Of a stretch of 64,000 bases of DNA, positions 1-64,000 are shown piece by piece. The stretch comes from Candidatus Latescibacterota bacterium (GTDB lineage: Bacteria; Latescibacterota; UBA2968). The translations under genes were made by a program, and so were the position numbers. Location of the stretch: positions 3,840,001-3,904,000 of the forward strand of contig OZ242010.1 in NCBI GenBank assembly GCA_965204745.1. Direction: 5' to 3'. A model generated the notes under the pieces. The model did not search any database. It was not told where the DNA came from and was given only the letters and a program-made list of their open reading frames with translations. Each line of letters opens with the position of its first letter. Within the stretch, counting starts at the first letter, position 1.

Positions 1-215
1 CAGTGGTTGTCGATGCCCGCGCCAAGTTGAAAGGCCCGCGCCATCGCGCCAGACGCGCTATCGCACACCCCGATCATAATGCGCGCCAATGTGCCCTTTT
101 GGGCCGGCGCATCCAACCACCCGATGAACAATTTGCCATCGCGCCGAATCAACTTCCCGCTCATGTTGTATCCGGTTCCCCGATCCGATCCCTGCGTCGA
201 AATCAATGTGTTCAC
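1..215 (-). CDS. Partial CDS running off the window start; possible BNR-repeat/beta-propeller protein
   Basis: Manual translation from GTG at 215 after RBS AAAGGAAGG: MNTLISTQGSDRGTGYNMSGKLIRRDGKLFIGWLD...GAGIDNH, open to the edge. Confidence 0.5.
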   Translation of the reverse strand, partial: MNTLISTQGSDRGTGYNMSGKLIRRDGKLFIGWLDAPAQKGTLARIMIGVCDSASGAMARAFQLGAGIDNH

Positions 216-468
216 AACGACCTTCCTTTCTCAAGATAGCGATCACGGCTAAAAAATAAAATCATGCTACGCGGATAAAAGGCGAAAATCACCCCTTGTA
301 ACCGTCTCGTTGACAATTCATTACAAAGATGTGTTAAACCCTTAGCCCACGTCAAAAAAACGCCATCGGCAAATCGCTGATGGCGTTTGTGTTTGTTGGG
401 CGCGCAGGTTGTGTTGCCACATCCTTGAGACAACACACACGCAATATAGCCCAAATTCAACAGGGCAT

Positions 469-831
469 CTACGCTTTCCCAAGTGCGATTGCCTCGCCCG
501 GCTGGCGTTGGTCAATTCGTTCTCCAACAGACGGGATTTCTGCGAGTTCGCCTTGCAAACGCTGTTCTGCATGCCACAGATCGCACGCTTGTTGCATCCG
601 CAACCAAAGTTCTGGCCCATTGCCGACGAGTTTCCCTATTCTGAGTGCCATTTCCGGGGTCAAGGGATGCGTGCAAGCCAAAACGCGATGCAATGCTCGA
701 CGCGAGACCCCGAGGCGTTGCGCCGCTTCGGCAACCGATAAGGCGAGCGATGGCAAGACCTCTTCGCGCAAAATTTCGCCCGGATGAATCGGCACATGCG
801 CCAATAGACGCTTGACGAGATATTCTGTCAT
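469..831 (-). CDS. higA: HigA-family antitoxin / XRE HTH regulator (no HigB partner adjacent)
   Basis: PIHPGEILREE...LSVAEAAQRLGVSR...LTPEMALRIGKLVGNGPELWLRMQ..DLW signature; alternative GTG at 837 overlaps the upstream stop. Confidence 0.88.
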   Translation of the reverse strand: MTEYLVKRLLAHVPIHPGEILREEVLPSLALSVAEAAQRLGVSRRALHRVLACTHPLTPEMALRIGKLVGNGPELWLRMQQACDLWHAEQRLQGELAEIPSVGERIDQRQPGEAIALGKA

Positions 832-833
832 TG

Positions 834-3800
834 TCACCCTAAATGATGCCGCATATCCCACAATCTCTTTCGCAGTTGCTCAAAGGTGTAGAAGCTAAAG
901 CCAATGCCGCGAACCCGCCTGAGTTCGTCAAGGCGTTGAAATGGTCCATTCCGCGTGCGGTAAGCCACGATGTTTTTCGCAACGTCAGGGCGAAGGTCGA
1001 GCCTGTCCGCAAGCACTTTTGCACTTTCACTATTGATAAAGCGCAAGGCAGATTGTCCAATTTGTTCGGTTTGGGTGGCTTGTTCGTCGCTAATTTTGGC
1101 TTCTCTGTGGGCAGTGACCACATTGCTACTCAAACGATGCCGCATATCCCACAATCTCTTTCGCAGTTGCTCAAAGGTGTAGAAGCCGATGCCGCGAACC
1201 CGCCTGAGTTCGTCAAGGCGTTGAAACTGCCCGTTCTGTGTGCGGTAGGCCACGATTTTTTTCGCAACGTCAGGGCTGCGGAGCTTTCCAAACTCGTCTG
1301 CAAGCGAATCCGCGCTTGCACTATTGATGAATTGCAAGGCAGATTGTTCAAATTGTTCGGTGGCGGATTGGGTGGCTTGTTCGTCGCTAATTTTGGCTTC
1401 TCTGTGGGCAGTGACCACATTGCTACTCGCTGGTAGTTCCGGGTTCTCAAAGCGAGGTTTGTCCGTTCTTTTTGGGGGTTGCGAATGTTCTTGGGGCAGA
1501 GCAGATGGTTTTTCAGGCTGTTCAGCGGTGGTCGGGATGTATTTCCCACCTTTGATAGAACCTTGCCGTTTCACCGCTGATCCCTTGTTGCTTGGCGGTG
1601 GCGAGGCTTGTTCGGACTTCGGGGCAGGGGCAGATGACAGACGGGTCATTGCTTCGTTGCCCTGCGGTCGCAATGACCAAAAAACTTCATCAACCGCTTT
1701 GAGCATCTCTTTTTTAATTTTCTCCATCTTGGCCTTAATTGGGGTAAAATCCCTTTCTTGAGAATTTTTGATATTGTCAATTTTTTCTGATAGGACATCC
1801 TGTTCATCAAGAGGAATCTTAGTAGAAAGTATCTCGAGATCGAGAGAATTGAGTTCTTTCATCAATAATTCAGCGGTGTGCTCGTCTTTGCGAATCGCAT
1901 CCTCGTACATTGCAAAAACGCTTTCAATCCCCCCTCTCAATTCAGTCTCAATCTCCTCTTTCGGCTGATTTTCCCTGCGGAAAAAGTCATGCAAAGACAC
2001 CCCATCCTCATCAAACGAGTATTCCTTGCCGCGGATGGCACTGTACGCGCTGATTCCCACAGGCTCAATGTCCACATCCTCAAGCGTCTCCTTTACCTCA
2101 TCCAAAATATCTTTTAAGTCGCTTGGACTTTTGAGATCTGCCTTGTTCAAAACCACGTAAAACGGCAATCCGTTCAGTTCCAGATCTTCTATGAAATCGA
2201 GATCGTCCTGTGGAATGGTACCGGTGGCGTCCAACCCAATCATCCAGATCAGGGCATCCCGGTCTTTTAGAACCTCGGCGGCGGTTTTCCTGTCCTCGCC
2301 GGTATTCCCTCCGGCCGGGTTGTAGCCCGGCGTGTCTATCAGACAGATATTTTCAAACAGACCTTCGTCTAAAGGGACTTCCACAGTAATATAAGGCATG
2401 TGGTCTTTGAGCTTAAAGGAAAATGACTCGACGAACCTGTGGGACAGTTGGCTGTAAAGGTCAGGCGCGATATCCACTGTGGCCCCGTCACGGGAGAATC
2501 CCTTGATAGAAACCTCGGGATTGGAGATCACAAAAGAGGGGATGGCTGTGGCGGGTTCGATGCCAACGGGCATTTTCACGTCTGGCTTTTTGATAAAGCT
2601 ATTGACGAACTCGGACTTGCCACTGCTGAAGCCCCCACCAATGGCAATGGATTTCTTCATGAAAGTGTGGGGGAAGGCCACGATCTCTTCCAAGCGTTTC
2701 TCGAGAGATTGCAATTTTTGCACGGCATCCGCCTCGTCGGCCAGCGAGGATTCCTCATTGGCAAAGTCCATAAACTCCTTGTCAAAGAGTTTCTTGAATT
2801 TCACAAATGCCTCATTTTCACTGGATTTGGGAGTAAGCAGGTCGGAGACCAATTTGTATTTCTGATCCAACTCATCGAAGTTGTGACGCGCTTTGGTCAA
2901 ATCGGTCTCTGTTTGATCGTGCTCCTCGCGCAACGCATTGTGCTCCTCATGCAACGCATTGAGGGCGTCCGTTTTCTCGGCATGTTTTTCGCGCTCTTCG
3001 GTCAGGGCCGTCGTTGTCTGGTTGTGTTCCTCCAACAATTTGGGCCAATCTGTCTGCATGTATTCCTCATGCAGTGAGTTGTATTTTTTTTGTTCATCGC
3101 GCAACTCGGCCTTTGTTTGCTCGTGTTCTGCACGCGCTTCGTCCAAGGCGGTCGTTGCACGCTCCAATTCCATTGTTGTCCGCTCGTGTTTTGCATGCAA
3201 CTGTTGAAGGTCATGCTGGGCCTTGTCTAAGGCGGCTGTTACGCGCTCGTGTTCTGCACGCGCTTCGTCCAAGGCCCCAGTTTTGCGATTCAAATCCGCC
3301 GTTGTCTGTTCGTGCGCTTTTTGCAACTGCTGAACGCGATGCCGGGCCTGCTCTAAATCGGTTGCTGTCCGATCATTCTTTTCCGTTAGGGCACCATGCG
3401 CTTTTTGCAACTGCTGAAAACGATGCCGTGAGTTGTCCAAGGCGGCCTTTGTCTGAGCGTGTTCTGCACGCGCTTCGCCCAAGGCCCCGGTTTTGCGATT
3501 CAAATCGACCGTTGTCTGCTCGTGCGCTTTTTGCAACTGCTGAACGCGATGCCGGGCCTGCTCTAAATCGGTTGCTGTCCGATCATTCTTTTCAGTTAGG
3601 GCACCATGCGCGGTTTGCAACTGCTGAAAACGATGCCGCGAGTTGTCCAAGGCGGTCTTTGTCTGAGCGTGTTCTGCATGCGCTTCGCCCAAGGCCCCGG
3701 TTTTGCGATTCAAATCGGCCGTTGTCTGTTCGTGCGCGGTTTGCAACTTTGCCAAATTTTTGGTCGCACGCTCGTATGCTACACGCAACTTCTGATAGAC

Positions 3801-3845
3801 TGGCCGATTTTGAATAAATTTTTCCCAAAGAGATTTCAGACTCAT
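834..3845 (-). CDS. Dynamin-like GTPase with N-terminal repetitive coiled coil and two C-terminal ComEA-like helix-hairpin-helix modules
   Basis: G1 GGGFSSGKS, G3 DTPG, G4 NKAD; twice AKxIVAYRTxNGxFQRLDELRRVRGIG; start overlaps upstream stop (ATGA). Confidence 0.85.
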   Translation of the reverse strand: MSLKSLWEKFIQNRPVYQKLRVAYERATKNLAKLQTAHEQTTADLNRKTGALGEAHAEHAQTKTALDNSRHRFQQLQTAHGALTEKNDRTATDLEQARHRVQQLQKAHEQTTVDLNRKTGALGEARAEHAQTKAALDNSRHRFQQLQKAHGALTEKNDRTATDLEQARHRVQQLQKAHEQTTADLNRKTGALDEARAEHERVTAALDKAQHDLQQLHAKHERTTMELERATTALDEARAEHEQTKAELRDEQKKYNSLHEEYMQTDWPKLLEEHNQTTTALTEEREKHAEKTDALNALHEEHNALREEHDQTETDLTKARHNFDELDQKYKLVSDLLTPKSSENEAFVKFKKLFDKEFMDFANEESSLADEADAVQKLQSLEKRLEEIVAFPHTFMKKSIAIGGGFSSGKSEFVNSFIKKPDVKMPVGIEPATAIPSFVISNPEVSIKGFSRDGATVDIAPDLYSQLSHRFVESFSFKLKDHMPYITVEVPLDEGLFENICLIDTPGYNPAGGNTGEDRKTAAEVLKDRDALIWMIGLDATGTIPQDDLDFIEDLELNGLPFYVVLNKADLKSPSDLKDILDEVKETLEDVDIEPVGISAYSAIRGKEYSFDEDGVSLHDFFRRENQPKEEIETELRGGIESVFAMYEDAIRKDEHTAELLMKELNSLDLEILSTKIPLDEQDVLSEKIDNIKNSQERDFTPIKAKMEKIKKEMLKAVDEVFWSLRPQGNEAMTRLSSAPAPKSEQASPPPSNKGSAVKRQGSIKGGKYIPTTAEQPEKPSALPQEHSQPPKRTDKPRFENPELPASSNVVTAHREAKISDEQATQSATEQFEQSALQFINSASADSLADEFGKLRSPDVAKKIVAYRTQNGQFQRLDELRRVRGIGFYTFEQLRKRLWDMRHRLSSNVVTAHREAKISDEQATQTEQIGQSALRFINSESAKVLADRLDLRPDVAKNIVAYRTRNGPFQRLDELRRVRGIGFSFYTFEQLRKRLWDMRHHLG
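843..1428 (-). repeat. Tandem duplication (~300 bp unit) encoding the two HhH modules
   Basis: Near-identical blocks ~843-1128 and ~1137-1428; SSNVVTAHREAKISDEQATQ...LWDMRH occurs twice. Confidence 0.9.
3245..3750 (-). repeat. 210-bp (70-aa) tandem repeat in the coiled coil, about 2.5 copies
   Basis: cgatgccgYgagttgtccaagg at 3421 and 3631; QQLQKAHEQTTxDLNRKTGAL repeated. Confidence 0.9.
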
Positions 3846-6070
3846 GGGTTCACCTCCACTTTTTTCAATTCATCCTTGAGGCGGCTGATTCGCTTCAATT
3901 CCATTTCCTTGTTTTCAATGGATTTCTCAAGCGCGTCAAGTTCCTTTTTCGTGCGCTCTAGAAGTTGCTCATCCAACCGAACTCTCTTCATTTCTGCGGT
4001 GAGACTTCTCGTGTACTCTTTTATTTTTGTATTAAATTCATTGTAAAGTGTGAAGCGAAGGTATTCGTCCGCCTCCTGAGCAAATTTTTCCGCCTTTTTG
4101 CCCTTCAACACGCCTTGGGGTCTTAAGGACTTTGGCAGTGAGGGGCCAAACGTATCGTCAGGAAGGGATATGTCGGCGACAGCATTCCTGATGACCCGCC
4201 TGATCATCGAGGCTTCCAAACTCTCATCATCAAAGTGTTCCTGCAAAATTTTGGCCATCTCCTTGATGAGTTCATTCCGCCACTCAGTCTTTTTATTTTC
4301 TGCTATGGTTTTGAACTCTCTACCGATATCACTGGCAAACAGCGACAGGTCATGAGAAACGGCATTGGTGCGAATGGTCTTACTGGTTTCACTATACTGT
4401 TCGTAACCACCTCCAAACCATCTGGCAATCCCTGCAAAAACCCCTCTCTTTTTACGCTCTTTGGTTTCAGTCACTTCGCCTATCGCACTCTCGATATTTT
4501 TGCTTAACGCCTGTTTTTGTCTGTCGAGTTCTCCCCGAAGTTCCCGATTCAGCGAGTTTGTGCGCTGTGTCACCGATTCCTCGTAATCCAATTTGATGTC
4601 CCATGAAGCATCATTGAGAGCCTTTGTCAATGTTGCGCGCTGTGCCTTGATTTTTCCAATATCCGTACGTTTGATTTCGGACTGCCGCTCGTCGGCAAAC
4701 GCGAGCAGGCCATCCTTCAAGGCGTGCAGAGACTGGCGTTTGGCGTGGATGTACTCCATCCGCCTTTGCGTGATGATGTCGTCCTTTTTCGCGCGCACCG
4801 TCGAGACGATGTTTTGGATGGTCAAGATGTTGGACAACTTGTTCAAATTGACGCCCGACAAGCGCGCGTCCGCATCGGAGAAATAGTCTGGATAATCGTA
4901 CAGCAGATTGCCCCAAGCGTTCTGCATCCCCTCGTCCCACTTCTCCCGTTGTCCAAAAAGTTGCTTCAGGCTTTCGCACATTCCCGACGAGTAAATGATC
5001 TTGCTCTGGCCTTCGAGCAACTGATCGTAGGTATCGCCCACTTCGGGATTGTTATCTTTCAAATCCGCGATAACCTTGCTCAATTGGTCTCCAAGCACCC
5101 TGGTGAGACTCTCCAACACGCGATCCAACTGCCCGCCGTTCTCATCCTTCAGATTGCCGAAAAGCTGGGTATCTGCTTGGGCCGCCACGACAAACAGTTC
5201 CCGGATGCCTTCCTTACTGGTGATTCGGTCCATCAATTCCAAATCCACAGTATTCAAAAACTGCCCCGACGGACTGAGAACCAACACCACATCGCATTGG
5301 TTCAAGTGTTCTCGCGTCCGCTCCTCGCGGGACTGCACCGGGTCGTTGATGCCCGGCGTATCCACGATTTCTATGTCCTTCAGATTTTCTTGGGGAAGCC
5401 GAATGTTGACGCTTTTGGTAAAGGGCATGTACCTGCCATCCGCGCCGACATACGCCTCTAATTGAGCCTGCAAATCAGAATCACTGCCGAACTCGAGAAG
5501 GCGATTCTCGGTCAAGGATTCCCCGGTAGCCTCCATTTTCTCGTATTGTTCATGCGCGGCAGAGAGTTCGACATTCTCCCGCATCTCCCGATTGGCCCTG
5601 CTTTTCGCCCGCTCCTCTGGGGATCGAGATCGGGTTTTTCTCTGCTGTTCTTGCGCTAGGGCTGTCCTGTACCGGTCGTCCCATTGCCTGTTGTACTCGT
5701 CGTAATTCGCCTTGATATTCTCAATGTCGGCTTGGGTAAAAAATTCCACTTCCGCGGACGGGGTTTTGCCATGCGAAAGCGTGGTCAAGGCCGCGGTCAT
5801 CGGCGTAGCGGCCTTGGGGAGAATGCTTTGCCCGTCAAAGATGAGGGCGTTCAGCAACGAGGATTTCCCGGATTTGACCCGGCCCAAGATGCCGATCTTC
5901 AGCAGACGACCTTCAGTGGCAATCGACTCCAAATCCGTTTGCAAGTTCTCGCTCGTGGGAACGCTGTGTTCCCGACAGATGCGTTGGGCCTCGTCCCCGA
6001 GAAAATCGTGGTAACGGCCCGTGACACCTTCCAACTTTTCCCTGAAAGCGACAATTCCATTCTGATTCAT
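3842..6070 (-). CDS. Dynamin-like GTPase (Leo/Eleos-like, ~742 aa); native RBS displaced by IS701
   Basis: GRVKSGKSS, KAATPMTAALT, DTPGINDP; true start MNQNGI at 6070 lies within the IS target duplication. Confidence 0.88.
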   Translation of the reverse strand: MNQNGIVAFREKLEGVTGRYHDFLGDEAQRICREHSVPTSENLQTDLESIATEGRLLKIGILGRVKSGKSSLLNALIFDGQSILPKAATPMTAALTTLSHGKTPSAEVEFFTQADIENIKANYDEYNRQWDDRYRTALAQEQQRKTRSRSPEERAKSRANREMRENVELSAAHEQYEKMEATGESLTENRLLEFGSDSDLQAQLEAYVGADGRYMPFTKSVNIRLPQENLKDIEIVDTPGINDPVQSREERTREHLNQCDVVLVLSPSGQFLNTVDLELMDRITSKEGIRELFVVAAQADTQLFGNLKDENGGQLDRVLESLTRVLGDQLSKVIADLKDNNPEVGDTYDQLLEGQSKIIYSSGMCESLKQLFGQREKWDEGMQNAWGNLLYDYPDYFSDADARLSGVNLNKLSNILTIQNIVSTVRAKKDDIITQRRMEYIHAKRQSLHALKDGLLAFADERQSEIKRTDIGKIKAQRATLTKALNDASWDIKLDYEESVTQRTNSLNRELRGELDRQKQALSKNIESAIGEVTETKERKKRGVFAGIARWFGGGYEQYSETSKTIRTNAVSHDLSLFASDIGREFKTIAENKKTEWRNELIKEMAKILQEHFDDESLEASMIRRVIRNAVADISLPDDTFGPSLPKSLRPQGVLKGKKAEKFAQEADEYLRFTLYNEFNTKIKEYTRSLTAEMKRVRLDEQLLERTKKELDALEKSIENKEMELKRISRLKDELKKVEVNP

Positions 6071-6071
6071 G

Positions 6072-7151
6072 TAGGACTTACGCAAAAAAGAACAGGATCG
6101 AACCCCCATCCTCACTTTGGAGGTCTGTATGGCGAAACCAACGCGCTTGGATTACTGCCAGTATCTGCTTAGCAGTCCGCTCAATTATACCCTGACTCAT
6201 TTCGCAGATCACAGCGACCGGTTCACGCATGATATGCTCAACCGCTATCTGGGTGGGGATCGCGTCTCGCCGCGTGTGATCTGGAAAAACGTCAAACCCC
6301 ACCTCACGTCGACCGCAAAGGGCGTAATTCTCTTTGATGACACGGTCTTAGATAAGCGCTATGCCAAAAAGATGGCTCTCGTGCGTCGGCAATACAGTGG
6401 CAATGCGAAGGGGGTCATCTCGGGGATCGGTGTGGTGACGTGTGTGTATGTCAATCCGATTCAAGATCGGTTTTGGCTGATTGACTATCGCATTTACGAT
6501 CCGCAAGGGGATGGAAAAACCAAGTTAGACCACGTCAAAGAGATGTTGTCACTCTTGGTCTATCACAAAAAACTGCCTTTTGAGCGAGTGGTGATGGATA
6601 CTTGGTATGCCACCAAAGCGGTCATGCTTCACATTGAGCACTTGCAAAAGACCTATTACTGTCCTATCAAAAAGAATCGCCTCGTGGACGATTCGTCAGG
6701 TGAAAACCCCTATCAACGGGTCGATGCCTTAACTTGGACAAAACGCGAACAGGCCACAGGAAAACGCATGAAACTCAGAGGGTTCCCTAAAAACCACAAG
6801 GTGAACGTATTCCGGGTCGCGTCTGCGACGAGACGCACGGCGTATATCGTAACCAACGACTTGACTCAAACCGACCCGTCAGTGGCACAAGCGGTGTGCC
6901 ACTTGCGTTGGAAGATTGAGCAAGTTCACCGGGAAGCAAAACAGGTAACGGGGCTTGAAAAGTGTCAATGCCGATTGGCACGCATTGTGCGAAACCACAT
7001 CGCGTGTGCCTTTCTCGTTTGGGGACGACTGACCCAAGTCGCCTATCAGACTGGACAAACCATCTATCAAGTCAAACATGGCTTATGGGAGGATTATTTG
7101 AGACAACAACTCAAAACACCGGCGATACCAATGACCCTGGCGTAAGTCCTA
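6072..7151 (+). mobile_element. IS701-family element, copy 1
   Basis: TIRs TAGGACTTACGC / GCGTAAGTCCTA; 5-bp TSD TCATG at 6067-6071 and 7152-7156. Confidence 0.92.
6129..7145 (+). CDS. IS701-family DDE transposase
   Basis: FDDTVLDK, RRQYSG, MDTWY, RWKIEQVHREAKQVTG. Confidence 0.9.
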   Translation: MAKPTRLDYCQYLLSSPLNYTLTHFADHSDRFTHDMLNRYLGGDRVSPRVIWKNVKPHLTSTAKGVILFDDTVLDKRYAKKMALVRRQYSGNAKGVISGIGVVTCVYVNPIQDRFWLIDYRIYDPQGDGKTKLDHVKEMLSLLVYHKKLPFERVVMDTWYATKAVMLHIEHLQKTYYCPIKKNRLVDDSSGENPYQRVDALTWTKREQATGKRMKLRGFPKNHKVNVFRVASATRRTAYIVTNDLTQTDPSVAQAVCHLRWKIEQVHREAKQVTGLEKCQCRLARIVRNHIACAFLVWGRLTQVAYQTGQTIYQVKHGLWEDYLRQQLKTPAIPMTLA

Positions 7152-7259
7152 TCATGTTCGTTCTCCTTGTAAGGCGGTAAGAGGTAAGGCGGGAGACGGG
7201 AGAGGTGAGACAACCCCGCCCAACGCCTAAGTGGTCAGCGGAAGTTTAGCCACAAAAAC

Positions 7260-8444
7260 GGCGTTGTTGCATAAATGTTGTCGTGGCGAAGTTCGTCCCT
7301 TTCCCGCGAGATTTAAGCCCCTCTTTCTATGGGATAGGACACGGGTTTCGCGATCCTCATCATGCGATTGAGCACCGCACATCCCAACCGCGCTTCCGTT
7401 TCTTGGTTCTTCTGACTTCGTGCGCGCAACTGCCGTCCAATGAGTTGCTTGTAGCGGCATAGTTGGGTTTCAACGACCGAGCGACGATGATAGCCACTGG
7501 TGCGTTTCCACTTTCGGCGGCCTTGACGCCGGATGGCTCGGATGATTTCATCGCGGGCGAGGGGAGGTGCCTTCCTGTTTCCGTGTTGTTCAATTTTGGC
7601 ATCATGGCGCGGGGGAAGAAGAGGTCGGATGGGGGCTCCTTGTTTGGGGGCGGCGCATGTGTTGAAGACCTTGCGTTTGTCATAGCCGCCATCGGCACCC
7701 ATCGTATGGACAGGGGCCAGGACTTGATCGAGCAAGGGGTTGACCTGCCAAGCGTCATCAACGCTTGCCGAAGTCAGGGTCTGTGCGACAATCTCCCCGG
7801 TGGCCTCATCGACGCCGATGTGCAATTTGCGCCAAGTCCGGCGCTTGTAAAAGCCGTGTTGACGCACCTTCCATTCCCCTTCGCCATACACTTTCAGGCC
7901 GGTGGAATCCACCACTAAATGGATCGGCGCATGACGGGATTGGACAGGTAAATCCACGTTCAAATCGCCCTGTCGCCGGCAGAGGGTCGTGTGATCGGGC
8001 ACGCGCAAAGCCACCCCCATCAACGCCAGGATGGACGTGAGAAACCCCTCGGTTTGACGCAGGGGCAAGGCAGAGACCAAGCGCAACATCAATGCCGTTT
8101 GAATAGCCAAATCTGAAAAGGTGTTTTGCCGCCCCCGTTGCGTTGGCCCTTGATGGTACCACCCCCGAAGGGCTTGCGGCGTGATCCAAAACGTCAGACT
8201 GCCCCGCTGCTTGAGACCGGCCTCGTAGGCCGCCCAGTTCCGAACCCGATAGACAGGCGCACAGCGCGGGCGACGCGGGCGACGCGGGGACTTGACAGCG
8301 GTCTTGGAAGCGGTTATCTTGGGCATGACAGGTTCCTGGTGAGAAAGGGTGAGTGGTTTCGATGATCTATATGCCCAATCTACGAAGGAGCCTGTCTTTT
8401 TGCAATCCCAACTTGCAGGTAATTGCTATTTATGCAACAAAGCC
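7260..8444 (-). mobile_element. IS5-family (IS903 group) element
   Basis: TIRs GGCGTTGTTGCATAAA / TTTATGCAACAAAGCC; 9-bp TSD CACAAAAAC at 7251-7259 and 8445-8453. Confidence 0.93.
7313..8326 (-). CDS. IS5/IS903-group transposase
   Basis: YRVRNWAAYEAGLKQRGSLTFW, VDSTGLKVYGEGEW, ADGGYD, GYHRRSVVET. Confidence 0.93.
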   Translation of the reverse strand: MPKITASKTAVKSPRRPRRPRCAPVYRVRNWAAYEAGLKQRGSLTFWITPQALRGWYHQGPTQRGRQNTFSDLAIQTALMLRLVSALPLRQTEGFLTSILALMGVALRVPDHTTLCRRQGDLNVDLPVQSRHAPIHLVVDSTGLKVYGEGEWKVRQHGFYKRRTWRKLHIGVDEATGEIVAQTLTSASVDDAWQVNPLLDQVLAPVHTMGADGGYDKRKVFNTCAAPKQGAPIRPLLPPRHDAKIEQHGNRKAPPLARDEIIRAIRRQGRRKWKRTSGYHRRSVVETQLCRYKQLIGRQLRARSQKNQETEARLGCAVLNRMMRIAKPVSYPIERGA

Positions 8445-8533
8445 CACAAAAACACAAAAAACACAAGCGGGGTACAACTGGCGATAGGCCGTTCAAAGAC
8501 ACAATCGGAGACTATCTCCCCTTCCCGAATCGG

Positions 8534-8876
8534 GGTGAAAGTCTTGTAGTTAATTTGTTGGTCATTGTTGATTGTTTGGTGTATGTTTTGTGTCGTATTT
8601 GTTCTTTGAAAAGTGAAGCGGGATAGGCCGTTGCTGATAAAGACATGTCTGCGACAGCGACAACCAAGCGGCAGACCTAAAATCTCCTATCAGCATAAAA
8701 TCCACAGGAAGAATAGTAAATAATAGACTATTCACTTGCGCGGCTAGCTTGACCGAGCAAGTAAAAAACGGACATGGAGGTGCTGTAAGACGGACAAGAG
8801 GTTGTATGTGCTTGGACGCTGGCCTGATGAAGCGTCAATTTCAGTTGGTCAACAATGATCAACAAGAAAGGAGCGG
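8534..8876 (+). mobile_element. Non-autonomous IS607-type mini-element (no tnpA/tnpB) carrying an omegaRNA scaffold
   Basis: Ends in AAGGAGCGG like the tnpB element; inverted subterminal TTGTTG(G/A)TCATTGTTG at both ends; removal at GG restores hairpin TCTCCCC..GGGGAGA. Confidence 0.72.
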
Positions 8877-8896
8877 AGAGCCTATTGTTCAAAAAG
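8739..8896 (+). ncRNA. Putative TnpB omegaRNA (scaffold to 8876 plus ~20-nt flanking guide)
   Basis: 8765-8838 aligns with 63442-63515: AAAACGGACRTGGAGRTGCYGTAAGACGGACAMGAGGTTGTAWGTGCKTGGACGC...TGAAGCGTCAAT. Confidence 0.65.
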
Positions 8897-10597
8897 CACC
8901 GGCGTTGCCAGCAAGCGGATGTTCTCTCGAATGCTGGTCAGATCGGCAATGGTTTGTTCAATGTCCTGAAGCGCGTCCTTCTTGGCCCGCTCGGCTTCGG
9001 CGATTTCGCTTTGTTTGGCTTTGATCTGCGAATCCAAGGCCGCCGCGTTCTCATCGATGAGGGCGTTCACTTGCTCCTCGAAATTTTTGGGCAGTTCGCT
9101 CCGCAATTTGCTTTTGATGGACGGGATAACGCTTCCAATCAGTTGGTTGCGAATCTGATCCTCCTGCTTCCGCTTTTGAAAGTAGGCAATAATGTCGGGC
9201 AGGAAGATAATGACGAGTTCCAACAGTGGCATCACAAAACTGGTGGTAATGGCGAGCGTGGTGGCGACAACACGGTACAAATTCCGCCCACCTTTGACTG
9301 CACTGCCGATCCCTTTGATAATCGCGCTCCCCGTGGAAAGAATCTGTGGGGCGTGGTACACTGCTTTTTCCAGCCAATTTTCATCTCTCGTATAAGAGGA
9401 CAGAATGTGGTCAATGCCTTTGACGCTGTTAGACAAGTCTTCGCCGATCTGTCTGTTCAACTGCTCCATTTCGGTTTTCACATGGCTCCCGAGCGAGGTG
9501 CGGAGGATTTCCGCCATCTGTTGCTGAAAAGCATCTTCGCCGCCGGACAGGGCGATGTTGGTCAACTCCTCTACGGCATTGTTCAAGTCCGCGCCCACGC
9601 GCTCCACAATGGTATTGACACGGGTCGTGGAATACCGCGAGCGGATGTCCTGAATCATAGCGTTTTTCTCGCGCTCCAAATCCCGGATGGCTGTGGCGAG
9701 TTTGTCAATGGCCGCTTGGTTCTCGCCCTCGTCCTTTTTCAAGGAACTGATCCAAGTGTTCAAGCTGCCGTCAATATCGAAGAAACTCGCCTCCAAGCTG
9801 GGGCGATAAAGCCGGGTGAAAAGTTTTTCCGGATCGATGGCATCGAGCGTTTTTCCAAGACTCGCCCCGCCATCCATGTCCACGGGCACGACCACATCGG
9901 CAAAGTCGAAATCGTCTTGGAGCCGATCCTTGACGTTCTGCGCGATCTCTCGAACCTCGGATTCCGAGCGCAAATTCGCCTTGCTCAAAAACACGGAAAA
10001 CGGCTTGTCGAACTCGTCAAACTCGGACAACTGCCGATGGGTCGATTGCGTGACCGTGCCCTCTTCCACGCTGATCAAGACCGCGTAATGGCTCCCTCGG
10101 TCAAGGTACGTCAAAATGGCTTTCTGGTGCAAATCCAGCGGCGAATCAAACCCCGGCATATCCACGAGCACGAGGGGCGCGATCCCCTTGAGTTGCTCGC
10201 TGTTGAGAAAGACCTCGACATATTGATATTGCGCCGCCTTTTCCTTAATCGCGCCGATCTCCTCAATGGCGTAGCGATCCGCCTCGCCATTTTCCATGAT
10301 GGCCTCGACGCGCTCCCTGTCGGAATAACGCAACTCGGTTGCCAGCGCGGTTTCCGGGGTGATGTTGACGGGCAGGAGTTCAGACCCCAAAAACGAGTTG
10401 ATCAACGTGCTCTTGCCCGCGCTGAATGCCCCGATCACCGGCACGACCAACTCGGCCTCGGCGATCTCCCGTTTCAACGCCTCTGCGGACTGGATGTTTT
10501 TCCCAAGTTCCTCAAACACCCCCAAAGCACTCGCCCTAGTCAATTCCGCCTTCACCCCATCCAAATAATCGCAAAACGTCCTCTGCGTCTGAAGCAT
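8882..10597 (-). CDS. Dynamin-like GTPase (Leo/Eleos-like, 571 aa)
   Basis: GAFSAGKS, PETALATE, DMPGFDS, SKAN; C-terminal hydrophobic paddle ATTLAITTSFVMPLLELVIIFLP. Confidence 0.9.
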   Translation of the reverse strand: MLQTQRTFCDYLDGVKAELTRASALGVFEELGKNIQSAEALKREIAEAELVVPVIGAFSAGKSTLINSFLGSELLPVNITPETALATELRYSDRERVEAIMENGEADRYAIEEIGAIKEKAAQYQYVEVFLNSEQLKGIAPLVLVDMPGFDSPLDLHQKAILTYLDRGSHYAVLISVEEGTVTQSTHRQLSEFDEFDKPFSVFLSKANLRSESEVREIAQNVKDRLQDDFDFADVVVPVDMDGGASLGKTLDAIDPEKLFTRLYRPSLEASFFDIDGSLNTWISSLKKDEGENQAAIDKLATAIRDLEREKNAMIQDIRSRYSTTRVNTIVERVGADLNNAVEELTNIALSGGEDAFQQQMAEILRTSLGSHVKTEMEQLNRQIGEDLSNSVKGIDHILSSYTRDENWLEKAVYHAPQILSTGSAIIKGIGSAVKGGRNLYRVVATTLAITTSFVMPLLELVIIFLPDIIAYFQKRKQEDQIRNQLIGSVIPSIKSKLRSELPKNFEEQVNALIDENAAALDSQIKAKQSEIAEAERAKKDALQDIEQTIADLTSIRENIRLLATPVLFEQ

Positions 10598-10677
10598 GGT
10601 TGTCTCCTCTGTCTGAATCGCGGATTGTCGCGGATTTATGGATTGCGCGGATTAAACCCGTCCATTCGCGTTTTGTC

Positions 10678-10706
10678 ATAATAACAATAAAAGGCCATTG
10701 CGTCAA
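10678..10706 (-). promoter_or_regulatory. Sigma70-type promoter of the dynamin operon
   Basis: TTGACG-17 nt-TATTAT on the minus strand, ~80 bp upstream of the start. Confidence 0.65.
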
Positions 10707-11056
10707 GCCTCTTAGGTCGGTGGTGGATTAAAGGGTGGGACTTCCAGCCCAGGTGCTATGGTACCGTTTCAATTCCATAACACGACCATCGCTACATGCT
10801 TTGGGAGCGTGGGGGGAGTGTAACGACAGAGATACGATACGATTACTGTGTTGCATTTATCCCTGGAAAATGGCAGGTAGGCAAGTGTGCAACTCACTGT
10901 TGTAGCCTACTGATGAATCTTCTCGCCTATGCACTCCACCCCACGCAAAACTGCAATTCGCTCTTTACTATTTATTTACGGGGAATATATCCCCTATGTC
11001 ACAACATGCAAGCCGAAAAAAGTTTGTAGGGCTAAAGCCCTTCTAAAAATTTGTCC

Positions 11057-11086
11057 TTGACATGCCCCCTCTCATCGGGTTATATT
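11057..11086 (+). promoter_or_regulatory. Sigma70-type promoter
   Basis: TTGACA-18 nt-TATATT; the same -10 hexamer occurs upstream of cysH and tRNA-Lys. Confidence 0.65.
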
Positions 11087-11312
11087 TTGCGTGAACAGAC
11101 GACGCAAAACGTCAGGCGGCAAGCCGCTCGAAAGGGTTCGCGCCCGCGTGTTCACCTTCGGTCTTTTTCACGGCCGGCTCGCGACCGGCATTCGGTACCC
11201 GGCTCGGAATGCGATTTCTCCAAAGACCACCACGCACACGTCAGGCAAGCGGAAAATTCACAGAACCGCGAGTGGGAGTGACAGGCTACAACGCACACAA
11301 GAGGAGGTCAAT

Positions 11313-11372
11313 ATGCCACCTATCAGTACCACGCGGTCGGGCATCATCATGACCTCACCCCCGACCGTCTGA
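11313..11372 (+). CDS. 19-aa small peptide MPPISTTRSGIIMTSPPTV
   Basis: Strong RBS GAGGAGG 6 nt before ATG. Confidence 0.45.
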   Translation: MPPISTTRSGIIMTSPPTV

Positions 11373-11395
11373 CATTTGAGGTTGTGCAATATACA

Positions 11396-11430
11396 AACGG
11401 CCACGATCACAAGATCGCGGCCGTTTTTTT
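11396..11430 (+). terminator. Rho-independent terminator
   Basis: AAACGGCCACGATC-ACAA-GATCGCGGCCGTTTTTTT. Confidence 0.75.
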
Positions 11431-11431
11431 A

Positions 11432-12053
11432 GACCTACCCCCTGCTGGCCCCGGTTACTCGCTCCGCTCCATTATAGGCTACGCCTGTGCCTGCGAGGAA
11501 GAGGGAATGGCGATGGGGATTGCGAGGGGATTGGGACCTACCCCCTGGCCCCCTTCCTACGAGGAAGGGGGAATGGCGAGAGGTCTTCCGAGGGATTGTG
11601 TGTAAGGGTTTTTTGATTTTCATGGCGTGATCCATTCGCTCAAAGCCATCAGAATAGCTAGGGATGCAAACCGTCAAAAAGCCATGCGCTCCCCCTTTCC
11701 TCGCAGGAAAGGGGGCCGGGGGGATAGGTTTTGCGATGTGGGACCTACCCCCTGGCCCCCTTCCTACGAGGAAGGGGGAATGGCGAGAGGTTTTGCGAGG
11801 GATTGTACGAGGTGGGTTTGGATTTTCATGGCGTGATCCATTCGCCCAAAGCCATCAGAATAGCCAGGGATGCAAACCTTCAAAAAGCCATGCGCTCCCC
11901 CTTTCCTCGCAGGAAAGGGGGCCGGGGGGATAGGTCGATTTTTCATGGCGTGATCCATTCGCCCAAAGCCATCAAAACAGACAGGGATACAAACCTTCAA
12001 AAAGCCATGCGCTCCCCCTTTCCTCGCAGGAAAGGGGGCCGGGGGGATAGGTC
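11432..12053. repeat. Cluster of REP-like palindromes with three ~115-bp tandem units
   Basis: GGGACCTACCCCCTGGCCCCCTTCCTACGAGGAAGGGGG and CCCCTTTCCTCGCAGGAAAGGGGGCCGGGGGGATAGG repeated; also at 37.1, 42.8, 52.7 and 59.0 kb. Confidence 0.85.
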
Positions 12054-12094
12054 GATGGCGGTGGAACGGATGGGCACGCACGGGCAGATTTCGT

Positions 12095-12664
12095 CTATTC
12101 GTCTATTGAATCCAACAGGCGGCGCGTTTCTCGGGGCGAGCGCAGGCGGAAGACCGCGAGGTGGCGGTGTTGCGGCAGGTCGAACGCGGCGAGCAGGCTC
12201 GGTTTGCGCGACCAGTGGGTTTGGAACGCCCACAAAAACAGGGAGTCCTTTGTGAAAAAGTGCCACCACAGCTTTTCTCGGTTGCCGTTCCACAGCACGG
12301 TGCGCTTGGCGGCGCGGGAAATGGTGCGACAGAAGAGACGATAGAAGACGACCGGGAAGGCATAGTCGAGATAGATGATAGCGGTTGCGTGCGGCCATAC
12401 GAGGTCGCGGACGACGCTGTAATTGCCGTCTGCGATCCATCGGTCTGCGGCGATGGCTTTGGCGACGTTCTGCCTGAGAATGTGATTGGGCGTCGGGGCC
12501 CAGTTGGGGCCGTGCCGATACGCGTCGAACTCGATGTGGGGCACGTTCAGCCGAGACGCGAGGTGCCGGGCGAGTGTCGTCTTTCCCGCGCCCGACGTTC
12601 CGATGATGACCACGCGGCGCAAGGCGTCTTTATGAGGGGTATCGGTCACGGGGATGCCTCTCAC
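12095..12664 (-). CDS. Adenylate kinase-like / FlaR-type P-loop protein
   Basis: IIGTSGAGKTTLA, WIADGNY, IYLD. Confidence 0.8.
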   Translation of the reverse strand: MRGIPVTDTPHKDALRRVVIIGTSGAGKTTLARHLASRLNVPHIEFDAYRHGPNWAPTPNHILRQNVAKAIAADRWIADGNYSVVRDLVWPHATAIIYLDYAFPVVFYRLFCRTISRAAKRTVLWNGNREKLWWHFFTKDSLFLWAFQTHWSRKPSLLAAFDLPQHRHLAVFRLRSPRETRRLLDSIDE

Positions 12665-13450
12665 TTATCTCGCGCCGATCAAATACGCGACAGCCACCTT
12701 TGCCATTCCCGCATTGTCGTGTCCCACATCGGGCACGGTATCCAATACCCAATGACAGGGCGCGCCCAGGGCTTTGGCCTCGCGGTTAGCGGTTTCAAAA
12801 AACGTGTGACCGCGTTCAAACCGGTGCATGCCCTGCCGCATTGCCCCTCGCGTGCGCCGCAATTTGGGATGGTTCACATCCACGTCATCGCTGCCCAAAA
12901 GCACCACGACCCGCTGGCGCAACGCCCGCTTCAAATCCGCCGCAGTCAGGCCAGACCCGGCCAAGCCGTAGGGATAGGCCAAGTCGAAGGTGGGCATCGT
13001 GTACCACCCAGCATTGGCCGCAACAAAAAGACGCGCCCGCGCCCGAGGCATAAAGTACAAAAACCGATGGACAAACTGGCTACCCGCCGAATGCCCGTAA
13101 AATCCGTAGGACGTCGCGTGCAATCCCGCACGTTTTTTCACGCGATCAAAAATGCCTTCGATCACCTGAAATGACCAATCGGCCTCGGGATTTCGCGCGC
13201 CGCCTTTGGCAAACACATTGCCGAGATTAAACGACCGTTCATCCGGATAATGCGCCAAAGAAAACGCCGGCGCCAACAACAAAAATCCATGTGCATCGGC
13301 ATGGCGCGCCCATGTATCGCGGTAAGCGCTGGCATTGCGCGACGCACCGTGCAATGCGAACACCACAGGCAAATCGGTCAGGCGACCTTTCGGGCAGTGA
13401 TACCACACCCGCACGCGACCAAAATCAAAAGTTCCAGAACTTCGATTCAT
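12665..13450 (-). CDS. Alpha/beta hydrolase
   Basis: LHGASRNA, GHSAGSQFVHR nucleophile elbow, VGHD. Confidence 0.8.
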   Translation of the reverse strand: MNRSSGTFDFGRVRVWYHCPKGRLTDLPVVFALHGASRNASAYRDTWARHADAHGFLLLAPAFSLAHYPDERSFNLGNVFAKGGARNPEADWSFQVIEGIFDRVKKRAGLHATSYGFYGHSAGSQFVHRFLYFMPRARARLFVAANAGWYTMPTFDLAYPYGLAGSGLTAADLKRALRQRVVVLLGSDDVDVNHPKLRRTRGAMRQGMHRFERGHTFFETANREAKALGAPCHWVLDTVPDVGHDNAGMAKVAVAYLIGAR

Positions 13451-13592
13451 CGTTTATTCTCCAAGGGGGACGCCCCTACGATTGCCTTTGACCTATACGA
13501 CACCTCGACCCGTCATTGCTTCGGACAGGCACGGGGGCCTGTTCCTACGATTGCCTTTCATCTGCGTTCTTATGCGTTCTAATTTTCGTCGT

Positions 13593-14552
13593 TTATTCTC
13601 CAAACCGATTGACGGCATTTCGCACCGGGGGAACGGTTTGCAAATAGGCGTAGATGGCGTTGAGGTCTTCGTCCGTCATGCCCGCGTACATGGTCCACGG
13701 CATCACGGTGTTCATCCCGTCTTGCAGGGGGATTTGCGTTGCGGTTGCGAATTGCCTGAAGCGGCTCGTAAAATACTGTTTTTGCCAGTGCCCGATGCCG
13801 GTTTCCATATCTGGGGTGATGTTGGCCGATTGCACGACTTTCCCGCTGGGCAACACAAATTGAAATCCCCCGGCGAATTGCATGCCCGCGATGGGCTGCC
13901 GCTGGATGTGCGGCGTGTGGCAAGTGGCGCATCCGGCAATGGTCGCCAAATATTTGCCATAACCGACTGCGTCTGAACGGTCTATCGGCGCGGGTGGACG
14001 ATATGCTCGAGGCATGGTGCGGACTATCAAATCGGTGGGAAAATTCAACGCGGAACGCGGGGGCTTATGGTCGATGGGGCGCAACGTACGCAGGTACGCC
14101 ACGATGGCCTCGGCGTCCGCTCGCATCAAAAACCGGTACGCGCGATAGGGCATCAGGGGAAACAGGGGATCGCCAGCTTTGGTCACCCCACTCGTAAAAG
14201 CGCGGATGATCTCGCCATCGGTCCAATGATCCAGCGCGGCAGGCGTGATGTTGGGCGCGACCAAGGTGCCCGGAAATCCCGCGGCTTCGGAAAACACCTC
14301 GCCGCCCTTGCCCTCGGTGCCCGGTATAGGCGGCGCGGAAAAATGCGTCCAATCGCGCGTGGAATGGCATTCGAGGCACACGGTCACATGGTGGGCCAAA
14401 TAACGCCCGCGTGCGACCTGCTCGGGCGTTCCCGCCACGCGAACATCGGGCGGCGGCCCCACATTGGGCAACTGGGTTTTCACATAGTACATTCCGCAGA
14501 GCGCGGCCCCAACCACGAGCGCGACCATCGCGACCACAACGACTCGCTTCAT
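13593..14552 (-). CDS. Diheme cytochrome c with N-terminal membrane anchor
   Basis: CLECH and CATCH; APNITP, MPW motifs. Confidence 0.85.
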   Translation of the reverse strand: MKRVVVVAMVALVVGAALCGMYYVKTQLPNVGPPPDVRVAGTPEQVARGRYLAHHVTVCLECHSTRDWTHFSAPPIPGTEGKGGEVFSEAAGFPGTLVAPNITPAALDHWTDGEIIRAFTSGVTKAGDPLFPLMPYRAYRFLMRADAEAIVAYLRTLRPIDHKPPRSALNFPTDLIVRTMPRAYRPPAPIDRSDAVGYGKYLATIAGCATCHTPHIQRQPIAGMQFAGGFQFVLPSGKVVQSANITPDMETGIGHWQKQYFTSRFRQFATATQIPLQDGMNTVMPWTMYAGMTDEDLNAIYAYLQTVPPVRNAVNRFGE

Positions 14553-14606
14553 CGATCCATCTCTCCGAGTATGACGCCCACACAAAAACTATGGCAAACG
14601 ATAAAT

Positions 14607-15647
14607 TTATCCGCCCTCGTTGTCAATGCGTTCCACGGCATTGCGGATCCCCACCATCTGCCCGATAGCAAATGCCCATCCGATGCGGGTATCGGGCGTG
14701 TCGCCCAAAATCCCCGGCGTGTGGTCCGGGTCGATCAGGCCATCGTACCCCACGTCTTGAAACGCCTGCACGCAAGCAACCATATCGCACTCGCCATCAT
14801 CGTGAAACGTCTCCACGTACTTAAACCGCGGAACCTCGACCTTCACGTTTCGGAAATGCACGGTGCCAATGCGGTTGCGCGCCCCAAAATAGCGGATCAT
14901 CGCCACGGCATCCGCGCCCTTTTCCGTCATCACGCCCGTGTCAAAAAAAACGCAGTTGGACGGACTATCCACCACCTCGATCAGCCGCATCATCCCCGCC
15001 ACATCGCCTAGGGGTTGGGCCACCCCGCGATAGTCCGGCACTGGCGGATCATTGGGATGCGCGGCGAGTTGAACGCCCGCGCTTTCCGCTGTGGGGATCG
15101 CGCTTTCGAGAAAATACGTCAGATTGTCCCACATCTCGTCCATGCCGATTCGCCCGATAGAATCGAGTGGGGGCAACTGGGCGATCCGCTCGTGGTCAAA
15201 GTCGCGCAAATCCGCGCCGCCGCGCCCGGCACCGCGCTGCGCCGCATATCCCTCTGACGCTCGGAGGGCCGTAAAACTGTAATGCAGTGCCCGAAGCCCG
15301 AGCCGCCCGGCGATTTCGATATTGGCTTTTGCGATCTCCAAATCGTCCGCCCGGCCCGGCTGGCCCATCAAAACGCGCCCGGAAAGATCCAATCTGGCGA
15401 TGAGCGGTTGCAACTCAAATGCCTCGATCCGCGCTTTGATGCGCTGCAATTCGCGCTCATCCCAAACCCCTCCCTGTGCGCCTTTTGGCCCGGTCTGGAT
15501 CGGAGGCACCAATTGGCGTTCCCCGGCGCCTGGGACCTCTCGCCATCGCGTTGGCATCGAGACCGCCTCCACGCCGATCTGCCGATAAAATCGCAAGGTG
15601 TGTTCTGAAACATCGCCAACACCCTTGCCAATTTTGATTTGCGACAT
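14607..15647 (-). CDS. Mannonate dehydratase (UxuA) family protein
   Basis: LAAHPNDPP, VHFRNV, PDHTP, AFAIG. Confidence 0.8.
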   Translation of the reverse strand: MSQIKIGKGVGDVSEHTLRFYRQIGVEAVSMPTRWREVPGAGERQLVPPIQTGPKGAQGGVWDERELQRIKARIEAFELQPLIARLDLSGRVLMGQPGRADDLEIAKANIEIAGRLGLRALHYSFTALRASEGYAAQRGAGRGGADLRDFDHERIAQLPPLDSIGRIGMDEMWDNLTYFLESAIPTAESAGVQLAAHPNDPPVPDYRGVAQPLGDVAGMMRLIEVVDSPSNCVFFDTGVMTEKGADAVAMIRYFGARNRIGTVHFRNVKVEVPRFKYVETFHDDGECDMVACVQAFQDVGYDGLIDPDHTPGILGDTPDTRIGWAFAIGQMVGIRNAVERIDNEGG

Positions 15648-15753
15648 TGCGTATCCTCCTTTTTTTGAGTATCATAGAGCAACCCCGCCGCCACGGGGGC
15701 CTGTCTCTACGGGGGATGGGGGTGGACTGACAACTGACAACTGGATCATTTCC

Positions 15754-17409
15754 ATGCTCAAATACGAATCACTGCTGGACAAGTTGAACGAACAGACAGA
15801 AGCTCTGTTGCCCCGTCAGGTGATGGATGCGCGGAGGGCGGATTACGGCGGGTTTGTCAGCGAGGGCATTGCCGGGGCTTCTAATGTGAGCGCGGTGACG
15901 ACTCTGGGATATGCCTATCTTTTGGAAGGCGGGCGGTATTACCGGAGCGAGGCCATTTTGACGCGCATTCTCACGGGCGCGACCTTTGCCCGAAATGTCC
16001 GCCGGGAGAGCGGGTGTTATGATTTGGTGACGACCAATTTCGATTCGTCGCCGGATACGGGGTTTATCGTCATGGCACTCGCGCCCGTGGTTCGGGCCGC
16101 GCGCAAAGCCGAAGATGAGGGCGCAGGGCAGATCGCCGAGGCCCTGGGGGAGGTGATTCAAACCGGGGTTCCGGGCATGATCGCGGGGGGGTTTCACACG
16201 CCAAATCACCGCTGGGTGCTGGTGGCCGCGCTATCCCTCGCGCTGGAGCTCTTTCCCGAGTTAGAGGGGATGGACGCGATAGAAAGCTATCTCGCGGAGA
16301 CGGTAGATATAAACGCGGATGGCGAATACATCGAGCGCAGCGCGGGCACGTACAATGCGATCTGCAATCGCGCGCTGAGGTTGGCCGCCGCCGCGCTCGA
16401 CCGGCTCGACCTGTTAAAACCCGTGCGGAAAAATCTCGATTTGTCCTATCACATGTTGCACGCGGACGGAACGGTTGTGACGAGTTTTTCGCACAGGCAG
16501 GATTTTGGCACGCGCACGGTGCTGGTCAATATGGTCGATAGCTACTACGACATGGCGCGGCGCGATGGCAATGGGTTTTACGCGGCCGTGGCCGATTGGC
16601 TGTACGCGATGTCCCCGGGCGGATTGCCGTGGACGCTGGAGCCGTTTTTGACCCATCCCGAATGGCGCGTGGATGATCTGCAACGCGAGCCGTTGCCCGA
16701 GTCCTACGCAAAGGTGTATCCCACGGCGCGATTGTGGCGCGTGCGGCGCGGGAAAACGAGCGCGACCGCCGGCGCGGGGGTGACGTCGCCATTTGCTGTC
16801 AAACATGGGGAAGTGGAATTGGCGTCCGTGAATTTGTGCGCGAGTTATTTTGCTATCGCACAATTTTCAGGCGAGACTTTTGAAGCAGTGGATGGCAAAA
16901 TTACAATGGCGCACGAGAGTCGAAGCGCGGATGGCAGCAGGCCCGGCTACGACCTGCCCTTGGGCCGCGAGGTCGCGTTTGATAAATTCTACGAGGTGCG
17001 GAAAGAACGCGAGGTGTACGCACTGCCACCGCTGACGACCACGCTGGAAATTGCAGAGGTGGCAGGCGGGTTTGATCTGCATGTGAACGCGGCGGGTTAT
17101 GATGGCGTGCCGTTTCAAATCGCGTGCGATTTCGTACCGGGCGGCGAGTTGGATTTTGACAGTGGGATTGTGCGCGGGCAAGCGGGCGAGGTGGCATTTC
17201 TCAAGGATGGATACGCGACTTATCACCTGGGCAATGACGCGATTTCCATTGGGCCGGGCGCGTACGCCCACCGGTTTTGGCAGATGCGCGGCAGCGAGTC
17301 CGCCCCCACCGCCTTTCGCGTTTTGCTGACGTTTGTCACGCCCGTGGATCGCGTTCTGAAAATCAGATGCGGAACGTGGTCAGCAACAGAGGAGATAGCC
17401 CATGAATGA
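15754..17409 (+). CDS. Conserved hypothetical protein (possibly heparinase/lyase-like fold)
   Basis: Long ORF; GGFHTPNHRW and DGEYIERS motifs. Confidence 0.6.
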   Translation: MLKYESLLDKLNEQTEALLPRQVMDARRADYGGFVSEGIAGASNVSAVTTLGYAYLLEGGRYYRSEAILTRILTGATFARNVRRESGCYDLVTTNFDSSPDTGFIVMALAPVVRAARKAEDEGAGQIAEALGEVIQTGVPGMIAGGFHTPNHRWVLVAALSLALELFPELEGMDAIESYLAETVDINADGEYIERSAGTYNAICNRALRLAAAALDRLDLLKPVRKNLDLSYHMLHADGTVVTSFSHRQDFGTRTVLVNMVDSYYDMARRDGNGFYAAVADWLYAMSPGGLPWTLEPFLTHPEWRVDDLQREPLPESYAKVYPTARLWRVRRGKTSATAGAGVTSPFAVKHGEVELASVNLCASYFAIAQFSGETFEAVDGKITMAHESRSADGSRPGYDLPLGREVAFDKFYEVRKEREVYALPPLTTTLEIAEVAGGFDLHVNAAGYDGVPFQIACDFVPGGELDFDSGIVRGQAGEVAFLKDGYATYHLGNDAISIGPGAYAHRFWQMRGSESAPTAFRVLLTFVTPVDRVLKIRCGTWSATEEIAHE

Positions 17410-17594
17410 TGGCCCGACCACCCCAGTCCGTACGGCTATTTTTTTTGCAAAAAAAGTGCAGTCGCGCTCTGGTGCGTGATTTTCGCGTGGTGATAGAACG
17501 CGATCTGTTCCGCGAGCCGCCGCATCCACGCCATTCCAGTCGATCTGACCATGCGGGCAGGGCGCATCGTCTTTGCGCGCGATGGGGCCGGGTT

Positions 17595-18545
17595 TTAAGG
17601 CGCGAGGGCCACAGCGCGGACTTCGCCGAACTCGCGGGTGAGTTTCGTCCACGAATCGCCGCTGTCCGTGCTTTTGAAGAGTTGCCCGGCAATGCTGTAA
17701 GCCATCATCCAGTTGGGGATGGCGGGATTGTAGATGACGGCCCAAACCGTGCTGTTGGTGTTGCCGCCCAGGTCCGCACGTTTCCATGAACGCCCCAAGT
17801 CCTCGGTGTAGAACAACCCGCCCTGGTCGCCCGGAGGCCCGTTGCCCGCGCCGACATACACGCGGCCCTTGGATGTGTACAGGACGCCCCGGCAATAGGG
17901 CCACGGAAAATGGTCTTTCACATTCAGGCGCGTCCAGTGGGTCATGTCCGTGCTGAGGCACACGTCGTTGTTGGTGCCGGCCACCAGTGTTTTTGGGGTT
18001 CCGGGCACGACGGCGAGGCCGTGAATGTCGAGGCTCGAGAGGCCCTCGTTGCCCGCTGTCCATGTTTGCCCGCCGTCTGTGCTGCGGCGCATGCCGTCGA
18101 TTTCAATGCCGGCATAGACGGTTTGATCGTCTTGCGGGTCGATGATGATGGTCGTCACGCGCGGGATGATGGGGCCGCAGTCTTCCACGAGTTCCACGCA
18201 AAGTCGTTGCCACGTCTCGCCGCTATCGTCCGACCGAAACAGCGCGGAAGGGCAAGTGCCGGCAAAAATTGTGTCGGGATGGTTGGGGTGAATGGCGAGG
18301 GACCAGATTTGCAGGTCGTTCATCGGCGAATCCAGTTTTGCCCAGTTGTCGCCGCAATTTTGCGACCGGTAAACGCCGGTCTCTGTGCCCGCGAAGAGAA
18401 TGGACGCATCTTCCGGATGCACGGCAATGGCACGAATGTCCGATTCCGAAAACATGCCGTTGCTGGTGCGCCGCCACGAGTCCCCGCCATCTCCGCTTCG
18501 CCAGATGCCTTGCCCGATAGTGCCGACATAAAGCGTTGGTTTCAT
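17595..18545 (-). CDS. BNR/Asp-box beta-propeller protein
   Basis: Repeated SxDxGxxW Asp-boxes. Confidence 0.85.
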   Translation of the reverse strand: MKPTLYVGTIGQGIWRSGDGGDSWRRTSNGMFSESDIRAIAVHPEDASILFAGTETGVYRSQNCGDNWAKLDSPMNDLQIWSLAIHPNHPDTIFAGTCPSALFRSDDSGETWQRLCVELVEDCGPIIPRVTTIIIDPQDDQTVYAGIEIDGMRRSTDGGQTWTAGNEGLSSLDIHGLAVVPGTPKTLVAGTNNDVCLSTDMTHWTRLNVKDHFPWPYCRGVLYTSKGRVYVGAGNGPPGDQGGLFYTEDLGRSWKRADLGGNTNSTVWAVIYNPAIPNWMMAYSIAGQLFKSTDSGDSWTKLTREFGEVRAVALAP

Positions 18546-18715
18546 CGTTTCCTCCTCGTTAAAAATTTGGGTACTTGGGGATAAGATACGGCTTCAAATC
18601 AAAAACACAAGTGCCTACGCAATGGCGAGGCAAAAGGCAAAAAATGGTTGTGCAAATGCCTGTAACTCATTAGATTCCGCGCTTCAACTCTCAACCCCCG
18701 AAGGAGGTGAATCCC

Positions 18716-18973
18716 TTGCCCAAACTGGCATCGTCAAAAAAACGCCTGCGCCAGGCCCAAAAAGCCAGGCTTCGCAATAAAAGTGCGCGCTCGCTGTTGC
18801 GGTCTTCCCTGAAAAAGATGTTGGCGACAACGAGCAGAGCGGAAGCCGAAGCCCTGATCAACCGCACGCAGTCCATCATCGATAAAACCGCCCAAAAAGG
18901 CGTTATCCACCTCAATGCAGCGGCCCGATACAAAGCGAGAATCATGACGCACGTCGCCGCACTCGAGTCATAG
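18716..18973 (+). CDS. rpsT: 30S ribosomal protein S20
   Basis: SSKKRLRQ..RNKSARSLLRS..IDKTAQKGVIHLNAAARYKARI; TTG start after AAGGAGGTGA. Confidence 0.93.
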   Translation: MPKLASSKKRLRQAQKARLRNKSARSLLRSSLKKMLATTSRAEAEALINRTQSIIDKTAQKGVIHLNAAARYKARIMTHVAALES

Positions 18974-18991
18974 CCACATCACAGCCATAAA

Positions 18992-19032
18992 ACAAAAAGC
19001 CCGGCAATCTCAAAGAGATGCCGGGTTTTTTT
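18992..19032. terminator. Bidirectional rho-independent terminator
   Basis: AAAAAGCCCGGCAATCTC-AAA-GAGATGCCGGGTTTTTTTT between convergent genes. Confidence 0.8.
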
Positions 19033-19042
19033 TGTTACTGGC

Positions 19043-19234
19043 CTACGGGTCTAACTTGGACTTGTCTATACCTTGAGGCGCGTCCTGCTTTGGCGGCTTT
19101 GTGGCCGGCGTCTGGATTCTTAGAGAGGAAGACCAAAACGTTCCGCCGCGGTTGAGTTGCACCACCGGCGTACAACCCACCAAGTCCAGAACCGTATGTC
19201 CAACTTTCGCAGCATGTATAAGGGCGTGGCTCAT
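19043..19234 (-). pseudogene. Truncated cysteine synthase (CysK-like) 5' remnant
   Basis: VGHTVLDLVGCTPVVQLNR matches the N-terminus of cysteine synthases, then diverges; start overlaps the cysO stop. Confidence 0.6.
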
Positions 19235-19506
19235 CCGCCGGCAATGGCGGGAACGATAGTCACTTGGTCGCCATCTTTGACGTCCGTTTCGCTTCCGTCC
19301 AAGAAGCGAATGTCCTCTTCATTGACATACACATTGACGAATCGGCGGATCGCGCCCGATTCATCGACCATGCGTTCTTTGATGCCCGAATGCCGTGCTT
19401 CGAGGTTGTCGATGACTTCCCTGACGGTCGCGCCCCGCACTTCCACGTCGGCCCGATCGCCCGTGAATTTACGCAGGGGCGTTGGAATGCGAACTGTTAC
19501 AGCCAT
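19231..19506 (-). CDS. MoaD/ThiS/CysO ubiquitin-like sulfur carrier
   Basis: IPTPLR..RRFVNVYVNEEDIRF..C-terminal AIAGG. Confidence 0.92.
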   Translation of the reverse strand: MAVTVRIPTPLRKFTGDRADVEVRGATVREVIDNLEARHSGIKERMVDESGAIRRFVNVYVNEEDIRFLDGSETDVKDGDQVTIVPAIAGG

Positions 19507-19629
19507 GGTTATCTCCTTGGTTAAATGCGGTGAGAGGTGAGAAGGAAGAAGTGAGAGGGCCGCCCAGCCCCGCTACACACTGCGCGCATTTGAACGGGCA
19601 GTCGCTCAGTTGTACTCCGCTCGGGGCTA

Positions 19630-20041
19630 GGTTGTGTTGACATTTACGAGCCCTGCAATGACTTGAGCGGTTTATCGAGAAAATCAAGCCCTGACGTTTC
19701 GCAGTTCAAAGAAGGCATCACAATAAGTGCTCTCGCAAAAGACCCTCCGATCAAGCCATCACGCACAGCGCGCAAGGCCGTCTCGCAACCAACATCCCTC
19801 TTGCAACCCACTTTGCAGGCCAACGCATGTCGTGCGATTACAAAAGCGATTTGCGCTGTGCAAGCCCCTCGGCGTTTGAGAGCGGCATTTTTTGCCTACT
19901 TTTTTTTGCTGTTGAAAAAAAGTAGGTCGCCGAAGGCATCGGAGGCAACCAACGAGGCTTTAGGACCAAACGCCTTAAATGAGCAAGCAACACATTTGCT
20001 AATCTGTGCGTAACAGAAAAAAATAAAATGTCAACACGACC
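19630..20041. mobile_element. MITE family A, copy 1
   Basis: TIR GGTTGTGTTGACATTT / AAATGTCAACACGACC, TA on both flanks. Confidence 0.8.
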
Positions 20042-20059
20042 TAAACTTCCATCTTACTT

Positions 20060-20539
20060 CTACCCTCTTACTTCCTCGAATTGCGATGATGAATCGCACC
20101 ATTGAAATACTTTTTTGTTGTGTTCATCTACCCGCGCGTGTTGGACCGCGATGACGGGATAGACCACGCCGGGGTAGGTGGGTTCGCCGAAGAAGGTTGC
20201 GGCGTTGTGGTCTTCTTCAGAGAAGTACGCGGGGACGTCGATGTGCGAATGGTAAATCGCGATCATCCGCCCGCCCGCTTTTTCGGCTTCGGATTGAATC
20301 CGCATCACTTGCATGTCGTCCATGCGATAAGCCATCTTTGAGGTGCGCGGATGGGTTTCGGGATCGGCGGCGTGCAATTTGTCTTGGATATTTTCGCAGG
20401 GATGCACCACCTGCACTCCCGAAGCGTCTTCGGTGACGATGCCGCAGCACTCGGCCGGGTACTCGCGTTTTGCGTGGGCAACCATGGCGTCCCAAACGGG
20501 TTTGTCAAACACGATCACCTCGCGGAGTTGAGCCGCCAC
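20060..20539 (-). CDS. JAB/M67 metallopeptidase (Mec, CysO-cysteine peptidase-like)
   Basis: YPAECCG, IYHSH, FSEED JAMM motif. Confidence 0.9.
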   Translation of the reverse strand: MAAQLREVIVFDKPVWDAMVAHAKREYPAECCGIVTEDASGVQVVHPCENIQDKLHAADPETHPRTSKMAYRMDDMQVMRIQSEAEKAGGRMIAIYHSHIDVPAYFSEEDHNAATFFGEPTYPGVVYPVIAVQHARVDEHNKKVFQWCDSSSQFEEVRG

Positions 20540-21441
20540 AAGGGCGTGCTCATGTACTTTTCCCCACTGTCGGGAAACAGGGTGACGATGACCCCATGAT
20601 CCAGGGTTTCGGCGACTTTCAGGGCCGCGGCCATCGCAGCACCGCAGGACTGCCCCACGAGCAGGCCCATGTCTCGGGTCAACCAGCGCGCTATGTGATA
20701 GGCGTCTTCGGTTTCGATCCGCATTTTTTTATCCCACACAGCGGGGTCGTAAATGCCGGGCACAATGGACACATCCATGTTTTTGAGGCCCTCGATGCCG
20801 TGAAATTCGGGCGGTTCAACGGCGATGATTTGCACATTGGGATTGCGTTCTTTCAGGCCCTGCGCCGTGCCCATCAACGTGCCACTCGTGCCCAAGGTTG
20901 CCACAAAGTGCGTGATTCTGCCCCGGGTTTGCGCCCAGATTTCTGGGGCCGTGTGCAAGTAGTGCGCTTTGGGATTGGAGGGGTTGTTGTACTGATCGGG
21001 TTTGTAATACCGATCCGGTGCGGCCGCGAGGATGTCTCGGCATTTCAAGATCGCGCCGTCTGACCCCTCGAGCGGGTCGCTCAAGACCAATTCCGAGCCG
21101 TAATGCTGAATGACGTAGCGCCGCTCAATGCTCACGCTTTCGGGCATGACCAGTTCGACCCGGTACCCCTTTGCCGCGCCGATCATGGCATAGGCAATGC
21201 CGGTGTTGCCCGAGGTCGAATCCAAAATCACTTTGTCGGATGTGAGTTCGCCCGCTTGTTCCGCATCCTCGATCATCTGCAACGCAGGGCGATCCTTGAC
21301 CGATCCGCCCGGGTTAAACATTTCGAGCTTGGCCCAGATTTCAACACGCGGATCGATCTTTTTGCCCAACCCGCGAATGTGCAACAACGGCGTTTTGCCG
21401 ATGGCATCGAGAATGGAATGGCGAATGCCCTTGCGCTTCAT
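20515..21441 (-). CDS. cysM: PLP-dependent cysteine synthase B
   Basis: NPGGSVKDR, TSGNTG, GTSGT; adjacent to mec and cysO. Confidence 0.88.
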   Translation of the reverse strand: MKRKGIRHSILDAIGKTPLLHIRGLGKKIDPRVEIWAKLEMFNPGGSVKDRPALQMIEDAEQAGELTSDKVILDSTSGNTGIAYAMIGAAKGYRVELVMPESVSIERRYVIQHYGSELVLSDPLEGSDGAILKCRDILAAAPDRYYKPDQYNNPSNPKAHYLHTAPEIWAQTRGRITHFVATLGTSGTLMGTAQGLKERNPNVQIIAVEPPEFHGIEGLKNMDVSIVPGIYDPAVWDKKMRIETEDAYHIARWLTRDMGLLVGQSCGAAMAAALKVAETLDHGVIVTLFPDSGEKYMSTPLWRLNSAR

Positions 21442-21464
21442 AAATGGCCTGCCCGATCTCGAGG

Positions 21465-21851
21465 TTAATACAGCTTTGCCAAAAATTCGGTGAAACTGCC
21501 CGATAGGTCGGATATCTCATCGCTTTCGTGATTCCAAAAAACCACCGAATCAATTCGCCCGTCTGCAATTTTGAAAGCGATGAAATTTCCGAATGGGTCT
21601 GTTGCAATGGGGATTAGGTTATCGGGAGGGATCGCTTGGGCAATGGCGATGGTGTCTTCGAGATCGACCATGTAATCGAGGACGCATTCCCTTTCGCGTT
21701 CCGCGTCAAATCGTTCCAAGGTGGGTTTTCCTCGGTTGCATGTCTCGAGCGATGCCTTGTAGTCATCCGGCAGGCTGAGGTCAAAGTGTGCCTCAATTTT
21801 TGCCACTTGGTCTTTGTCCAATGGCGAGACGTATTTCCATTCTAAGGTCAT
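21465..21851 (-). CDS. SMI1/KNR4 (SUKH) immunity protein
   Basis: IEAHFDLSLPDDYK, IPIATDPFGN, VFWNHE, SFTEFL. Confidence 0.9.
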   Translation of the reverse strand: MTLEWKYVSPLDKDQVAKIEAHFDLSLPDDYKASLETCNRGKPTLERFDAERERECVLDYMVDLEDTIAIAQAIPPDNLIPIATDPFGNFIAFKIADGRIDSVVFWNHESDEISDLSGSFTEFLAKLY

Positions 21852-21867
21852 CACATGCTCTCCTGTT

Positions 21868-22353
21868 TTATCGTGCTTCGCTTCCACCGCCCCATAAGCT
21901 CCAGCCGCCTACATGCGGAGTTCTGCGGTGGACTTCAGAATCTACCAACTGCATGCGCCCCGGTTCTTCGTGGTGATGCCAAGTATATCCTTCGGGCTTA
22001 TCGCCATTGCGGATTTGTTCTAGTTGCCTGTCGGTGAATTGCTCGGTGTCGAGCGTGCCGTTCTCGTAAGCCTGATGCAACTGCTCGTTGCAATACTTGT
22101 CATGCAGATAACGAGAATCCTCGAGTTGATCCTCGGGGAGTTGGGTTTCATAGCGGCAATGTTCAGAGAAATCGTGTATCAACCCCTGTTCTTTCAAATC
22201 CGCGAGGCGAATCTCATACAAAATTTCAGCGCGGAAAGACTCATCTTGGAGCATCACATCAACTCGCTCACCGATGACTTCTTGCGGAATCTCTTTCTCG
22301 ATTGCCGAAGGGGTTTCGCTCAACTCGGTTGCCGTAGTCTCAATAACCATCAC
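21868..22353 (-). CDS. HNH/EndoVII-fold WHH nuclease toxin
   Basis: PEGYTWHHHEEPGRMQLVD..H..HVGG. Confidence 0.9.
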   Translation of the reverse strand: MMVIETTATELSETPSAIEKEIPQEVIGERVDVMLQDESFRAEILYEIRLADLKEQGLIHDFSEHCRYETQLPEDQLEDSRYLHDKYCNEQLHQAYENGTLDTEQFTDRQLEQIRNGDKPEGYTWHHHEEPGRMQLVDSEVHRRTPHVGGWSLWGGGSEAR

Positions 22354-25300
22354 ATCACTCGCTTTCTAATGGCGTTGCGTATCTCTTGCACGATTCGCTT
22401 TCTAATGGCGTTGCGTATCTCTTGCACGATCTCGCGGTCGTCAACGAGTAGCTTTTTGTCAACGATTTTATCAAGTGCTTCGGGTAGTTTAATGTCTGTT
22501 TTCTTTGATTTCTTCGTTCCACGTTCATAAATAGCCAGATTTGCTACGCTCTCCATGATTCTATCCCGACTGCTCTCACCCAGCCATTTGTCAAAGGCCG
22601 CCATGAACCGCACGCGATTAAAACGCAGGCGATCATCCCAAAGGCGATTAACAGCCTCTAAAACATCACCATCAATGACTCTTTCCTTCGCAAGCCCCAA
22701 AGTCAAAAAAAATAACACGCGGCAAAACCATTCGCGCAAGGCACGTTCTATGGTTTCATCAGTGACGTACATCAGTTGCTCTGCTTTTCTGGCCGTTTTT
22801 ATGGCTTCGGGCAAGAGATCGTCGAGTTCAGAATTTGAGAGAAATAACGAACGAAGCAATTTTATGGCTTCGGGCAAGAGATCGTCGAGTTCAGCGTTTG
22901 AAAGAAAAAGCGAATGGAGCAATCGCAGTGCGATGGCACGCAGGTCTCGGCTGTCCAGCAAGCCGCTCTCGTGTAATGCGAGTTCCGGCTCCTGGCCCTC
23001 GACTTTGATCCTTATATCTCCAATCGCCTCATTCGGCAGTTCATTAAAAACGGAAATTTCAACCGGCTTTGACATTCCCTCTTTGTGCGCGAGTGCCGTG
23101 CCCGCAGAAAGTTGGTTGAGGTACCGGCATTCCTGTTCCTCCAATCCCAAGCCCGTGCCGACGGCGATTTGGTCATCGATTGAAACGAGCCTGTGGATGA
23201 TCTTGGTGTTGGTGTTCTTGATGACATCCGGGGCGATTTTGGTCGGGATTTGCTCGGCGACAATCACGCCTTGGCCGTAGGAGCGCATCTCGGCAATGAG
23301 GTTGCAAAAAGACTCGACGGCTTTGCCTTTGGGATTGCCGATCATTTCACTGGTGCGCTCGGTTTGCACGTTTTTGAGCAACCTGTGCGCTTCTTCAATA
23401 ACCAAGACGTGGTGGAGATCATCCGTGTGTGTCAGAGTGCTTTCGCGGGCCGAACATTGCCGGTATTCGCTTACCAACGCGAGCATCAAACCGACGAAGA
23501 AGGCTTTGTCGTCGTCATCGGAAAGGGATTCGAGTTCAAACACAACGCGACCTTTTAGCAAATCCTCTATGTTTCTAAAATCGTGCGTGTTAAAGAGAAA
23601 GCCCTTCGCGCCAACGGCTAAGGATTCGAGACGGGCGACAATCGCGCTGCGGATATTGTCCTGCAATTCGCCTTTGTATTCCAATTCCTCTTTTACATAC
23701 CGGTTCACATCGTCGATCAAGTCTCTGATCGTGGGATAGATAAAGCGGTGAGTTTGGCAATCCGCGAACGTTTTTATTTTCACCCGCTGATGGTTGCCCG
23801 TGGTCAAGTTCCATCCGCGATCCTTGTAGATGTTGTAAATACATTTTTCGAGGATGTAGGGCATCGGCCCGTAGAGGGAGAAACTCGCGTAAAAGATGGA
23901 TTTGAGGTTGTCGATATGGGTGATGAGCGACACCCCGGGAAGCACCATAAACGGGTTGTGGCGTATTGGCGAAACACCCGAATCGCCAACCGTATAGACG
24001 CGCAAGTTGCCGTCGTATTTCGCATCGGTCAATAATCTGCGGTATTCCCTCTTGGCGGATTCGATGACGAGGAAGGGCGTGTCAATGCTGTGCAAGATGT
24101 GCTTGACTGTGGTCGTCTTGCCCGATCCGGTGAGGCCAGAGACAAAGATGTGTTTGCGGATGTCGTCTTTTGAGATGGTAAAGTCAGAGCCTTTTACAAC
24201 TCGTCCGTGTTCGGAAATGCGACCGATTGAATAACCTGCGCGGTCTCGGGTATCCGTCAGGCTCAAGGCGGGTTTGACGCGAATATCATAGCCGGGAACA
24301 GAAGAAAGCGGCGGGGCCATGAGCAAGGCGGCTTCGTCGCTCGACAAGAACGACAGCAATTTGTTGCCCGTGATGAGGGATCCCCCATCTCGCTCTTTGG
24401 GAACGAAGATCGGTATGTCGGCGGATAACGCACCGCTGACGTTTCGGATCGGCAGGGCGTCGGGATCGGCCTTGATGAGTTCGCCTGCCAAGGTGCCGGA
24501 TAAAATTTGCGAGGCCGTACGCGATCCTGTCGCGTATGTGATAAAACTTTCCCAAAGCCCGGTGTTCAAGCCATTACGCAATCGGGTGATCAGCTTATCG
24601 GCGATACTTTCCAACTCCCTCGCAAGCGTGTTCTGCTGTTCGTAGGAAAGACTGCGCCCGACGTTTTCCGACCAGCCTACGGAATCGGTTTCCGAACGGC
24701 TTGAGAATTTTGTTTTATTGTAAGAGTACCCCACAGAAGGCAGAAGCATCAGCCCCATCAGCCCCATCAGCCCCGTCATACCCACATTGAATCCATGAGA
24801 ACGCGATTCCCCTTCTGTCTCTTGAACCGCATGGCTTTGGTTTATGCCTGCACTCTCTTCCAGCCCGATTTGCCGATTTGCCAGCGCGTGGCACTGATCT
24901 TTTCGGTTCATCAGTTCGTGAAGTTGCTGTGCCGTCTCGTATTTCGCAACAGGACGTGAGACTATCGCCAAGAGAAATTCCTGCCCATTCATGCTTCTTA
25001 TGACCGAAGACAGATCGAAGGTCTGTTTTTTCTTATCTATTTTCTGTGTCGGAATACCTGTGAGGACGCCGCCATGCTTTTGTTCCTTTAGCCTGTTGAC
25101 GATTCTTTCTCTATCGGATTCGATGCCTTTCCCGGGATAAACCCCCTGCAATTGTTCCCTGAACACATCCTTCACATCTTCCTCACCTCTGACTCCAAGA
25201 AAAATGTCAACCGTGCCGCCGCCATCTCCTGAAATGATCGTCGTAAGCGTATAGCCTGCTTGGGCGGCGGCGACAATCGCGGCTTGCTGTCTTTTGTAGA

Positions 25301-25553
25301 TCAGATCAGCCACATCTTGAGCATCGGCGGACACAGAAATCTCCCCAACTCGAAACAAATAGAGCGAATCGAGAAATCGCTCAATGTCGCCGCGACCTCG
25401 CATGACGTTTTCGCGCAGGGTATCGGTGTCCGTTGACGCAATGGTCCAAGGGAGAAGGTCCGAGAAAATTGCGTTGAGTTCCCGCGCCCCATCTTCCTGA
25501 TCAGGCACTTTCTGTTTTTCAAGAGCCTTTGTCATAAATGCCTCTCTTGTCAT
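22350..25553 (-). CDS. HerA/FtsK-superfamily ATPase (DUF87-like), 1067 aa
   Basis: Walker A GLTGSGKT, Walker B VIEEAH, EMRSYG, EQIP; Gly-rich hydrophobic stretch near aa 260. Confidence 0.88.
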   Translation of the reverse strand: MTREAFMTKALEKQKVPDQEDGARELNAIFSDLLPWTIASTDTDTLRENVMRGRGDIERFLDSLYLFRVGEISVSADAQDVADLIYKRQQAAIVAAAQAGYTLTTIISGDGGGTVDIFLGVRGEEDVKDVFREQLQGVYPGKGIESDRERIVNRLKEQKHGGVLTGIPTQKIDKKKQTFDLSSVIRSMNGQEFLLAIVSRPVAKYETAQQLHELMNRKDQCHALANRQIGLEESAGINQSHAVQETEGESRSHGFNVGMTGLMGLMGLMLLPSVGYSYNKTKFSSRSETDSVGWSENVGRSLSYEQQNTLARELESIADKLITRLRNGLNTGLWESFITYATGSRTASQILSGTLAGELIKADPDALPIRNVSGALSADIPIFVPKERDGGSLITGNKLLSFLSSDEAALLMAPPLSSVPGYDIRVKPALSLTDTRDRAGYSIGRISEHGRVVKGSDFTISKDDIRKHIFVSGLTGSGKTTTVKHILHSIDTPFLVIESAKREYRRLLTDAKYDGNLRVYTVGDSGVSPIRHNPFMVLPGVSLITHIDNLKSIFYASFSLYGPMPYILEKCIYNIYKDRGWNLTTGNHQRVKIKTFADCQTHRFIYPTIRDLIDDVNRYVKEELEYKGELQDNIRSAIVARLESLAVGAKGFLFNTHDFRNIEDLLKGRVVFELESLSDDDDKAFFVGLMLALVSEYRQCSARESTLTHTDDLHHVLVIEEAHRLLKNVQTERTSEMIGNPKGKAVESFCNLIAEMRSYGQGVIVAEQIPTKIAPDVIKNTNTKIIHRLVSIDDQIAVGTGLGLEEQECRYLNQLSAGTALAHKEGMSKPVEISVFNELPNEAIGDIRIKVEGQEPELALHESGLLDSRDLRAIALRLLHSLFLSNAELDDLLPEAIKLLRSLFLSNSELDDLLPEAIKTARKAEQLMYVTDETIERALREWFCRVLFFLTLGLAKERVIDGDVLEAVNRLWDDRLRFNRVRFMAAFDKWLGESSRDRIMESVANLAIYERGTKKSKKTDIKLPEALDKIVDKKLLVDDREIVQEIRNAIRKRIVQEIRNAIRKRVM

Positions 25554-25573
25554 TCATCGAGAAACCGCCATCA

Positions 25574-25813
25574 CTACTCGGCATCCAACACGCGCTGAAA
25601 TGCCGCCAGATCGGTCACTTGCGCCGCCGAGCGAAGCAACTGCTTGAGGCGTTGCAAATCGTCAATGGCCCTGATACCGGCGGCGAATTGGTTAGCCGCG
25701 TTAGGGTCAAAGCGAACCTCCAACACGTCGAGGATATATTCAACTGCACGCTCTCTACCCGCTCTTTGCATGAGATATTGTGCAAACGATGATTCACGCA
25801 TAATCGCGTCCAT
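25574..25813 (-). CDS. Standalone Rpn C-terminal domain protein (RpnS-like)
   Basis: Paralogous to the last ~77 aa of upstream Rpn; own RBS AGGAGG before MDAIMRESS. Confidence 0.75.
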   Translation of the reverse strand: MDAIMRESSFAQYLMQRAGRERAVEYILDVLEVRFDPNAANQFAAGIRAIDDLQRLKQLLRSAAQVTDLAAFQRVLDAE

Positions 25814-25827
25814 AAGACCCTCCTGCA

Positions 25828-26694
25828 CTACTCGGCATCCAACACGCGCTGAAATTCATCTAGACCATCAACTTGCACTGCCGCATGAAGCAACTGCTTA
25901 AGCCGTTGTGTATCGTTGATGGTCGCAATGCGACCTGTGAACTGGCCGGCCGCGGCCGGACCAAAGCGAATCTCCAACACTTCTTGGATGCTCTCTTGCA
26001 TGCCCACTTGTTTAATGTATTGTGCAAACGACGATTCGCGCATAATCGCGTCCATAAGACCCTCCTGAGAAATGATGCTCGTAATAGTGCTTGGCTCGTA
26101 CACCAACCCACTCAATACCGCCAACCCACCCAAAAAATTAGCCTTGGTTGAATGATCCAACGACACCTCATCGGTTTTGAGGATACACTGACGCAACCAT
26201 TCCTGTGAAGCCATCCCCACAGGCGGTTTCATCAATGGCGCGAACGGTAGCAAACCTCGATGACCGCCCTCGATAATGCTTTGCCCGTCTATCTCGCTCA
26301 GCCGAATCACCTTGTAGCGCACCACCACTTGGAAGTCGGGATGCTCTTGGATGTAAAGCCCTGGATCGTGCCGCCCTGCATCGGGCCGCAAGTAGATTAC
26401 GCTGGAATAGACAGGTAGGCCATACTTCTCAATAGCGCGGCCGACATAGCTGGGTATGCGGTGCTGCATCGGGATGCCCGTGCTGTCCGTGGTTTGAAAT
26501 TCCGTGTGAACCACGACATCTTTGCCATCGATCCGCACGAGAATCAGGCTATCGGTTTGGCGCGTTTCAACCGTGGGTTGTTCCGTGTCGAGGATTGCTC
26601 GGAACTCAACGTCGGTTCGTTCAAGTGCGAATTGGACGAAGTCGTCGGGGTAAGTTTGAATCAGTCGTTTGGAAATCGTATCGTATTCGGCCAT
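25828..26694 (-). CDS. Rpn/YhgA-like PD-(D/E)XK nuclease family protein
   Basis: YDTISKRL..P, TDSL, HTEFQ, VIYL, LLPFAPL, MRESS. Confidence 0.8.
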   Translation of the reverse strand: MAEYDTISKRLIQTYPDDFVQFALERTDVEFRAILDTEQPTVETRQTDSLILVRIDGKDVVVHTEFQTTDSTGIPMQHRIPSYVGRAIEKYGLPVYSSVIYLRPDAGRHDPGLYIQEHPDFQVVVRYKVIRLSEIDGQSIIEGGHRGLLPFAPLMKPPVGMASQEWLRQCILKTDEVSLDHSTKANFLGGLAVLSGLVYEPSTITSIISQEGLMDAIMRESSFAQYIKQVGMQESIQEVLEIRFGPAAAGQFTGRIATINDTQRLKQLLHAAVQVDGLDEFQRVLDAE

Positions 26695-26758
26695 GTGGAT
26701 ACCTTCGGCTCAAAAAATAAAATCATCCCTGCTTACATCCGCAGGGCCATTGTATTCC

Positions 26759-26950
26759 CTATTCACTAAAAAGGTGCAGGCGCGCTCCACCGAGCGGTGG
26801 GGTGATATTGTATTTGGGTTTCGTATCGACCCCCAAGCGGTGCAATTCCAACTCCAACTTCTCGTGCCGCGCCACCAAATCTGGATCAACCATCGGGTTG
26901 CGCCTAAGAATTTCAGCCTTTTCCATCGGCTTGGGCATTTGATTGGTCAT
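26759..26950 (-). CDS. Hypothetical 63-aa protein
   Basis: Co-oriented ORF with RBS GAGGA just after the upstream stop. Confidence 0.55.
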   Translation of the reverse strand: MTNQMPKPMEKAEILRRNPMVDPDLVARHEKLELELHRLGVDTKPKYNITPPLGGARLHLFSE

Positions 26951-26958
26951 GGTATTCC

Positions 26959-27609
26959 TCAGCGTCTGAGGCGGATTCTCTCGCGGATTCTCTCGAGTTT
27001 TTCCTCTATGCGTTCCTGCAAGTATGCCTCTTGTACTAGTTCACCGTCCCATATATCGAAATCAGCAATACCTGATGCAACACGTATTGCTTCAACCAAA
27101 AGGTCAATGTCGTCAACGCCGCGGTGGAGTCCGCGGTAAAGGATGGCGTATGCCAATGTAGCATCGCGGAGATCAATATCACTGAATGAGCCAGCGATCC
27201 ATTGATAAGGAATATTTATTTTTTGAATTTCCTCTGCCATTTGTGTGCCATGTGCGCCGCCGCAACATGACATACACACACCAAGGCCACCGATATACTC
27301 ATGAATGTCAAGAAGGTAGTCAGCGAGTTCAGGCCACGGGATTCTGCTCTGATCGGTAAGTTGAATGCCTTGTTCGCTCCCGTGTGTACTGAGATGCAAA
27401 ATTGGAACTTTGCGGAACTTATCTATGGCTTCTTCAACCCTATTAGTCATTGCGATGTCGAATTGATCCAAGTCAATCGCAAGATTATATGAGTATTGAA
27501 TCCCAGCGATGTCGAGAAGCCCGTATAGAGCTCCGCCCTCGGTAATACCATCAAGCAGTTCGTCAGGCGATGGTGATTCGACTATATGGACATAGAAATT
27601 GTTAGCCAT
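26959..27609 (-). CDS. Caspase/CHAT-like protease-fold protein
   Basis: ILHLSTHG and VCMSCCGG give a His-Gly / Cys dyad spacing. Confidence 0.6.
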   Translation of the reverse strand: MANNFYVHIVESPSPDELLDGITEGGALYGLLDIAGIQYSYNLAIDLDQFDIAMTNRVEEAIDKFRKVPILHLSTHGSEQGIQLTDQSRIPWPELADYLLDIHEYIGGLGVCMSCCGGAHGTQMAEEIQKINIPYQWIAGSFSDIDLRDATLAYAILYRGLHRGVDDIDLLVEAIRVASGIADFDIWDGELVQEAYLQERIEEKLERIRERIRLRR

Positions 27610-27610
27610 T

Positions 27611-28216
27611 TCAATTTTCCTCCGCAGGTGTGATTTCCTCAAACAGCGCGACGTATTCATCAATGATTTTTCGCGCTTGTTCTTGGTAGCGCGTCTCAAC
27701 CGCATCGAGATGGGCATGCAACTGCTCTAAGGTCTTTGTCTTATTGCGCTTATCCACGACGCGGGGAATGAGAAAGAACATGCCCGCTGCCACAACGACG
27801 ATAAACGCGCCAGAGGGAAAAGCGGTAGCGACAACAGCGCGATAGATGCCGCCAGCAGCGACAACACCAGAGGCGATCTGGATGTATTTTTTGGGCAAAA
27901 TTTTAGGCGAAAAGGACGCGGTCTCGTCAATGCGGGATGAGACCTGATCGCGGATTTTACTGTCGTAATACCGATTTTGATCCACGGGTGCCCAGTTGGA
28001 GATCGCTTGGCGGGCGTCTTTGTCCAGATAGGTCAGCAAGGTCGTCTGGATGACGCCATTGATATTTTCGATGCGCGCCCTCAACTCTTGGGCGATTCGC
28101 TCCGCGTACATTTCGCTTCCGCTGTTCTCTGAGTCCAGATCATTGAAATACGCTTTGATCTCTTGCACCATAGACCCAATATCAGAGAAGATGAGTTCAG
28201 CGTGGGTGAGTTTCAT
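27611..28216 (-). CDS. Helical protein with a two-helix hydrophobic hairpin
   Basis: IASGVVAAGGIY..AFIVVVAAGMFFLIP; TGATG coupling to the dynamin gene. Confidence 0.7.
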   Translation of the reverse strand: MKLTHAELIFSDIGSMVQEIKAYFNDLDSENSGSEMYAERIAQELRARIENINGVIQTTLLTYLDKDARQAISNWAPVDQNRYYDSKIRDQVSSRIDETASFSPKILPKKYIQIASGVVAAGGIYRAVVATAFPSGAFIVVVAAGMFFLIPRVVDKRNKTKTLEQLHAHLDAVETRYQEQARKIIDEYVALFEEITPAEEN

Positions 28217-30255
28217 CACAATTCTCCTGCGATTTGCGTACACTTTTTGATGTTGTCCTCGAAAGTTTTTTTTTGTTTTTTCAGATCGGAAATCTCATCT
28301 CCCAATTCTTCATTTGTTCTTTTGTCTCCCTCAAGATTTTCCATAAACTCCTGTCGCTTCTGAAGTTCCCCATTGAATTGACGCTCATATCTGTCGCAGA
28401 AATTATTTATTAGCCGATCAATTTGTTGCTGAACTTCCGTCTCAATTTCTTGAGATAAGGTTACAAACGGCCCTCTAATCATCTCCCAAAACACATATGC
28501 ACGTTTTTCTTCAATTTCATTTATTTGTGTATTCCTAGAGTCGCAACAACTTCCCTTTGCGCTTTCTTTGGCTACCAAGTCCTTGATTTTTTTTTCGGTA
28601 GCCTTTATCCCTCTCGTCCAAAAATTTCTATCCAATGGGACTTTGGGCACAGTTATTGAGTAATCACTCTGCACACCAATAGCTCTTTCCTCTATTCTTT
28701 TCTTAAAATCTGACTCCAGTGAATTAACGAATTGGGTCATTTCATCATAGTAATCTTCTCGCAATTTTTCTCCATAAGATTCGACATTTTTGGGTTCCTC
28801 TCCGGGTCTAAAACTTTTTTGGTTGATCTCGTTGCGGAAGCTATTCACTATTTGATGTATTTCTCGATAATATCTGCTGTTTCTATTTTTTGGAGAGAAA
28901 TCATCTCTCAATTCGGCGGTAAATTCATTGTAATCCCTTCTCATTCTCTCCGTTTCATCTTTATGCTTCTGTATTTCCGATGCAAAAGACTGAGGGTTCT
29001 GATACTTCTTTCGCAGGGGTTCTATGCGTGCGCTAATGTTGTTGTCAAGGACTTCATACCCCTCTTTTAAGTCAGTAGCAAATTTCTTCATTTGAATAGA
29101 TGCTGACTTTTGTGCATCGCGTTCAATTCTTTTGCGAATCTCGTCGAAATTCGCCTGCGCTTCTAATAGGTCGAGAAACTCATTTATATCGTCATTGGCC
29201 TTAAAAAAGCACGGCGCAGTCAGCCCCATTATTTTCGAGTCCGCAGAAAGAATGGCCTGGACTTCATCCATTGTTTTTGCTTTGTAAAAGGATTTTTTCA
29301 GATAGAGTTCAGTTAGACTATCGACAAGGAAGATATTATCCGCGCCAATTCCGGGATAATAGCTCTTGGTCGCATCCAATATTCTCTCGCGTTCATCTTC
29401 ATCGATCTGGCTCCTATGCGTCAGGACGAGTATCAAACGCCCTTTGACCCGTTCGGGAATCACATTCTCCAAGGCATTGCGGAGTGCGATACTTTCCTGC
29501 TGTCCCACTTTGTGTAAATAGATAACCGCATCCGCTTGGTTGATGAAATTCTTCGTCTGATCTTCTATGCCGCCAATCGCGTTGATTCCCGGCGTATCGA
29601 CAATTTTGAAATGCTTGGACTGCAAAAACTCAATCGGATAACCGAGTGCGACCGTTTTGGGAATCTCAGCACAAGAGATGTTGTGCTGGACATATTCGCG
29701 GATTTTTCGGGCAAATGCCTCTTTCTCCAAGTTGTGTACATTTTCGAGTTCGGGATCATCAATGAAGTCTCTCAATTCTTTCTCGCTGAATACCGCCTTC
29801 TTGCTTCTGTCGCTGTAACGATCCATCAAGAATTTGTTGACTTGGACGACGGGGATGTCGCGGTATTCATCTTTGACAGCAGCGATTTTCTTCAAAAACG
29901 GCACGGTCTCGTTTTCAGGCGTTCGCAGGTCGTCCTCAACGACTTGCTCTGTGCCATTGGCAAAGGAGACGCGCACTTCCTTTTTGTCGGACTTGTCGAT
30001 CTCAATGATTTCAGAGGTCGCTTGCAGGGCTTCATAAGGCAAGATCGCCTCGCCGAGAAGCGCGTTGATAAAGGTCGATTTCCCGGCTTTCACTTCCCCG
30101 ACAATGGCGAGCAAAAACTTTTCCGCTTCGATATTTTTTTGCGCCGCCCTCAAGCCCGCGTCAATGTGCTTGCCCTCTTTGCCAAGGTCCGCGTGCAGGG
30201 ATGTATAGAGATCTAGCAAAACCGTTCGGTGTCCTGCGAGTTGTTCGTAATTCAT
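28216..30255 (-). CDS. Dynamin-like GTPase (679 aa)
   Basis: GEVKAGKSTFINALLG, QATS, DTPGINA, helical C-terminus. Confidence 0.88.
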   Translation of the reverse strand: MNYEQLAGHRTVLLDLYTSLHADLGKEGKHIDAGLRAAQKNIEAEKFLLAIVGEVKAGKSTFINALLGEAILPYEALQATSEIIEIDKSDKKEVRVSFANGTEQVVEDDLRTPENETVPFLKKIAAVKDEYRDIPVVQVNKFLMDRYSDRSKKAVFSEKELRDFIDDPELENVHNLEKEAFARKIREYVQHNISCAEIPKTVALGYPIEFLQSKHFKIVDTPGINAIGGIEDQTKNFINQADAVIYLHKVGQQESIALRNALENVIPERVKGRLILVLTHRSQIDEDERERILDATKSYYPGIGADNIFLVDSLTELYLKKSFYKAKTMDEVQAILSADSKIMGLTAPCFFKANDDINEFLDLLEAQANFDEIRKRIERDAQKSASIQMKKFATDLKEGYEVLDNNISARIEPLRKKYQNPQSFASEIQKHKDETERMRRDYNEFTAELRDDFSPKNRNSRYYREIHQIVNSFRNEINQKSFRPGEEPKNVESYGEKLREDYYDEMTQFVNSLESDFKKRIEERAIGVQSDYSITVPKVPLDRNFWTRGIKATEKKIKDLVAKESAKGSCCDSRNTQINEIEEKRAYVFWEMIRGPFVTLSQEIETEVQQQIDRLINNFCDRYERQFNGELQKRQEFMENLEGDKRTNEELGDEISDLKKQKKTFEDNIKKCTQIAGEL

Positions 30256-30269
30256 GGTGTGACCTCGTG

Positions 30270-30388
30270 TTTTGAAGTGTCAAGACAAAACCGCTCCTGA
30301 GTTGGGGTTGCGTCAAAGTAGCAGGCGATTTTTGAAGTGTCAAGACGAAACCGCTCCGGAGTTGGGGTTGCGTCGAAGTAGCAGGCGA
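30270..30388. repeat. 60-bp tandem duplication
   Basis: TTTTGAAGTGTCAAGAC..GAGTTGGGGTTGCGTCRAAGTAGCAGGCGA twice. Confidence 0.9.
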
Positions 30389-30406
30389 CTGCTTCTTTAA
30401 TAGGAC

Positions 30407-31423
30407 TTACGCCAGGGTCATTGGTATCGCCGGTGTTTTGAGTTGTTGTCTCAAATAGTCCTCCCATAAGCCATGTTTGACTTGATAGATGGTTTGTCCG
30501 GTCTGATGGGCGACTTGGGTCAGTCGTCCCCAAACGAGGAAGGCACACGCGATATGGTTTCGCACAATGCGTGCCAATCGGCATTGACACTTTTCAAGTC
30601 CCGTCACCTGTTTTGCTTCCCGGTGAACTTGCTCAATCTTCCAACGCAAGTGACACACCGCTTGTGCCACTGACGGGTCGGTTTGAGTCAAGTCGTTGGT
30701 TACGATATACGCCGTGCGTCTCGTAGCAGACGCGACCCGGAATACGTTCACCTTGTGGTTTTTAGGGAACCCTCTGAGTTTAATGCGTTTCCCTGTGTCC
30801 TGTTCGCGTTTTGTCCAAGTTAAGGCATCGACCCGTTGATAGGGGTTTTCACCTGACGAATCGTCCACGAGGCGATTCTTTTTGATAGGACAGGAATAGA
30901 TCTTTTGTAAGTGCTCAATGTGAAGCATGACCGCTTTGGTGGCATACCAAGTATCCATCACCACTCGCTCAAAAGGCAGTTTTTTGTGATAGACCAAGAG
31001 CGACAACATCTCTTTGACGTGATCTAACTTGGTTTTCCCATCCCCTTGCGGATCGTAAATGCGATAGTCAATCAGCCAAAACCGATCTTCAACCGGATTG
31101 ACATACACACACGTCACCACACCGATCCCCGAGATGACCCCCTTCGCATTGCCACTGTATTGCCGACGCACGAGGGCCATCTTTTTGGCATAGCGCTTGT
31201 CTAAGACCGTGTCATCAAAGAGAATCACGCCCTTTGCGGTTGACGTGAGGTGGGGTTTGACGTTTTTCCAGATCTCACGCGGCGAGACGCGATCCCCACC
31301 CAGATAGCGGTTGAGCATATCATGCGTGAACCGGTCGCTGTGATCTGCGAAATGAGTCAGGGTATAGTTGAGCGGACTGCTAAGCAGATACTGGCAGTAA
31401 TCCAGGCGTGTTGGTTTCGCCAT
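30407..31423 (-). CDS. IS701-family transposase (copy 2, element 30401-31480)
   Basis: Near-identical to 6129-7145; same TIRs. Confidence 0.9.
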   Translation of the reverse strand: MAKPTRLDYCQYLLSSPLNYTLTHFADHSDRFTHDMLNRYLGGDRVSPREIWKNVKPHLTSTAKGVILFDDTVLDKRYAKKMALVRRQYSGNAKGVISGIGVVTCVYVNPVEDRFWLIDYRIYDPQGDGKTKLDHVKEMLSLLVYHKKLPFERVVMDTWYATKAVMLHIEHLQKIYSCPIKKNRLVDDSSGENPYQRVDALTWTKREQDTGKRIKLRGFPKNHKVNVFRVASATRRTAYIVTNDLTQTDPSVAQAVCHLRWKIEQVHREAKQVTGLEKCQCRLARIVRNHIACAFLVWGRLTQVAHQTGQTIYQVKHGLWEDYLRQQLKTPAIPMTLA

Positions 31424-31590
31424 ACAGACCTCCAAAGTGAGGATGGGGGTTCGATCCCGTTCTTTTTTGCGTAAGTCCTATTTGGGATGAATAATGGTCA
31501 ATCTTTTTGTTGACGTAAATAAAGATAGAATACCTATCACCATTTGTCAACCTTTTTTGGCATGAATAATAGTCAATCTTTTTGTTGACA

Positions 31591-32567
31591 ATGCGAATCA
31601 AGAGTAGAAAGCGAGTAAGAAGCAAGCCGCGGTCAATCGCCCAAAGACATGAACGAGTAAGCCCTCATAGGATCGTACCCGAGACGCCATCGAGATGTTC
31701 GTCTTTCGTTCAATCCAACTGAACAAGGCCTCTATAGGCTGTCGCATGCTCGAAACCGCCCGAGAAAAGTCTTTTTCGGCCTCGGTCAGGCTTTCTTGCC
31801 CCTTCTTTCGCTTCACCGGCGTCTTGAAGATCAGGTTCTGCTGTTTGCTAAGCGTGTCTTTTAAGGGCTGATCGGCGTAGATTTTATCGCCGTAGAGGTG
31901 TCCATCCCGCAAAACGGGTAAGCCTTGTCGCAAAGCGGTCAGGTCATGCTCTGCTGCGCCTGTCAAGCCGAAGTACTCTGCTTTGGGCAGGCCATTCGCT
32001 CGGTCTTGTGCGACAATGTGCAGTTTAGTGCCGTAATACCACATCTTTTTGGAAGCGCACCGGCCTTTGTTGGCCAGTTGTTCTTCGGCCACACATGCCT
32101 TTCCGCTACGTGCCGATTGTGCCATAACAATCGGCATGGAATCCACCCTGTAGGTGTGTTCAGAGACATCGGTTGCGGGACTGTCCTTTTGGATCTGTTC
32201 AATCAATGGGGCGAAGACCACACACAAACGGTTCAACCGCTGGATATAGCCTGCATAAGTGGGCAGATGGGGAAACCAGTCGGAAAGATGATCCTTGGTA
32301 TAGGTATAAATCGCCTTGATCTGCGTGTGTTGTTGCATGATCCCAAACAGATAGATCGTCAGCACTTCTTCATCTGTGAAGGTCGGCGTATCGTTATTAC
32401 TCATGCGTTGTGTATAAAACCACAGATGCTTTTGGTCATACTGCTGACAAATATAGACATACAAGTGAATGAGTTTATCTTGCCAATCCATCGCGTGCTC
32501 CTTCCTTTAAGGGTGAAATGGTTGAGCCCTCAAGAAAAGACAAGTACGCGATGGATTCAACTCTTAA
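31591..32567 (-). mobile_element. IS982-family element, upstream end clipped by IS701
   Basis: End ATGCGAATCAAGAGT; the other end stops at ACTCTTAA where the MITE at 37.07 kb continues TTCGCAT. Confidence 0.8.
31598..32491 (-). CDS. IS982-family transposase
   Basis: FTDEEVLT, VDSMPI, YYGTKLH, YGDKIY, RQPIEALF. Confidence 0.88.
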   Translation of the reverse strand: MDWQDKLIHLYVYICQQYDQKHLWFYTQRMSNNDTPTFTDEEVLTIYLFGIMQQHTQIKAIYTYTKDHLSDWFPHLPTYAGYIQRLNRLCVVFAPLIEQIQKDSPATDVSEHTYRVDSMPIVMAQSARSGKACVAEEQLANKGRCASKKMWYYGTKLHIVAQDRANGLPKAEYFGLTGAAEHDLTALRQGLPVLRDGHLYGDKIYADQPLKDTLSKQQNLIFKTPVKRKKGQESLTEAEKDFSRAVSSMRQPIEALFSWIERKTNISMASRVRSYEGLLVHVFGRLTAACFLLAFYS

Positions 32568-32622
32568 TAGGACTTACGCAAAAAAGAACGGGACGCCCCC
32601 CATCCTCACATTGGAGGTCTGT

Positions 32623-33638
32623 ATGGCGAAACCAACGCGCCTGGATTACTGCCAGTATTGCTTAGTAGTCCGCACAACTATACCCTGACTCATTTCGCAG
32701 ATCACAGCGACCAGTTCACGCATGATATGCTCAACCGCACGCTGAGTGGGGATCGCGTCTCGCCGCGTGAGATCTGGAAAAACGTCAAACCCCACCTCAC
32801 GTCGACCGCAAAGGGCGTGGTTCTCTTTGATGATACGGTCCAAGACAAGCGCTATGCGAAAAAGATGGCCCTCGTGCGTCGGCAATACAGTGGCAATGCG
32901 AAGGGGGTCATCAATGGGATCGGTGTGGTGACATGTGTGTCTGTCAATCCGGTTACCGATCCGTTTTGGTTGATTGACTCTCGCATTTACGACCCAGAAG
33001 GGGACGGAAAAACCAAGTTAGACCCCGTCAAAGAGATGTTGTCACTCTTGGTCTATCACAAAAAGCTGCCTTTTGATCGGGTCGTGATGGATACTTGGTA
33101 TGCCACCAAAGCGGTCATGCTTCACATTGAGCACTTGCAAAAGACCTATTCCTGTCCTATTAAAAAGAATCGCCTCGTGGACGATTCGGCAGGTGAAAAC
33201 CCCTATCAACGGGTCGATGCCTTAACTTGGACAAAACGCGAACAGGCCACAGGAAAACGCATGAAACTCAGAGGGTTCCCCAAAAACCATAAGGTGAACG
33301 TATTCCGGGTTGCATCTCCTACGGGACGCACGGCGTATATCGTAACCAACGACTTGACGCAAACCGACCCGTCGGTGGCACAAGAGGTGTGCCACTTGCG
33401 TTGGAAGATTGAGCAAGTTCACCGGGAAGCAAAACAGGTAACGGGGCTTGAAAAGTGTCAATGCCGATTGGCACGCATTGTGCGAAACCACATTGCGTGT
33501 GCCTTTCTCGTTTGGGGACGACTGACCCAAGTCGCCCATCAGACCGGACAAACCATCTCTCAAGTCAAACATGGCTTATGGGAGGACTATTTGAGACAAC
33601 AACTCAAAACACCGGCGATACCAATGACCCTGGCGTAA
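32623..33638 (+). pseudogene. IS701 transposase copy 3 (element 32568-33644), frameshifted near the 5' end
   Basis: CAGTAT-TGC versus CAGTATCTGC in intact copies; several Y>S and other substitutions. Confidence 0.8.
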
Positions 33639-33832
33639 GTCCTATTTAATATTTTGGCGGAGTTCGTCGAGGGTGTCGCCTTGGGTGTGGATGCCGTATC
33701 CCAGGGCACTGGCGGCGTATCCACCGTCGAGTTCGTCCTCGGTGACTTCAAAGATGATTTCGGCCATGGCGATTCTTTCTGCTATGGTTATGCGAATGAA
33801 TTTTGAATGGTCAACCCCTGTATCTGAACCCT

Positions 33833-34225
33833 CTAAAGCAGTACCACACCCTCAAGCTGTGACGCCTCTCTATCAAAGGTGTACAGGGGATTGGCCCCGG
33901 ATCGTTCGGCGGCGGCGAGAATCATCAGGTCGGAAAACCCCGCGCCGCCCATCCGGTAGCGGGATGTTGCATGGATAACATCGCCGGTTGCCTCAATGAC
34001 GAGTCCCTCAGTCACGACCAACTCTTCTAATATCGTCGCGACTTGGTCACGGGAATAGCCGTAAGCGCGTTCCAGCACCCAGACGAGTTCAACGGCAACC
34101 TCACGACAGATATAGCCGGGACGGTCTTCTGTAAGCGATTCCATTAAAGCACGGGCTGTCTCCGCCTGCGCGATGTCATCGCGTACCAAATAGCGGACGA
34201 GGACATTGGTATCGAGCGCGATCAT
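33833..34225 (-). CDS. vapC: VapC PIN-domain toxin
   Basis: MIALDTNVLVRYL, ELVWVL, FSDLMI, TFD. Confidence 0.9.
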   Translation of the reverse strand: MIALDTNVLVRYLVRDDIAQAETARALMESLTEDRPGYICREVAVELVWVLERAYGYSRDQVATILEELVVTEGLVIEATGDVIHATSRYRMGGAGFSDLMILAAAERSGANPLYTFDREASQLEGVVLL

Positions 34226-34464
34226 GCTTCAGAAATTCCTTCGGCAATGGCCTGCTCCATCTCCTCCACACTGATAGGGGGGCCGTCATAGGGGAGCGCG
34301 CCAAACAGCCGACTGATCGGGAGCACCGGCACAATTTGTACTGTGCTATCGGCAATGAAGTAACGCACGCGATCCCCTGCCTTCAAGCCAAGTGCCTCCA
34401 GCACAGGCTTGGGGAGTGTCGTCTGTCCTTGCCCTGTCACGCGGGATTCGATATTCCGGGTCAT
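34222..34464 (-). CDS. AbrB/MazE-type antitoxin
   Basis: SRVTGQGQTTLPK..LGLKAGD; ATGA overlap with vapC. Confidence 0.88.
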   Translation of the reverse strand: MTRNIESRVTGQGQTTLPKPVLEALGLKAGDRVRYFIADSTVQIVPVLPISRLFGALPYDGPPISVEEMEQAIAEGISEA

Positions 34465-34501
34465 GTCTTTCACGATCACCTCCGTTGAACGTCATCATTC
34501 A

Positions 34502-34576
34502 TCAAGCGCGATTCTTTCTGCTATGGTTACGCGAATGGATGCGGACATTGGTATCAAAAAAGTTTTCAACGCTCAT
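34502..34576 (-). pseudogene. Truncated PIN toxin 5' fragment
   Basis: MSVENFFDTNV, then runs into the 30-bp repeat and stops. Confidence 0.6.
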
Positions 34577-34808
34577 TCATTTCCTCCCGCGTCAATTTGC
34601 GTCCGACGAGAAGTTTGCCTTGCAATTTACGCATGACTTTCATGGCTTCGGCGGCTTGATTTTCGCGTTGAACGCAGTCGCCGTTGCGCTGAACGTAGTC
34701 TTTTAGCCACACCTGAAATTGCTCGTTTAAGGTCGTGCGGTTCGCCGTAGCGCATCGGTGTGCGGATGCGATCAAGTTCGCGTCGGCATGCAGGGTAATG
34801 GCTTTCAC
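34566..34808 (-). CDS. Putative antitoxin (ribbon-helix-helix-like), orphaned
   Basis: KAITLHADANLIASAH..TTLNEQFQVWL..RKLTREEMNER; RBS AAGGAG. Confidence 0.7.
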   Translation of the reverse strand: MKAITLHADANLIASAHRCATANRTTLNEQFQVWLKDYVQRNGDCVQRENQAAEAMKVMRKLQGKLLVGRKLTREEMNER

Positions 34809-34840
34809 GGGTTCTCTCCTTCGCGCTAAGGGCGTTCGCG

Positions 34841-35581
34841 TCAACGTGAAACGGATTCGGGATTGGGGGTAGCGTCGATGGGTTGTAAGAACGTGTGGAT
34901 GCCGCACTCGGTTTTGGATGTGCCTGCCCAGCGACCTGCACGTTCATCTGTGTTGGCATCGACGGCTTTTGTGCAGGGCCAGCAGCCGATGGTGGCGTAG
35001 CCCTGATCCATCAAGGGATTGTACGGCAAGGCGTGTTCGAGAATATAATCCCACACTTGTTTGCGCGTCCACGGCGCCATGGGGTTGAGTTTGAGCAAGG
35101 CGCGACCGTCTGTTTCGTAGTATTCCAGAATGGGAATTTGGCTGCGGGTATCGCCTTGATCGCGGCGGCGGCTGTTGATCCAGCCGTTCAGTTCGGACAA
35201 TTTGCGTTGCAATGGCTCGACTTTTCGCAACCAGCAACAGCGGTCCGCGTCGCGCTTGTAGAGTTCCGGGCCGTAATCGTGGGCTTGCTCTTCCACGGTC
35301 AAACGGGAATACACGCGCTCGATTTTGATGGCGTAGCGCGCTTCCACGCGGTCGATCAAATGCAGGGTTTCGGGAAACAGAAACCCCGTATCAATGGTAA
35401 ATACGGGGATTTGCGGCGCGACCTTTTGCATCGCGTCGAGCAAGACCATGCCACTCGCGCCGAATGCCGTGCCAAATGCCACGCGCTCGCCCAGCGTTTC
35501 CCAGGCCCAAGTCAAGATGTCTTCCAAGGGTGCGGTTTCAAACGCTTGGGATTGCGCGATCAATTTTTTTCGGGTAATCAC
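34841..35581 (-). CDS. cysH: PAPS/APS reductase
   Basis: IDTGFLFPET, CCWLRKVEPL, IGCWPCT, ERAGRW, ECGIH. Confidence 0.92.
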   Translation of the reverse strand: MITRKKLIAQSQAFETAPLEDILTWAWETLGERVAFGTAFGASGMVLLDAMQKVAPQIPVFTIDTGFLFPETLHLIDRVEARYAIKIERVYSRLTVEEQAHDYGPELYKRDADRCCWLRKVEPLQRKLSELNGWINSRRRDQGDTRSQIPILEYYETDGRALLKLNPMAPWTRKQVWDYILEHALPYNPLMDQGYATIGCWPCTKAVDANTDERAGRWAGTSKTECGIHTFLQPIDATPNPESVSR

Positions 35582-35613
35582 ACGCTTCTCCTCTGCTCGA
35601 GTTGTCGATGCAC

Positions 35614-35642
35614 AATATATTTAATCCCATGTACGATGTCAA
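35614..35642 (-). promoter_or_regulatory. Sigma70-type promoter of cysH
   Basis: TTGACA-17 nt-TATATT. Confidence 0.7.
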
Positions 35643-35711
35643 GGTGGGGCAAGTCACAGCAACGCGCTTGACCTTTGAAAAACAATGTACTAAATTTATC
35701 GCCTGCTATCG

Positions 35712-35750
35712 AAAAACAAAAAAGCCCTGAAATCGCTGCGATTCAGGGCT
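35712..35750 (-). terminator. Terminator downstream of tRNA-Lys
   Basis: AGCCCTGAATCGCAGCGATTTCAGGGCT followed by a U-rich tract on the minus strand. Confidence 0.7.
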
Positions 35751-35760
35751 GTGATGGGTA

Positions 35761-35836
35761 TGGTGAGCGCGGCAGGATTCGAACCTGCGACCCACGGCTT
35801 AAAAGGCCGTTGCTCTACCGCCTGAGCTACGCGCCC
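35761..35836 (-). tRNA. tRNA-Lys(TTT)
   Basis: GGGCGCGTAGCTCAGGCGGTAGAGCAACGGCCTTTTAAGCCGTGGGTCGCAGGTTCGAATCCTGCCGCGCTCACCA; promoter TTGACA-17-TATATT at 35888-35860. Confidence 0.97.
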
Positions 35837-35910
35837 ATCTGATTTTTTCGGGAAGTGCGAATATAGATGTTCTCGCGAGATCTGTCAAGGAAAAGGATGG
35901 AGAAAATCCC

Positions 35911-36990
35911 ATGATGCGCCGCCGCAGGAAAAACCGAATTTACAAATGGTTGTTGTGGATCGTCGGGGTGATCGGAACCCTTGTGCTCGCGCTCGCGCTG
36001 ATCCAAATCGACGATATCGTCATGGCCCAAGGCATTGTCGAACCCGGGGACAAGGTCTATATCGACTCGCCCATGAGCCGCGTGTTGCACGAAGTCTTTG
36101 TCGAACCCGGAGACTCGGTGACAGTGGGCCAACCCGTCGCCCAACTGTACGATGGGGATTTGAAAGCCACGGCGACAACCGCCGAACAGGAAATCAAACG
36201 GGAAATCGCCAACCTCGAAGCCGCGCGCGCCCAACTCGCCCTGTTGCGCGAAAAGCCCACGCAGGAAGAACTCAGGATCGCGGAATCGCGCGTGGAGCAA
36301 GCGCGCATCAGCCTCACGGCGCGGCAGCAAGAGCTCAAACGCGCCGAGGCCCTGTACCAAGGGCAACGTATCTTCAGCCAAGAGGACTACGAGCGCGCAC
36401 AGACCAATTACGACCTCGCGGCGGCCAACCTCAAGGTGGCAAACGAAAATCTCAACTTGGTGCGGCGCGGCCCCTTGGCTTCGGAAATTCAACATGTGGA
36501 AGCCACAGTGCGCCAAACCCAAGCCGCATTGGACAAGGCAAAACACAACAGCGAAGCGGCCCGCGAAGCGTTTGAACGCGCGACCATGCGCTCGCCGGTC
36601 AATGGCGTGGTGGTGCGCCAAGACCTGTACCCGGGCATGCAGGCCAATCAGGGCGCCATTGTCATGATCATCGCAGGCGAGGGCGAGGGCGTGGTGATCG
36701 ACGCGTGGATGCCCGAGACCAGTGCTTGGAAGGTGCTACCCGGGCAATCCGTGGAAATTTTGAGCAATCTGTTCACGGACCGCGAGGGCTTTCTCGGTCA
36801 GGGCGAGGTGTCCGAGGTTCACGGGTACGCGATTCACGAAGGCGGGGTTCGCACGTTTGCGTTGGAGGTCGCGGTCGAGCAGGCGCCCATTTCCCTGAGC
36901 TTTGGCTCCACCGCTGATTTGCGGATCTACGTGGGCAAGCGCAGCATTTTGCAGACGGTACTGGGGTGGGATAGCGCGGTTCAAGAGTAG
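35911..36990 (+). CDS. HlyD-family membrane fusion protein
   Basis: N-terminal TM, VEPGDSVTVGQ lipoyl half, coiled coil, RSPVNGVV. Confidence 0.85.
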   Translation: MMRRRRKNRIYKWLLWIVGVIGTLVLALALIQIDDIVMAQGIVEPGDKVYIDSPMSRVLHEVFVEPGDSVTVGQPVAQLYDGDLKATATTAEQEIKREIANLEAARAQLALLREKPTQEELRIAESRVEQARISLTARQQELKRAEALYQGQRIFSQEDYERAQTNYDLAAANLKVANENLNLVRRGPLASEIQHVEATVRQTQAALDKAKHNSEAAREAFERATMRSPVNGVVVRQDLYPGMQANQGAIVMIIAGEGEGVVIDAWMPETSAWKVLPGQSVEILSNLFTDREGFLGQGEVSEVHGYAIHEGGVRTFALEVAVEQAPISLSFGSTADLRIYVGKRSILQTVLGWDSAVQE

Positions 36991-37064
36991 TCAGTGGTCA
37001 GTGGTCAGTCCGCCCCCCCCCCATCACCCATAGGGACAGGCACAGGGGCCTGTCCTCAGTCAGT

Positions 37065-37342
37065 GATGCGAATTAAGAGTTGAATCCATCGCGTACTTGT
37101 CTTTAATTATTGGGACCTACCCCCCTAACCCCCGTTACTCGCTTCGTTGTAGGCTACGCCTGTGCCTGCGAGGAAGGGGGAATAACATCTCTCCGTTGCG
37201 GGGATGAGCCGGAGGAGGGGACATCGTTTTTTAAGACTAGTTCTAAGGGGCGATCCTATAATGGATGAGTCGTTCATGTCTTTAGACGATTGGTTGCGGC
37301 TTGCTTCTTACTTCTTACTCGCTTTCTACTCTTAATTCGCAT
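37065..37342 (+). mobile_element. IS982-derived MITE with REP cargo
   Basis: ATGCGAATTAAGAGTTGAATCCATCGCGTACTTGTCTT and ACTCTTAATTCGCAT match both ends of the IS982 at 31.6-32.6 kb. Confidence 0.82.
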
Positions 37343-37351
37343 TTTTAACCA

Positions 37352-38641
37352 ATGACCCTCATGCATTCAGAAAACGAAATCACATCTCGAGACGCGCTTT
37401 GCGACTGGCAGTTGAAACGCTTGCGGAGCCTGCTGTGCGCGGTCTTGGCGGACAATGCGTTTTACCGCGAAAAGCTCACGCGGGCGGGCATTCGGCGGGC
37501 AGAAGACATCCAAACCATCGCGGACTATCGCCAACTGCCCTTCACCACCAAAGCGGAATTGTCCGCGGATCAAGCGGCGCATCCGCCCTACGGCAACAAC
37601 CTCACGTTCCCGGCAGAACACTACCTCCGCCTCCATCAAACATCCGGCACCGCCGGCAACCCCTTGCGCTGGTTGGACACGGAAAGCAGTTGGGCGTGGT
37701 TTGCGCGTTGCTGGCTCCCGGTGTATCGCGGGGCGGGCGTAACCGCAAATGACACCGTGTTTTTTGCGTTTTCATTCGGCCCGTTCATCGGGTTCTGGTC
37801 CGCATTTGAAGCGGCCCGCTTGATGGGCGCGTTGTCGATCTCTGGCGGGGCCATGTCCTCCATCCAACGCCTGCAAGCGATTCGGGATCACGAGGCCACC
37901 GTGCTCATCTCCACGCCCACTTATGCCCTGCATCTCGCAGAAGTGGCCCATGCCGAAGGCATCGACATCGCCAACAGCAGCATTCACACCACCATTCACG
38001 CGGGCGAACCGGGCGCGGGATTGCCCGCAACCAAAGCGCGCATCGAACAGGCATGGGGCGCGCGGTGTTACGACCATGCAGGGGCCACAGAAGTGGGCGC
38101 GTGGGGATTTGAATGCGCGTTGCAAAATGGCATGCACATCAACGAGCGCGAATTTATCTGCGAAGTGATCGACCCCAACACCGGCGAACACGCGCTTGAA
38201 GGCGAACTCGCGATCACCAATTTGGGACGCATCGGCATGCCCGTCATCCGCTACCGCACGGGAGACCGCATCCACCTAAACCCCGAACCCTGCGCGTGTG
38301 GCTCTGTTTTCTCGCGTCTGATAGGCGGCGTGATCGGGCGCATCGACGATGCCGTGATCATCCGAGGCGTGAATGTCTATCCCAGTACCATCGAAAATAT
38401 CGTGCGGAGTTTTCCCGAGGTCGCGGAATTTGCCGTGGATATTTACCGCCGCAGCGAAATGGACGACATGGAAATCCGCTTGGAACTCAACGGCGGGCCG
38501 CAAGGGTCGGTTGCCGATGCCATCGTCCGCGAAGTGCGCCACATCTTGGGCATTCGCGCGGGCGTTCAAACCGTACCGCCCAATACCCTTCCGAGATTCG
38601 AACTCAAGGCGCGGCGATTCAATGATCATAGAGAGAGGTGA
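37352..38641 (+). CDS. Phenylacetate-CoA ligase family (PaaK-like)
   Basis: LPFTTKAEL, QTSGTAG, AGEPG, RYRTGD, GRIDD. Confidence 0.88.
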   Translation: MTLMHSENEITSRDALCDWQLKRLRSLLCAVLADNAFYREKLTRAGIRRAEDIQTIADYRQLPFTTKAELSADQAAHPPYGNNLTFPAEHYLRLHQTSGTAGNPLRWLDTESSWAWFARCWLPVYRGAGVTANDTVFFAFSFGPFIGFWSAFEAARLMGALSISGGAMSSIQRLQAIRDHEATVLISTPTYALHLAEVAHAEGIDIANSSIHTTIHAGEPGAGLPATKARIEQAWGARCYDHAGATEVGAWGFECALQNGMHINEREFICEVIDPNTGEHALEGELAITNLGRIGMPVIRYRTGDRIHLNPEPCACGSVFSRLIGGVIGRIDDAVIIRGVNVYPSTIENIVRSFPEVAEFAVDIYRRSEMDDMEIRLELNGGPQGSVADAIVREVRHILGIRAGVQTVPPNTLPRFELKARRFNDHRER

Positions 38642-38716
38642 GAGGCAAGAGGTGAGAGGCGAAAAGCGCAAGAGGGGAGAGGCAAGAGGCAAGAGGCAAG
38701 ATACTCTCTTAAAAGG

Positions 38717-39724
38717 TCAAGGGGTTTTCGGGGTGATTCGATAGAATTTTTCGCCCTCAAAATCTTGGTCATGGCGCAACATGCCCCAGATCGAATGGAG
38801 CAACTTTCGCATCACCGCAACGATAGCCTGCAAAGGTTTCTTGCCGCGGGCGATGAGTTGGTCATAGAAGGCTTTGACATGGCCTTCGTGTCTGATGGCC
38901 ACCCAGGCAGGCATATAGAGGGCATGGCGGAGGTACTTATTCCCGGTTTTCGAGATGCGTCTTTGTGGATTGGCGGTTCCGGATTGTTTGGGTTTGGGAT
39001 CCAGGCCTGCATGTGCGACCCACTGGGGCGGTTGCATCTCCTCTGGCAAAAGGGTCAACTCGGCCAAGAGCCGCAAGGCACTCGTTTGCGCGATGCCAGG
39101 CGTCGAGCAGAGGCGTTGGTAGGCACGCTTGAGGGGCTCATCGTGCAAAACGAGATCGAGGGCTTGGCTTTCCAAGTATGCAATCCGGCGTTTGAAGTGT
39201 CGAATATTCACCTGAATATCGCGTGCGATGAGACGTGTGCTGCGGATGTGGTAGCTCTGCGCGTGGTTGCGGCTCTGTTCGCGGATGATCTCCTGCTTGA
39301 GTTGGTCAATGCGTCTGGTGAGGGCTTGCAGTTGAAGCCGTTGCTCGCTCGGCGCTTGCCAAGGCACAAAAGGCATGCGCTCGGCATAGTCGAGGATCAA
39401 CAACGCATCCTTCGCATCCGTCTTCGCCCGTTGCATGCAGGCTTGGGCGTACTTGCTCATCGCTTTGGGATTGACGACCATGACCTTTGTGTGGCGATGC
39501 CGATGCAAGGCCAAGGCCACCCCCAAACTGTAAAGCCCGGTCGCTTCGAGGCACACAGAGACCATGTGCCCGCCCTTCGTGAGCCACTTCAGCAACCGCT
39601 TATGCGCTTGGGGATCATTGGCAAAGGTCGCTTGCATGACAGCTTGTCCGGGTCTGGACAGGGCAACGGACAACGTGCGGGCACTGACATCAATGCCGGC
39701 AAAAGCGGGGTGAGATTTCGACAT
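38717..39724 (-). CDS. IS110-family DEDD recombinase
   Basis: GIDVS, LEATG, KTDAKDA, PGI, QSG, AVMRKL. Confidence 0.93.
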   Translation of the reverse strand: MSKSHPAFAGIDVSARTLSVALSRPGQAVMQATFANDPQAHKRLLKWLTKGGHMVSVCLEATGLYSLGVALALHRHRHTKVMVVNPKAMSKYAQACMQRAKTDAKDALLILDYAERMPFVPWQAPSEQRLQLQALTRRIDQLKQEIIREQSRNHAQSYHIRSTRLIARDIQVNIRHFKRRIAYLESQALDLVLHDEPLKRAYQRLCSTPGIAQTSALRLLAELTLLPEEMQPPQWVAHAGLDPKPKQSGTANPQRRISKTGNKYLRHALYMPAWVAIRHEGHVKAFYDQLIARGKKPLQAIVAVMRKLLHSIWGMLRHDQDFEGEKFYRITPKTP

Positions 39725-39744
39725 GGGGGCCTCCTGTGATGAGG

Positions 39745-39950
39745 GGGTTGTAAGGGATCTGGTGCGCGCTCGGGGTCGCGTCCCGACCATTGACGCCAAG
39801 TCTACCGGTCTTGTATATGCAGCCTCAAGGGGCTTAGATACTCTTCGGCATAGACCCGGCGGTCGGGGGGCCTATCTTACCTACAAGGTCATCGCCTTCA
39901 AGAGGGGCCGGCCTTCCCCGAGCCGGGCATCAAGATGGCTTATCTCGATA
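39745..39950 (-). ncRNA. Bridge RNA of IS110 copy 1 (boundaries approximate)
   Basis: Loops contain CCCCUCU/AGGUAAGA (target) and GAGUAUCU/AUACAAGA (donor) matching the junctions. Confidence 0.8.
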
Positions 39951-40098
39951 CGAGGGCGCAACTCCTAATTAACCCTTACTTCCAAGATACAAGAGGGGAA
40001 AGGCGAAAAGCGAAAAGCGCAAGAGGGGAGAGGTAAGACGGAAGAGGGGAGATGGGAGTTTAGAGCGGGCCGCAGGATAAATTGTTAGGAATGTTGCT

Positions 40099-41358
40099 AT
40101 GATCTCGACGCACTACGATGTCATTGTCATTGGTGGCGGGCCGGCCGGGAGTACGACGGCGGCACTCGTTGCGGAGTACGGGCACCGGGTCTTGTTGCTG
40201 GAGCGGGAGGAATTTCCCCGATTTCAGATCGGCGAATCCCTGATGCCCGGCACGTATTGGTCGTTCAAACGCCTGGGCCTGTTGGACAAATTGGAAAAAA
40301 GTGCCTTTGTAAAAAAATACAGCGTGCAATTTTTCAGCAGTTCGGGCAAAGGCTCTGCGCCGTTTTACTTTTTCAAACACGACCCCCACGAAAGTTCCAT
40401 CACCTATCAGGTGTTGCGAAGCGAATTTGATTTGATGATGCTGGACAATGCCCGGGAAAAGGGCGCCGAAGTTGTGCAGGGAACGAGCGTGCATCGCGTG
40501 CATTTCACTGGGGACCGGGCAACGGGCGTCCAGATCAAAGGCCGCAACGGGCAGGGCCAAGACATTCTCGCCGATGTCATCGTGGATGCCACGGGCCGCA
40601 GCGCGCTCATCTCGAGACGGCTGAAAACCAAAACCGTGGAGCCGAAACTCAAAAAAGCCTCCATCTTCACGCACTTCAAAGGCGGGTTGCGCGACCCCGG
40701 CATCGACGAAGGCGCGACCCTGATTTTGCATACCCGCGACAAGGACTCCTGGTTTTGGTACATCCCCCTGCCCGATGATGTGGTCAGCGTGGGCGTTGTC
40801 GGCGGCTTGGATACCCTGCTCCAAAACCGTAGCGGAACGCCGCGGGAAATTTTTGACGAGGAATTGGCAAAGTGCATCCCCATGTGCGAACGCCTCGCGT
40901 CTGCCGAGCAGTTGTTTCCCATGAAAGTCACGCAGGATTTCTCGTACCGATCCCGCGTTGCCGCGGGCGAGGGCTGGGTGTTGGTCGGCGATGCGTTTGG
41001 GTTTATCGACCCGGTCTATTCCTCGGGCGTGTTCCTCGCGCTCAAATCCGGCGAGATGGCCGCCGATGCGATCCACGAAGCCCTTGAAAAGCGCGATTTC
41101 TCCGCGGAGCAACTCGGCAACTGGGCACCGGAATTTCTGCCGGGCATGGAAGCGATCCGCAAGTTGGTCTATGCGTTTTATTCCAAAAATTTCAGTTTTG
41201 CCAAGTTCCTCAAAGCGCATCCCGAATGTATTGACGGCGTGATCAACATCCTCAAAGGCTATGTCTATCGGGAAGACGTCACCCCGATTTTTGAACCGAT
41301 GGGCCGCATGTGCGACCTACCCGAAGATGTGGCACACTACGCCGAAGCCGCGTCTTAA
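40099..41358 (+). CDS. FAD-dependent halogenase-like oxidoreductase
   Basis: GGGPAG, FPRFQIGESL, WFWYIP, GDAFGFIDPVYSSG. Confidence 0.82.
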   Translation: MISTHYDVIVIGGGPAGSTTAALVAEYGHRVLLLEREEFPRFQIGESLMPGTYWSFKRLGLLDKLEKSAFVKKYSVQFFSSSGKGSAPFYFFKHDPHESSITYQVLRSEFDLMMLDNAREKGAEVVQGTSVHRVHFTGDRATGVQIKGRNGQGQDILADVIVDATGRSALISRRLKTKTVEPKLKKASIFTHFKGGLRDPGIDEGATLILHTRDKDSWFWYIPLPDDVVSVGVVGGLDTLLQNRSGTPREIFDEELAKCIPMCERLASAEQLFPMKVTQDFSYRSRVAAGEGWVLVGDAFGFIDPVYSSGVFLALKSGEMAADAIHEALEKRDFSAEQLGNWAPEFLPGMEAIRKLVYAFYSKNFSFAKFLKAHPECIDGVINILKGYVYREDVTPIFEPMGRMCDLPEDVAHYAEAAS

Positions 41359-41392
41359 CCTTTAATTGGGACCTACCCCTGCCCCCTTCGCT

Positions 41393-42706
41393 ATGTCTTC
41401 TCCCATGCGAATTGCCTATATCGCCGCCGGTGCTGCGGGCATGTATTGTGGCAGTTGTATCCACGACAACGCGCTCGCCGTTGCCCTTCAGCGCAAAGGA
41501 ATCGATTTTGCCCTCGTCCCGACGTACACCCCCTTGCGAACGGACGAACCGGGCGCGAGCATCGATCAGGTGTTCTACGGCGGCATCAACGTCTATCTGC
41601 AAGGAAAAATGGGCATCTTTCGGCACACGCCCTGGTTCATCGACCGGCTGTTCAACACCCCGACCTTGCTCAACGGCCTGGCCCGGTTCAGCGGCACAAC
41701 CCGCGCAGAAGACCTCGGCGCGCTCACCGTATCGGTCTTAGAGGGGGAAAACGGGCTGCAAAAAAAAGAACTCGCAAAATTGGTGCGCTGGCTCAAACAA
41801 GACTTCCAGCCGGACTTAGTACACCTGACCAACTCCATGTTTTTGGGCATGGTCAGGGAAATCAAGCGCGAACTCGGCGTCCCGGTCTTGTGTTCCCTGC
41901 AAGGCGAAGACATCTTTCTCGAGGGCTTGACAGAACCGCACAAATCAGCCGCGCAACTCCTGATTCGAGAACGCGCCCGAGACGCGGATGGCTTTGTGGC
42001 CCCGTGCGATTATTACGCCGACTTCATGGCCGATTACCTCGACGTATCGCGCAACCGCATCTCTGTCGCACGCTTGGGCATCAAATTGGACGGGCACGGA
42101 GGACGCGACTCAGCGTTGCCCCCCTCGCCCTTTACCGTGGGCTATCTCGCCCGAATCTGTCCGGAAAAGGGGTTGCACCTCCTCGCGGATGCGTTTCACC
42201 AGTTGGCAGAACAGGTCGGATCGGAAAATGTCAAACTCAGCGTCGCGGGGTACTTGGGCAAACGAGACGCGGCGTACTTTCGGCAAGTGCGCGAACAAAT
42301 CGCATCATGGGGCCTGTCCGATGCGTTCTCGCATTGCGGCGAAGTCAACCGCGTAGAGAAAATCGCCTTTCTCAACAGCATCCACGTCTTATCCGTCCCA
42401 ACGCCTTACCGAGAACCCAAAGGGTTGTTCCTCCTCGAAGCCCTCGCCAACGGCGTTCCAGTCGTCCAACCCCGGCACGGCGTTTTTCCGGAATGGATAG
42501 AACAAACGGGCGGCGGCATCTTGGTCACGCCCCTCTCATCAGAAGCATTGGCCGCCGGCCTGTTGCGGATGATGAACGATCCCGAAGGCAGAAAAACAAT
42601 GGGCCAAACAGGCAAACGCGCCGTGCATCAACGCTTTAGCGACAATGATATGGCAGACGCAATGTTGGATGTCTATCGGAGGTCAGTGGTCAGTAGGTTG
42701 TGTTGA
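41393..42706 (+). CDS. Glycosyltransferase family 4
   Basis: ARICPEKG, EPKGLFLLEALANGVPVV; stop codon supplied by the MITE TIR. Confidence 0.88.
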   Translation: MSSPMRIAYIAAGAAGMYCGSCIHDNALAVALQRKGIDFALVPTYTPLRTDEPGASIDQVFYGGINVYLQGKMGIFRHTPWFIDRLFNTPTLLNGLARFSGTTRAEDLGALTVSVLEGENGLQKKELAKLVRWLKQDFQPDLVHLTNSMFLGMVREIKRELGVPVLCSLQGEDIFLEGLTEPHKSAAQLLIRERARDADGFVAPCDYYADFMADYLDVSRNRISVARLGIKLDGHGGRDSALPPSPFTVGYLARICPEKGLHLLADAFHQLAEQVGSENVKLSVAGYLGKRDAAYFRQVREQIASWGLSDAFSHCGEVNRVEKIAFLNSIHVLSVPTPYREPKGLFLLEALANGVPVVQPRHGVFPEWIEQTGGGILVTPLSSEALAAGLLRMMNDPEGRKTMGQTGKRAVHQRFSDNDMADAMLDVYRRSVVSRLC

Positions 42707-43119
42707 CATTTAGGAGCAAAGCAACTGGCTTGAGCGGTTTATCAAGAAAATCAAGCCCTATCGCAGAATATGCTCTCGGTTGGAGAAACTGAAACAGTCG
42801 CTCCTTATCGGGACCTACCCCCCTAGCCCCCCTTCCTGCGAGGAAGGGGGGAACTGTGAGCGGTTTTGCGAGGGGATTGATGAGGAATATTTAATCGCTT
42901 TATGCCCTCGCACAACGCCATCAGAGCCACCATAGCGAGAAGCCATCAAAGGGACTTTACTCCCCTTTCCTCGTAGGAAAGGGGCCGGGGGATAGGTCCC
43001 CTCGCGCAACGCCATCAGAGCAACCTAAGCCATCAAAGGACCAAACGCCTTAAATGAGCAAGAAGCAACACAGTTGCTACTCTGTGCTAACGTCAAAAAA
43101 ATGAAATGTCAACACAACC
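42696..43119. mobile_element. MITE family A, copy 2 (REP cargo)
   Basis: TIR GGTTGTGTTGACATTT; TA duplicated within GTCAG-TA-GTCAGT. Confidence 0.85.
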
Positions 43120-43150
43120 TAGTCAGTCCGCCCCGCCCCCTGTCCAAAGC

Positions 43151-43248
43151 GGTCAGTAGTCAGTGGTCAGTAGTCAGTGGTCAGTGGTCAGTAGTCAGTG
43201 GTCAGTGGTCAGTAGTCAGTGGTCAGTAGTCAGTGGTCAGTAGTCAGT
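43151..43248. repeat. Heptamer tandem repeat (GTCAGTR) x about 14
   Basis: Direct reading; shorter or related arrays at 15725, 36990, 57297, 59225 and 60667. Confidence 0.92.
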
Positions 43249-43353
43249 CCGCCCCGCACCCTGCCCTAAGCGAGCAGTGGGTTGTAGGGGCGATGCCCCT
43301 GTGTGCTTAAAGCAGGGGCAGAATCCAGGGACTTTTCTTTTTTAGGAGGTTAC

Positions 43354-43845
43354 ATGCCGACTTCATCTATTGGGCTTACGTGGTTGGTCTTTGCATTGTT
43401 GACCGTTGCATCCTGGGGCTTGTACGGTCTCTTTTTGCACACCGGGCAAATCGCTATGGGCGATCCGGAGAATGGTCGTTACAAAGCCTTTCTCTTTGTG
43501 GGCATTGCCTATTTGTTGACCGCTGTCATCGGCTCTTTGATCGTGCTCGTTGTCAACGGGGCGGACTGGTCATTCCCGGCAAAGGGCCTCACCTGGTCCC
43601 TGTTGGCGGGCATTGTAGGGGCGATTGGCGCGTTTGGCGTGCTCCTCGCGTTTGGTGCAAAGGGCACGCCGCCCGTGGTCATGTCCATTGTCTTTGCGGG
43701 CGCGCCGATTGTCAATGCGGTCGTCTCTCTCATCCTGCATCCACCCGCCGGAGGTTGGGGCGGTTTGAACTGGCAATTTGTGCTCGGCATCGTCCTCGCG
43801 GCCCTCGGCGGTTGTCTGGTCACGTTGTTCAAACCCTCGTCGTAA
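43354..43845 (+). CDS. Five-helix membrane protein (EamA/DMT-like)
   Basis: Multiple TM segments; RBS AGGAGG. Confidence 0.7.
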   Translation: MPTSSIGLTWLVFALLTVASWGLYGLFLHTGQIAMGDPENGRYKAFLFVGIAYLLTAVIGSLIVLVVNGADWSFPAKGLTWSLLAGIVGAIGAFGVLLAFGAKGTPPVVMSIVFAGAPIVNAVVSLILHPPAGGWGGLNWQFVLGIVLAALGGCLVTLFKPSS

Positions 43846-43905
43846 GCAGTTGTTTTTTAGGCGAATGACGTCTTTCTCATTGCCACCCCCTCGTCGTAAC
43901 ACGCC

Positions 43906-44331
43906 ATGCCCAGCGAATTTCACACCACCCGCCGAGTCGCGTTCTCCGATACGGATATGGCCGGCATCGTCCACTTTTCCCGGTTCTTCGTTTTTATGGA
44001 AGCCGCCGAACACGCATTTTTGCGCTCGCTGGGCACGAGTGTTTCAACGGCGTGGCACGGGAATAAGATCGGATGGCCGCGCTTGGAAGCGACCTGCACC
44101 TATCTCAGCCCGGCCGTTTTTGAAGACGTGTTGGACATCCACCTGAAGGTGATCCGCAAAGGCGCGAAATCCCTGACCTACCAATTCGATTTTTCACGCG
44201 GCGAAACCGCCATTGCCCGGGGAAAAGTGAGCGCGGTTTGTTGCATCTGCAATCCCGGTGAGAAAATCAGGTCCATACCCATCCCGGATTTTATCGCCGA
44301 TCAGATTCGAGAAGCGAGAGAGGCACCTTGA
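43906..44331 (+). CDS. Acyl-CoA thioesterase (4HBT/hotdog)
   Basis: FSDTDMAGIVHF..ME. Confidence 0.88.
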   Translation: MPSEFHTTRRVAFSDTDMAGIVHFSRFFVFMEAAEHAFLRSLGTSVSTAWHGNKIGWPRLEATCTYLSPAVFEDVLDIHLKVIRKGAKSLTYQFDFSRGETAIARGKVSAVCCICNPGEKIRSIPIPDFIADQIREAREAP

Positions 44332-44373
44332 CGTTCCGCAGTCATTCAGCGAAGCCATGGCAACCCTGCCATC

Positions 44374-44612
44374 GCAAAAGACCATCCGCTAAAGCCATCA
44401 CGCACAGCGCGCAAGGCCGTCTCGCAACCAATGTCCATCTGGCAACCCACCTTACAGGCTGACGCATGTCGTTCTGTTACACAAGCGATTTGCGCTGTGC
44501 AAGCCCCTCGGCGTTTGAGAGCGGCATTTTTTGCCTACTTTTTTTTGCTGTTGAAAAAAAGTAGGTCGCCGAAGGCATCGGAGGCAACCAACGAGGCTGT
44601 AGGACCAAACGC
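44374..44612. repeat. Dispersed ~240-bp repeat also found inside MITE A copy 1 (19735-19973)
   Basis: Shared GCACAGCGCGCAAGGCC..CCTACTTTTTTTTGCTGTTGAAAAAAAGTAGG..AGGACCAAACGC. Confidence 0.85.
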
Positions 44613-44711
44613 TTGAGACGAGCAACGTAGGCATAAGCGTAGCCTGCAATGAGCGGAACGAATAACGGGGGCAGGGGGATAGGGTCCCCACTGACTCATG
44701 GAGAACGCGAA

Positions 44712-45371
44712 ATGGCATTGAAAGTAAAACGCCTGTCCAAACAATTTGGCGACATAGAAGTTCTGCGGGACATCTCCTTTGAAATGGCGCAGGGGCAGTC
44801 GCTGAGCATGATGGGGCCTTCGGGATCGGGCAAGAGCACCTTGTTGCATGTGCTCGGCACGCTGGATCGGCCATCGTCTGGGCGGATCGAAATCGGCGGG
44901 CAAGACCCCTTCGCACTGCCCGAACTCGCGCTCGCGCAATTTAGAAATCAGGGCATTGGATTCGTATTTCAAGAACACCATCTCTTGCCGCAATACTCGG
45001 TTGTGGAAAACGTCTTGATCCCGACGCTGGCATTTGGCAAACCGAGCCGCGAGGCGCGAGATCGCGCCCGAGAAGTGATCGACCACGTGGGCCTGTCGCA
45101 TCGCATCGACCACCGGCCGAGCGAATTATCCGGTGGGGAACGCCAGCGCACAGCGGTTGCGCGCGCCCTCATCAACCGCCCGGCACTGCTCTTGTGCGAC
45201 GAACCCACCGGCAGCTTGGACGGCGCGCGCGCAGAGGAAATCGCGGACCTGATCTTTGACTTGCACCACGCGGAAAACAACATCTTGATCTGCGCCACGC
45301 ACAGCGCCGCGCTCGCCCATCGCTTTGAGCGGCAATTTGAACTGCGGGGGGGAACGTGCTCCGAAGCCTGA
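44712..45371 (+). CDS. ABC transporter ATP-binding protein (LolD/MacB-like)
   Basis: GPSGSGKST, LSGGERQR, CDEPTG. Confidence 0.92.
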   Translation: MALKVKRLSKQFGDIEVLRDISFEMAQGQSLSMMGPSGSGKSTLLHVLGTLDRPSSGRIEIGGQDPFALPELALAQFRNQGIGFVFQEHHLLPQYSVVENVLIPTLAFGKPSREARDRAREVIDHVGLSHRIDHRPSELSGGERQRTAVARALINRPALLLCDEPTGSLDGARAEEIADLIFDLHHAENNILICATHSAALAHRFERQFELRGGTCSEA

Positions 45372-48300
45372 CCTACTTTTGGCGAATCAATCTCGCGGTC
45401 GCGCTCGGCATCGCCGTGGGCACGGCGGTTTTGACCGGCGCGTTGATCGTGGGCGATTCCGTGCGCGGCAGCCTAAAGGACTTGTCCCTCAGTCGCTTGG
45501 GCAAAATCGACCACGCCTTGGTCTCCGAGCGATTTTTTCGCGCACATCTCGCCAGCGATCTCAAAAACGCCCTCGACGACCGCTTTGCCGCGGTGGTCCC
45601 CGCCATCAGCCTGAGTGGAACTGCGATCCACGCCAATGCGCGCACCCGGGCGTCTCGCGTCCAGATTCAGGGCATCGACCACCGATTTGCAAACCTGTTC
45701 GATCACCCCTTGCCCGAGTTGGAACGCGAGACCACATTCCCACCTGTGGTCATCAACGCCGCCCTCCAGCGCGAACTCGACGCGCAACTCGGCGACCCCA
45801 TCCTCCTGTCCTTTGAACAACTCGGCGACATCCACCGCGAATCCCTGTTTGGACGCACGTCAGACGCGCTGCAAACCGTCCGCTTAACCCTGGCCGCTGT
45901 GTTGCCGGACAAGGGCATGGGACGCTTTGGCCTCATCGCCCGGCAAACCGTGCCGCGCAACGCGTACCTGTCCCTGCCCGTCTTGCAACGCGCCTTGGGT
46001 CAACCCAACCGCGTCAACGCCTTGTTCGTCTCGGGCGCGCCCAATGCGGCGTCAGCCCTTCAAACCGCACTTTCCCAAATCGCAACCCCGGACGACCTCG
46101 GCTTGGTCATCCGCCGCGGGGCAGATCACTTCGCTATCGAAAGCACGCAATTCATCCTCAAAGCACACACCGCAGAGGCCATTCAAACACTCGCTGCCGA
46201 CCTCGACGCGCCCGCCATGTCCATCCTCACGTACCTCGCCAACACCGCGCAAATCGGCACGCGGGAACTGCCCTACTTCACGATCTCGGCACTGGACATC
46301 GGCCCTCTCGGCGCGTTCCACCTGACGAGCGGATCGTCCCAACTCGGGGAAACCGACATCTTGCTCAATGCCTGGGCCGCCGAGGATTTGGACGCGCAGG
46401 TCGGCGACGAAGTCGATCTCGCGTATTACGAAGTCGCGCCCGGGGAAAAATTCCTCACCCGCAGGGCCACATTTCAAGTCAAGGGCATTGTCGCCATGAC
46501 CGGCTTGGGGGCAGATGAAACCCTGACGCCCGATTACCCGGGCCTGGCCGATGCCACCAACATGGCCGACTGGGAGGCCCCGTTTCCCATCGACCTAAAC
46601 CGCGTGCGCCCCCGGGACGAAGATTATTGGGACCTGTACCGAGACGCGCCCAAAGCCTTTGTCTCTGCTGGCGCCGGGCAACGCCTGTGGAAAAGCCGAT
46701 TTGGCGCGTTCACCGGCATCCGCATCGGCCCCATCGCCGGGCAAAGCCTCGAAGCCACGCTTGGGCAATTCCGCGACCGCTTGCCCCGTGCCATCGCGCC
46801 CGCCTCCGTGGGCCTCGGCTTTGAGCCGGTCATGCAACGGGGCATTGCGGCCTCTGAGGGCGCGACGGATTTCAGCGGGTTGTTCATCGGCTTCAGCCAA
46901 TTCCTGATCCTCTCGGCGGCCCTGCTCGTGGGCTTGTTATTTCGCCTGAGCGTGGAACAGCGCGGCAAAGAGGTCGGCCTGCGGATGGTCTCGGGCTACG
47001 CGGCAAAAAAAATCCGCCGACAGTTCAGCCGCGAGGGTCTCGGCTTGGCCTGTGTGGGCGGGATATTGGGGCTTGCAGGCGGGGTCGGGTACGCGCATCT
47101 CATCATGGTGGGCCTGCGAACGCATTGGGTCAGCGCGGTTGGCACGTCTGAACTCGCGCTCCACATCCACGCGGGCAGCCTGTTGTTGGGCTATGCGATT
47201 TCCCTCGCCGTCGTCCTGTTGGCGATCTGGCTCACCCTGCGCCGCTTGGGCAACATCTCCATCCGCGCCTTGTTGGCCGGCATCACGGAAGGGGCACGGG
47301 CAAAACCGCGCACAAAGGGGTACGCGCTGATCAGCCTCGCGCTCGCCGCGCTCGCGCTCGCCGGCGCGGTCGTGGTGGGGCCATCAGAGGGCGCGACCTT
47401 GTTTTTTGTCAGCGGCGCGCTGTGGATGGTCGCGGGCCTGTGCTTCTTGTCCCGCCATCTGCGGCGCGGACCTCAAGCACTCGGCAAAGGCACGCTGGGC
47501 ATGGGCATCCAAAACAGCAGCCGCCAACCCGCGCGGAGTTTGGCGTGTGCGTCTCTCATCGGATGCGCGTGTTTTGTCCTCGTCGCCACCGGCGCGAACC
47601 GGCGCGCGGACCTCGGGCAAAACATCGGGCGAGACAAGGCATCGGGCACGGGCGGCTTTGCCCTCATCGCCGAAACAGACGCGCCGATTTATCACGACTT
47701 CCACGCCCGATCCGGGCAATTTGAACTCGGTTTCTCCCAAGCGGACGCAGACCATCTAGCGCGGGCAGAGATCATCCCCCTGCGCGTTTTGCCCGGGGAG
47801 GACGCGAGTTGTCTCAACCTGTACCGGCCCGAAAACCCGCGCGTTTTGGGCGTTCCCGAATCCCTGATCCAGCGCGGCGGCTTTGCCTTTCAGCAAACGG
47901 CAGTGGAAAACCCCTGGGCCGCATTGTCTCGAGACTTGGGCGCAGGGGTGATTCCGGCTATCGGCGATTACAATTCCGCCATGTGGATTTTGCACAAGCA
48001 ACTAGGCGATGAGATCGCCATCAAAAACGACAGGGGCGAGGACGTGACCCTGCGCTTGGTGGGCTTGTTAAAAACGAGCATTTTTCAAAGCGAAGTGCTG
48101 ATTTCCGAACGCCATTTCTTGCAGCACTTTCCCGAGCAAAGCGGGTACCGCGCCTTTCTCATCGACGCGCAACGCCCCGATACCCTCGCCGCACTCCTCG
48201 AAAACCGCTTAAAAGACCTCGGCTTAGACGCCACCCCGACCGCGCAAAAACTCGCCCATTTCCAAACCGTGGAAAACACGTACCTCGCCACGTTTCAAAC

Positions 48301-48661
48301 CCTGGGCGGCTTGGGCCTGCTCTTGGGCACGCTCGGCTTGGGCATCGTCCTGTTGCGAAACGTCATCGAACGCCGCGGCGAATTGGCAATTCTGCGCGCC
48401 TTTGGCTTTCGCCGCGCCTTGCTCGCGCGCATGCTCCTCGCGGAAAACGGCTTTTTGATGCTCGCTGGCTTGGGCATCGGCAGCCTATCCGCGCTCATCG
48501 CCGTCGCCCCCCATCTCATCGCGCACGGCGCGTTGGTGCCTTGGGCATCCCTCGGCCTCACCCTCGCCCTCATCTACGCCACCGGCCTCATCGCCAGTGC
48601 AATCGCCGTCTCCTTCGCCCTCCGCGCTCCGCTCTTGCCCGCGTTGAAGCGGGAGATTTGA
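45356..48661 (+). CDS. ABC transporter permease with two FtsX domains
   Basis: AVLTGALIVGDS; EQRGKEVGL..G and ERRGELAILRAFGF. Confidence 0.88.
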   Translation: MLRSLTYFWRINLAVALGIAVGTAVLTGALIVGDSVRGSLKDLSLSRLGKIDHALVSERFFRAHLASDLKNALDDRFAAVVPAISLSGTAIHANARTRASRVQIQGIDHRFANLFDHPLPELERETTFPPVVINAALQRELDAQLGDPILLSFEQLGDIHRESLFGRTSDALQTVRLTLAAVLPDKGMGRFGLIARQTVPRNAYLSLPVLQRALGQPNRVNALFVSGAPNAASALQTALSQIATPDDLGLVIRRGADHFAIESTQFILKAHTAEAIQTLAADLDAPAMSILTYLANTAQIGTRELPYFTISALDIGPLGAFHLTSGSSQLGETDILLNAWAAEDLDAQVGDEVDLAYYEVAPGEKFLTRRATFQVKGIVAMTGLGADETLTPDYPGLADATNMADWEAPFPIDLNRVRPRDEDYWDLYRDAPKAFVSAGAGQRLWKSRFGAFTGIRIGPIAGQSLEATLGQFRDRLPRAIAPASVGLGFEPVMQRGIAASEGATDFSGLFIGFSQFLILSAALLVGLLFRLSVEQRGKEVGLRMVSGYAAKKIRRQFSREGLGLACVGGILGLAGGVGYAHLIMVGLRTHWVSAVGTSELALHIHAGSLLLGYAISLAVVLLAIWLTLRRLGNISIRALLAGITEGARAKPRTKGYALISLALAALALAGAVVVGPSEGATLFFVSGALWMVAGLCFLSRHLRRGPQALGKGTLGMGIQNSSRQPARSLACASLIGCACFVLVATGANRRADLGQNIGRDKASGTGGFALIAETDAPIYHDFHARSGQFELGFSQADADHLARAEIIPLRVLPGEDASCLNLYRPENPRVLGVPESLIQRGGFAFQQTAVENPWAALSRDLGAGVIPAIGDYNSAMWILHKQLGDEIAIKNDRGEDVTLRLVGLLKTSIFQSEVLISERHFLQHFPEQSGYRAFLIDAQRPDTLAALLENRLKDLGLDATPTAQKLAHFQTVENTYLATFQTLGGLGLLLGTLGLGIVLLRNVIERRGELAILRAFGFRRALLARMLLAENGFLMLAGLGIGSLSALIAVAPHLIAHGALVPWASLGLTLALIYATGLIASAIAVSFALRAPLLPALKREI

Positions 48662-48670
48662 CGCGCCCTG

Positions 48671-50209
48671 TCATGACCTTTCTTTGCTTTGCTTTTTCAG
48701 CACGAGTTCATAACACGCTGCTTCCCGATCATTTCGCACGAGCAAATAGGGTGCGGCAAACGCGGGGCTGTTCCACGTATGGCTGTTCAAAGCCGGAAAG
48801 CGCGCGCGTTCTCGGTGTGCATCGGGCGACGCATCCACGAGCGCGACCTCGCCGGATTCGGCTTGGATGAGCAACAGATCGCCCACCAAAATGAGTTGCC
48901 CGTGCCCATAGCGTCCGCGCTTCCAGGTGCGTTGTCCATCGCCGAGATCCAAACAGGTCAGAACCCCGTCATCTAGCCCGTACACGTACCCGTCTTTGTG
49001 AACCATATTCGCAAACTTGGCTTTGAGGCGCGGGCTTTTCCATAGCTGAGTCGCGCGCCATTCCCCGCCATCGCTTTGGGCAACTTGGATCAACGCGCTC
49101 CCAACGCCATACCCGGTCGAGACAAAAATCCGGTCGTCAGACAGGGGAATGGGTTGCGCCACATGCTGCGTTATCCCGCCCGCCCACGGATAGGTCCACA
49201 GCACCGCGCCAGACGCGGGATCGTGGCCCGCGACTTGTCCCAAATTAAAAATGAGCACTTGATCCATCCCACCTATCGCGGCCAAACTCGGGGAACTGTG
49301 CCCGGCTCTTGCGCGCCCGCCGCCCCAAATCACGTCGCCGGTCTCGCGATGATACGCCATCAGGGACTGCTCGTTTTGACCGCCCGGACTCGCGATCACC
49401 TTATCGCCGATCACCAAAGGCGACCCGCTCATGCCCCATTCCTTCACGCGCGCGCCGACTTCCTTCACCGTATCGCGCGCCCAAATTTCTCGGCCCGTGT
49501 CCAAATCCAGACACGTCAGTATCCCGGTCGCGCCAAAAGCGTAAACGCGATTTCCCGCCACCGTGGGCGTAGCCCTCGGCCCAATGCCCGCTATCGCGGT
49601 TTCGTAACGCGCCCGCGCTCGATGGCGCCACTTCTCCTTCCCGGTCAACACATCGTAGCACACCACCGTCTCATCCTCGCCCTGCTGTTCCTGCGTCAGC
49701 GCGGATCGTCCCACAATCGCAAACGATGACCACGCCTCTCCAACCGGCACGCGCCAGAGCAACTTGGGCGGATATCGAACCCAATCGGTCTCCAGTTCAA
49801 CACCCGTCAAAATGCCATTGCGGTCAGGCCCTAAAAACTGCGGATAGTCCATCTCGGGATCACTGGAAAATTGACCCGCCCCAGACACCGATGCGACAGA
49901 AGACCAACGCCACGCCACATGAGGCGCCAAATCGCCCGTAAAACCGCGCACCTGAAACGAGACAACGCCCAAGCCGAGCACGAGAATCAGCGCGCCCAAC
50001 CCCTGCAAGCGGACTTTCCACCGCAATCGGGAAAACGCAAAAAACCAGAGACAGAGCAACGCGGAGCCGACCAGGCAGATCAGCATCGTCGGCATCACCT
50101 GCATCTGGCGATTCGGCCTGTCGGGAATCCAGATCATCGCCAACCCGACAATCATCAACGCGCCGATCAAAACAGCCGGCCACCAGCGAATGGATTTTGA
50201 AACGGGCAT
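48671..50209 (-). CDS. Membrane-anchored PQQ-like beta-propeller protein
   Basis: 3 TM segments; PQFLGPDRNG; repeated LDxxTGxxxW. Confidence 0.82.
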   Translation of the reverse strand: MPVSKSIRWWPAVLIGALMIVGLAMIWIPDRPNRQMQVMPTMLICLVGSALLCLWFFAFSRLRWKVRLQGLGALILVLGLGVVSFQVRGFTGDLAPHVAWRWSSVASVSGAGQFSSDPEMDYPQFLGPDRNGILTGVELETDWVRYPPKLLWRVPVGEAWSSFAIVGRSALTQEQQGEDETVVCYDVLTGKEKWRHRARARYETAIAGIGPRATPTVAGNRVYAFGATGILTCLDLDTGREIWARDTVKEVGARVKEWGMSGSPLVIGDKVIASPGGQNEQSLMAYHRETGDVIWGGGRARAGHSSPSLAAIGGMDQVLIFNLGQVAGHDPASGAVLWTYPWAGGITQHVAQPIPLSDDRIFVSTGYGVGSALIQVAQSDGGEWRATQLWKSPRLKAKFANMVHKDGYVYGLDDGVLTCLDLGDGQRTWKRGRYGHGQLILVGDLLLIQAESGEVALVDASPDAHRERARFPALNSHTWNSPAFAAPYLLVRNDREAACYELVLKKQSKERS

Positions 50210-50248
50210 AACAAGTCCTTTCAAAAGAGAGGTGAGACGGGAGAGGTA

Positions 50249-51544
50249 AGATACTCTCTTAAAAGGTCAAGGGGTTTTCGGGGTGATTCGATAGAATTTT
50301 TCGCCCTCAAAATCTTGGTCATGGCGCAACATGCCCCAGATCGAATGGAGCAACTTTCGCATCACCGCAACGATAGCCTGCAAAGGTTTCTTGCCGCGGG
50401 CGATGAGTTGGTCATAGAAGGCTTTGACATGGCCTTCGTGTCTGATGGCCACCCAGGCAGGCATATAGAGGGCATGGCGGAGGTACTTATTCCCGGTTTT
50501 CGAGATGCGTCTTTGTGGATTGGCGGTTCCGGATTGTTTGGGTTTGGGATCCAGGCCTGCATGTGCGACCCACTGGGGCGGTTTGCATCTCCTCTGGCAA
50601 AAGGGTCAACTCGGCCAAGAGCCGCAAGGCACTCGTTTGCGCGATGCCAGGCGTCGAGCAGAGGCGTTGGTAGGCACGCTTGAGGGGCTCATCGTGCAAA
50701 ACGAGATCGAGGGCTTGGCTTTCCAAGTATGCAATCCGGCGTTTGAAGTGTCGAATATTCACCTGAATATCGCGTGCGATGAGACGTGTGCTGCGGATGT
50801 GGTAGCTCTGCGCGTGGTTGCGGCTCTGTTCGCGGATGATCTCCTGCTTGAGTTGGTCAATGCGTCTGGTGAGGGCTTGCAGTTGAAGCCGTTGCTCGCT
50901 CGGCGCTTGCCAAGGCACAAAAGGCATGCGCTCGGCATAGTCGAGGATCAACAACGCATCCTTCGCATCCGTCTTCGCCCGTTGCATGCAGGCTTGGGCG
51001 TACTTGCTCATCGCTTTGGGATTGACGACCATGACCTTTGTGTGGCGATGCCGATGCAAGGCCAAGGCCACCCCCAAACTGTAAAGCCCGGTCGCTTCGA
51101 GGCACACAGAGACCATGTGCCCGCCCTTCGTGAGCCACTTCAGCAACCGCTTATGCGCTTGGGGATCATTGGCAAAGGTCGCTTGCATGACAGCTTGTCC
51201 GGGTCTGGACAGGGCAACGGACAACGTGCGGGCACTGACATCAATGCCGGCAAAAGCGGGGTGAGATTTCGACATGGGGGCCTCCTGTGATGAGGGGGTT
51301 GTAAGGGATCTGGTGCGCGCTCGGGGTCGCGTCCCGACCATTGACGCCAAGTCTACCGGTCTTGTATATGCAGCCTCAAGGGGCTTAGATACTCTTCGGC
51401 ATAGACCCGGCGGTCGGGGGGCCTATCTTACCTACAAGGTCATCGCCTTCAAGAGGGGCCGGCCTTCCCCGAGCCGGGCATCAAGATGGCTTATCTCGAT
51501 ACGAGGGCGCAACTCCTAATTAACCCTTACTTCCAAGATACAAG
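50249..51544 (-). mobile_element. IS110-family element, copy 2
   Basis: Matches copy 1 apart from a 1-bp insertion near 50582; flank AGGTAAG..AGGGG. Confidence 0.92.
50267..51275 (-). pseudogene. IS110 recombinase with a 1-bp frameshift
   Basis: GGGCGGTTTGC versus GGGCGGTTGC; ORF split into 287-aa and 65-aa pieces. Confidence 0.85.
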
Positions 51545-51604
51545 AGGGGAGAGGGTTGGTCAGTTCCAGTTCATCCTCAAGTTGTCAGTTGTCAGCGGAA
51601 CGCC

Positions 51605-51667
51605 AGGGCTTGATTTTCTCGATAAACCGTTCAAGCCGGTGCATGGCCCGTAAATGTCAACACAACC
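51605..51667. mobile_element. MITE family A single-end remnant
   Basis: AGGGCTTGATTTTCTCGATAAACCG..AAATGTCAACACAACC-TA. Confidence 0.7.
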
Positions 51668-51725
51668 TAGCCACGAGCGGGGTACATCTAACGACAGCCA
51701 GAGAACGGCGTATAACTGCGTTTGT

Positions 51726-52397
51726 TCAAAATCTCGTTTTTAACGCGACCATTGTCCGACCCTGCATATCGACAGGCGCGATGTCGATCCACATGCGAGG
51801 GCCGGTTTGTTTTTTCAGGGTGCGCGTGTAGGCAGAGGCGTGGATTGCGCTGGCGATGTGGTTGAGCACGGCGAGGCCCGTGACGAGCGACGCACGTTTG
51901 AGGTATTTGTTGCTGTCGTTGCGCCGGGTTTCATACGCCTGCCTGCGCGCGGATTGCACGCTCGTGTTGTCGGTTGTAAATTCAGAGGGCGCGTCGTCCC
52001 AGCCATAGACGAACTGGTGGTATTTGCCGATGAGTTCGTAGTACTGTTGCGTGTCGTCCTCTTTGGAGGGCAATGCGTGGGTTTCGTGATAGGGGTCGTC
52101 CTGCCGCCTGTTGAAGTCCCGCCATGCCCTGTACCGCGCTGCGTTCCAATGCTGGTCCGCGTACGCGCGAAATTCCGCTTTGATGTCATTCCCCTTGCCC
52201 CGCCATGAAATATAGGCCGTCCATGTGAGGGCCTCCGCGCTCATAAATCCAACCCCTCGCCATTTGGCCCCGGCATACCACTCACCCAACCCCGGCACGA
52301 GCAACGAGAGAAAGAAAGCCGTCTTCGGCGATTTTTCCGCATGCACCTGCCCGCACATCAGGGCAAACGCGAATGCGTAGAGGGTAAATTTTCGCAT
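51726..52397 (-). CDS. Exported hypothetical protein (DUF5683-like N-terminus)
   Basis: Signal peptide; KSPKTAFFLSLLVPGLGEWYAG. Confidence 0.65.
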   Translation of the reverse strand: MRKFTLYAFAFALMCGQVHAEKSPKTAFFLSLLVPGLGEWYAGAKWRGVGFMSAEALTWTAYISWRGKGNDIKAEFRAYADQHWNAARYRAWRDFNRRQDDPYHETHALPSKEDDTQQYYELIGKYHQFVYGWDDAPSEFTTDNTSVQSARRQAYETRRNDSNKYLKRASLVTGLAVLNHIASAIHASAYTRTLKKQTGPRMWIDIAPVDMQGRTMVALKTRF

Positions 52398-52527
52398 GGG
52401 GAAAACTCCTTTTTTTCAGCCATCCGCGTCATCTGCATTCTTATGCGAATGTCTTTGCCTCGTTGTGGCTTACTCGCCCTTTTGTATTTTGAACTGGCTG
52501 TCGCCAGTTGTACCCCGCTCGTGGCTA

Positions 52528-52868
52528 GGTTGTGTTGACATTTTATTTTTTTCACGTTACTCACAGAGTAGCAACTGTGTTGCTTGCTGATTTAATGCGT
52601 CTGGTCCTTTGATGGCTTATATCTCTGGTTGCTCTGATGGCGTTGTGCGAGGGGACCTATCCCCCGGCCCCTTTCCTACGAGGAAAGGGGAGTAAAGCAC
52701 CTTTGATGGCTTAGGTTGCTCTGATGGCGTTGACCGAGGGCATAAAGCGATCAGAAATCCCTCATCAATCCCCTCGCAAAACCGCTCACAGTTCCCCCCT
52801 TCCTCGCAGGAAGGGGGGTTAGGGGGGTAGGTCCCGATGTTGCAGGGCCCGTAAATGTCAACACAACT
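52528..52868. mobile_element. MITE family A, copy 3 (inverted relative to copy 2)
   Basis: TIRs and TA flanks; interior is the reverse complement of 42.8-43.1 kb. Confidence 0.82.
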
Positions 52869-52900
52869 TAATTTTTTCCGCGTCCTCCGCTTAATCGCCT

Positions 52901-55900
52901 TTAATCCGCGATCCGTTTTTCCTCCGCGATCAGGTTTTCAAAATACCGTCGGATGAGGGCTTGGTACTCGGCGGAGTAGCCTTGTTTGAGGGCGTCGCGC
53001 ATCAGGCGGCGCAGGGGATTGTCCGCTTCGCCCAAATTTGCGGGGAGCGATCCCGGCCCGCGATAGGTGATGTTTTCGCCCGTGCGCGCTTGGCGTTTTT
53101 TGCTCTTGCCGCGCTCGCGCATGGCGCGTTGCGCGTCGAGCAAGCGAGAGAGGATTTGTCGTTGTCGCGTGAGGGTTTGGGGCGAGATCTGTCGTTGCGC
53201 GAGTTCGCGGGCCGTTTCGCGCATGTCGCCTGCGATTTTGCCCAGGTCCCCGAGCATCTCGCGCCGTTGTTGGGCCAATTCGTCTCGCAGGGCATCGAGC
53301 GCGTCTTGAATGGCGCGTTGTTGGGCCGCGAGGCGTTGCCATGAGGGTTGTTGCCCGGGTCGTCCAAAGAGATTTTCGGTTTGGTCATTGACGTCGCCTT
53401 GTCGTTGGGCGAGGGCGGCCATTTGTGCCATCATTTCTTCAAAGCCGGTGCCGGATTGCGAGGCCGCGAGTTGGCCCAGCGCGCCTTGTACCATCATCGC
53501 GGCAGTGTTGAGCGCGCCCATGGCCTCGCGGGCGAGTTGGGGTGCTCGATCGGCGTGGCCCGCGTTGAGGTGCTCGGCGGCTTCTTCCATTTTGTTCAGG
53601 GCATTGCCCAATGCGGCTTGCGCCCTTGGCGGGAGGAAAAAGCTCTTGCGCGACGCGTCGAGCATGCGGCCCGCCATGCGCGATGCCCCCGCGATGGTGC
53701 GTGCTTGATCCCGGGCGAGGGGTGCGGTTTCGCTGCGGTCTCGCGCTTCATCTGCGCGTTGTGCCGTGCGTTCTTGGGCGCGGGACAAGGCGAGCAAGTC
53801 GTGCAAGACCCGGTTGAGGTCGCGGGCGACTTCGTCTTTTTGCCGCTGGATAAATCGCTGGCGCGCGTCCGCAAATCGCTGGCTGAGGGCTTGCAAATCC
53901 CCGGCGATGGCATCGCTTTTTTGTCGCGCGCTTTGCCGTTGCCCAAACGCCAAGTCCTCGCGCACGCGATCCATGCGGTCGGAAAATTTCTCGCGGCGCA
54001 TGGCGTCGGCGATGCGGTCGAGGTCGCTCGCGGTGGGGTTGTCCATCTCCTGCGCGGCGCGGTGCAATTCTCGGCGCAACTGCTCGGTGTCGCGGGCGAT
54101 TTGCACTTGCCTGCGCGCGAGGTCATCTGCGGGGGCGCGTTCCATGTGCTGCGTGAGTTGGCCTTGGGCGCGGGCGAGTTCTTCGAGTTTTTGGCCGAGC
54201 GCGTCCAGGGTTTGTTGCTGGCGCACGCGCTGGAGCAAGGCCAGGGCGCGGTCGATGCCCTCGTGAAATTTTTCGCGCTCATTCTGAAATTCCGCGAGGG
54301 CTTCGCGCACCATGTCCGCGTCTGCGTTTTGAACGGCTTCGTCCAATTTTTTCATCACTTCCATCAGTTCGGGCGTGCGAATTTGCGAGAGCAAGTCGTG
54401 CAATTCGTCGAGTTTTTGCAAGGTGTCGTCCTCGAGCAACCCGCTGTCTTCGAGTTGGTCGAGGGCGCGGTCGAGTTGCTCGGCGGTGGCTTGGATTTCG
54501 TCGGCGAGTTCGGCCTGCGTTTGGAGTGCTTTTTCAAATTCGCGTTTTTCCTGCCAGTCCAGCGCGTCTTTGGACATGAGTTGCCGCGCCAAGTCTTGCA
54601 GGCGTCGGTCGAGGTCGCGCCCGCGTTCTTGAACGCTTTCGATGTGATCGATGCTCTCGCGCTGCGTTTTCTCTGCGGCTTCGTGGATTTCAAACAAACT
54701 GGGCAAGCGAATGGTGAAGGTGGCGGTTTCGGCATAAGACGGGGTGGGATTGTTGTCGTACGCACGGACGCGGTACGACACGCGGTCCCCCGGCAGCAGG
54801 TTGAGACCAGCCATGTCCCAGTGGTAAGCCGCCTCGACTTCGCGGCCTGGGGACATGGCGATGGGAATGACCTGCGGTTGGCCGGTGTGGTCCACCGCGT
54901 CATAACGCAGTTCAAGGCGGGAAACGCCGTAGTCGTCAAAGGCTTCGGCCAGCAGGGAAACGCGCAGGGACTCGGTGAGATCGACATCGCGGCCCGGATG
55001 CAACAACCGCACCTCTGGGGGATGATCGGGCAGGGCGACGACGCGGTAGGAAACCGGATCCTCGTTGCCGACCATGTGGGCGTCTCGCATCACAACGCGG
55101 TAACGCCCGTCTTTTGCCACTGTGAAGACCACCTGTGCGCGGGACGAATCCACCGCGGCGGGCAGGCGGGATGAGTCGTCAAAAACGAGGGTTGCGGTTT
55201 CGATAGACTTGTTGGCCTCGATGGTCAGCGCGACCTCTGTGCCGGTTGGGACGACGATATCCCCGCCTTGTTGATCGATGCGGTCGGGCAAATGGGTATG
55301 CGGCGGGAACCGGTCATCGTGCGAGATGCGCGTGACGATGGGGCGCGGGTGTACGCTCGCGGTGTAAATCGGGGTTTGCGCGTCGTGGGCAGACAGGCGG
55401 TAGTCGAAGGATCGCGTGACCGCGGGAAAGCGATGAGACGCGGTGGTTTGTTTGACCGGCAAGACAAATGATGCCCATGATTGCGCGCCCGCTTCGCGGA
55501 TGTACAGCCGGGCATTGCGCGGGACGACGCCGGACAGGTGCGCGGTGATGGCGAGCGGCTCGCCTCCGACGACCTCGACATGGCCCGGGCGCAATGCGAT
55601 GTGCGTATCGGGCGGGCGGGTATAGTGCGTTTGCGGAGTTGCGAGGCGTTGCGCTGCGCCGGCCAGTGCGGTGGGCCACAGCGCGTGGAGCAACAGGGCC
55701 ACCACCGCGAGCGCGATGGTCGCCATTGCTGCGCGAATTGGGGGCTTGCGGTCGATGAGCGTTTCAAACGCGAGGTGCTGCGTGGCTTCTTCGGCTTGGA
55801 TGATCGCGGCATCGACCAATGCGGTGGCGTGCCCGTCGCGGTCGCGGTGCCGCCACAACTGGAGCGCGTTGATCAAGTGTTGTTGCAACCCCCCGAAATG

Positions 55901-56188
55901 GCGTTCCACGCGCAGGGCGATCTCGTCGAGCCTCGGCGGCCTGACGATGGGCATGACGCAGAAGTACCCGATGAGGAACGCGACGCACAACGCGCACGCG
56001 CCTTCCAAAATGAGCTTGAGGATCGGACGCAGGTAAAAGATGGATTCGAGCGCGATGAGCACAAGGCCCGCGCCGAGCGCAAAGGCCAGCGCGATGCCCA
56101 TGCCCGTCAGCACCCGATTCGCGGCGATCAATGCGCGTAATCGCGTGAGCCGTTGCGCGAGTTTTTGATGTGCGGATTGTGCAGTCAT
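52901..56188 (-). CDS. DUF4175-like membrane protein with Ig-like domains and a long coiled coil
   Basis: 3 TM segments, DDYGV, RVRAYDN, Gln-rich tail; follows the DUF4159 gene. Confidence 0.75.
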   Translation of the reverse strand: MTAQSAHQKLAQRLTRLRALIAANRVLTGMGIALAFALGAGLVLIALESIFYLRPILKLILEGACALCVAFLIGYFCVMPIVRPPRLDEIALRVERHFGGLQQHLINALQLWRHRDRDGHATALVDAAIIQAEEATQHLAFETLIDRKPPIRAAMATIALAVVALLLHALWPTALAGAAQRLATPQTHYTRPPDTHIALRPGHVEVVGGEPLAITAHLSGVVPRNARLYIREAGAQSWASFVLPVKQTTASHRFPAVTRSFDYRLSAHDAQTPIYTASVHPRPIVTRISHDDRFPPHTHLPDRIDQQGGDIVVPTGTEVALTIEANKSIETATLVFDDSSRLPAAVDSSRAQVVFTVAKDGRYRVVMRDAHMVGNEDPVSYRVVALPDHPPEVRLLHPGRDVDLTESLRVSLLAEAFDDYGVSRLELRYDAVDHTGQPQVIPIAMSPGREVEAAYHWDMAGLNLLPGDRVSYRVRAYDNNPTPSYAETATFTIRLPSLFEIHEAAEKTQRESIDHIESVQERGRDLDRRLQDLARQLMSKDALDWQEKREFEKALQTQAELADEIQATAEQLDRALDQLEDSGLLEDDTLQKLDELHDLLSQIRTPELMEVMKKLDEAVQNADADMVREALAEFQNEREKFHEGIDRALALLQRVRQQQTLDALGQKLEELARAQGQLTQHMERAPADDLARRQVQIARDTEQLRRELHRAAQEMDNPTASDLDRIADAMRREKFSDRMDRVREDLAFGQRQSARQKSDAIAGDLQALSQRFADARQRFIQRQKDEVARDLNRVLHDLLALSRAQERTAQRADEARDRSETAPLARDQARTIAGASRMAGRMLDASRKSFFLPPRAQAALGNALNKMEEAAEHLNAGHADRAPQLAREAMGALNTAAMMVQGALGQLAASQSGTGFEEMMAQMAALAQRQGDVNDQTENLFGRPGQQPSWQRLAAQQRAIQDALDALRDELAQQRREMLGDLGKIAGDMRETARELAQRQISPQTLTRQRQILSRLLDAQRAMRERGKSKKRQARTGENITYRGPGSLPANLGEADNPLRRLMRDALKQGYSAEYQALIRRYFENLIAEEKRIAD

Positions 56189-56256
56189 TGGAATCAGTGG
56201 TTGGTGGTCGGCGGTTAAGTCCTCGTCCATCCGCCTTCTGAATCGGAATTTGGAAT

Positions 56257-56919
56257 TTAATGCATGAGTGCCCAGACGATGACGTTGACGCCCATTTTGA
56301 GGGCTTCGCGTCTTTTTTCGGGCGGGTCATTGTGGACGTCGGGATCGTCCCACCCATCGGCGATGTCGCTGCTCACGTTGTAAAAGACGATCAGGCGGCC
56401 TTCGTGGAACAGGCCCCAAGCCTGCGGGGGATCGCCGTCGTGTTCGTGGATTTTGGGCAAGCCGTTTGGAAAGGAGAACGGCGTTTGAAAGAGGCCATAA
56501 GACGGGGGCAGTTGCACGAGTTCCTTGTCCGGAAATGCGCGGTGAAGTTCTCGGCGAAAGGATTTGTCCAACCCGTAGTCGTCGTTGGCAAAGAGAAATC
56601 CCCCGCGCTCGAGGTACAGGCGCAGGCGGCGCAGTTCTTCTTCGGAGAATCGGATGTTCCCGTGGCCCGTGAGGAACAGCACGGGATAGGCGAAGAGGTG
56701 GTCGTCTGTCAGCGCGACTTGGGCTTCTTGTTCCGCGGTGCGAATGGGCGTGTGTTGCGCGATAAATGCGAGCAAATTGGGAATTTCCGTCGGGCCGTTG
56801 TACCAGTCGCCGCCGCCGTCGTACTTGAGGCGGGCGATAGTAAATGCCGCGGGCGGCTCGCGCAGTTGGGCCACGCAGGGCGCGGCGAGCATGAGAATGA
56901 AAATGAGAAAATGGCGCAT
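56257..56919 (-). CDS. DUF4159-domain protein
   Basis: ARLKYDGGGDWY, YLERGGFLFANDDYG, MGVN. Confidence 0.82.
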   Translation of the reverse strand: MRHFLIFILMLAAPCVAQLREPPAAFTIARLKYDGGGDWYNGPTEIPNLLAFIAQHTPIRTAEQEAQVALTDDHLFAYPVLFLTGHGNIRFSEEELRRLRLYLERGGFLFANDDYGLDKSFRRELHRAFPDKELVQLPPSYGLFQTPFSFPNGLPKIHEHDGDPPQAWGLFHEGRLIVFYNVSSDIADGWDDPDVHNDPPEKRREALKMGVNVIVWALMH

Positions 56920-56955
56920 GGTTTTTAGAACGTTGGAAAGAGGCGCGGAGTTCCA

Positions 56956-57279
56956 CTATGGGGCCGTGCGATGGGGTTCGATTTGCAGGAACGTGTACGT
57001 GCAATCGAAATCGACTTCTGACAAACACCGCTTGTCAATGGGAAATGCCGCGCATTGTTGGGGGCGGTTTTCGTAGATGCTACACAGGGTATCCCCGGTT
57101 TCGCTTTTGATGAGAAACGGGCATTTGAACAGCAACTCACAGCAGTTGCCACACTGGTTGCACTCGCCCTGCCTGCGTTCAACCTGCTGCGCGACATACG
57201 CCTTGCGAAACCACACCAGCCAAAATCGCCGCATCTTGCCGATGCCCTGTTCGCACAATTTGCCAAATGTTTTGGTCAT
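56956..57279 (-). CDS. Small cysteine-cluster (Fe-S/Zn, YkgJ-like) protein
   Basis: CNQCGNCC, CPFL, CSIYENRPQQCAAFP. Confidence 0.75.
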   Translation of the reverse strand: MTKTFGKLCEQGIGKMRRFWLVWFRKAYVAQQVERRQGECNQCGNCCELLFKCPFLIKSETGDTLCSIYENRPQQCAAFPIDKRCLSEVDFDCTYTFLQIEPHRTAP

Positions 57280-57298
57280 GGAGAGTCCTGGGAAGTGG

Positions 57299-57676
57299 TC
57301 AGTAGTCAGCGATCAGCCCCGCCAAAAGCATGGGCAAAGCGAGGAGTTCGCGTTTGAGCGGATCGAGAACATAGCCCAAGGCTTCGAGGGTGACGACACC
57401 CAAGAGATTGCTGTCCCCCGGTTCGCCAAAGATGACGGGCGAGGCGCCACGGTGGGCTTTGTAGCGAAACAGCGCGTCTCCCATGTCGCGTTCAATCCTA
57501 TCGCCATTTGCCAGCGTGAAGGTTCGGCGGGAATGCGGTTGGATGCCCAAGGCTTCTAGCACGGGCCGTTGCACCACAGAGTAGATCGCGCCCGAGTCGA
57601 TGAGAAAGTGCTCGGTTTGAAAGGTTTCTGCGTGCGCGGGGTTGGCGATGTCGATGTCGAGAAATACGAGTCCCAT
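57299..57676 (-). CDS. Clan AA (retropepsin-like) aspartyl protease
   Basis: FLIDSGA, LANG, LLGVVTLE. Confidence 0.82.
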   Translation of the reverse strand: MGLVFLDIDIANPAHAETFQTEHFLIDSGAIYSVVQRPVLEALGIQPHSRRTFTLANGDRIERDMGDALFRYKAHRGASPVIFGEPGDSNLLGVVTLEALGYVLDPLKRELLALPMLLAGLIADY

Positions 57677-57683
57677 ACTTCGG

Positions 57684-58883
57684 TTATCCCACCAATGAGA
57701 GGCGCGAGAGGATGTTTTTCGATACTTTTGGCGTGGCGTTTTTTTGCAGTTGCGCGATTTCGCGTTCGATATTTTGCACGTCGCGTTTGGTGTCGTGAAC
57801 CGCGATAGTGAGGTCGCAGTGGTGCGTTTCCCCGGCGTTGAGGCCGATCACGCGCCCGGCGTCGCGTTCAAAGCGTTTGGGATTGGGATAGTTGGTGGCC
57901 GGCTCCAGGCCGGTGACGTACCCATCTCGCAGGGAGGCCGTGTTTTTCCAAAGCGTGAAACACGGCATTTGCTCGCGCGAAAAGTGGAGGGACGATCCCA
58001 GGTTGCCATCGGCGTTTTTGAGCAAGACGGAGGTTTGACCGCCGCGCTTGCCGGCGAGTTCGTAAAAGTACACCTGCTCCACATAGCCCGGCGTGGGGCC
58101 GCTGAATTGGTCGTAAGTTTGGATGGCTTTCTGGGCATGGGGGTCGCGCGGCGACACGGTCTTAAACGGCGCGACCAATGACGCGCCGGCTTCCAAGATG
58201 GGCGCGCCGTAATTGCAGTGGTAGAGGAGTTGCAGTTCCGCGGGCTTGTCGTTGAGATTGGTCACTTGATCCGCGATAGTGAGGCTGTTGCTGCCCAATT
58301 CGGTGGATAGAGCCGTGGTCAGGCGCAGGGCCGGGCCAAACATCATGGTTTCATCCACAATGCCCAAGACCGTGATGCGATGGGGCGGGGACAGGTCGAT
58401 TTGCACCTCCACGTGCCGCGCGGGCAGGTTGGCGATTTTGCCGTGCAGGGGCACGAACACTTCGGCCTCGTTGCCGTTGTTGTCGATCACCACATCCTTG
58501 CCAGGCGCGCCATTGCTGTCTAACCCGCAACGCACGATCCATTCGTTGAACCCCTTGAGCCAGCCCAAGCCGCCTCGGTCATCGAGATCGACAAAGGCCG
58601 GATTGACGAGGTCGCGCACGGGCGATTCCCAGCCCAAGGGAATGCCGCGGTAAATGCCCTTCCAAATACCCATGCCGCGCGTGGGCACGATGAACACAGA
58701 CAGCGCGCCGTTGTCGATTTCGATGAGATCGACCCCGTCTTGCAAGCCGCCTTTGAGCGCGGTTTTTTGCACGCGCCAAGTATGCCCGGTGCCCAGCGGC
58801 AAGGTGGATTCATCGACTGTCCACGCTTCGGTCCAAAGCGCGCGCTCGACATCGGTGAGCACAAAACGGTAAGTGCCTTCCAT
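57684..58883 (-). CDS. Aldose 1-epimerase-like protein (DUF4432)
   Basis: PTRGMG, CGL..NG.P, LHG, LYHCNYG, GLEP. Confidence 0.82.
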   Translation of the reverse strand: MEGTYRFVLTDVERALWTEAWTVDESTLPLGTGHTWRVQKTALKGGLQDGVDLIEIDNGALSVFIVPTRGMGIWKGIYRGIPLGWESPVRDLVNPAFVDLDDRGGLGWLKGFNEWIVRCGLDSNGAPGKDVVIDNNGNEAEVFVPLHGKIANLPARHVEVQIDLSPPHRITVLGIVDETMMFGPALRLTTALSTELGSNSLTIADQVTNLNDKPAELQLLYHCNYGAPILEAGASLVAPFKTVSPRDPHAQKAIQTYDQFSGPTPGYVEQVYFYELAGKRGGQTSVLLKNADGNLGSSLHFSREQMPCFTLWKNTASLRDGYVTGLEPATNYPNPKRFERDAGRVIGLNAGETHHCDLTIAVHDTKRDVQNIEREIAQLQKNATPKVSKNILSRLSLVG

Positions 58884-59019
58884 CGGAATATCCTTTGGTG
58901 TGAGATTCGACCTGACGCATTGAAATATACGGGAAAAGCCCAAAAGTGCAAAGCCCGTTGTTGCGCGGCGCAGGTGATTCGCACTTGCAAGCCCTTATGT
59001 TACTCGATATATTCAAAAT

Positions 59020-59223
59020 TATTGGGACCTACCCCCTGGCCCCCTTCCTACGAGGAAGGGGGAAGAACATCTCTCCGTTACGGGAAGGAGCCGGAGGGGG
59101 GGGCATCCATTGTTTGTTTTAAGACAAGTGCTAAGAGACGATCCGATAATGGATGAGTCGTTCATGTCTTTGGGCGATTGGCCGCGGCTTGCTTCTCACT
59201 CGCTTTTTACTCTTAATTCGCAT
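59020..59223 (+). mobile_element. One-ended copy of the IS982-derived MITE
   Basis: Matches ~37105-37342, ending ACTCTTAATTCGCAT. Confidence 0.75.
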
Positions 59224-59250
59224 TGACAACTGACAACTGACAACTGACCT

Positions 59251-60624
59251 ATGAAACAGACCTTCTTCTTCTGCGGAATAGGCGGCAGTGGCATGAGTGC
59301 CATTGCACAGGTGTTGTTGCACCAAGGCCATGTCGTGCGCGGGTCGGATCGCAGCTATGACCAAGGGCAAAATCCGGATTTGTACGCCCGTTTGCGCGCA
59401 TTGGGAATCGCGTTGTTCCCGCAAGATGGGTCGGGCGTGGATGAGCAGGTGGATGTGCTCGTGGTGTCGAGTGCGGTTGAGCCGACGATTTTGGATGTGA
59501 AGAAGGGGCTGAATCTGGGCATTGCGATCCGCAAACGCGCCGAAGTGTTGGCGGATTTGTTTCACCGGGGAACGGGTGTTGCCATTGGCGGCACGAGTGG
59601 CAAATCGACCGTGACCGGCATGATCGGGCATATCTTGTGCAAAACCGGGCGCGATCCCACGGTGATCAATGGCGGGATCATGCGCGATGCCGCACAGGCG
59701 CGGGGATTGGGCAATGCGATCTGCGGGGACGCCGAGTTGCTCGTCATCGAAGCCGACGAGAGCGATGGCACTATCGCGTTGTACAATCCGACCATATCCA
59801 TTCTGACCAATATCTCGCTGGATCACAAGCCGATAGACGAGTTGCAATCGCTTTTTCGGGACTTTTGCATGCGGGCAACAGACGCGGCGGTGGTGAATCG
59901 CAACTGTACGCGGTCAATGGCCTTGACGCAGGGCGTCCCCCGGCGAGTGACGTTTGGCGTGGATTGCGAGGATGTCGATGTGCAGGTGCGCGAGATAGCC
60001 CTGTTGCCGGATGGGGTGGCGTGCGTCATCAACGGGATACCCTGTCGCTTGCGCGTGCCGGGATGGCACAATGCGAGCAATGTAGCAGCGGCTATCGCAG
60101 CGTGTCGCGTGCTCGGGATCAGCGCAGAGCAAGGAGCCGCGGCATTGGCAGATTTCTCGGGCATCAGCAGGCGGTTGGACATGGTGGGCAAAGCCAACGG
60201 CGTGACCGTGATCGACGATTTCGCCCACAATCCCGACAAAATTGCCGCGACTTTGGCGACACTACACGCACAGCCCGGGCGCGTGCTCTCCGTGTTTCAA
60301 CCGCACGGCTTTGTCCCCACGCGATTTTTGAAGGACGGGCTGATCGCGGCCTTTGTCGAAGGAATGACCGAGGATGATCTGGTGATTCTATCCGAGATTT
60401 TTTACGCTGGCGGCACCGCGCACCGCGATATTTCCTCCCGAGACTTGGTCGTTGAAATCTCAAAGGCCGGGCGCCGCGCCAAATACATCCCCAACCGCGA
60501 AGCCATCATCGCCCGCCTGACCGCAGAAGCCCGTGCGGGTGATCGCATCGTCATCATGGGCGCGCGAGACGATACCCTAACCGCGTTTGCAAAAGCGATA
60601 CTGGATGGGATCCGCGAATCCTAG
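59251..60624 (+). CDS. murC: UDP-N-acetylmuramate--L-alanine ligase family (MurC/Mpl-like)
   Basis: GIGGSGMS, GTSGKST, EADESDG, DDFAHNP, FQPH, MGA. Confidence 0.75.
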   Translation: MKQTFFFCGIGGSGMSAIAQVLLHQGHVVRGSDRSYDQGQNPDLYARLRALGIALFPQDGSGVDEQVDVLVVSSAVEPTILDVKKGLNLGIAIRKRAEVLADLFHRGTGVAIGGTSGKSTVTGMIGHILCKTGRDPTVINGGIMRDAAQARGLGNAICGDAELLVIEADESDGTIALYNPTISILTNISLDHKPIDELQSLFRDFCMRATDAAVVNRNCTRSMALTQGVPRRVTFGVDCEDVDVQVREIALLPDGVACVINGIPCRLRVPGWHNASNVAAAIAACRVLGISAEQGAAALADFSGISRRLDMVGKANGVTVIDDFAHNPDKIAATLATLHAQPGRVLSVFQPHGFVPTRFLKDGLIAAFVEGMTEDDLVILSEIFYAGGTAHRDISSRDLVVEISKAGRRAKYIPNREAIIARLTAEARAGDRIVIMGARDDTLTAFAKAILDGIRES

Positions 60625-60720
60625 CCAACGCCGAAGTCCAGTGACTTTCCGAGGGGTTGGGCGGGGACTGACAACTGACAACTGACAACTGACAACTGCT
60701 TTTCTTTTTTGGAGGAATCC

Positions 60721-61716
60721 ATGAAACGCCTGATCTCATTTCTGAGTACCTGTTTGGTTGCACTCTCGATTCAAGCCGAAGATCTGCCGCGGCGGCCCGT
60801 GGCGACCTATTCCATTGTCGCGCGCGATTCCACCACTGGGCAACTCGGCGTGGCCGTACAGTCGCATTGGTTTTCCGTTGGCCCCATCGTGCCGTGGGCC
60901 GAACCCGGGGTGGGTGCCGTGGCGACGCAATCGCTGGTCGATCCCGCGTATGGGCCGCTTGGCCTAAATTTGATGCGGATGGGCCGCACCGCGCCCGAAG
61001 CACTCAAGGCACTCGTCTCGACTGATGAAGGCGCGGATGTGCGCCAAGTTGCGATGGTCGATGCGAAGGGCAATGTTGCCGCGCATACGGGCAAACGCGC
61101 CATTTTTGCGGCCGGGCATCAGCTAGGTGCGCAGTATTCCGTACAGGCCAATATCATGGAAAAGCCCACGGTTTGGGCAGCCATGGGCGCGGCTTATGAA
61201 TCTGCGGAGGGCGATTTGGCCGAGCGCTTGCTCGCGGCCCTCGAAGCCGCAGAAGCCGAAGGCGGGGACCTGCGCGGGCGACAATCGGCGGCCATTCTCG
61301 TCGTCAGCTCTAAAAATACGCACGAGCCCTGGGTCGACCGCCTGTTTGACCTGCGCGTTGAAGACCATCCCAATCCGGTCGCGGAGTTGCGCCGGCTCGT
61401 CACGTTGCAACGCGCCTATCTCAAGTTGTACGAGGGCGACGAATGGGTTGTCAAAGGCGATATCGAAAAAGCCCTTGCCGCGTACCGCCAAGCCCTTGAG
61501 ATCGTGCCGGACGAGGCCACCAATGGCGAGGCCGCGTTCTGGGTCGGCGTCACCTTGGCGGATACGGGCGATCCGGAGCAAGCCATTCCCTATCTCGCGC
61601 GGGCGTATCAACAGGACAAACGCTGGGCCGAACTCCTCCCTCGCCTACCTGCATCCAAACTCCTGCCCGACGACCCTGCGCTCATCGACCGCTTGGTTCA
61701 AGAAATGAAAAAATAA
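60721..61716 (+). CDS. DUF1028 (Ntn-hydrolase-like) protein with C-terminal TPR
   Basis: TYSIVARD..GVAVQS, GAVATQ, GGDLRGRQSAA, DLRVEDH. Confidence 0.85.
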   Translation: MKRLISFLSTCLVALSIQAEDLPRRPVATYSIVARDSTTGQLGVAVQSHWFSVGPIVPWAEPGVGAVATQSLVDPAYGPLGLNLMRMGRTAPEALKALVSTDEGADVRQVAMVDAKGNVAAHTGKRAIFAAGHQLGAQYSVQANIMEKPTVWAAMGAAYESAEGDLAERLLAALEAAEAEGGDLRGRQSAAILVVSSKNTHEPWVDRLFDLRVEDHPNPVAELRRLVTLQRAYLKLYEGDEWVVKGDIEKALAAYRQALEIVPDEATNGEAAFWVGVTLADTGDPEQAIPYLARAYQQDKRWAELLPRLPASKLLPDDPALIDRLVQEMKK

Positions 61717-61722
61717 AATGCG

Positions 61723-62184
61723 TCAAAATCCGTCCATCCATTCAAACATTTGATAGTGGTTGCCATCCATCCCCAGCGCGCGATAGGTTTTTTGCGCGCG
61801 CTCATTTTCCCGCTCGACATATAGCCTGAGTCCACGCAAATCAGCAGCGCGTTCAACCGCGGTTTTTAACGCTTCGTACATCGCTCGAAAAACGCCTTGG
61901 CGCCGCGCTTTGGGCAACACGTAAACCGAGTGAATCCACACCACAGTGCCGTTGCGCCAATCGCTCCATTCGGGCACGGTCAGCAAACAACCCGCAACTT
62001 CGCCATCGACTTCGGCAATCCAATACGCGCCCTTGTGCGGGTCGTCAAAAACCGCGCGCACGCCCTTTTCCACAGTGGGTCGATCCAGTTCAAATCGCTC
62101 TGTCTCCCACGCCAATCGGAGTTGAAAATCCACGATATAGGGCGCGTCCTCGCGGCGCCCGCGACGAACTTCAATCATCGCCAT
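61723..62184 (-). CDS. GNAT acetyltransferase
   Basis: EWSDWRNG, VYVLPKARRQGV, NERAQKTY..LG. Confidence 0.88.
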   Translation of the reverse strand: MAMIEVRRGRREDAPYIVDFQLRLAWETERFELDRPTVEKGVRAVFDDPHKGAYWIAEVDGEVAGCLLTVPEWSDWRNGTVVWIHSVYVLPKARRQGVFRAMYEALKTAVERAADLRGLRLYVERENERAQKTYRALGMDGNHYQMFEWMDGF

Positions 62185-62192
62185 TTCCTTTC

Positions 62193-62221
62193 TTGACACT
62201 TGGCTTAGCTGTGGGTATTTT
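62193..62221 (+). promoter_or_regulatory. Sigma70-type promoter directly upstream of the tnpB element
   Basis: TTGACA-17 nt-TATTTT. Confidence 0.6.
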
Positions 62222-62224
62222 GGG

Positions 62225-63599
62225 GGCAAGTAACAGTTCGCTATAATCGTATCGTATCGTATAAAATCGTATATTATCGAGCGAAAGCAGTTGGTGTTGA
62301 AGATTGGATAGGCCAATGGTTAAGACGCACAAAAATGCACTGAAGCCGAATAAAGCACAGGCGACGCTGTTGTCAAAGCATTGTGGCTATGCGCGTGTGG
62401 CCTATAATCACGCGCTAAATGTGTTCAAAGATGGCTTGGACAATGACGAGTTTAAGTCGCTTTACACGCTCAAGCGCGAGTTCAATGCCGTGAAGAACGA
62501 GGAGTACGAATGGAATGGCGAATTGTCGCAGAACGCATCCAAGAATGCCATCCACCACCTGGATCGGGCCATAAAGAACTGGCGGAACAAGACTTTGCCT
62601 GCGCGTTTTCCAACACACCGCAAACGCGCACACGGCCAGAGCTATCAAGCGGATAACGGCAAAGGCACAGTCAAGGTCTGTGGCAATGTGGTCTTCTTGC
62701 CCAAAATCCGATGGGTCAAGATGGCCGAATCTTTGCGGTTTGATGGCGAGATTGTCCAAGCCACGGTGACCAAAACGCATAGCCGATGGTTCGTCTGCTT
62801 GTCCGTTGAAACAGGCGAGGAGACGCCCGCCAAGCGCGCAGGAGAGACCATCGGCATTGACATGGGCATCCAGACATTGGCAACGTATTCAGATGGACAG
62901 ACCGTGGAGAATCCCCAAGCGTCTCTTGACCGACACTATCGGAAGTTAAGGCGTGTGGATAAGGCTATCGCACGCTCGCAGAATGTCCACGGCAAGAACA
63001 AGCACAGCAACCGCAGGCAACGTCGGTATGACCAAAGACAACGCATTTATGGCCGCATCGCGAACATTCGCGACGACGTTCACCACAAAGCCACATCCGC
63101 TTTGGTGAAAGCGACGACCGTTGGTAAGGTGATCGTTGAAACGCTGAATGTCGCCGGTATGCGCCAAAACAAGTGTCTGTCTCGCGCTTTCCACCGCGCC
63201 GGCATCGCAGGCTTCTTGCGAATGTTGGCCTACAAGTGCGAATGGTCTGGCGTGGTCTTTGAGAAAGCCGACCGGTGGTTTGCGAGCACGAAGACATGCT
63301 CCGACTGTGGCGAGAAGAAAGTCGCCATGGACCTATCAGAGCGCGACTATGTCTGCCTGGCCTGCGGATTGGTCATCAACCGCGATTTGAACGCGGCAAA
63401 GAACTTGGCACACTACGACGCGGCAAGCCATGCCGAGTCGCAAAACGGACGTGGAGATGCCGTAAGACGGACACGAGGTTGTAAGTGCGTGGACGCATGC
63501 CCTGTGAAGCGTCAATCAAATCAACTGTCATTTGCTTTCGCATAACTTTGCGATAGTATGCGATAAATGAATGCGATTTCATACGATTTGAAGGAGCGG
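62225..63599 (+). mobile_element. tnpB-only IS607-type element (no tnpA)
   Basis: Preceded by TGGGGG, ends AAGGAGCGG; inverted subterminal ATCGTATRAAATCGYAT motifs at both ends. Confidence 0.7.
62316..63545 (+). CDS. tnpB: RNA-guided endonuclease TnpB
   Basis: N-terminal HTH; RuvC GIDMG / VETLN / RDLNAA intact; Zn ribbon CSDC..CLAC. Confidence 0.93.
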   Translation: MVKTHKNALKPNKAQATLLSKHCGYARVAYNHALNVFKDGLDNDEFKSLYTLKREFNAVKNEEYEWNGELSQNASKNAIHHLDRAIKNWRNKTLPARFPTHRKRAHGQSYQADNGKGTVKVCGNVVFLPKIRWVKMAESLRFDGEIVQATVTKTHSRWFVCLSVETGEETPAKRAGETIGIDMGIQTLATYSDGQTVENPQASLDRHYRKLRRVDKAIARSQNVHGKNKHSNRRQRRYDQRQRIYGRIANIRDDVHHKATSALVKATTVGKVIVETLNVAGMRQNKCLSRAFHRAGIAGFLRMLAYKCEWSGVVFEKADRWFASTKTCSDCGEKKVAMDLSERDYVCLACGLVINRDLNAAKNLAHYDAASHAESQNGRGDAVRRTRGCKCVDACPVKRQSNQLSFAFA

Positions 63600-63638
63600 T
63601 AAATAACGGATGACACAACTCAACACGAGGAGGTTGCA

Positions 63639-63968
63639 ATGGCATTAGACACGTACAAAGCCGTCAAGAAGCTCCAAGAAGTCGGGTTCGACGAAGCCCA
63701 GGCCGCAATGGTGATTAGAATGATCGGCGAGGCATTTGACAATTCCGTAGCGACAAAGGCCGACATAGCGGCTGTTCGCACGGAGTTGGTGGCACAGGGT
63801 GCGGAGTTGCGCGCCGAGATTCAAGAAGTTCGCGCCGAGTTGCACGTCGAGGCCAAGGCGATTCGGGCTGAAATCCGCGATCTTGAACAGCGCATGACGA
63901 TCAAGTTGGGCGGCCTTCTCGTGCTCGCCTTGACTTTGCTCACCGCCATTAACAAATGGCTTGGCTGA
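63639..63968 (+). CDS. DUF1640/CCDC90-like coiled-coil protein with C-terminal TM
   Basis: DTYKAVKKLQEVGFDEAQA, ATKADI, MTIKLG; RBS GAGGAGG. Confidence 0.8.
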   Translation: MALDTYKAVKKLQEVGFDEAQAAMVIRMIGEAFDNSVATKADIAAVRTELVAQGAELRAEIQEVRAELHVEAKAIRAEIRDLEQRMTIKLGGLLVLALTLLTAINKWLG

Positions 63969-64000
63969 CGATCCGCGAGATCGTTTTTGCGAAAGGGCTT

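Follow-up and report, generated by a model that had tools for sequence, protein, structure and literature searches.

What is the function of an operon that encodes three dynamin-like GTPases, the last of them fused to tandem helix-hairpin-helix (HhH) modules? The locus lies in a window of 64,000 nucleotides, the whole stretch analysed, from a sponge-associated Candidatus Latescibacterota bacterium. Its three co-oriented genes, g1 (8882-10597), g2 (3842-6070) and g3 (834-3845), are located on the minus strand, and all three reading frames are intact. The ORFs comprise 571 aa for g1, 757 aa for g2 (742 aa if translation begins with the ATG of residue 16) and 1003 aa for g3; ORFs and Dynamin_N or fold evidence thus agree with a preliminary description of three co-oriented P-loop GTPases of 571, ~742 and 1003 aa. 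The features are:

10678-10706, minus strand: sigma-70-like promoter candidate upstream of g1 (TTGACG-17-TATTAT with TG, 10/12 matches)
8882-10597, minus strand: g1, full-length BDLP-type dynamin-like GTPase, 571 aa (Pfam Dynamin_N 3.3e-19, 69.9 bits)
7171-8884, no strand: inserted DNA block, by comparison with the IS-free junction of genome G016
8532-8876: 345-bp repeat (two further copies, 98% identity)
7171-7259 and 8445-8531: unique stretches of the inserted block, by the same comparison
7260-8444, minus strand: IS5-family insertion sequence (transposase ORF 7313-8326; NF033579 5.3e-93)
7152-7170, minus strand: what is left of the original g1-g2 junction, 19 nt that include ATGA and the ribosome-binding site AAGGAG (matches the G016 junction at 100%)
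6073-7151, plus strand: IS701-family insertion sequence (transposase 6117-7145; NF049921 3.4e-116)
3842-6070, minus strand: g2, long soluble dynamin-like GTPase, 742 aa (Pfam Dynamin_N 1.3e-22, 81 bits)
2826-3845, minus strand: g3 residues 1-340, coiled coil, tandemly repeated with a unit of 70 aa or 210 nt (TRF; repeat family D1)
1662-2825, minus strand: g3 residues 341-728, GTPase domain and short helical bundle (AF2, Foldseek, hhalign)
1386-1661, minus strand: g3 residues 729-820, Pro/Ser/Gln-rich linker, predicted disordered (pLDDT <50, residues 389-480 of a 663-aa construct)
840-1385, minus strand: g3 residues 821-1002, two tandem ComEA-type HhH modules (HHH_3 2.3e-24, 85.7 bits, two stretches)
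469-831, minus strand: higA-like Xre-family HTH gene, 120 aa (TIGR02607 3e-29, 100.7 bits vs cut-off 47.7)
354-390, minus strand: hairpin followed by a T-run, intrinsic-terminator-like operon end (read from the sequence; a scan lists the same hairpin on the plus strand)

A GAGGAG motif is found 7 nt ahead of the g1 ATG. The stop of g2 and the start of g3 overlap in ATGA, with a GGAGG motif upstream, and the higA ATG (831) follows 2 nt past the g3 TGA. The proposed start/stop coupling of g2, g3 and higA therefore exists in this DNA, but its higA part is real only as a peculiarity of this genome: higA is not present downstream of g3 in genomes G016 and G020, and no higA relative adjoins the operon at any of 52 related loci, whose sole match is weak (3.3e-5) and lies ~8 kb from the operon (locus L057). 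No higB was found beside the higA-like gene, which has five paralogues elsewhere in the same genome. The placement of all genes behind one promoter did not hold, as g1 and g2 are separated here by 2.8 kb of mobile DNA. The promoter candidate itself is weak evidence, because such sites are not enriched in the region (8 found vs 7.4 expected from shuffles). Overall, the earlier observations on the operon are partly confirmed.

The ~2.8 kb of nested mobile DNA (IS701, the IS5-family element and the 345-bp repeat) is inserted within the 19-nt g1-g2 junction. The IS5-family element is flanked by the 9-bp direct repeat CACAAAAAC and has ~17 near-full copies in the genome (95-97% identity), while the target duplication of IS701, CATGA, leaves the g2 ATG preserved. 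The g1 stop codon TAG lies at the exact start of the inserted DNA and was therefore probably supplied by it. Contigs of runs X1 and X4, from two other studies, skip from 6066 to 7152 and are thus without IS701; they also join 7259 to 8878 with nine other letters in between. The operon has recently been split in this genome by nested IS insertions, and IS-free alleles exist in related populations. The insertions cut off the g1 promoter from the three genes downstream (g2, g3 and higA) and detach g2 from its ribosome-binding site, which probably impairs the system in this strain.

It is conceivable, though doubtful, that the locus is an inactivated relic in this genome, with g2, g3 and higA unexpressed after the insertions and the intact frames reflecting nothing but recency. 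Such a state would fit the six identical 1079-bp copies of IS701 in the genome, the g2 ribosome-binding site stranded on the far side of IS701, the terminator-like hairpin (6113-6088, minus strand) in the IS701 end just ahead of the g2 ATG, and the depth of the IS-free allele in run X1, which is similar to that of flanking genes. It is at odds with the integrity of all three frames. Moreover, g2 starts at the ATG at 6070, which gives 742 aa and aligns with orthologues in G016 and G020, but an alternative GTG at 6115 inside IS701 would give 757 aa, and read-through or an outward IS promoter is possible.

Profile searches detected Dynamin_N in g1 and g2, and in g3 just below the 27-bit Pfam cut-off (1.1e-5, 25.9 bits), together with HHH_3 in g3. 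For g1, the AF2 model (mean pLDDT 77.9) gave BDLP 2j69 as the best Foldseek match (2.7e-16, TMq 0.63), with a hydrophobic tip at residues 443-474 (KD19 2.26). It is the only member of the trio with a hydrophobic stretch; none was found in g2 and g3. The g2 product is a soluble dynamin-like protein of DLP1/LeoBC size. The g3 model (mean pLDDT 81.9; residues 341-728 mostly >85) matched IniA (9.3e-13), mitofusin-1, BDLP and Cj-DLP at the top, all with probability 1.0. G1, G3 and NKAD motifs occur in the g3 translation, and hhalign of g3 against the g1 family (99.4%, 5.5e-21) marks the two as paralogues. The g3 core is accordingly modelled as a short IniA/mini-mitofusin-like paralogue of g1.

Both ends of g3 are repetitive, and TRF and HHH_3 bear out the 70-aa-repeat coiled coil and the two ComEA-type HhH units described earlier. 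The coiled coil (period 210 nt, 2.4 copies, 94% matches, score 911; three 210-nt copies at 100/88/61%) matches SMC/JetC-type coiled-coil profiles, and its repeats are more numerous in G016 and almost absent in G020. The HhH modules are 84% identical to one another, lie in a ~291-nt tandem duplication (80-98% identical) and are confident in the AF2 model. The tail exceeds the cut-off of TIGR00426 (60.2 vs 53.1 bits) and is colinear with the ComEA structure 8dfk (1.3e-6) and the tandem HhH of 9yi2; an assignment as ComEA itself was rejected (TIGR01259, 75.3 bits vs cut-off 152). ComEA-type HhH modules bind double-stranded DNA without sequence preference. In this genome, the first hairpin of each module is without the usual glycine-rich turn, GIG being found only in the second, so that DNA binding is not assured.

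Is the HhH tail a general property of g3? It is not a one-off, since HHH_3 (PF12836) occurs in 20 of the 120 homologue clusters listed (one labelled Gemmatimonadetes) and in both same-genus genomes that possess the operon; the idea that it might be absent from all homologues thus fails. Ankyrin was found in 61 of the 120 clusters listed, and in most relatives the tail is ankyrin or absent. The kinds seen comprise HhH (two modules here, three elsewhere), ankyrin, ankyrin with FGE-sulfatase, IF2_N-like and none, and spirochaete loci encode TPR, LRR plus zinc-ribbon, and FGE-sulfatase proteins as separate genes after g3. When mapped on a GTPase-core tree, the HhH and ankyrin tails are interleaved, and well-supported branches force at least three changes of each. 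HhH modules share 62-84% identity within a genome vs 37-59% between genomes, a pattern that fits independent duplication or homogenisation keeping at least two copies. Judged by these sequence comparisons, the g3 tail appears interchangeable, with HhH as one of several forms. The proposal that g3 could link nucleic-acid sensing to membrane remodelling is supported in so far as g3 carries HhH modules, but the tail varies by lineage, so "nucleic-acid sensing" would be a specialisation of particular lineages within a subunit that serves more generally as an adaptor. No description of a dynamin-HhH fusion was found in the literature searched.

A search for the same gene order in other genomes recovered g1-g2-g3 at 44 of 52 loci in many bacterial groups, including Latescibacterota, Pseudomonas, Campylobacterales, Comamonadaceae, Luteibacter, Pasteurellaceae, Moraxella, Leclercia, spirochaetes and Fusobacteriaceae. 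Plasmids carry it as well (a P. aeruginosa megaplasmid, a Calditerrivibrio plasmid and an E. coli IncF plasmid), and database annotation of its members always reads only "dynamin family protein". By gene order and homology, the genes form a three-gene dynamin family of their own, which is conserved in a wide range of bacterial groups. At two Latescibacterota loci where the flanking sequence is ample, only g2-g3 is present, hence g1 is not always required. The preliminary interpretation is partly supported in that the locus is indeed an operon of several dynamins.

In E. coli, CrfC acts together with the DNA-loaded clamp. By analogy, g3 might tether the nucleoid, or DNA undergoing replication, to a pair of membrane-bound dynamins in chromosome positioning or division, which would agree with the DNA binding without sequence preference expected of the HhH family, with the weak similarity of g1 to DynA and CrfC (NCBIfam 1.2e-7, 30.5 bits vs cut-off 1146), and with one source that labels a relative "GTPase involved in cell partitioning and DNA repair". 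We regard this housekeeping role as very unlikely, given that the operon occurs in just 8/168 genomes and 2/49 genera of the phylum and 3/21 genomes of the genus, that its flanks are not alike and its sites differ across G000, G016 and G020, that plasmids carry copies, that IS disruption is tolerated here, and that most relatives have an ankyrin tail or none. Horizontally mobile, accessory cargo is part of our best joint explanation, together with the roles of the trio and a DNA-aimed g3, and we rate that combination at even chances.

The genomic neighbourhood points to conflict systems in several taxa. Co-oriented WYL regulators flank 17 of the 52 loci, and at 7 loci, from six different genera or phyla, WYL lies within 1 kb upstream. 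On the megaplasmid, WYL and the three dynamin genes adjoin ZorD and a partial ZorC, in a neighbourhood that also contains integrases and IS elements; GmrSD directly follows g3 in Luteibacter, as does a UvrD-like ATPase at two betaproteobacterial loci. Only a few of the 147 closest flanking ORFs, taken from 25 loci, belong to known defence families (WYL 6, mad8 3, IetA 2). The window flanks are metabolic (cytochrome c, UxuA-like, BNR, PLP enzyme), those of ten Latescibacterota loci are housekeeping and partly syntenic, and no WYL gene was found at these ten; the context in this phylum is therefore unlike a defence island. No g3 relatives were found in phage records, which is neutral for a defence role. 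From context, we infer that the module is probably related to defence or stress.

PADLOC v2.0 did not recognise the operon as a defence system. If it were the known Eleos system (LeoA + LeoBC) with merely an extra gene, the PADLOC matches of g1 to LeoA (3.9e-12) and LeoBC (1e-9), those of Pseudomonas g2 orthologues to LeoBC (2.6e-13 and 6.6e-14), and the order of a long g2 before a short g3, which mirrors LeoBC then LeoA as far as the accessible literature goes, would be accounted for. This similarity, which also adds to the defence-like context, is weak but colinear: g1 gives no more than partial matches with low scores (44 and 36 bits), the window g2 and g3 match no PADLOC Leo model, DLP_LeoA_gen of NCBIfam reaches 19.3 bits vs a cut-off of 325, LeoA 4aur ranks only 46th among g1 fold matches, and three genes are present at 44/52 loci. 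With only weak PADLOC Leo matches, the operon is not Eleos proper, and we deem the extra-gene version highly improbable.

Alternatively, the trio could drive membrane-vesicle release, with g3 picking cargo (DNA via HhH, host or bacterial proteins via ankyrin), which would suit a sponge symbiont. Such release has been proposed for LeoABC and mycobacterial IniA/IniC, and two papers are reported to link dynamin-like proteins to mycobacterial vesicle release; in the available part of PMC4159319, LeoAB deletion halves vesicle-associated Tat-GFP and OmpA. IniA is the best fold match of g3, runs labelled sponge metagenome contain the sequence, and ankyrin tails dominate the Latescibacterota paralogues, at housekeeping syntenic sites. 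We nevertheless find a vesicle or host-interaction machine unlikely: g2 and g3 have no hydrophobic stretch, WYL, Zorya, GmrSD and integrase neighbours suggest conflict systems in other taxa, and the LeoABC-type (Eleos) pair was later shown to be anti-phage, protecting against jumbo phages with both P-loops needed, according to the accessible part of a preprint (10.1101/2022.05.11.491447).

The reading we prefer, at about one chance in two, is an accessory, probably defensive, membrane-remodelling module aimed at DNA by g3. In such a module, g1 and g2 would pair heterotypically to remodel membrane at the inner membrane, and g3 would join them. The multivalent HhH tail on its long coiled-coil arm could let g3 bring or activate the GTPase assembly at sites of DNA at the membrane, such as entering phage or plasmid DNA. 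Lineages with an ankyrin, TPR or LRR tail would direct the same machine at a protein.

Among known systems, Nostoc BDLP (2j68, 2j69) gives the best match to the fold of full-length g1; its hydrophobic tip is equivalently placed, and identity is 14%. BDLP has been studied as a homo-oligomer, whereas g1 belongs to a fixed trio. The g3 core resembles mycobacterial IniA (6j72, 6j73) and truncated mitofusin-1 as a GTPase with a short helical bundle, but identity is 14-18%, and g3 has no membrane-inserting tip and adds coiled-coil and HhH parts. Each g3 tail module aligns along the whole ComEA DNA-binding domain (8dfk; HHH_3) and keeps the second GIG hairpin; unlike ComEA, the modules are tandem and GTPase-fused, have no membrane anchor or signal sequence ahead and show a degenerate first hairpin in this genome.

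LeoABC of ETEC and the two-gene Eleos defence system likewise comprise neighbouring dynamin-like GTPases, of which one is long or split and the other has ~570 aa, and they show weak profile similarity. They differ in that the Leo models of PADLOC and NCBIfam find no match at meaningful scores here, that our operon adds a third subunit with an adaptor tail, and that a WYL regulator is often attached to three-dynamin loci. The best PDB sequence matches are Campylobacter jejuni Cj-DLP1 and Cj-DLP2 (5owv, 5oxf), to g2 (5owv_A, 7.6e-10) and g1 (1.1e-6), respectively, and their operon likewise places a long protein before a shorter one. It has two genes instead of three, no coiled-coil arm and no HhH tail, and ~145 residues precede the P-loop in Cj-DLP1 vs ~65 in g2, so that the N-terminal assembly domain is probably missing in g2. 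According to the available part of PMC6104087, the Cj-DLP operon also encodes a repeat protein described as HcpA-like, which would be comparable to the repeat proteins that form the g3 tail or are encoded behind g3.

All three co-oriented genes of the operon encode dynamin-like proteins (DLPs), here termed g1, g2 and g3 in operon order, and the open reading frames, GTPases, HhH units and repeats that a preliminary description had read from the sequence alone were all found again. The three genes are as follows:

8882-10597, minus strand: g1, 571 aa; Pfam Dynamin_N 3.3e-19, 69.9 bits (cut-off 27)
3842-6115 as listed, minus strand: g2, 757 aa; Dynamin_N 1.3e-22, 81 bits (cut-off 27)
834-3845, minus strand: g3, 1003 aa; Dynamin_N 1.1e-5, 25.9 bits, just under the 27-bit cut-off

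Starting from the ATG at 6070, which is the start used by the orthologues in G016 and G020 (two genomes of the same genus with an IS-free junction), g2 has 742 aa. Its stop codon overlaps the g3 start as ATGA, with a GGAGG motif ahead. The g3 translation shows the motifs GxxxxGKS, DxPG and NKAD; in g1 and g2 the G4 motif appeared atypical (translations read by eye). A Foldseek search with the g3 core retrieved IniA (9.3e-13), truncated mitofusin-1, BDLP and Cj-DLP, each with a probability of 1.0. Profile comparison of g3 with the g1 family (hhalign) gave 99.4% and 5.5e-21; judged by their sequences, g1 and g3 are paralogues.

The AF2 model of g1 (30-row alignment, mean pLDDT 77.9) has a neck and trunk and matches Nostoc BDLP over its full length (Foldseek, 2.7e-16, TMq 0.63), followed by IniA and Cj-DLP2. 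A hydrophobic stretch is present only in g1 (residues 443-474), where it lies at the tip and is conserved in G016 and G020, while a sequence scan revealed none in g2 or g3; it represents a candidate membrane-binding tip or paddle. Residues 341-1003 of g3 were modelled from a 70-row alignment (mean pLDDT 81.9) in four parts, namely the GTPase domain, a short bundle of helices from both before and after the GTPase domain, a 90-residue disordered linker and two confident helix-hairpin-helix (HhH) modules. Coiled coil makes up the N-terminal 340 residues of g3, in line with the preliminary description, and contains a tandem repeat of 210 nt (70 aa; 2.4 copies, 94% identity, score 911; three copies in a second repeat search). 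A complex prediction of g1 with the g3 core (residues 1-388 of its alignment), run without controls, scored 0.00 versus a mark of 0.32 and favours neither outcome.

The presence of two ComEA-type HhH units in g3 was confirmed by two models above their curated cut-offs: HHH_3 (2.3e-24, 85.7 bits, cut-off 27) matched in two stretches and TIGR00426 matched the tail with 60.2 bits versus a cut-off of 53.1. The last 200 residues consist of the two modules, encoded by sequence that is duplicated in tandem (about 291 nt, 80-98% identical). Both can be aligned with the ComEA DNA-binding domain (8dfk, 1.3e-6) along its length and with the tandem HhH of 9yi2; in the window's genome, G000, the first hairpin is degenerate. 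Judged from its family, the tail is predicted to bind dsDNA independently of sequence. We rejected g3 as a ComEA competence protein, as TIGR01259 reached 75.3 bits versus a cut-off of 152.35. G000 has its own ComEA-like gene elsewhere in the genome.

A locus scan with one genome per species yielded 52 loci encoding g3 relatives. A phmmer search with g1, g2 and the g3 core recovered the gene order g1-g2-g3 at 44 of these loci; of the remaining eight, six are on contigs no longer than 7.6 kb, and two Latescibacterota loci with ample flanks contain g2-g3 only. By this gene-order comparison, the trio is a conserved family and not a local oddity. The titles of the loci include Latescibacterota, Pseudomonas, Campylobacterales, Helicobacteraceae, Comamonadaceae, Luteibacter, Pasteurellaceae, Moraxella, Leclercia, Treponema and other spirochaetes, Fusobacteriaceae, Fibrobacter and Planctomycetota. 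Trios are also present on a P. aeruginosa megaplasmid, a Calditerrivibrio plasmid and, more distantly, an E. coli IncF plasmid, where they are annotated three times as ‘dynamin family protein’. No g3 relative was found in the phage collection searched. Within the window's phylum the distribution is patchy (8/168 genomes, 2/49 genera; 3/21 genomes within the genus), and the flanks differ among G000, G016 and G020.

In a second Latescibacterota genus, ankyrin-tailed trios occupy two different syntenic housekeeping-flanked sites (L014, L018, L020, L021; L015-L017, L019), and two loci are present in three of the five genomes that gave a match; g1 is duplicated at L014 and missing at L015 and L019. 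Downstream of the distant IncF trio (L066, 3908-11496; g3 of 405 aa, 29% identity) lies the gene of an 829-aa ‘CFI-box-CTERM domain-containing’ protein without a PADLOC match, its start codon overlapping the preceding stop. A second g3-like gene or dynamin-like fragments follow the trio at L044, L046, L053, L057, L059 and L062 (spirochaete, Pasteurellaceae), and L055 likewise has a dynamin-like fragment; in spirochaete loci, the extra dynamin-like genes or fragments are interleaved with zinc-ribbon proteins.

The variable member of the trio is g3, which ranges from 417 to 1188 aa. Among the best 120 homologue clusters (manual counts), 20 carry HHH_3 tails, one of them labelled Gemmatimonadetes, and 61 carry ankyrin repeats, some together with an FGE-sulfatase domain; the remainder have no known tail. 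HhH and ankyrin tails are interleaved in a GTPase-core tree (quick search, SH-aLRT support only, midpoint root), whose well-supported branches force at least three changes of each among 70 rows chosen by eye from the 120 listed, the omitted 50 being fragments and near-duplicates. Within the genus, the g3 of G020 has two IF2_N-like modules ahead of two HhH modules; in G016 there are three HhH modules, and the coiled coil has more repeats. HhH modules of one genome resemble each other more closely than they do those of other genomes. At spirochaete loci, separate genes after g3 encode TPR, LRR plus zinc-ribbon and FGE-sulfatase proteins, and Sel1-repeat proteins were among the flank ORFs scanned. 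We read g3 as an adaptor subunit.

The genes and domains of the preliminary description stand, but the operon is not intact, since it is split by insertions in the window's genome. The g1-g2 spacing is 0-12 nt in G016 and G020 versus approximately 2.8 kb in the window. In operon direction, the end of g1 is followed by the inserted block, a remnant of the original junction, an IS701-family element and the g2 ATG:

7171-8884: inserted block containing an IS5-family element and a 345-bp repeat
8532-8876: 345-bp repeat, with two further G000 copies (98% identical)
7260-8444: IS5-family element with a 9-bp target duplication
7152-7170: 19-nt remnant of the original junction, bearing AAGGAG and ATGA
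6073-7151: IS701-family element with a CATGA target duplication, followed by the g2 ATG

The C-terminal loss of g1 amounts to a few residues at most, and its end agrees with that of G020. The g2 ATG was kept, but its ribosome-binding site is now 1.1 kb away, and a terminator-like hairpin lies in the IS701 end just upstream of this ATG. As the IS701 copy at the operon is identical to five others in G000, its insertion is recent. In two sequencing runs of different studies (X1 and X4), contigs connect 6066 with 7152, as well as 7259 with 8878 across 9 other letters; such joints, taken from assembled contigs, were counted only if present in two studies. Related populations therefore have alleles that lack these insertions. 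The sequence is contained in runs labelled sponge metagenome, and no RNA run was among those listed.

The IS701-family element has three copies in the window (6073-7151, 30400-31480 and 32568-33645; 100, 97 and 94% identical) and 13 near-full copies in G000, six of which are identical, indicating that the element is currently active. The 345-bp repeat, situated between g1 and the IS5 element in inserted DNA that is otherwise unique, may represent a small non-autonomous mobile element. Beside the old junction, 7171-7259 is a stretch of short repeats rich in GGTAAG/GGCGG; since one contig of run X4 is longer by 15 letters of this type, placed after 7168, the length of this stretch differs among strains. 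A plus-strand ORF of 608 aa (8855-10681) is antisense to g1 over almost all its length and is probably a shadow ORF.

Downstream of g3, the ATG of a higA-like gene follows the g3 TGA by 2 nt (TIGR02607 3e-29, 100.7 bits versus a cut-off of 47.7), and a hairpin with a T-run, a putative terminator, lies downstream of it. Start/stop coupling, as noted earlier for the last two dynamin genes and higA, is apparent in the window from the g2/g3 overlap and this spacing, but the higA link is absent from the other loci. We rejected higA as a conserved part of the operon, as it is lacking in G016, G020 and the operon neighbourhood of all 52 loci, the sole related match (L057) being weak and distant from the operon. 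No adjacent higB of fitting size was found in the window's ORF list, the upstream neighbour being g3 and the putative terminator following on the downstream side. Five more higA-like genes (29-40% identical to that after g3) are located in G000 outside the window.

WYL regulators often accompany defence systems. WYL-domain regulators are co-oriented with the operon in 17 of the 52 loci; in seven of them, from Pasteurellaceae, Amphibiibacter, Luteibacter, Pseudomonas, Moraxella and a Planctomycetota contig, the WYL gene lies 40-800 bp upstream. On the P. aeruginosa megaplasmid (L067/L064, 11013-23209), the WYL gene and the trio adjoin a partial ZorC and a full ZorD (PADLOC 2.3e-211 and 0, respectively), with integrases and IS elements nearby. 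This ZorC matches only the C-terminal part of its profile and ZorA/B have no space, as though the arrival of the cassette or of an IS had pushed out part of a Zorya system. In Luteibacter the gene after g3 is GmrSD, and in two betaproteobacterial loci it encodes a UvrD-like ATPase. Known defence families were sparse among the 147 nearest flank ORFs of 25 of the 52 loci (three ORFs per side; families matching a single ORF omitted from the output), the loci passed over being short contigs, four Latescibacterota loci that are nearly syntenic and many Pseudomonas loci resembling one another. By contrast with the WYL-linked loci, those of Latescibacterota, that of the window included, lack a WYL gene, and their flanks are metabolic or housekeeping. 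We rejected the window as a defence island in G000, given the metabolic genes in its flanks. Elsewhere in the window (22350-25553, minus strand), a 1067-aa ORF has no Pfam assignment apart from a faint AAA/P-loop match.

Overall, we interpret the locus as a variant of the dynamin-pair theme, in the form of a mobile three-dynamin module whose modular subunit for targeting is here predicted to bind DNA; in G000 the module is disrupted by IS elements. We put the chances of a role in defence or stress that includes DNA targeting at roughly half. A broader and rather doubtful proposal is that the WYL-linked trio forms a widespread mobile class of immune or DNA-surveillance systems, in which a short g3 would be the exchangeable targeting subunit, the HhH tail would detect DNA at the membrane and g1-g2 would remodel the latter. 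In the sponge-symbiont Latescibacterota, the targeting part would be the multivalent HhH tail, carried by a coiled-coil arm whose length varies. It would detect foreign DNA crossing or at the inner membrane and trigger GTP-driven membrane remodelling by the g1-g2 pair, with the entry site being, for example, sealed, excised or vesiculated.

Bacterial DLPs are known to occur singly or in pairs; the trio to which this locus belongs is fixed, spans Pseudomonas megaplasmids, spirochaetes and sponge symbionts and has been annotated only as ‘dynamin family protein’. Its third member looks like a subunit for modular targeting. The version with HhH modules is a simple case for testing, a dynamin machine with a predicted DNA ligand, and natural IS-bearing and IS-free alleles as well as copy-number variation of the coiled-coil and HhH repeats provide ready-made comparisons. 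Should the trio prove defensive, the defence catalogue would be extended by a common system hitherto unrecognised, the frequent WYL regulator would be explained and a handle on infection sensing by Eleos-type dynamins would be gained. The searchable literature, supplementary tables (e.g. Table S5 of the Millman preprint) excluded, gave no description of a dynamin-HhH fusion; searches of this literature likewise returned none of a WYL-dynamin pairing and, for three-dynamin-like sets in bacteria, only a note on an H. pylori genomic island.

Eleos (‘Dynamins’ in the preprint) is described as a two-gene pair, LeoBC then LeoA, that protects against jumbo phages and requires both P-loops (10.1101/2022.05.11.491447), and LeoC and LeoB are described as a split DLP upstream of LeoA (PMC4159319). 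In the PADLOC library (version 2.0.0 of 2023; newer model sets may differ), g1 matched LeoA with 3.9e-12 (44 bits) and LeoBC with 1e-9, and g2 and g3 gave no match to the Leo profiles; NCBIfam DLP_LeoA_gen reached 19.3 bits versus a cut-off of 325. Since the window's proteins fall below the Leo profiles, and 44/52 loci have three full GTPase genes instead of a two-protein system, we rejected membership in LeoABC/Eleos; the interpretation given in the preliminary description is partly supported. The g2-then-g3 sub-order resembles LeoBC-then-LeoA and, together with the weak colinear Leo matches, suggests a distant kinship and a similar way of working. Most bacterial DLPs are described as paired in operons, and the C. 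jejuni pair as sharing its operon with an HcpA-like protein (PMC6104087). By sequence, the closest solved structure to g2 is Cj-DLP1 (7.6e-10), whose N-terminal assembly domain takes up helix 1 of DLP2; in the alignment, approximately 65 residues of g2 precede the P-loop versus approximately 145 in 5owv_A. If immune, the trio would be a bacterial counterpart of the Mx-type dynamins, but one aimed directly at nucleic acid.

What the first reader, a model, noticed from the sequence alone, without database searches (positions are those of the whole stretch)
8534..8896. Protein-free IS607-type mini-element carrying its own omegaRNA, homologous to the 3' end of the tnpB element 55 kb away
Seen: 8739-8838 aligns with the tnpB 3' end (63420-63515) and both elements end in AAGGAGCGG. 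Excising at GG rebuilds a perfect TCTCCCC/GGGGAGA hairpin, which supports the boundaries. Subterminal repeats differ (TTGTTG-type versus ATCGTAT-type). Extra hairpins (TGCTGATA/TATCAGCA, GTCTGC/GCAGAC, GAATAGT/ACTATTC) replace the ORFs. Known: TnpB omegaRNAs derive from the right end and take flanking DNA as guide; IS607 recombines at GG. Inference: an RNA-only parasite that borrows TnpB in trans. Its guide (AGAGCCTATTGTTCAAAAAG) is antisense to the dynamin stop region.
Basis: partly seen in the sequence, partly recalled or inferred. Interest (0 to 1): 0.8.

Follow-up and report, generated by a model that had tools for sequence, protein, structure and literature searches.

The report
Gene-free jumping element carrying guide RNA
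A 341-base mobile DNA element with no gene of its own carries a folded RNA copied from the guide RNA of a transposon nuclease (TnpB) encoded elsewhere in the genome, a kind of hitch-hiker already known in outline but here seen in an unusual mixed form.

Summary
Window 8534-8876 is a protein-free, IS607-type (GG-crossover) mini-transposon. The genome has 3 near-identical copies (98-100%) at different sites and 5 diverged relatives. A metagenome contig carries this site empty, joined exactly at the GG, and two congeners carry the other two sites empty.

Its 3' half (about 8735-8842) is homologous to the 3' end of four intact tnpB-only elements, one of them at 62225-63599. It shares with them a covarying secondary structure, as a TnpB guide-RNA (omegaRNA) scaffold should. 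All 11 elements with an intact left end lie after RGGG, while every right end reads GCGG. This matches the TGGG versus TCGG self/non-self rule published for an IS607 TnpB.

- The element's ends resemble those of a different IS607 lineage that has an intact serine transposase, so it looks chimeric.
- It has an extra covarying 5' RNA domain of about 100 nt that is absent from tnpB.
- One of 193 spacers in the host's type I-C CRISPR array matches its right end.

Transcription and loading on TnpB are untested. Standalone omegaRNAs that work in trans are already published, and gene-free scaffolds of this class are common in metagenomes. I rate it a new variant of a known kind, of moderate interest.

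The parts
8516..8533 (.). Left flank. TCTCCCC (8516-8522) is the 5' arm of the hairpin that is whole only in the empty site. The last bases, GG, plus the crossover GG give the RGGG motif (here GGGG).
   Evidence: sequence. (X1 contig joins 8533 to 8875).
8534..8535 (+). Left crossover GG dinucleotide, the same as 8875-8876. The exact cut can slide by up to 3 nt within the G run.
   Evidence: 'both = 3'. All three copies share GG at both junctions.
8536..8599 (+). Left end with two direct subterminal repeats, TTGTTGGTCA (8555-8564) and TTGTTGATTG (8565-8574). These are presumed binding sites for a serine transposase.
   Evidence: It resembles the left ends of IS607 copy A5 (43 of 60 nt) and of mini e1 (45 of 60), more than T1 (33 of 60) or d4 (21 of 60).
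8600..8629 (+). Block conserved between c-type and d-type minis, with no predicted pairing. It is a possible internal promoter, which is untested.
   Evidence: conserved. (no sigma-70 consensus match).
8630..8734 (+). 5' RNA domain found only in the gene-free elements. Stem 1 is 8633-8639/8688-8694, stem 2 is 8647-8652/8671-8676, stem 3 is 8711-8717/8727-8733.
   Evidence: helix 1: 2 pairs with compensatory changes; helix 2: 5 of 6 pairs. Not found at tnpB 3' ends or in congeners.
8735..8842 (+). 3' RNA domain, the omegaRNA-scaffold homologue. It holds a stem at 8735-8739/8757-8761 and a nested multi-helix region ending in GAAGCGTCAA.
   Evidence: 96.7% of cells paired, 7 of 26 pairs compensatory across 8 minis and 4 tnpB ends, slid controls 0-1.
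8843..8876 (+). Right end. It holds inverted copies of the subterminal repeat, TGGTCAACAA (8846-8855) and TGATCAACAA (8856-8865), then GAAAGGAGC and the crossover GG (8875-8876).
   Evidence: The last 9 nt are as in the tnpB elements. The repeats are as in IS607 copies A4/A5. One CRISPR spacer matches 8851-8876.
8877..8896 (+). Presumptive guide: flanking DNA read out of the right end. It is antisense to the last codons and stop of the dynamin-family gene.
   Evidence: Geometry. No second genomic match of its first 16 nt (2 or fewer mismatches) lies after RGGG. The guide role is inferred.
8882..10597 (-). Dynamin-family GTPase gene whose 3' end abuts the element.
   Evidence: PF00350, E 3.3e-19.
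62225..63599 (+). tnpB-only element T1. It runs from the left GG through ATCGTAT-type repeats and the tnpB ORF (62316-63545) to the right end ...GAAGGAGCGG. The scaffold homologue is 63403-63519.
   Evidence: (PF07282, PF01385, PF12323).

Best explanation
Window 8534-8876 is a non-autonomous IS607-type mini-transposon. I call its family 'c-type'.

**Mobilisation (inferred).** A serine-recombinase transposase encoded elsewhere binds the TTGTTGAT/GTCA repeats in both ends. The best candidates are the 1.8-kb tnpA+tnpB IS607 copies A5/A4, whose ends are alike. It recombines at the GG dinucleotides, excises the element as a circle, leaves a seamless donor joint, and re-inserts at GG sites that lie in RGGG.

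**RNA (structure shown, transcript inferred).** The element carries no ORF. It carries a roughly 250-nt structured RNA read on the + strand out of the right end into the flank. The 3' domain of that RNA plus the right end is an omegaRNA scaffold of the same family as the one at the 3' end of four resident tnpB-only genes (T1-T4, ISDra2-like, 409 aa).

**Function (inferred).** The RNA is loaded in trans on one of those TnpB proteins, with the roughly 16-20 nt of flank (8877 onward) as guide. The complex cuts the empty site (RGGG followed by the guide match). It spares the occupied site, where GCGG precedes the match. Repair from an occupied sister copy then restores the element.

The element therefore draws its transposase from one transposon family and its nuclease from another.
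For: **Mobility and boundaries**
- Three copies are 98-100% identical with unrelated flanks and GG at both junctions.
- This site is empty in a metagenome contig, joined exactly at the GG. X5 holds the filled left junction.
- The c2 site is uninterrupted in congener G016, and the c3 site in G010.

**No protein**
- The longest ORFs inside the element are 51-57 aa, and they have no matches sought or expected.

**RNA**
- 13 of 48 pairs are compensatory in the 8 minis, against 6.1 +/- 1.5 in shuffles, 0 of 500.
- The 3' domain shares its structure with the 4 tnpB ends: 7 of 26 pairs compensatory, against 3.9 +/- 0.9 in shuffles (1 of 500), and 0-1 in slid controls.
- G-U pairs and folding z-scores favour the + strand.

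**Partner nuclease**
- The four TnpB frames are open, 414-447 aa.
- T1 matches the ISDra2 TnpB structures over residues 9-385 at E 3e-40.
- D, E and D stand in the GIDMG, VETLN and NRDLN motifs, aligned to the same residues of the best hit.

**TAM logic**
- 11 of 11 elements with a left end follow RGGG (7 GGGG, 4 AGGG; the 5'-truncated d7 is left out).
- 12 of 12 right ends read GCGG.
- This matches TGGG versus TCGG, with discrimination at position -3, in the C. botulinum IS607 system (bioRxiv 10.1101/2023.11.20.567912, passages seen).

**Transposase**
- There are six IS607-type tnpA genes (MerR-like N-terminus plus serine recombinase domain). Three have no stop inside the domain.
- The A5/A4 ends resemble the c-type ends.

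**Precedent**
- Standalone omegaRNAs are reported to work in trans (PMC10691335).
Against: - No transcript is shown. No run on record as RNA holds the stretch, and no sigma-70-like promoter was found in the element.
- No binding or cleavage data exist.
- The stretch between the conserved scaffold and the guide differs greatly in length and sequence: about 32 nt in c-type, 55 nt in d-type, 95 nt in the tnpB elements. It is not shown that TnpB tolerates this.
- I found no consistent pairing partner for the conserved terminal GGAGC.
- The match of the ends to A5 is moderate and lies in low-complexity, T-rich sequence: 43 of 60 and 31 of 45 nt.
- The covariation rests on about five independent lineages within one genome (c, d4, d6, d5/d7, d8). 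The shuffle control can overstate significance for related sequences.
- The RGGG count assumes that the crossover GG is the last GG before element-specific sequence. Only the c-type boundary is verified by empty sites.
Confidence: 0.65

Rival explanations
1. Inert deletion remnant. The element is only a shrunken IS607-type transposon that kept its ends. The similarity to the tnpB 3' end is left over, and the RNA, if made at all, does nothing.
For: Congeners hold plain deletion derivatives that keep tnpB fragments next to the scaffold: L158 with residues 295-367 and L160 with residues 338-409. Decay products of this kind therefore do arise. No expression data exist.
Against: Copies that differ by 14-19% in sequence keep the helices through compensatory changes, including the 5' domain, which is not tnpB-derived. 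The same RNA core sits between three different sets of ends. That points to selection on the core itself. Serine-recombinase transposition acts on double-stranded DNA and needs no such hairpins (established knowledge of IS607; passages).
Confidence: 0.1
2. Exapted or TnpB-independent RNA. The structured RNA works as something other than a homing guide. It could be an antisense or small regulatory RNA acting on the neighbouring gene, a decoy that soaks up TnpB, or a stabilising or insulating transcript element for the transposon.
For: The 5' domain of about 100 nt covaries but has no counterpart in tnpB or in the minimal gene-free scaffolds seen in metagenomes, which start at the stem equivalent to 8735-8761. 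Read-out from this copy is antisense to the dynamin-family gene end. d-type relatives carry an extra long covarying hairpin with a terminator-like stem and T-run in the left end.
Against: The three c-type copies sit in unrelated contexts: after a dynamin-family gene, in an intergenic stretch, and inside a hicA toxin gene. No common target is apparent. The RGGG/GCGG pattern and the retained TnpB-type terminal 9 nt are explained by guide function and not by the alternatives.
Confidence: 0.15
3. The RNA serves the short TnpB of the 1.8-kb IS607 elements, whose ends the mini resembles, and not the ISDra2-like T1-T4 proteins.
For: The subterminal repeats and part of the right end (..GTCAACA..GAAAGG) resemble the A4/A5 elements, which encode their own short TnpB of about 340 aa.
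Against: The conserved scaffold (8735-8842) is homologous to T1-T4 3' ends only. nhmmer found just the 12 loci and none at the A-type elements. The last 9 nt before the guide are T-type (AAGGAGCGG), not A-type (..GGTATCAGG).
Confidence: 0.05

Closest known systems
Standalone (effector-less) omegaRNA loci of OMEGA systems. Described in the introduction of Altae-Tran et al., PNAS 2023 (PMC10691335), which cites the 2021 Science paper (not read here).
   Same: It is a mobilised guide-RNA scaffold with no nuclease or transposase gene, in a genome that also holds effector-containing loci. It is expected to work in trans (passage).
   Different: From the passages read I could not tell which transposon families those cases belong to. 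Here the carrier is IS607-type (GG crossover, serine recombinase). Its ends appear to come from a different IS607 lineage than the scaffold does, and there is an added 5' RNA domain.
PATE-like gene-free IS200/IS605 elements of Geobacillus stearothermophilus that often encode omegaRNAs (Meers et al., preprint PMC10055086).
   Same: They are minimal non-autonomous elements that lack genes, carry omegaRNAs, and need both TnpA and TnpB in trans (passages).
   Different: PATEs have subterminal hairpin ends used by a Y1 (HUH) transposase on single-stranded DNA. This element has direct and inverted subterminal repeats and GG crossover sites, as for serine-recombinase IS607. It is not a PATE in the strict sense.
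Clostridium botulinum IS607-family IStron with TnpA(S), TnpB and omegaRNA (Zedaveinyte et al., bioRxiv 10.1101/2023.11.20.567912).
   Same: Shared features are the GG core dinucleotide, seamless donor joints, and a G-rich TAM that includes the GG (TGGG there, RGGG here). The scaffold ends in a look-alike with C at position -3 (TCGG there, GCGG here). A mini-IS without genes was excised there by TnpA in trans (passages).
   Different: That element carries tnpA, tnpB and a group I intron. Here there is no gene and no Rfam hit at all, intron or otherwise. The gene-free form there was a laboratory construct.
ISDra2 TnpB and its right-end RNA (PDB 8BF8, 8EXA, 8H1J).
   Same: T1 TnpB aligns with it over residues 9-385 (E 3.2e-40). 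The scaffold overlaps the 3' end of the gene and runs through the right end.
   Different: ISDra2 is an IS200/IS605 element moved by a Y1 transposase (recalled, not from a call). The scaffolds could not be compared directly because no ISDra2 RNA sequence was available in the tools.

Membership tests
IS607-family transposable element (non-autonomous member) | Identical core dinucleotide (GG) at both junctions, with seamless rejoining on excision. | tested here: met
   GG flanks all three c-type copies. The X1 contig joins 8533 to 8875 with one GG retained. Uninterrupted orthologous sites exist in G016 and G010.
IS607-family transposable element (non-autonomous member) | Subterminal repeated motifs in both ends, instead of terminal inverted repeats or Y1-type hairpins, and no target-site duplication beyond the shared dinucleotide. 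| tested here: met
   Repeats lie at 8555-8574 (direct) and 8846-8865 (inverted). The flanks show no duplication other than GG.
IS607-family transposable element (non-autonomous member) | A serine-recombinase TnpA with an N-terminal MerR-like DNA-binding domain is available, in cis or in trans. | tested here: met
   None lies in the element. The genome has six copies (PF00239 over cut-off). Three have no stop in the domain, and all have an HTH-like N-terminus before the catalytic YARVSS motif.
IS607-family transposable element (non-autonomous member) | That transposase actually excises and integrates this element. | not testable with these tools
   The only evidence is similarity of the ends to copies A5/A4: 43 of 60 and 31 of 45 nt.
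TnpB omegaRNA (right-end guide RNA) | The scaffold is homologous to the RNA encoded at the 3' end of a tnpB gene and its right end. | tested here: met
   80-88% identity over about 75 nt to T1-T4. nhmmer E 1e-23 to 1e-27 for the four tnpB ends with a profile of the 3' domain.
TnpB omegaRNA (right-end guide RNA) | Conserved secondary structure supported by covariation. | tested here: met
   The numbers are given in the For line.
TnpB omegaRNA (right-end guide RNA) | The scaffold ends at the transposon boundary, so that flanking DNA supplies the guide. The TAM lies next to the left end and is distinguishable from the right-end sequence. | tested here: met
   The orientation is as in the tnpB elements. 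RGGG is found in 11 of 11 left flanks and GCGG in 12 of 12 right ends.
TnpB omegaRNA (right-end guide RNA) | It is transcribed, processed and bound by TnpB, and directs cleavage. | not testable with these tools
   No RNA run is listed.
PATE (palindrome-associated transposable element of IS200/IS605) | Subterminal imperfect palindromes recognised by a Y1 HUH transposase, with a TTAC/TTGAT-type target. | tested here: not met
   The ends are repeat arrays with GG crossover. The transposases whose elements have look-alike ends are serine recombinases.
Group I intron-bearing IStron | A group I intron ribozyme in the left part of the element. | tested here: not met
   There is no Rfam match at gathering score in the window. 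Nothing beyond chance-level hits (E 7-9) at E up to 10 in 8480-8920. Nothing relevant in L004, L005, L010 or L013.

The most novel reading that the evidence does not exclude
The element is a natural chimera that uncouples the two halves of the transposon life cycle. The transposase-binding repeats come from one IS607 lineage (A4/A5-like, with its own short TnpB). The guide-RNA scaffold and the last 9 nt before the guide come from another lineage (ISDra2-like T1-T4, whose own ends have no cognate transposase in this genome).

The same RNA cassette also sits between two other sets of ends, so it behaves as a portable module that swaps ends to follow whichever transposase is active. Its extra covarying 5' domain of about 100 nt is absent from tnpB genes, from congeners and from the minimal gene-free scaffolds in metagenomes. 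It would then be a new functional RNA domain, serving as the element's own promoter-proximal stabiliser or processing signal, or giving a TnpB-independent activity.

The host's type I-C CRISPR spacer against the right-end junction would mean the element also travelled on DNA that the host treated as foreign.
Probability: 0.35. Interest if true: 0.65.

Novelty: new variant of a known kind. Interest (0 to 1): 0.5.

Why it matters
It gives a clean natural example, with filled and empty alleles in wild populations, of a guide RNA travelling without its nuclease on a serine-recombinase transposon.

If the chimeric reading holds, guide-RNA cassettes and transposon ends recombine as separate modules. 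A tiny element could then parasitise two unrelated transposon families at once, one for movement and one for retention. That bears on how TnpB/omegaRNA pairs diversify and how stand-alone guide arrays, as in CRISPR, could arise.

In practice the family offers a natural series for defining what TnpB needs in its RNA: the same scaffold with linkers of 32, 55 and 95 nt to the guide, with or without a 5' domain. It also predicts an RGGG TAM for an uncharacterised ISDra2-like TnpB.

Tried and rejected
**Known RNA families.** Rfam gave only a tRNA in the window at gathering score. It gave chance-level hits in 8480-8920 (E 7 and 9) and one irrelevant weak hit in four related loci. No known ribozyme, intron or omegaRNA family applies.

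**Promoters.** The scan found no sigma-70-like site in 8400-9000 and nothing in the right place in the d4 locus. The transcription start is unknown.

**Expression.** No RNA holder is listed among the 21 runs returned. I draw no conclusion on expression.

**Strict scaffold motif.** It had 0 exact hits in genome contigs, viral contigs and metagenome contigs. The right-end 24-mer had 0 hits in viral contigs.

**Relatives by DNA.** BLAST of the mini core found 0 of 40 related genomes at E <= 0.001. The family is not found by DNA in those searched. A protein search later showed T-type TnpB in three congeners.

**Closest TnpB elsewhere.** In genome contigs it is 45% identical (Caldilineaceae MAGs). 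Their 3' ends share only short motifs.

**Pseudoknot.** By eye I looked for pairing between the terminal GGAGC and CTCC-like stretches upstream. It was not consistent across copies, so I dropped it.

**Origin of the 5' domain.** I tested whether it is decayed tnpB coding sequence. Only one shared 8-mer was found, which is compatible with chance.

**Target hairpin as a repeat.** I tested whether the target hairpin belongs to a genome-wide repeat. CCCGAATCGGG occurs only 7 times, two of them beside elements (c1, T4). That is too few to claim a preference.

**Downstream genes.** A crude ORF scan of what lies downstream of each element was uninformative.

**Trans targets.** No second genomic match of any 16-nt guide lies after RGGG.

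**Supplements.** Paper supplements were not opened. Those of PMC10691335 and of the 2021 Science paper may list standalone omegaRNAs on IS607-type elements, which would lower the novelty further.

Full report
**What is at the coordinates**

The stretch 8534-8876 has no ORF longer than 57 aa. It begins with GG followed by GTGAAAGTCTTG and ends in GAAAGGAGC followed by GG. Its part 8739-8838 aligns with 63420-63515, the 3' end of a 409-aa TnpB gene at 62316-63545. That gene matches Pfam Cas12f1-like_TNB, OrfB_IS605 and HTH_OrfB_IS605. Both elements end in AAGGAGCGG.

**Census in the genome**

The window lies in a single 5.48-Mb contig. BLAST and two nhmmer profiles find the same 12 loci and no others.

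- **c-type:** three full-length copies, 98-100% identical. c1 is the window copy; c2 and c3 lie elsewhere.
- **d-type:** five diverged gene-free relatives (d4, d5, d6, d8, and the 5'-truncated d7). They are 81-87% identical over the core and have different ends.
- **T-type:** the 3' ends of four tnpB-only elements, T1-T4. T1 is in the window and is 80% identical in protein to the other three. All four frames are open.

None of the four tnpB genes has a transposase gene beside it.

The genome also holds six IS607-type tnpA genes, with a MerR-like N-terminus and a serine-recombinase domain. Three have no stop codon in the domain. Each sits in a 1.8-kb element together with a different, shorter TnpB.

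**It moves, and the boundaries are exact**

- The three c-type copies have unrelated flanks and GG at both junctions.
- Contigs of four public runs were laid on 8340-9300. Run X1 has a 1091-nt contig that joins 8533 directly to 8875, skipping 341 nt, with 65 and 426 nt of near-perfect flank. This is the empty site, and it restores the TCTCCCC/GGGGAGA hairpin.
- Run X5 has a contig across the filled left junction. A loose end in X1 shows the same left end next to a flank that is absent from this genome.
- The c2 site is uninterrupted in congener G016, and the c3 site in G010. Both are uninterrupted at the G run where the element sits here.
- c3 interrupts a hicA toxin gene that is intact in G010.

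**The RNA**

In the alignment of the eight gene-free copies, RNAalifold predicts 48 pairs. Of these, 96.1% of cells pair and 13 pairs carry compensatory changes. Shuffles give 6.1 +/- 1.5 (0 of 500 reach 13), and versions with the 3' partner slid by 1-3 columns give 0-1.

Examples visible in the sequences:
- GCTGATA/TATCAGC changes to GCTGGCA/TGCCAGY.
- GTCTGC/GCAGAC changes to GTCTGT/ACAGAC and to GCTTAC/GTAAGC.
- CAAG/CTTG changes to CACG/CGTG and to CTGAC/GTCAG.

The 3' domain (8735-8842) shares its fold with the four tnpB ends. There, 26 pairs are 96.7% paired and 7 are compensatory, against 3.9 +/- 0.9 in shuffles (1 of 500) and 0-1 in slid controls.

The + strand folds better than shuffles (z = -3.17), and the - strand does not (z = -1.26). 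Several conserved G-U pairs also point to the + strand.

The caveat is that all of this comes from about five independent lineages in one genome.

The 5' domain (8630-8734, three stems) covaries as well. It has no counterpart at the tnpB ends. It is also absent from the deletion derivatives found in congeners G016 and G019, and from the minimal gene-free scaffolds in metagenomes, which begin at the stem equivalent to 8735-8761. No Rfam family matches any part.

**Fit to the published IS607 TnpB logic**

In the C. botulinum IS607-family IStron, TnpA(S) requires GG and prefers TGGG. TnpB needs a TGGG TAM. The scaffold ends in UCGG, and the -3 position tells self from the donor joint (passages seen).

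Here, 11 of 11 elements with a left end are preceded by RGGG (7 GGGG, 4 AGGG). All 12 right ends read GCGG. The empty site at c1 reads GGGG followed by the 8877 flank. It would therefore be a target, while the occupied site would not.

T1 TnpB aligns over residues 9-385 with the ISDra2 TnpB structures (E 3.2e-40). It has D, E and D in the three RuvC motifs and both CxxC pairs. That these are the catalytic positions is recalled knowledge, not a tool result.

No guide has a second match in the genome after RGGG. This fits homing rather than regulation of other loci.

**A chimera**

The c-type left end (GTCTTGTA..TTGTTGG/A..ATTGTTGA) and the right-end repeats resemble the ends of IS607 copies A5 and A4. 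They also resemble the ends of a second gene-free family, e-type, which has two copies. Left-end identity is 43 of 60 nt to A5 and 45 of 60 to e1, against 33 of 60 to T1 and 21 of 60 to d4.

The last 9 nt before the guide, however, are those of the tnpB elements, not of A-type. The d-type minis carry the same RNA core between two other sets of ends, which resemble T2 and T1.

The c-type is the only subfamily with near-identical copies and polymorphic sites. It is also the one whose ends resemble an element with an intact transposase. I infer that the RNA cassette changed ends and is now moved by the A-type TnpA while still matching the T-type TnpB. This is inference from moderate similarity in T-rich sequence.

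**How new**

Standalone omegaRNAs that are mobilised, lack effector and transposase, and work in trans are stated in PMC10691335 (passage). PATE-like gene-free elements that often encode omegaRNAs needing TnpB in trans are stated in PMC10055086 (passages).

- 46 had a TnpB match from near the N-terminus upstream of the motif.
- 23 had a partial match, mostly cut by a contig edge.
- 46 had no match.

I examined 28 of those 46 because they had enough upstream sequence. Twelve have a profile-confirmed scaffold, and none of those 12 has a TnpB-like ORF over the motif. Only 1 of the 28 (L078, without a profile hit) has an ORF weakly like TnpB. The twelve share only about 50-280 nt with each other.

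The general phenomenon is therefore known and common. I did not find the following in the passages read or in four literature searches (and the reads above):
- a natural gene-free IS607-type carrier;
- the mixed origin of ends and scaffold;
- the extra 5' domain.

Supplements were closed and may hold such cases.

**Verdict**

Transcription and trans-loading remain to be shown. It is a new variant of a known kind, with interest 0.5.

Noticed in passing
Own genome C1:1458657-1472744 (outside the window); spacer at C1:1461126-1461160: A CRISPR array of 194 repeats lies next to a type I-C cas operon (cas3, cas5c, cas8c, cas7, cas4, cas1). Only 1 of its 193 spacers matches the genome outside the array. 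That spacer matches the last 26 nt of the c-type right end (window 8851-8876), followed by 9 nt unlike any of the three resident flanks. It was therefore taken from a fourth copy that is no longer in the genome, possibly on foreign DNA. The 9 mismatched nt are at the end nearest the PAM, if the crRNA is read from the strand on which the repeat ends in ATTGAAAC. Resident copies would then escape targeting.
   Followed up: partly
Own genome C1:1109975-1110370 and C1:2785248-2785629: A second gene-free mini-element family (e-type) has two copies of about 390 bp, 85% identical. Its left end is like the c-type and its right end is like the 1.8-kb tnpA+tnpB IS607 elements. Its interior matches nothing else in the genome.
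   Followed up: partly
Own genome, left ends of d4 (C1:1853219-1853710), d5, d6, d8 and of tnpB element T2 (C1:4230002-4231483): A 16-17-bp hairpin shows striking compensatory changes between copies: GATTCC../..GGAATC, GAGACC../..GGTCTC, GTCAAC../..GTTGAC, GTATCC../..GGATAC. Its loop holds CCGCCGGTGG, which can pair with CCATCGGCGG just downstream, and a T-run follows. The arrangement looks like a pseudoknot or a terminator/antiterminator, placed ahead of tnpB or of the RNA core. The terminator scan did not call it.
   Followed up: no
Own genome C1:5434328-5434670 (copy c3); L170 (G010): Copy c3 is inserted inside a hicA toxin gene of a toxin-antitoxin pair. The orthologue in congener G010 is intact (PF07927, E 1.6e-10). 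The presumptive guide of c3 therefore matches hicA coding sequence, and paralogues give near matches elsewhere, none of them after RGGG.
   Followed up: partly
Window 6117-8326: Two DDE transposase genes lie between two dynamin-family GTPase genes (3842-6115 and 8882-10597, both - strand): an IS4/IS701-like ORF at 6117-7145 (+) and an IS5-like ORF at 7313-8326 (-). The mini-element is the third insertion in this gap.
   Followed up: no
Window 8440-8504: A short A/C-rich stretch (CACAAAAACACAAAAAACACAAGCGGGG and neighbours) has very high summed contig depth in the metagenome runs and many alternative joints. It looks like a high-copy dispersed or tandem repeat family of this organism.
   Followed up: no
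L158 (G019:C1:2979938 region) and L160, L161 (G016): Congeners hold deletion derivatives of T-type elements that keep only the last 70-115 codons of tnpB plus the scaffold and right end. These are plausible intermediates on the way to gene-free carriers.
   Followed up: partly
Own genome C1:1802767 (left flank of T4) and window 8516-8535: Both T4 and c1 sit in the 3' G-run of a similar GC-rich hairpin containing CCCGAATCGGG. That 11-mer occurs only 7 times in the genome. This may be coincidence or a mild preference for G-runs in terminator-like hairpins.
   Followed up: partly

Follow-up and report, generated by a model that had tools for sequence, protein, structure and literature searches.

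What is transcribed from a promoter that is followed, within 400 nucleotides, by a terminator and then by no gene of the same direction? The question is raised by positions 11057-11430 of a 64,000-nucleotide stretch of a Candidatus Latescibacterota genome; the whole stretch is called the window. This locus combines a near-consensus promoter, a strong Shine-Dalgarno (SD) sequence, a 19-codon open reading frame (ORF), and an intrinsic terminator (Table 1). Sequence comparisons indicate that it is a real free-standing gene for a folded RNA of about 340 bases with a tiny ORF and a terminator, and that the RNA is a member of an undescribed family from one class of Candidatus Latescibacterota. An initial annotation had proposed a structured RNA of no known class that carries a small peptide ORF, possibly a component of the neighboring dynamin system. 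The new structured RNA, its short ORF, and the self-contained arrangement from promoter to terminator hold up; the fold drawn for the first domain and the dynamin component do not.

The promoter matches the consensus at 11 of 12 positions, as near as had been claimed, and both hexamers are without variation in 20 aligned sequences from the same genus. Other genera have similar promoters at an equal distance from the element. Transcription would start near 11093. The strong terminator of the initial annotation is likewise found, with a hairpin at 11396-11425 and seven T (11424-11430); it occurs in both the MFE and centroid folds and is not among the listings of a simple terminator scan. In the window's genome the stem has one A-C mismatch; at pair 337:363, UA occurs in 16 sequences and is replaced by CG in five. 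No sense ORF with a family match lies 3' of the terminator, in agreement with the earlier description. The single-sequence fold energy of the unit corresponds to z = -1.93, with 5 of 100 shuffles equally good; taken alone, this energy is unimpressive, marginally better than shuffles. The unit is beyond chance because its conservation as a whole is decisive: from promoter to terminator it aligns at 69-88% identity in all 20 of 20 same-genus genomes. From these signals, the unit is predicted to be both transcribed and translated.

Table 1. Features of the RNA gene and their positions in the window
Feature	Position	Strand	Remarks
Sigma-70-type promoter	11057..11086	+	-35 TTGACA 11057-11062, 18-nt spacer, -10 TATATT 11081-11086
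5' hairpin P1 (GACG / CGTC)	11098..11113	+	Kept within the genus, one-sided changes only (alignment A1)
Rod 5' strands	11118..11138	+	LRa 11118-11120, LRb 11125-11130, LRc 11135-11138
Inner domain	11142..11246	+	P2, P5, three-way junction with P6 and P7
Helix P2	11142-11151 with 11236-11246	+	Encloses P5; register for the window's genome read by eye
Helix P5	11160-11164 with 11224-11228	+	Closes the three-way junction
Helix P6	11173-11177 with 11199-11203	+	Inner stem 11184-11187 with 11193-11196; register by eye
Helix P7	11207-11209 with 11216-11218	+	
Conserved box GAACC-G-CGAGTGG-GAGTGACA-GGCT	11264..11287	+	Rod 3' strands
Rod 3' strands in box	LRc 11264-11267, LRb 11269-11274, LRa 11285-11287	+	
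Shine-Dalgarno AGAGGAGG	11300..11307	+	5 nt 5' of the start codon; C/A-rich linker before
Short ORF, 19 codons and TGA: MPPISTTRSGIIMTSPPTV	11313..11372	+	ATG 11313, TGA 11370-11372
Hairpin H1 (CGGTCGGG / CCCGACCG)	11334..11367	+	5' arm from 22 nt after the A of ATG
H2 (GACCTC / GAGGTT)	11351..11383	+	11351-11356 with 11378-11383; anti-SD-like strand in the H1 loop
Intrinsic terminator	11396..11430	+	12-bp G+C-rich stem, then seven T

The element is single-copy in the window's genome. Matches were obtained in 25 of 31 genomes of the family, 28 of 53 genomes of the order, and 41 of 151 sampled Latescibacterota genomes, nearly all of one class, with sequence-only models that may miss divergent members, for example in genus g6 (two weak matches in 15 genomes).

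Comparison of the homologues divides the RNA into two modules. The first, by its pairing pattern, is a structured domain of approximately 195 nt with a rod, helix P2, a three-way junction, and conserved internal loops. The rod is composed of three long-range helices, in which the strands earlier assigned to local hairpins pair with a conserved box located about 140-170 nt downstream; it encloses P2 and the three-way junction. GAAAG forms the internal loop between LRb and LRc, and the box carries an internal loop of 10 nt that is also conserved. RNAalifold predicts the long-range helices on the genus alone, though they hardly vary there, and many compensatory changes are observed in other genera. 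In an alignment of 28 sequences from 11 genera, 95.9% of the rod cells are paired, compared to 87.2 ± 0.8% in 500 shuffles (0/500 as high), and eight of the 13 pairs are changed on both sides. Double-changed cells number 50 versus 12.9 ± 4.9 in shuffles (0/500), where related genomes are non-independent and cell counts thus exceed the number of evolutionary events. When the partners are slid, just 26-50% of cells are paired. The comparison of relatives argues for a 5' domain with a conserved, covarying fold in the rod and, with weaker support, in the inner helices. The latter are out of register in the MAFFT seed alignment A5, and the three-way junction is seen in 15 of 28 single-sequence folds.

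The first domain as originally drawn was a closing stem holding local hairpins. Outside the window's genome, the stem, GTGAACA/TGTTCAC, is possible in no more than two or three close relatives (alignment A1, by eye). The hairpins GGC..GCC and CTC-gaaa-GGG have 79.5% of cells paired across genera versus 79.3% in shuffles, and 213 of 500 shuffles are as high. The local-hairpin model was rejected as no better than shuffles, the comparative data favoring long-range pairing. From the same drawing, GGTCTTT/AAAGACC survives as the conserved 5-bp helix P5. A GCGR/YCGC hairpin around the conserved box, with 67.9% of cells paired, was discarded. The search for pairing of the SD directly with the 5' domain gave none, all candidate stacks having one-sided changes only. 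Possible masking of the SD, either by CUC segments 5' of it or by GCCACC past the start codon, involves positions that are invariant or changed on one side.

The second module, as its conserved parts indicate, is a leader-peptide module that consists of a strong SD, a Met-Pro-Pro ORF, a hairpin, and the intrinsic terminator. The ribosome-binding site recognized earlier is present as GGAGG at 11303-11307, and AGGAGG is without variation in the multi-genus alignment A3 (17 sequences). The frame is retained in 42 of 42 elements, with start codons of three kinds and each of the stop codons in use and with an in-frame 3-nt indel within the genus. Met-Pro-Pro opens the ORF in 40 of these elements, and each of the two lacking Pro-Pro is a second copy in its genome. 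The first proline codon is CCA in 34 and CCG in six elements; the next one is CCA in 19, CCG in 15, and CCT in six. The Pro-Pro codons vary synonymously, and therefore the peptide start itself appears to be under selection. A Thr/Ile/Pro/Ser-rich product had been described, but conservation is confined to Met-Pro-Pro, to the frame, and to an arginine at codon 8 that is part of the hairpin arm. At residue 4 the window's genus has Ile, and other genera have Gly, Asp, or Val. PPG and PPD are strong stallers, and PPI is a weaker one, which counts against the attenuator reading given below.

The hairpin noticed earlier within the peptide ORF, H1 (arms 11334-11341 and 11360-11367), has 99.4% of cells paired in the genus. 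Other genera have a hairpin of different sequence in its place, and the 5' arm starts at about nt 18-22 of the ORF in nearly all of 32 folded elements. In relatives the ORF hairpin is often the terminator itself: the stop codon of the 9-codon forms lies within the terminator 5' arm, and the ORFs of the 8-12-codon forms end inside or adjoining this arm. The window's copy has an ORF hairpin distinct from its terminator, and additional hairpins are located between the two elements. H2 has 95.2% of cells paired in the genus and is changed in genus g9 to AUCUCC with GGAGAU (by eye). Its GAGGTT site serves in most of the genus as a second SD before a 5-codon mini-ORF, which has been lost from the window's genome and from the two genomes closest to it. 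A conserved antiterminator was not found among the alignments, and no structure competing with H2 was seen.

Members of the family differ in form: some have the large domain and others lack it, and they may be free-standing, coupled to a gene by translation, or controlled by the terminator. An example is provided by the window's genome itself, which contains a second, minimal leader that lacks the 5' domain and has a promoter, an SD, the ORF MPPENLSR, and a terminator before a gene for a CBS-pair protein (Pfam CBS match, 7.6e-28). Of 25 orthologue loci read, 18 have an SD with an M-P-P ORF ahead of the CBS-pair gene. The full RNA lies immediately 5' of this gene in genera g2, g3, and g5; in g2 the stop codon of the ORF and the start codon of CBS share bases within the sequence ATGA. 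Genera g1 and g9 have the minimal leader 5' of the CBS-pair gene and no sense gene downstream of the full RNA. The downstream genes differ among genera, and approximately half of the contexts are without a sense gene; therefore, no common regulated function emerges. In the window, the next downstream genes (12095-12664 and 12665-13450) are both on the minus strand, and dispersed repeats occupy 11433-12090. The dynamin-family gene (8882-10597) is divergent from the RNA gene, as had been stated, with its start 460 nt upstream of the promoter; the dynamin region is interrupted by IS transposases.

The element was compared with known RNA classes. The claim that it matches none of them agrees with the Rfam 15 search of the 64-kb window, which yields only a tRNA (35764-35836) at gathering thresholds. 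Permissive matches within the element (E up to 10) are sRNA-Xcc1 on the minus strand (21.1 bits versus 53) and ncr1015 (20.1 bits versus 60); the promoter scan reported no minus-strand promoter-like site inside the element. A tmRNA has tRNA-like ends and a tag ORF without an SD or a start codon; the element instead carries an SD and an ATG and is closed at its 3' end by a terminator, and the genome's tmRNA is located elsewhere (G000:C1:2404402-2404771, 207 bits). RNase P RNA is likewise located elsewhere (G000:C1:3773502-3773875, 307.5 bits). The 6S RNA is a rod of approximately 180 nt with a large central bubble. A rod is likewise present in the element, but it encloses a branched core and has 3' of it an SD and an ORF, both absent from 6S RNAs; the 6S model RF00013 has no match genome-wide, and it matched just five of 14 control genomes. 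With leader-peptide attenuators the element shares a short ORF with a ribosome-binding site and conserved regulatory codons (Pro-Pro), and a regulated sense gene downstream is lacking in the window. With riboswitches it shares a conserved covarying fold, and a coherent regulated gene set is lacking. Homology to leaders of the mgtP/mgtL type was rejected: no Mg-related leader matches in Rfam at E up to 10, and the likeness is one of design only.

The reading that we prefer, with a probability of about one half, is that a Pro-Pro leader-peptide attenuator is joined here to a large sensor-like RNA domain and stands alone. The 'orphan attenuator' and the 'riboswitch-controlled peptide' listed as candidates in the initial annotation come near to it. 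The RNA probably acts as a sensor of the ribosomes' translation performance, and the following account of pausing and of what is controlled is a suggested one. Formation of the proline-proline peptide bond is slow and EF-P-dependent. A ribosome held at codons 2-3 would reach the foot of the hairpin only and leave it intact; a ribosome past the prolines would melt it. In short relatives, where the hairpin is the terminator, passage of the prolines would give read-through. In the window's genus, melting of H1 may free the anti-SD segment of its loop and shift how the second SD-like site, immediately 5' of the terminator, is paired; this H2 relay is proposed from sequence for a genome without the second mini-ORF. 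The unit would thereby report the capacity for Pro-Pro translation, that is, EF-P activity or prolyl-tRNA supply, and a further input, for instance a ligand, a protein, or the kinetics of folding, probably enters through the 5' domain. Because no sense gene is found 3' of the unit, the output in the window's genome may be either the transcript of 340 nt as such or a regulated read-through in the direction of the convergent genes. A more specific version seems doubtful, namely a natural, free-standing translation-capacity sensor in which the domain and the Met-Pro-Pro peptide jointly gate the terminator and the output is antisense read-through into the conserved convergent operon with the esterase-like gene at 12665-13450 and the cytochrome c gene at 13593-14585. 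In this version the CBS-pair protein, described as adenine-nucleotide-sensor-like, would be controlled by the truncated paralogue.

Another explanation is a riboswitch, in which the 5' domain would be a small-molecule aptamer gating ORF translation and Pro-Pro would be incidental. It is compatible with the preferred reading and, as a separate one, rather improbable. The large covarying fold with conserved internal loops just 5' of the SD is what one would expect from it, as is the position of the full RNA directly before one gene, CBS-pair, in three genera. However, the leader-peptide module occurs before the same gene as a domain-free unit, conserved pairing of the domain with the SD is absent, the downstream genes vary widely or are missing in about half of the contexts, and the synonymous variation of the proline codons points to a selected peptide start. 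Still less probable is a trans-acting or protein-binding small RNA, with the folded domain as the product and with the ORF, hairpins, and terminator shaping its 3' end or stability. Such an RNA could be single-copy and class-wide, have its own strong promoter and terminator, and often lie between unrelated or convergent genes, as is observed, but a structural 3' part needs no Met-Pro-Pro (40/42), synonymous codons, or indel-proof frame. No target emerged, and trans pairing of the window's RNA with the paralogous CBS leader of the same genome was rejected, 184 of 200 shuffles being equal or better.

Two remaining explanations are far less likely. One is a small-protein gene, the 19-aa peptide being the product and the long 5' UTR its regulator. 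The strong SD and the frame kept in 42/42 elements fit it, yet past M-P-P the recurring residues are only those encoded by the hairpin arm, and the peptide is 6-32 aa long with composition unrelated between genera. The peptides are polar, non-conserved, and not hydrophobic, unlike a type I toxin, and a type I toxin mRNA was rejected accordingly. The least credible explanation is a relic: either what decay has left of a lost gene's 5' end or leader, or an RNA belonging to the dynamin system. The missing sense gene downstream, the adjacent dispersed repeats, and the transposases are in line with decay, but the unit is conserved over its full length, promoter and terminator included, both within the genus and outside it, and the flanks are not conserved. 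The dynamin query matches in none of the 20 same-genus loci of relatives (1.5-kb flanks on each side), so the RNA's assignment to the dynamin system is not supported. At these 20 loci the upstream genes differ from one another, and a downstream convergent gene is common to 16 of them.

Several known systems share parts of this design. SgrS/SgrT, RNAIII/hld, and SR1/SR1P are dual-function small RNAs, whose peptide sequence is conserved and active. The element resembles them in being structured, free-standing, a few hundred nt long, and equipped with a short ORF, but its family keeps Met-Pro-Pro only. Like transcriptional riboswitches, it has its own promoter and a covarying domain 5' of an SD and a terminator; unlike them, it has no known consistent regulon, no visible overlap of the domain with an expression platform, and a putatively translated leader peptide between the domain and the terminator.

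In Salmonella, the mgtCBR leader (296 nt) holds mgtP, an ORF of 18 codons with three proline codons, where EF-P-dependent stalling selects between stem-loops (PMC5299641). For the mgtCBR and mgtA leaders (mgtP and mgtL), proline stalling, relieved by EF-P, is reported to set transcription elongation (PMC5299641, PMC5021804). The likeness consists of a long leader RNA (296 versus ~340 nt), a short ORF (18 versus 19 codons), and consecutive proline codons beside alternative stem-loops. The two leaders have no sequence or Rfam relation; in the window, unlike mgtP, the prolines are codons 2-3, straight after Met, and the family has a fixed spacing of ~20 nt to the hairpin base. The window's unit ends by an intrinsic terminator, has a large long-range-rod domain 5' of the ORF, is free-standing, and comes from a different, uncultured phylum. 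Stalling at mgtP raises expression, whereas the short forms of the family suggest the opposite sign. In cells without EF-P, termination at pyrL increases when a polyproline motif precedes the terminator (PMC5021804). In pyrBI (pyrL), a ribosome close behind the polymerase prevents the terminator hairpin, as is suggested here, and the 8-9-codon forms with the stop codon in the terminator 5' arm resemble a natural version of this engineered polyproline pyrL. Natural pyrL, unlike the window's family, senses UTP via polymerase pausing and not proline, and the window's copy is further distinguished by the extra hairpins that separate its ORF from the terminator.

A well-supported structured RNA family is thereby added from Latescibacterota, a phylum for which our literature search found no described regulatory RNA. 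To our knowledge, this phylum has no cultured members. The several forms of the family offer a natural dissection of the domain and leader-peptide modules, and the fixed distance from Pro-Pro to the hairpin makes attenuation dependent on EF-P or proline directly testable. If the preferred reading is true, the family represents a natural, widespread leader peptide with Pro-Pro after the start codon as its sole conserved feature. If the doubtful, more specific version were also true, Pro-Pro pausing would serve this uncultured phylum as a signal dedicated to regulation. A scan of the window's genome for SD-plus-MPP starts gave 76 in all, 40 of them with ORFs of at most 40 aa. The next-best candidate is inside a longer reading frame and was rejected; the intergenic starts with a strong SD and a hairpin, from the list read by eye, are those of the window's unit and of the CBS leader.

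Judging from the sequences, selection on the short ORF of the element appears to target 'Met-Pro-Pro plus an open frame' rather than the peptide product. All 42 elements read (21 from the window's genus, g1, and 21 from ten other genera) have an SD and a reading frame, and the frame starts with Met-Pro-Pro in 40 of them. Both elements without Pro-Pro are second copies, and their genomes also carry a canonical element. The start codon is ATG in 37 cases, GTG in four, and TTG in one, and all three stop codons are used. Synonymous variation is seen at both prolines: codon 2 is CCA in 34 elements and CCG in six, and codon 3 is CCA in 19, CCG in 15, and CCT in six. Residue 4 is Ile in 23, Gly in eight, Asp in seven, and Val in two; past it the ORF is variable, and a 3-nt indel within the genus preserves the frame. 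It is this combination of a constant start, synonymous proline codons, a kept frame, and a variable remainder that argues against selection on the product.

Features of the element and its neighborhood (positions in the window)
Feature	Position	Strand	Basis or remark
Dynamin-family gene, farther upstream	3842-6115	-	
DDE transposase gene	6117-7145	+	between dynamin-family genes
DDE transposase gene	7313-8326	-	between dynamin-family genes
A+T-richer stretch	~8300-8900		
Dynamin-family gene, divergent, upstream of element	8882-10597	-	PF00350, 3.3e-19
Promoter TTGACA-18 nt-TATATT	11057-11086	+	11/12 consensus positions
SD GGAGG	11303-11307	+	sequence reading
Short ORF, product MPPISTTRSGIIMTSPPTV	ATG 11313 to TGA 11370-11372	+	sequence reading
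Hairpin within ORF	11334-11341 with 11360-11367	+	sequence reading
Terminator hairpin, G+C-rich, then seven T	11396-11425	+	MFE and centroid folds
Dispersed palindromic repeats, ~660 nt	11433-12090		units ~68 and 119 nt
Repeat copies, first unit	11532-11599 with 11739-11806		
Repeat copy, second unit	11611-11729		two more copies
AAA/P-loop-like ORF	12095-12664	-	downstream of element
Convergent ORF	12665-13450	-	no Pfam family
Cytochrome c gene	13593-14585		
UxuA-like gene			next after cytochrome c gene

The initial annotation had proposed a near-consensus promoter, a ribosome-binding site with a short ORF, and a strong terminator without a downstream sense gene. All of these were borne out when the region 10700-11800 was read directly and scanned for promoters, terminators, and folds; the next genes beyond the terminator are on the minus strand. 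A simple terminator scan missed the terminator, yet both folds contain it. The plus-strand fold energy of the element marginally beats that of shuffles (z = -1.93; 5 of 100 shuffles equally good).

For 32 elements, the 115 nt that begin at the start codon were folded with the first 12 nt held open. Nearly all form a strong hairpin whose 5' arm begins at ~nt 18-22 from the start codon and whose sequence varies among genera. This hairpin is itself the terminator, being followed by a U-run, in elements with 9 codons (families f3 and f4) or 12 codons (genus g3); the 9-codon ORFs have their stop codon in the hairpin's 5' arm. In g1, g9, g8, and g7 the hairpin has no U-run and a separate terminator lies downstream. 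Most of g1, and also g9, have a second SD whose 5-codon mini-ORF stops 2 nt short of the terminator stem, and the loop of the ORF hairpin (H1) carries an anti-SD segment complementary to this second SD (GGACCUC with GAGGUUC in g1, AUCUCC with GGAGAU in g9). Pairing of the corresponding helix, H2, reaches 95.2% within the genus. The anti-SD pairing is kept, and the mini-ORF lost, in the window's genome and the two relatives closest to it.

Formation of a peptide bond between two prolines is slow and requires EF-P; a ribosome that closely trails the polymerase can block terminator formation, and the ribosome footprint is ~13-16 nt. The sequences make hairpin/terminator control paced by Pro-Pro translation the most likely working of this family. 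When the P site holds codon 2 or 3, the leading edge of the ribosome would stand at ~nt 19-23, and since it would reach only the hairpin foot, a ribosome paused at Pro-Pro would leave the hairpin intact; one moving on would melt it. In the short forms, slow Pro-Pro translation would lead to termination and fast translation to read-through. In the window's form, melting of H1 would free the anti-SD segment, which should alter the state of the second SD-like site beside the terminator.

The kind is already known from Enterobacteria, as leader RNAs in which a short ORF with proline codons is combined with a terminator. Two papers describe, respectively, increased termination in EF-P-lacking cells when a polyproline motif was engineered ahead of the pyrL terminator (PMC5021804), and the Salmonella mgtCBR leader, where the 18-codon mgtP with three Pro codons sets an EF-P-dependent choice between stem-loops (PMC5299641). 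Unlike these leaders, with which it shares no sequence, the family bears a large covarying domain, has its prolines immediately behind the start codon, with constant spacing to the hairpin, comes from an uncultured phylum, and also occurs free-standing. A narrow set of search terms found no description of it in the open-access literature.

A minimal paralogue stands at a CBS-pair gene of the same genome (G000:C1:1990015-1990413, minus strand), which is orthologous to, and 51% identical with, a g3 protein matched by Pfam CBS at 7.6e-28. In this locus (G000:C1:1990015-1990500), the promoter TTGACT-17 nt-TATATT is followed by a ~40-nt unstructured leader, an SD, and the ORF ATG CCA CCG GAA AAT TTG AGC CGA TGA (MPPENLSR). 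The stop codon lies within the 5' arm of a hairpin, after which come a U-run and then the CBS gene's own SD and ATG. The large-domain model recognizes the SD and start region alone (E = 0.014). CBS orthologues were matched in 24 of the 91 genomes sampled from the class, and 25 of the 26 matched places had their upstream regions read. An SD with an M-P-P ORF precedes the gene in 18 of the 25: in every locus of g1 (13/13), g9 (1/1), g2 (2/2), and g3 (1/1), in one of two in g5, and in none in g27 (0/1), g49 (0/1), g7 (0/1), and g22 (0/3). In most g1 species this ORF continues through the terminator, reaching 27-73 aa with variable ends. Because the Met-Pro-Pro ORF recurs at these 18 loci and the CBS leader lacks the large domain, the ORF and hairpin appear to be a separable module that works without that domain; in the window's RNA, its paralogue, the domain is retained and no gene lies behind it. 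A genome-wide scan gave 76 SD + M-P-P starts, 40 of them with ORFs of ≤40 aa; by reading, only the window's unit and the CBS leader seem genuine.

The full element also precedes genes in other genera, where products other than CBS were named by reading translations. A sense gene follows it in g2, g3, and g5 (CBS-pair), g8 (hydroxyacid-dehydrogenase-like), g15 (transhydrogenase-alpha-like), and g18 (epimerase-like); downstream genes are convergent in g9, g27, g17, and one g3 copy. The g2 element has no terminator, and its short ORF is joined to the CBS gene by a stop-start overlap, ATGA. In f3 the element lies 3' of a co-oriented ferritin-like gene, directly so at loci L098, L102, L104, and L105 (g17, g18). 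Two tandem elements precede one CBS-pair gene at the g5 locus L109: the first (1440-1590) is compact, without the three-way-junction domain, and has the ORF MHRPDT, and the second (1620-1900) is full-length with MPPGCY. At the g7 locus L069, a ~200-nt G+C-rich, structured-looking stretch (~1815-2040 in RNA orientation) directly follows the terminator; its motifs are suggestive of a cobalamin riboswitch.

The 5' domain is built around a long-range rod. RNAalifold on 21 same-genus sequences (alignment A1) joins the 5' region to a box lying 140-170 nt downstream (columns 32-36 with 215-219, 40-46 with 199-205, and 51-55 with 193-197). These columns are nearly invariant within g1; other genera were left out of the prediction and served as its test. 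In alignment A4 (28 sequences, 11 genera), a blind column-pair scan ranks the rod helices at or near the top. Counting sequences rather than evolutionary events, and with relatives not independent, 95.9% of rod cells are paired against 87.2 ± 0.8% in shuffles (0/500 as high), both sides changed in 8 of 13 pairs, and double-changed cells number 50 against 12.9 ± 4.9 (0/500). Pairs include CG/UA/UG/AU at 43:235, UA/CG/UG at 44:234, and CG/UA/UG at 54:227, and sliding the partners by 1-3 columns lowers pairing to 26-50% of cells. The local hairpins drawn initially, GGC..GCC and CTC-gaaa-GGG, did not hold up across genera: together with a hairpin around the box they are paired in 79.5% of cells, as in shuffles (79.3%; 213/500 as high). 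By alignment reading, the closing stem GTGAACA/TGTTCAC is confined to the window's genome and two or three of its close relatives.

Support for the inner domain across genera, a three-way junction, is weaker than for the rod. Within the genus, the full 72-pair model (rod; inner helices P2, P5, P6 with its inner stem P6i, and P7; H1; H2; terminator) is 95.2% paired, with 14 double-changed cells against 4.7 ± 1.7 in shuffles (0/500) and 29-52% pairing in slid controls. MAFFT could not align the inner helices across genera. Single-sequence folds give the junction in 15 of 28 sequences from seven genera, with a GGR...YCC hairpin as second arm and varying closing helices (GGUCU/AGACC, UUUUC/GAAAA, ACAUC/GAUGU, ACGCC/GGCGU, GCUGC/GCAGC).

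The element is single-copy in its 5.48-Mb genome. BLASTN found it in 20 of 20 same-genus genomes (69-88% identity, promoter through terminator) and in none of 20 genomes from the order's other genera. Scanning one genome per species for the motif gave 18 stretches, all titled Latescibacterota or Latescibacteria MAGs. Model R1, from the same-genus alignment, matched 25 of 31 family genomes and 28 of 53 from the order; model R2, from alignment A3 (17 sequences, five genera), matched 41 genomes in a sample of 151 from the phylum, and 13 of 46 genera, with two copies in a few genomes. By family, R2 matched 26/29 genomes in f1, 6/19 in f2, 6/64 in f3, 1/2 in f4, 1/13 in f10 (weak, E = 0.003), and 0/23 in the nine remaining families; because both models are sequence-only searches of a sample, no match does not mean absence. 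The match in g18 (f3) is limited to the 3' half of the domain.

The element fits no known RNA class, and the initial annotation could not place it in one either. At Rfam 15 gathering thresholds a tRNA alone was matched in the whole 64-kb window. At E up to 10, 10800-11900 gave 38 matches, nearly all in the repeat region, and just two within the element, both sub-threshold and at chance level. The tmRNA and RNase P RNA of this genome are located elsewhere; the 6S model had zero matches in it and detected 6S in only 5 of 14 control genomes. A riboswitch would be compatible with the Pro-Pro attenuator; the column-pair scan of A4 found no conserved pairing between the 5' domain and the SD. A trans-acting or protein-binding RNA is a rival to it. 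A small-protein gene fails, with Met-Pro-Pro and the open frame conserved and the rest of the peptide differing over lengths of 6-32 aa. A relic, or the proposed RNA component of a dynamin system, fares no better: the unit is conserved from promoter to terminator throughout the genus, and a dynamin query had no match in the 1.5-kb flanks on either side of 20 same-genus loci.

Upstream genes at these 20 loci differ from one another and are unmatched in the window. The convergent ORF is common to 16 of them, and the AAA-like ORF intervenes in the window's genome and two of the 16 relatives. The convergent ORF has a weak likeness to PHB-depolymerase-type esterases (NCBIfam E = 7e-10, 38.8 bits, below the cut-off of 150). 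The repeats past the terminator are REP- or MITE-like, since BLAST matches a 168-nt piece 589 times across the genome, and they explain all of the spurious microRNA-like Rfam matches. Upstream, the two dynamin-family genes may be a pair split by IS insertion; the A+T-richer stretch also separates them.
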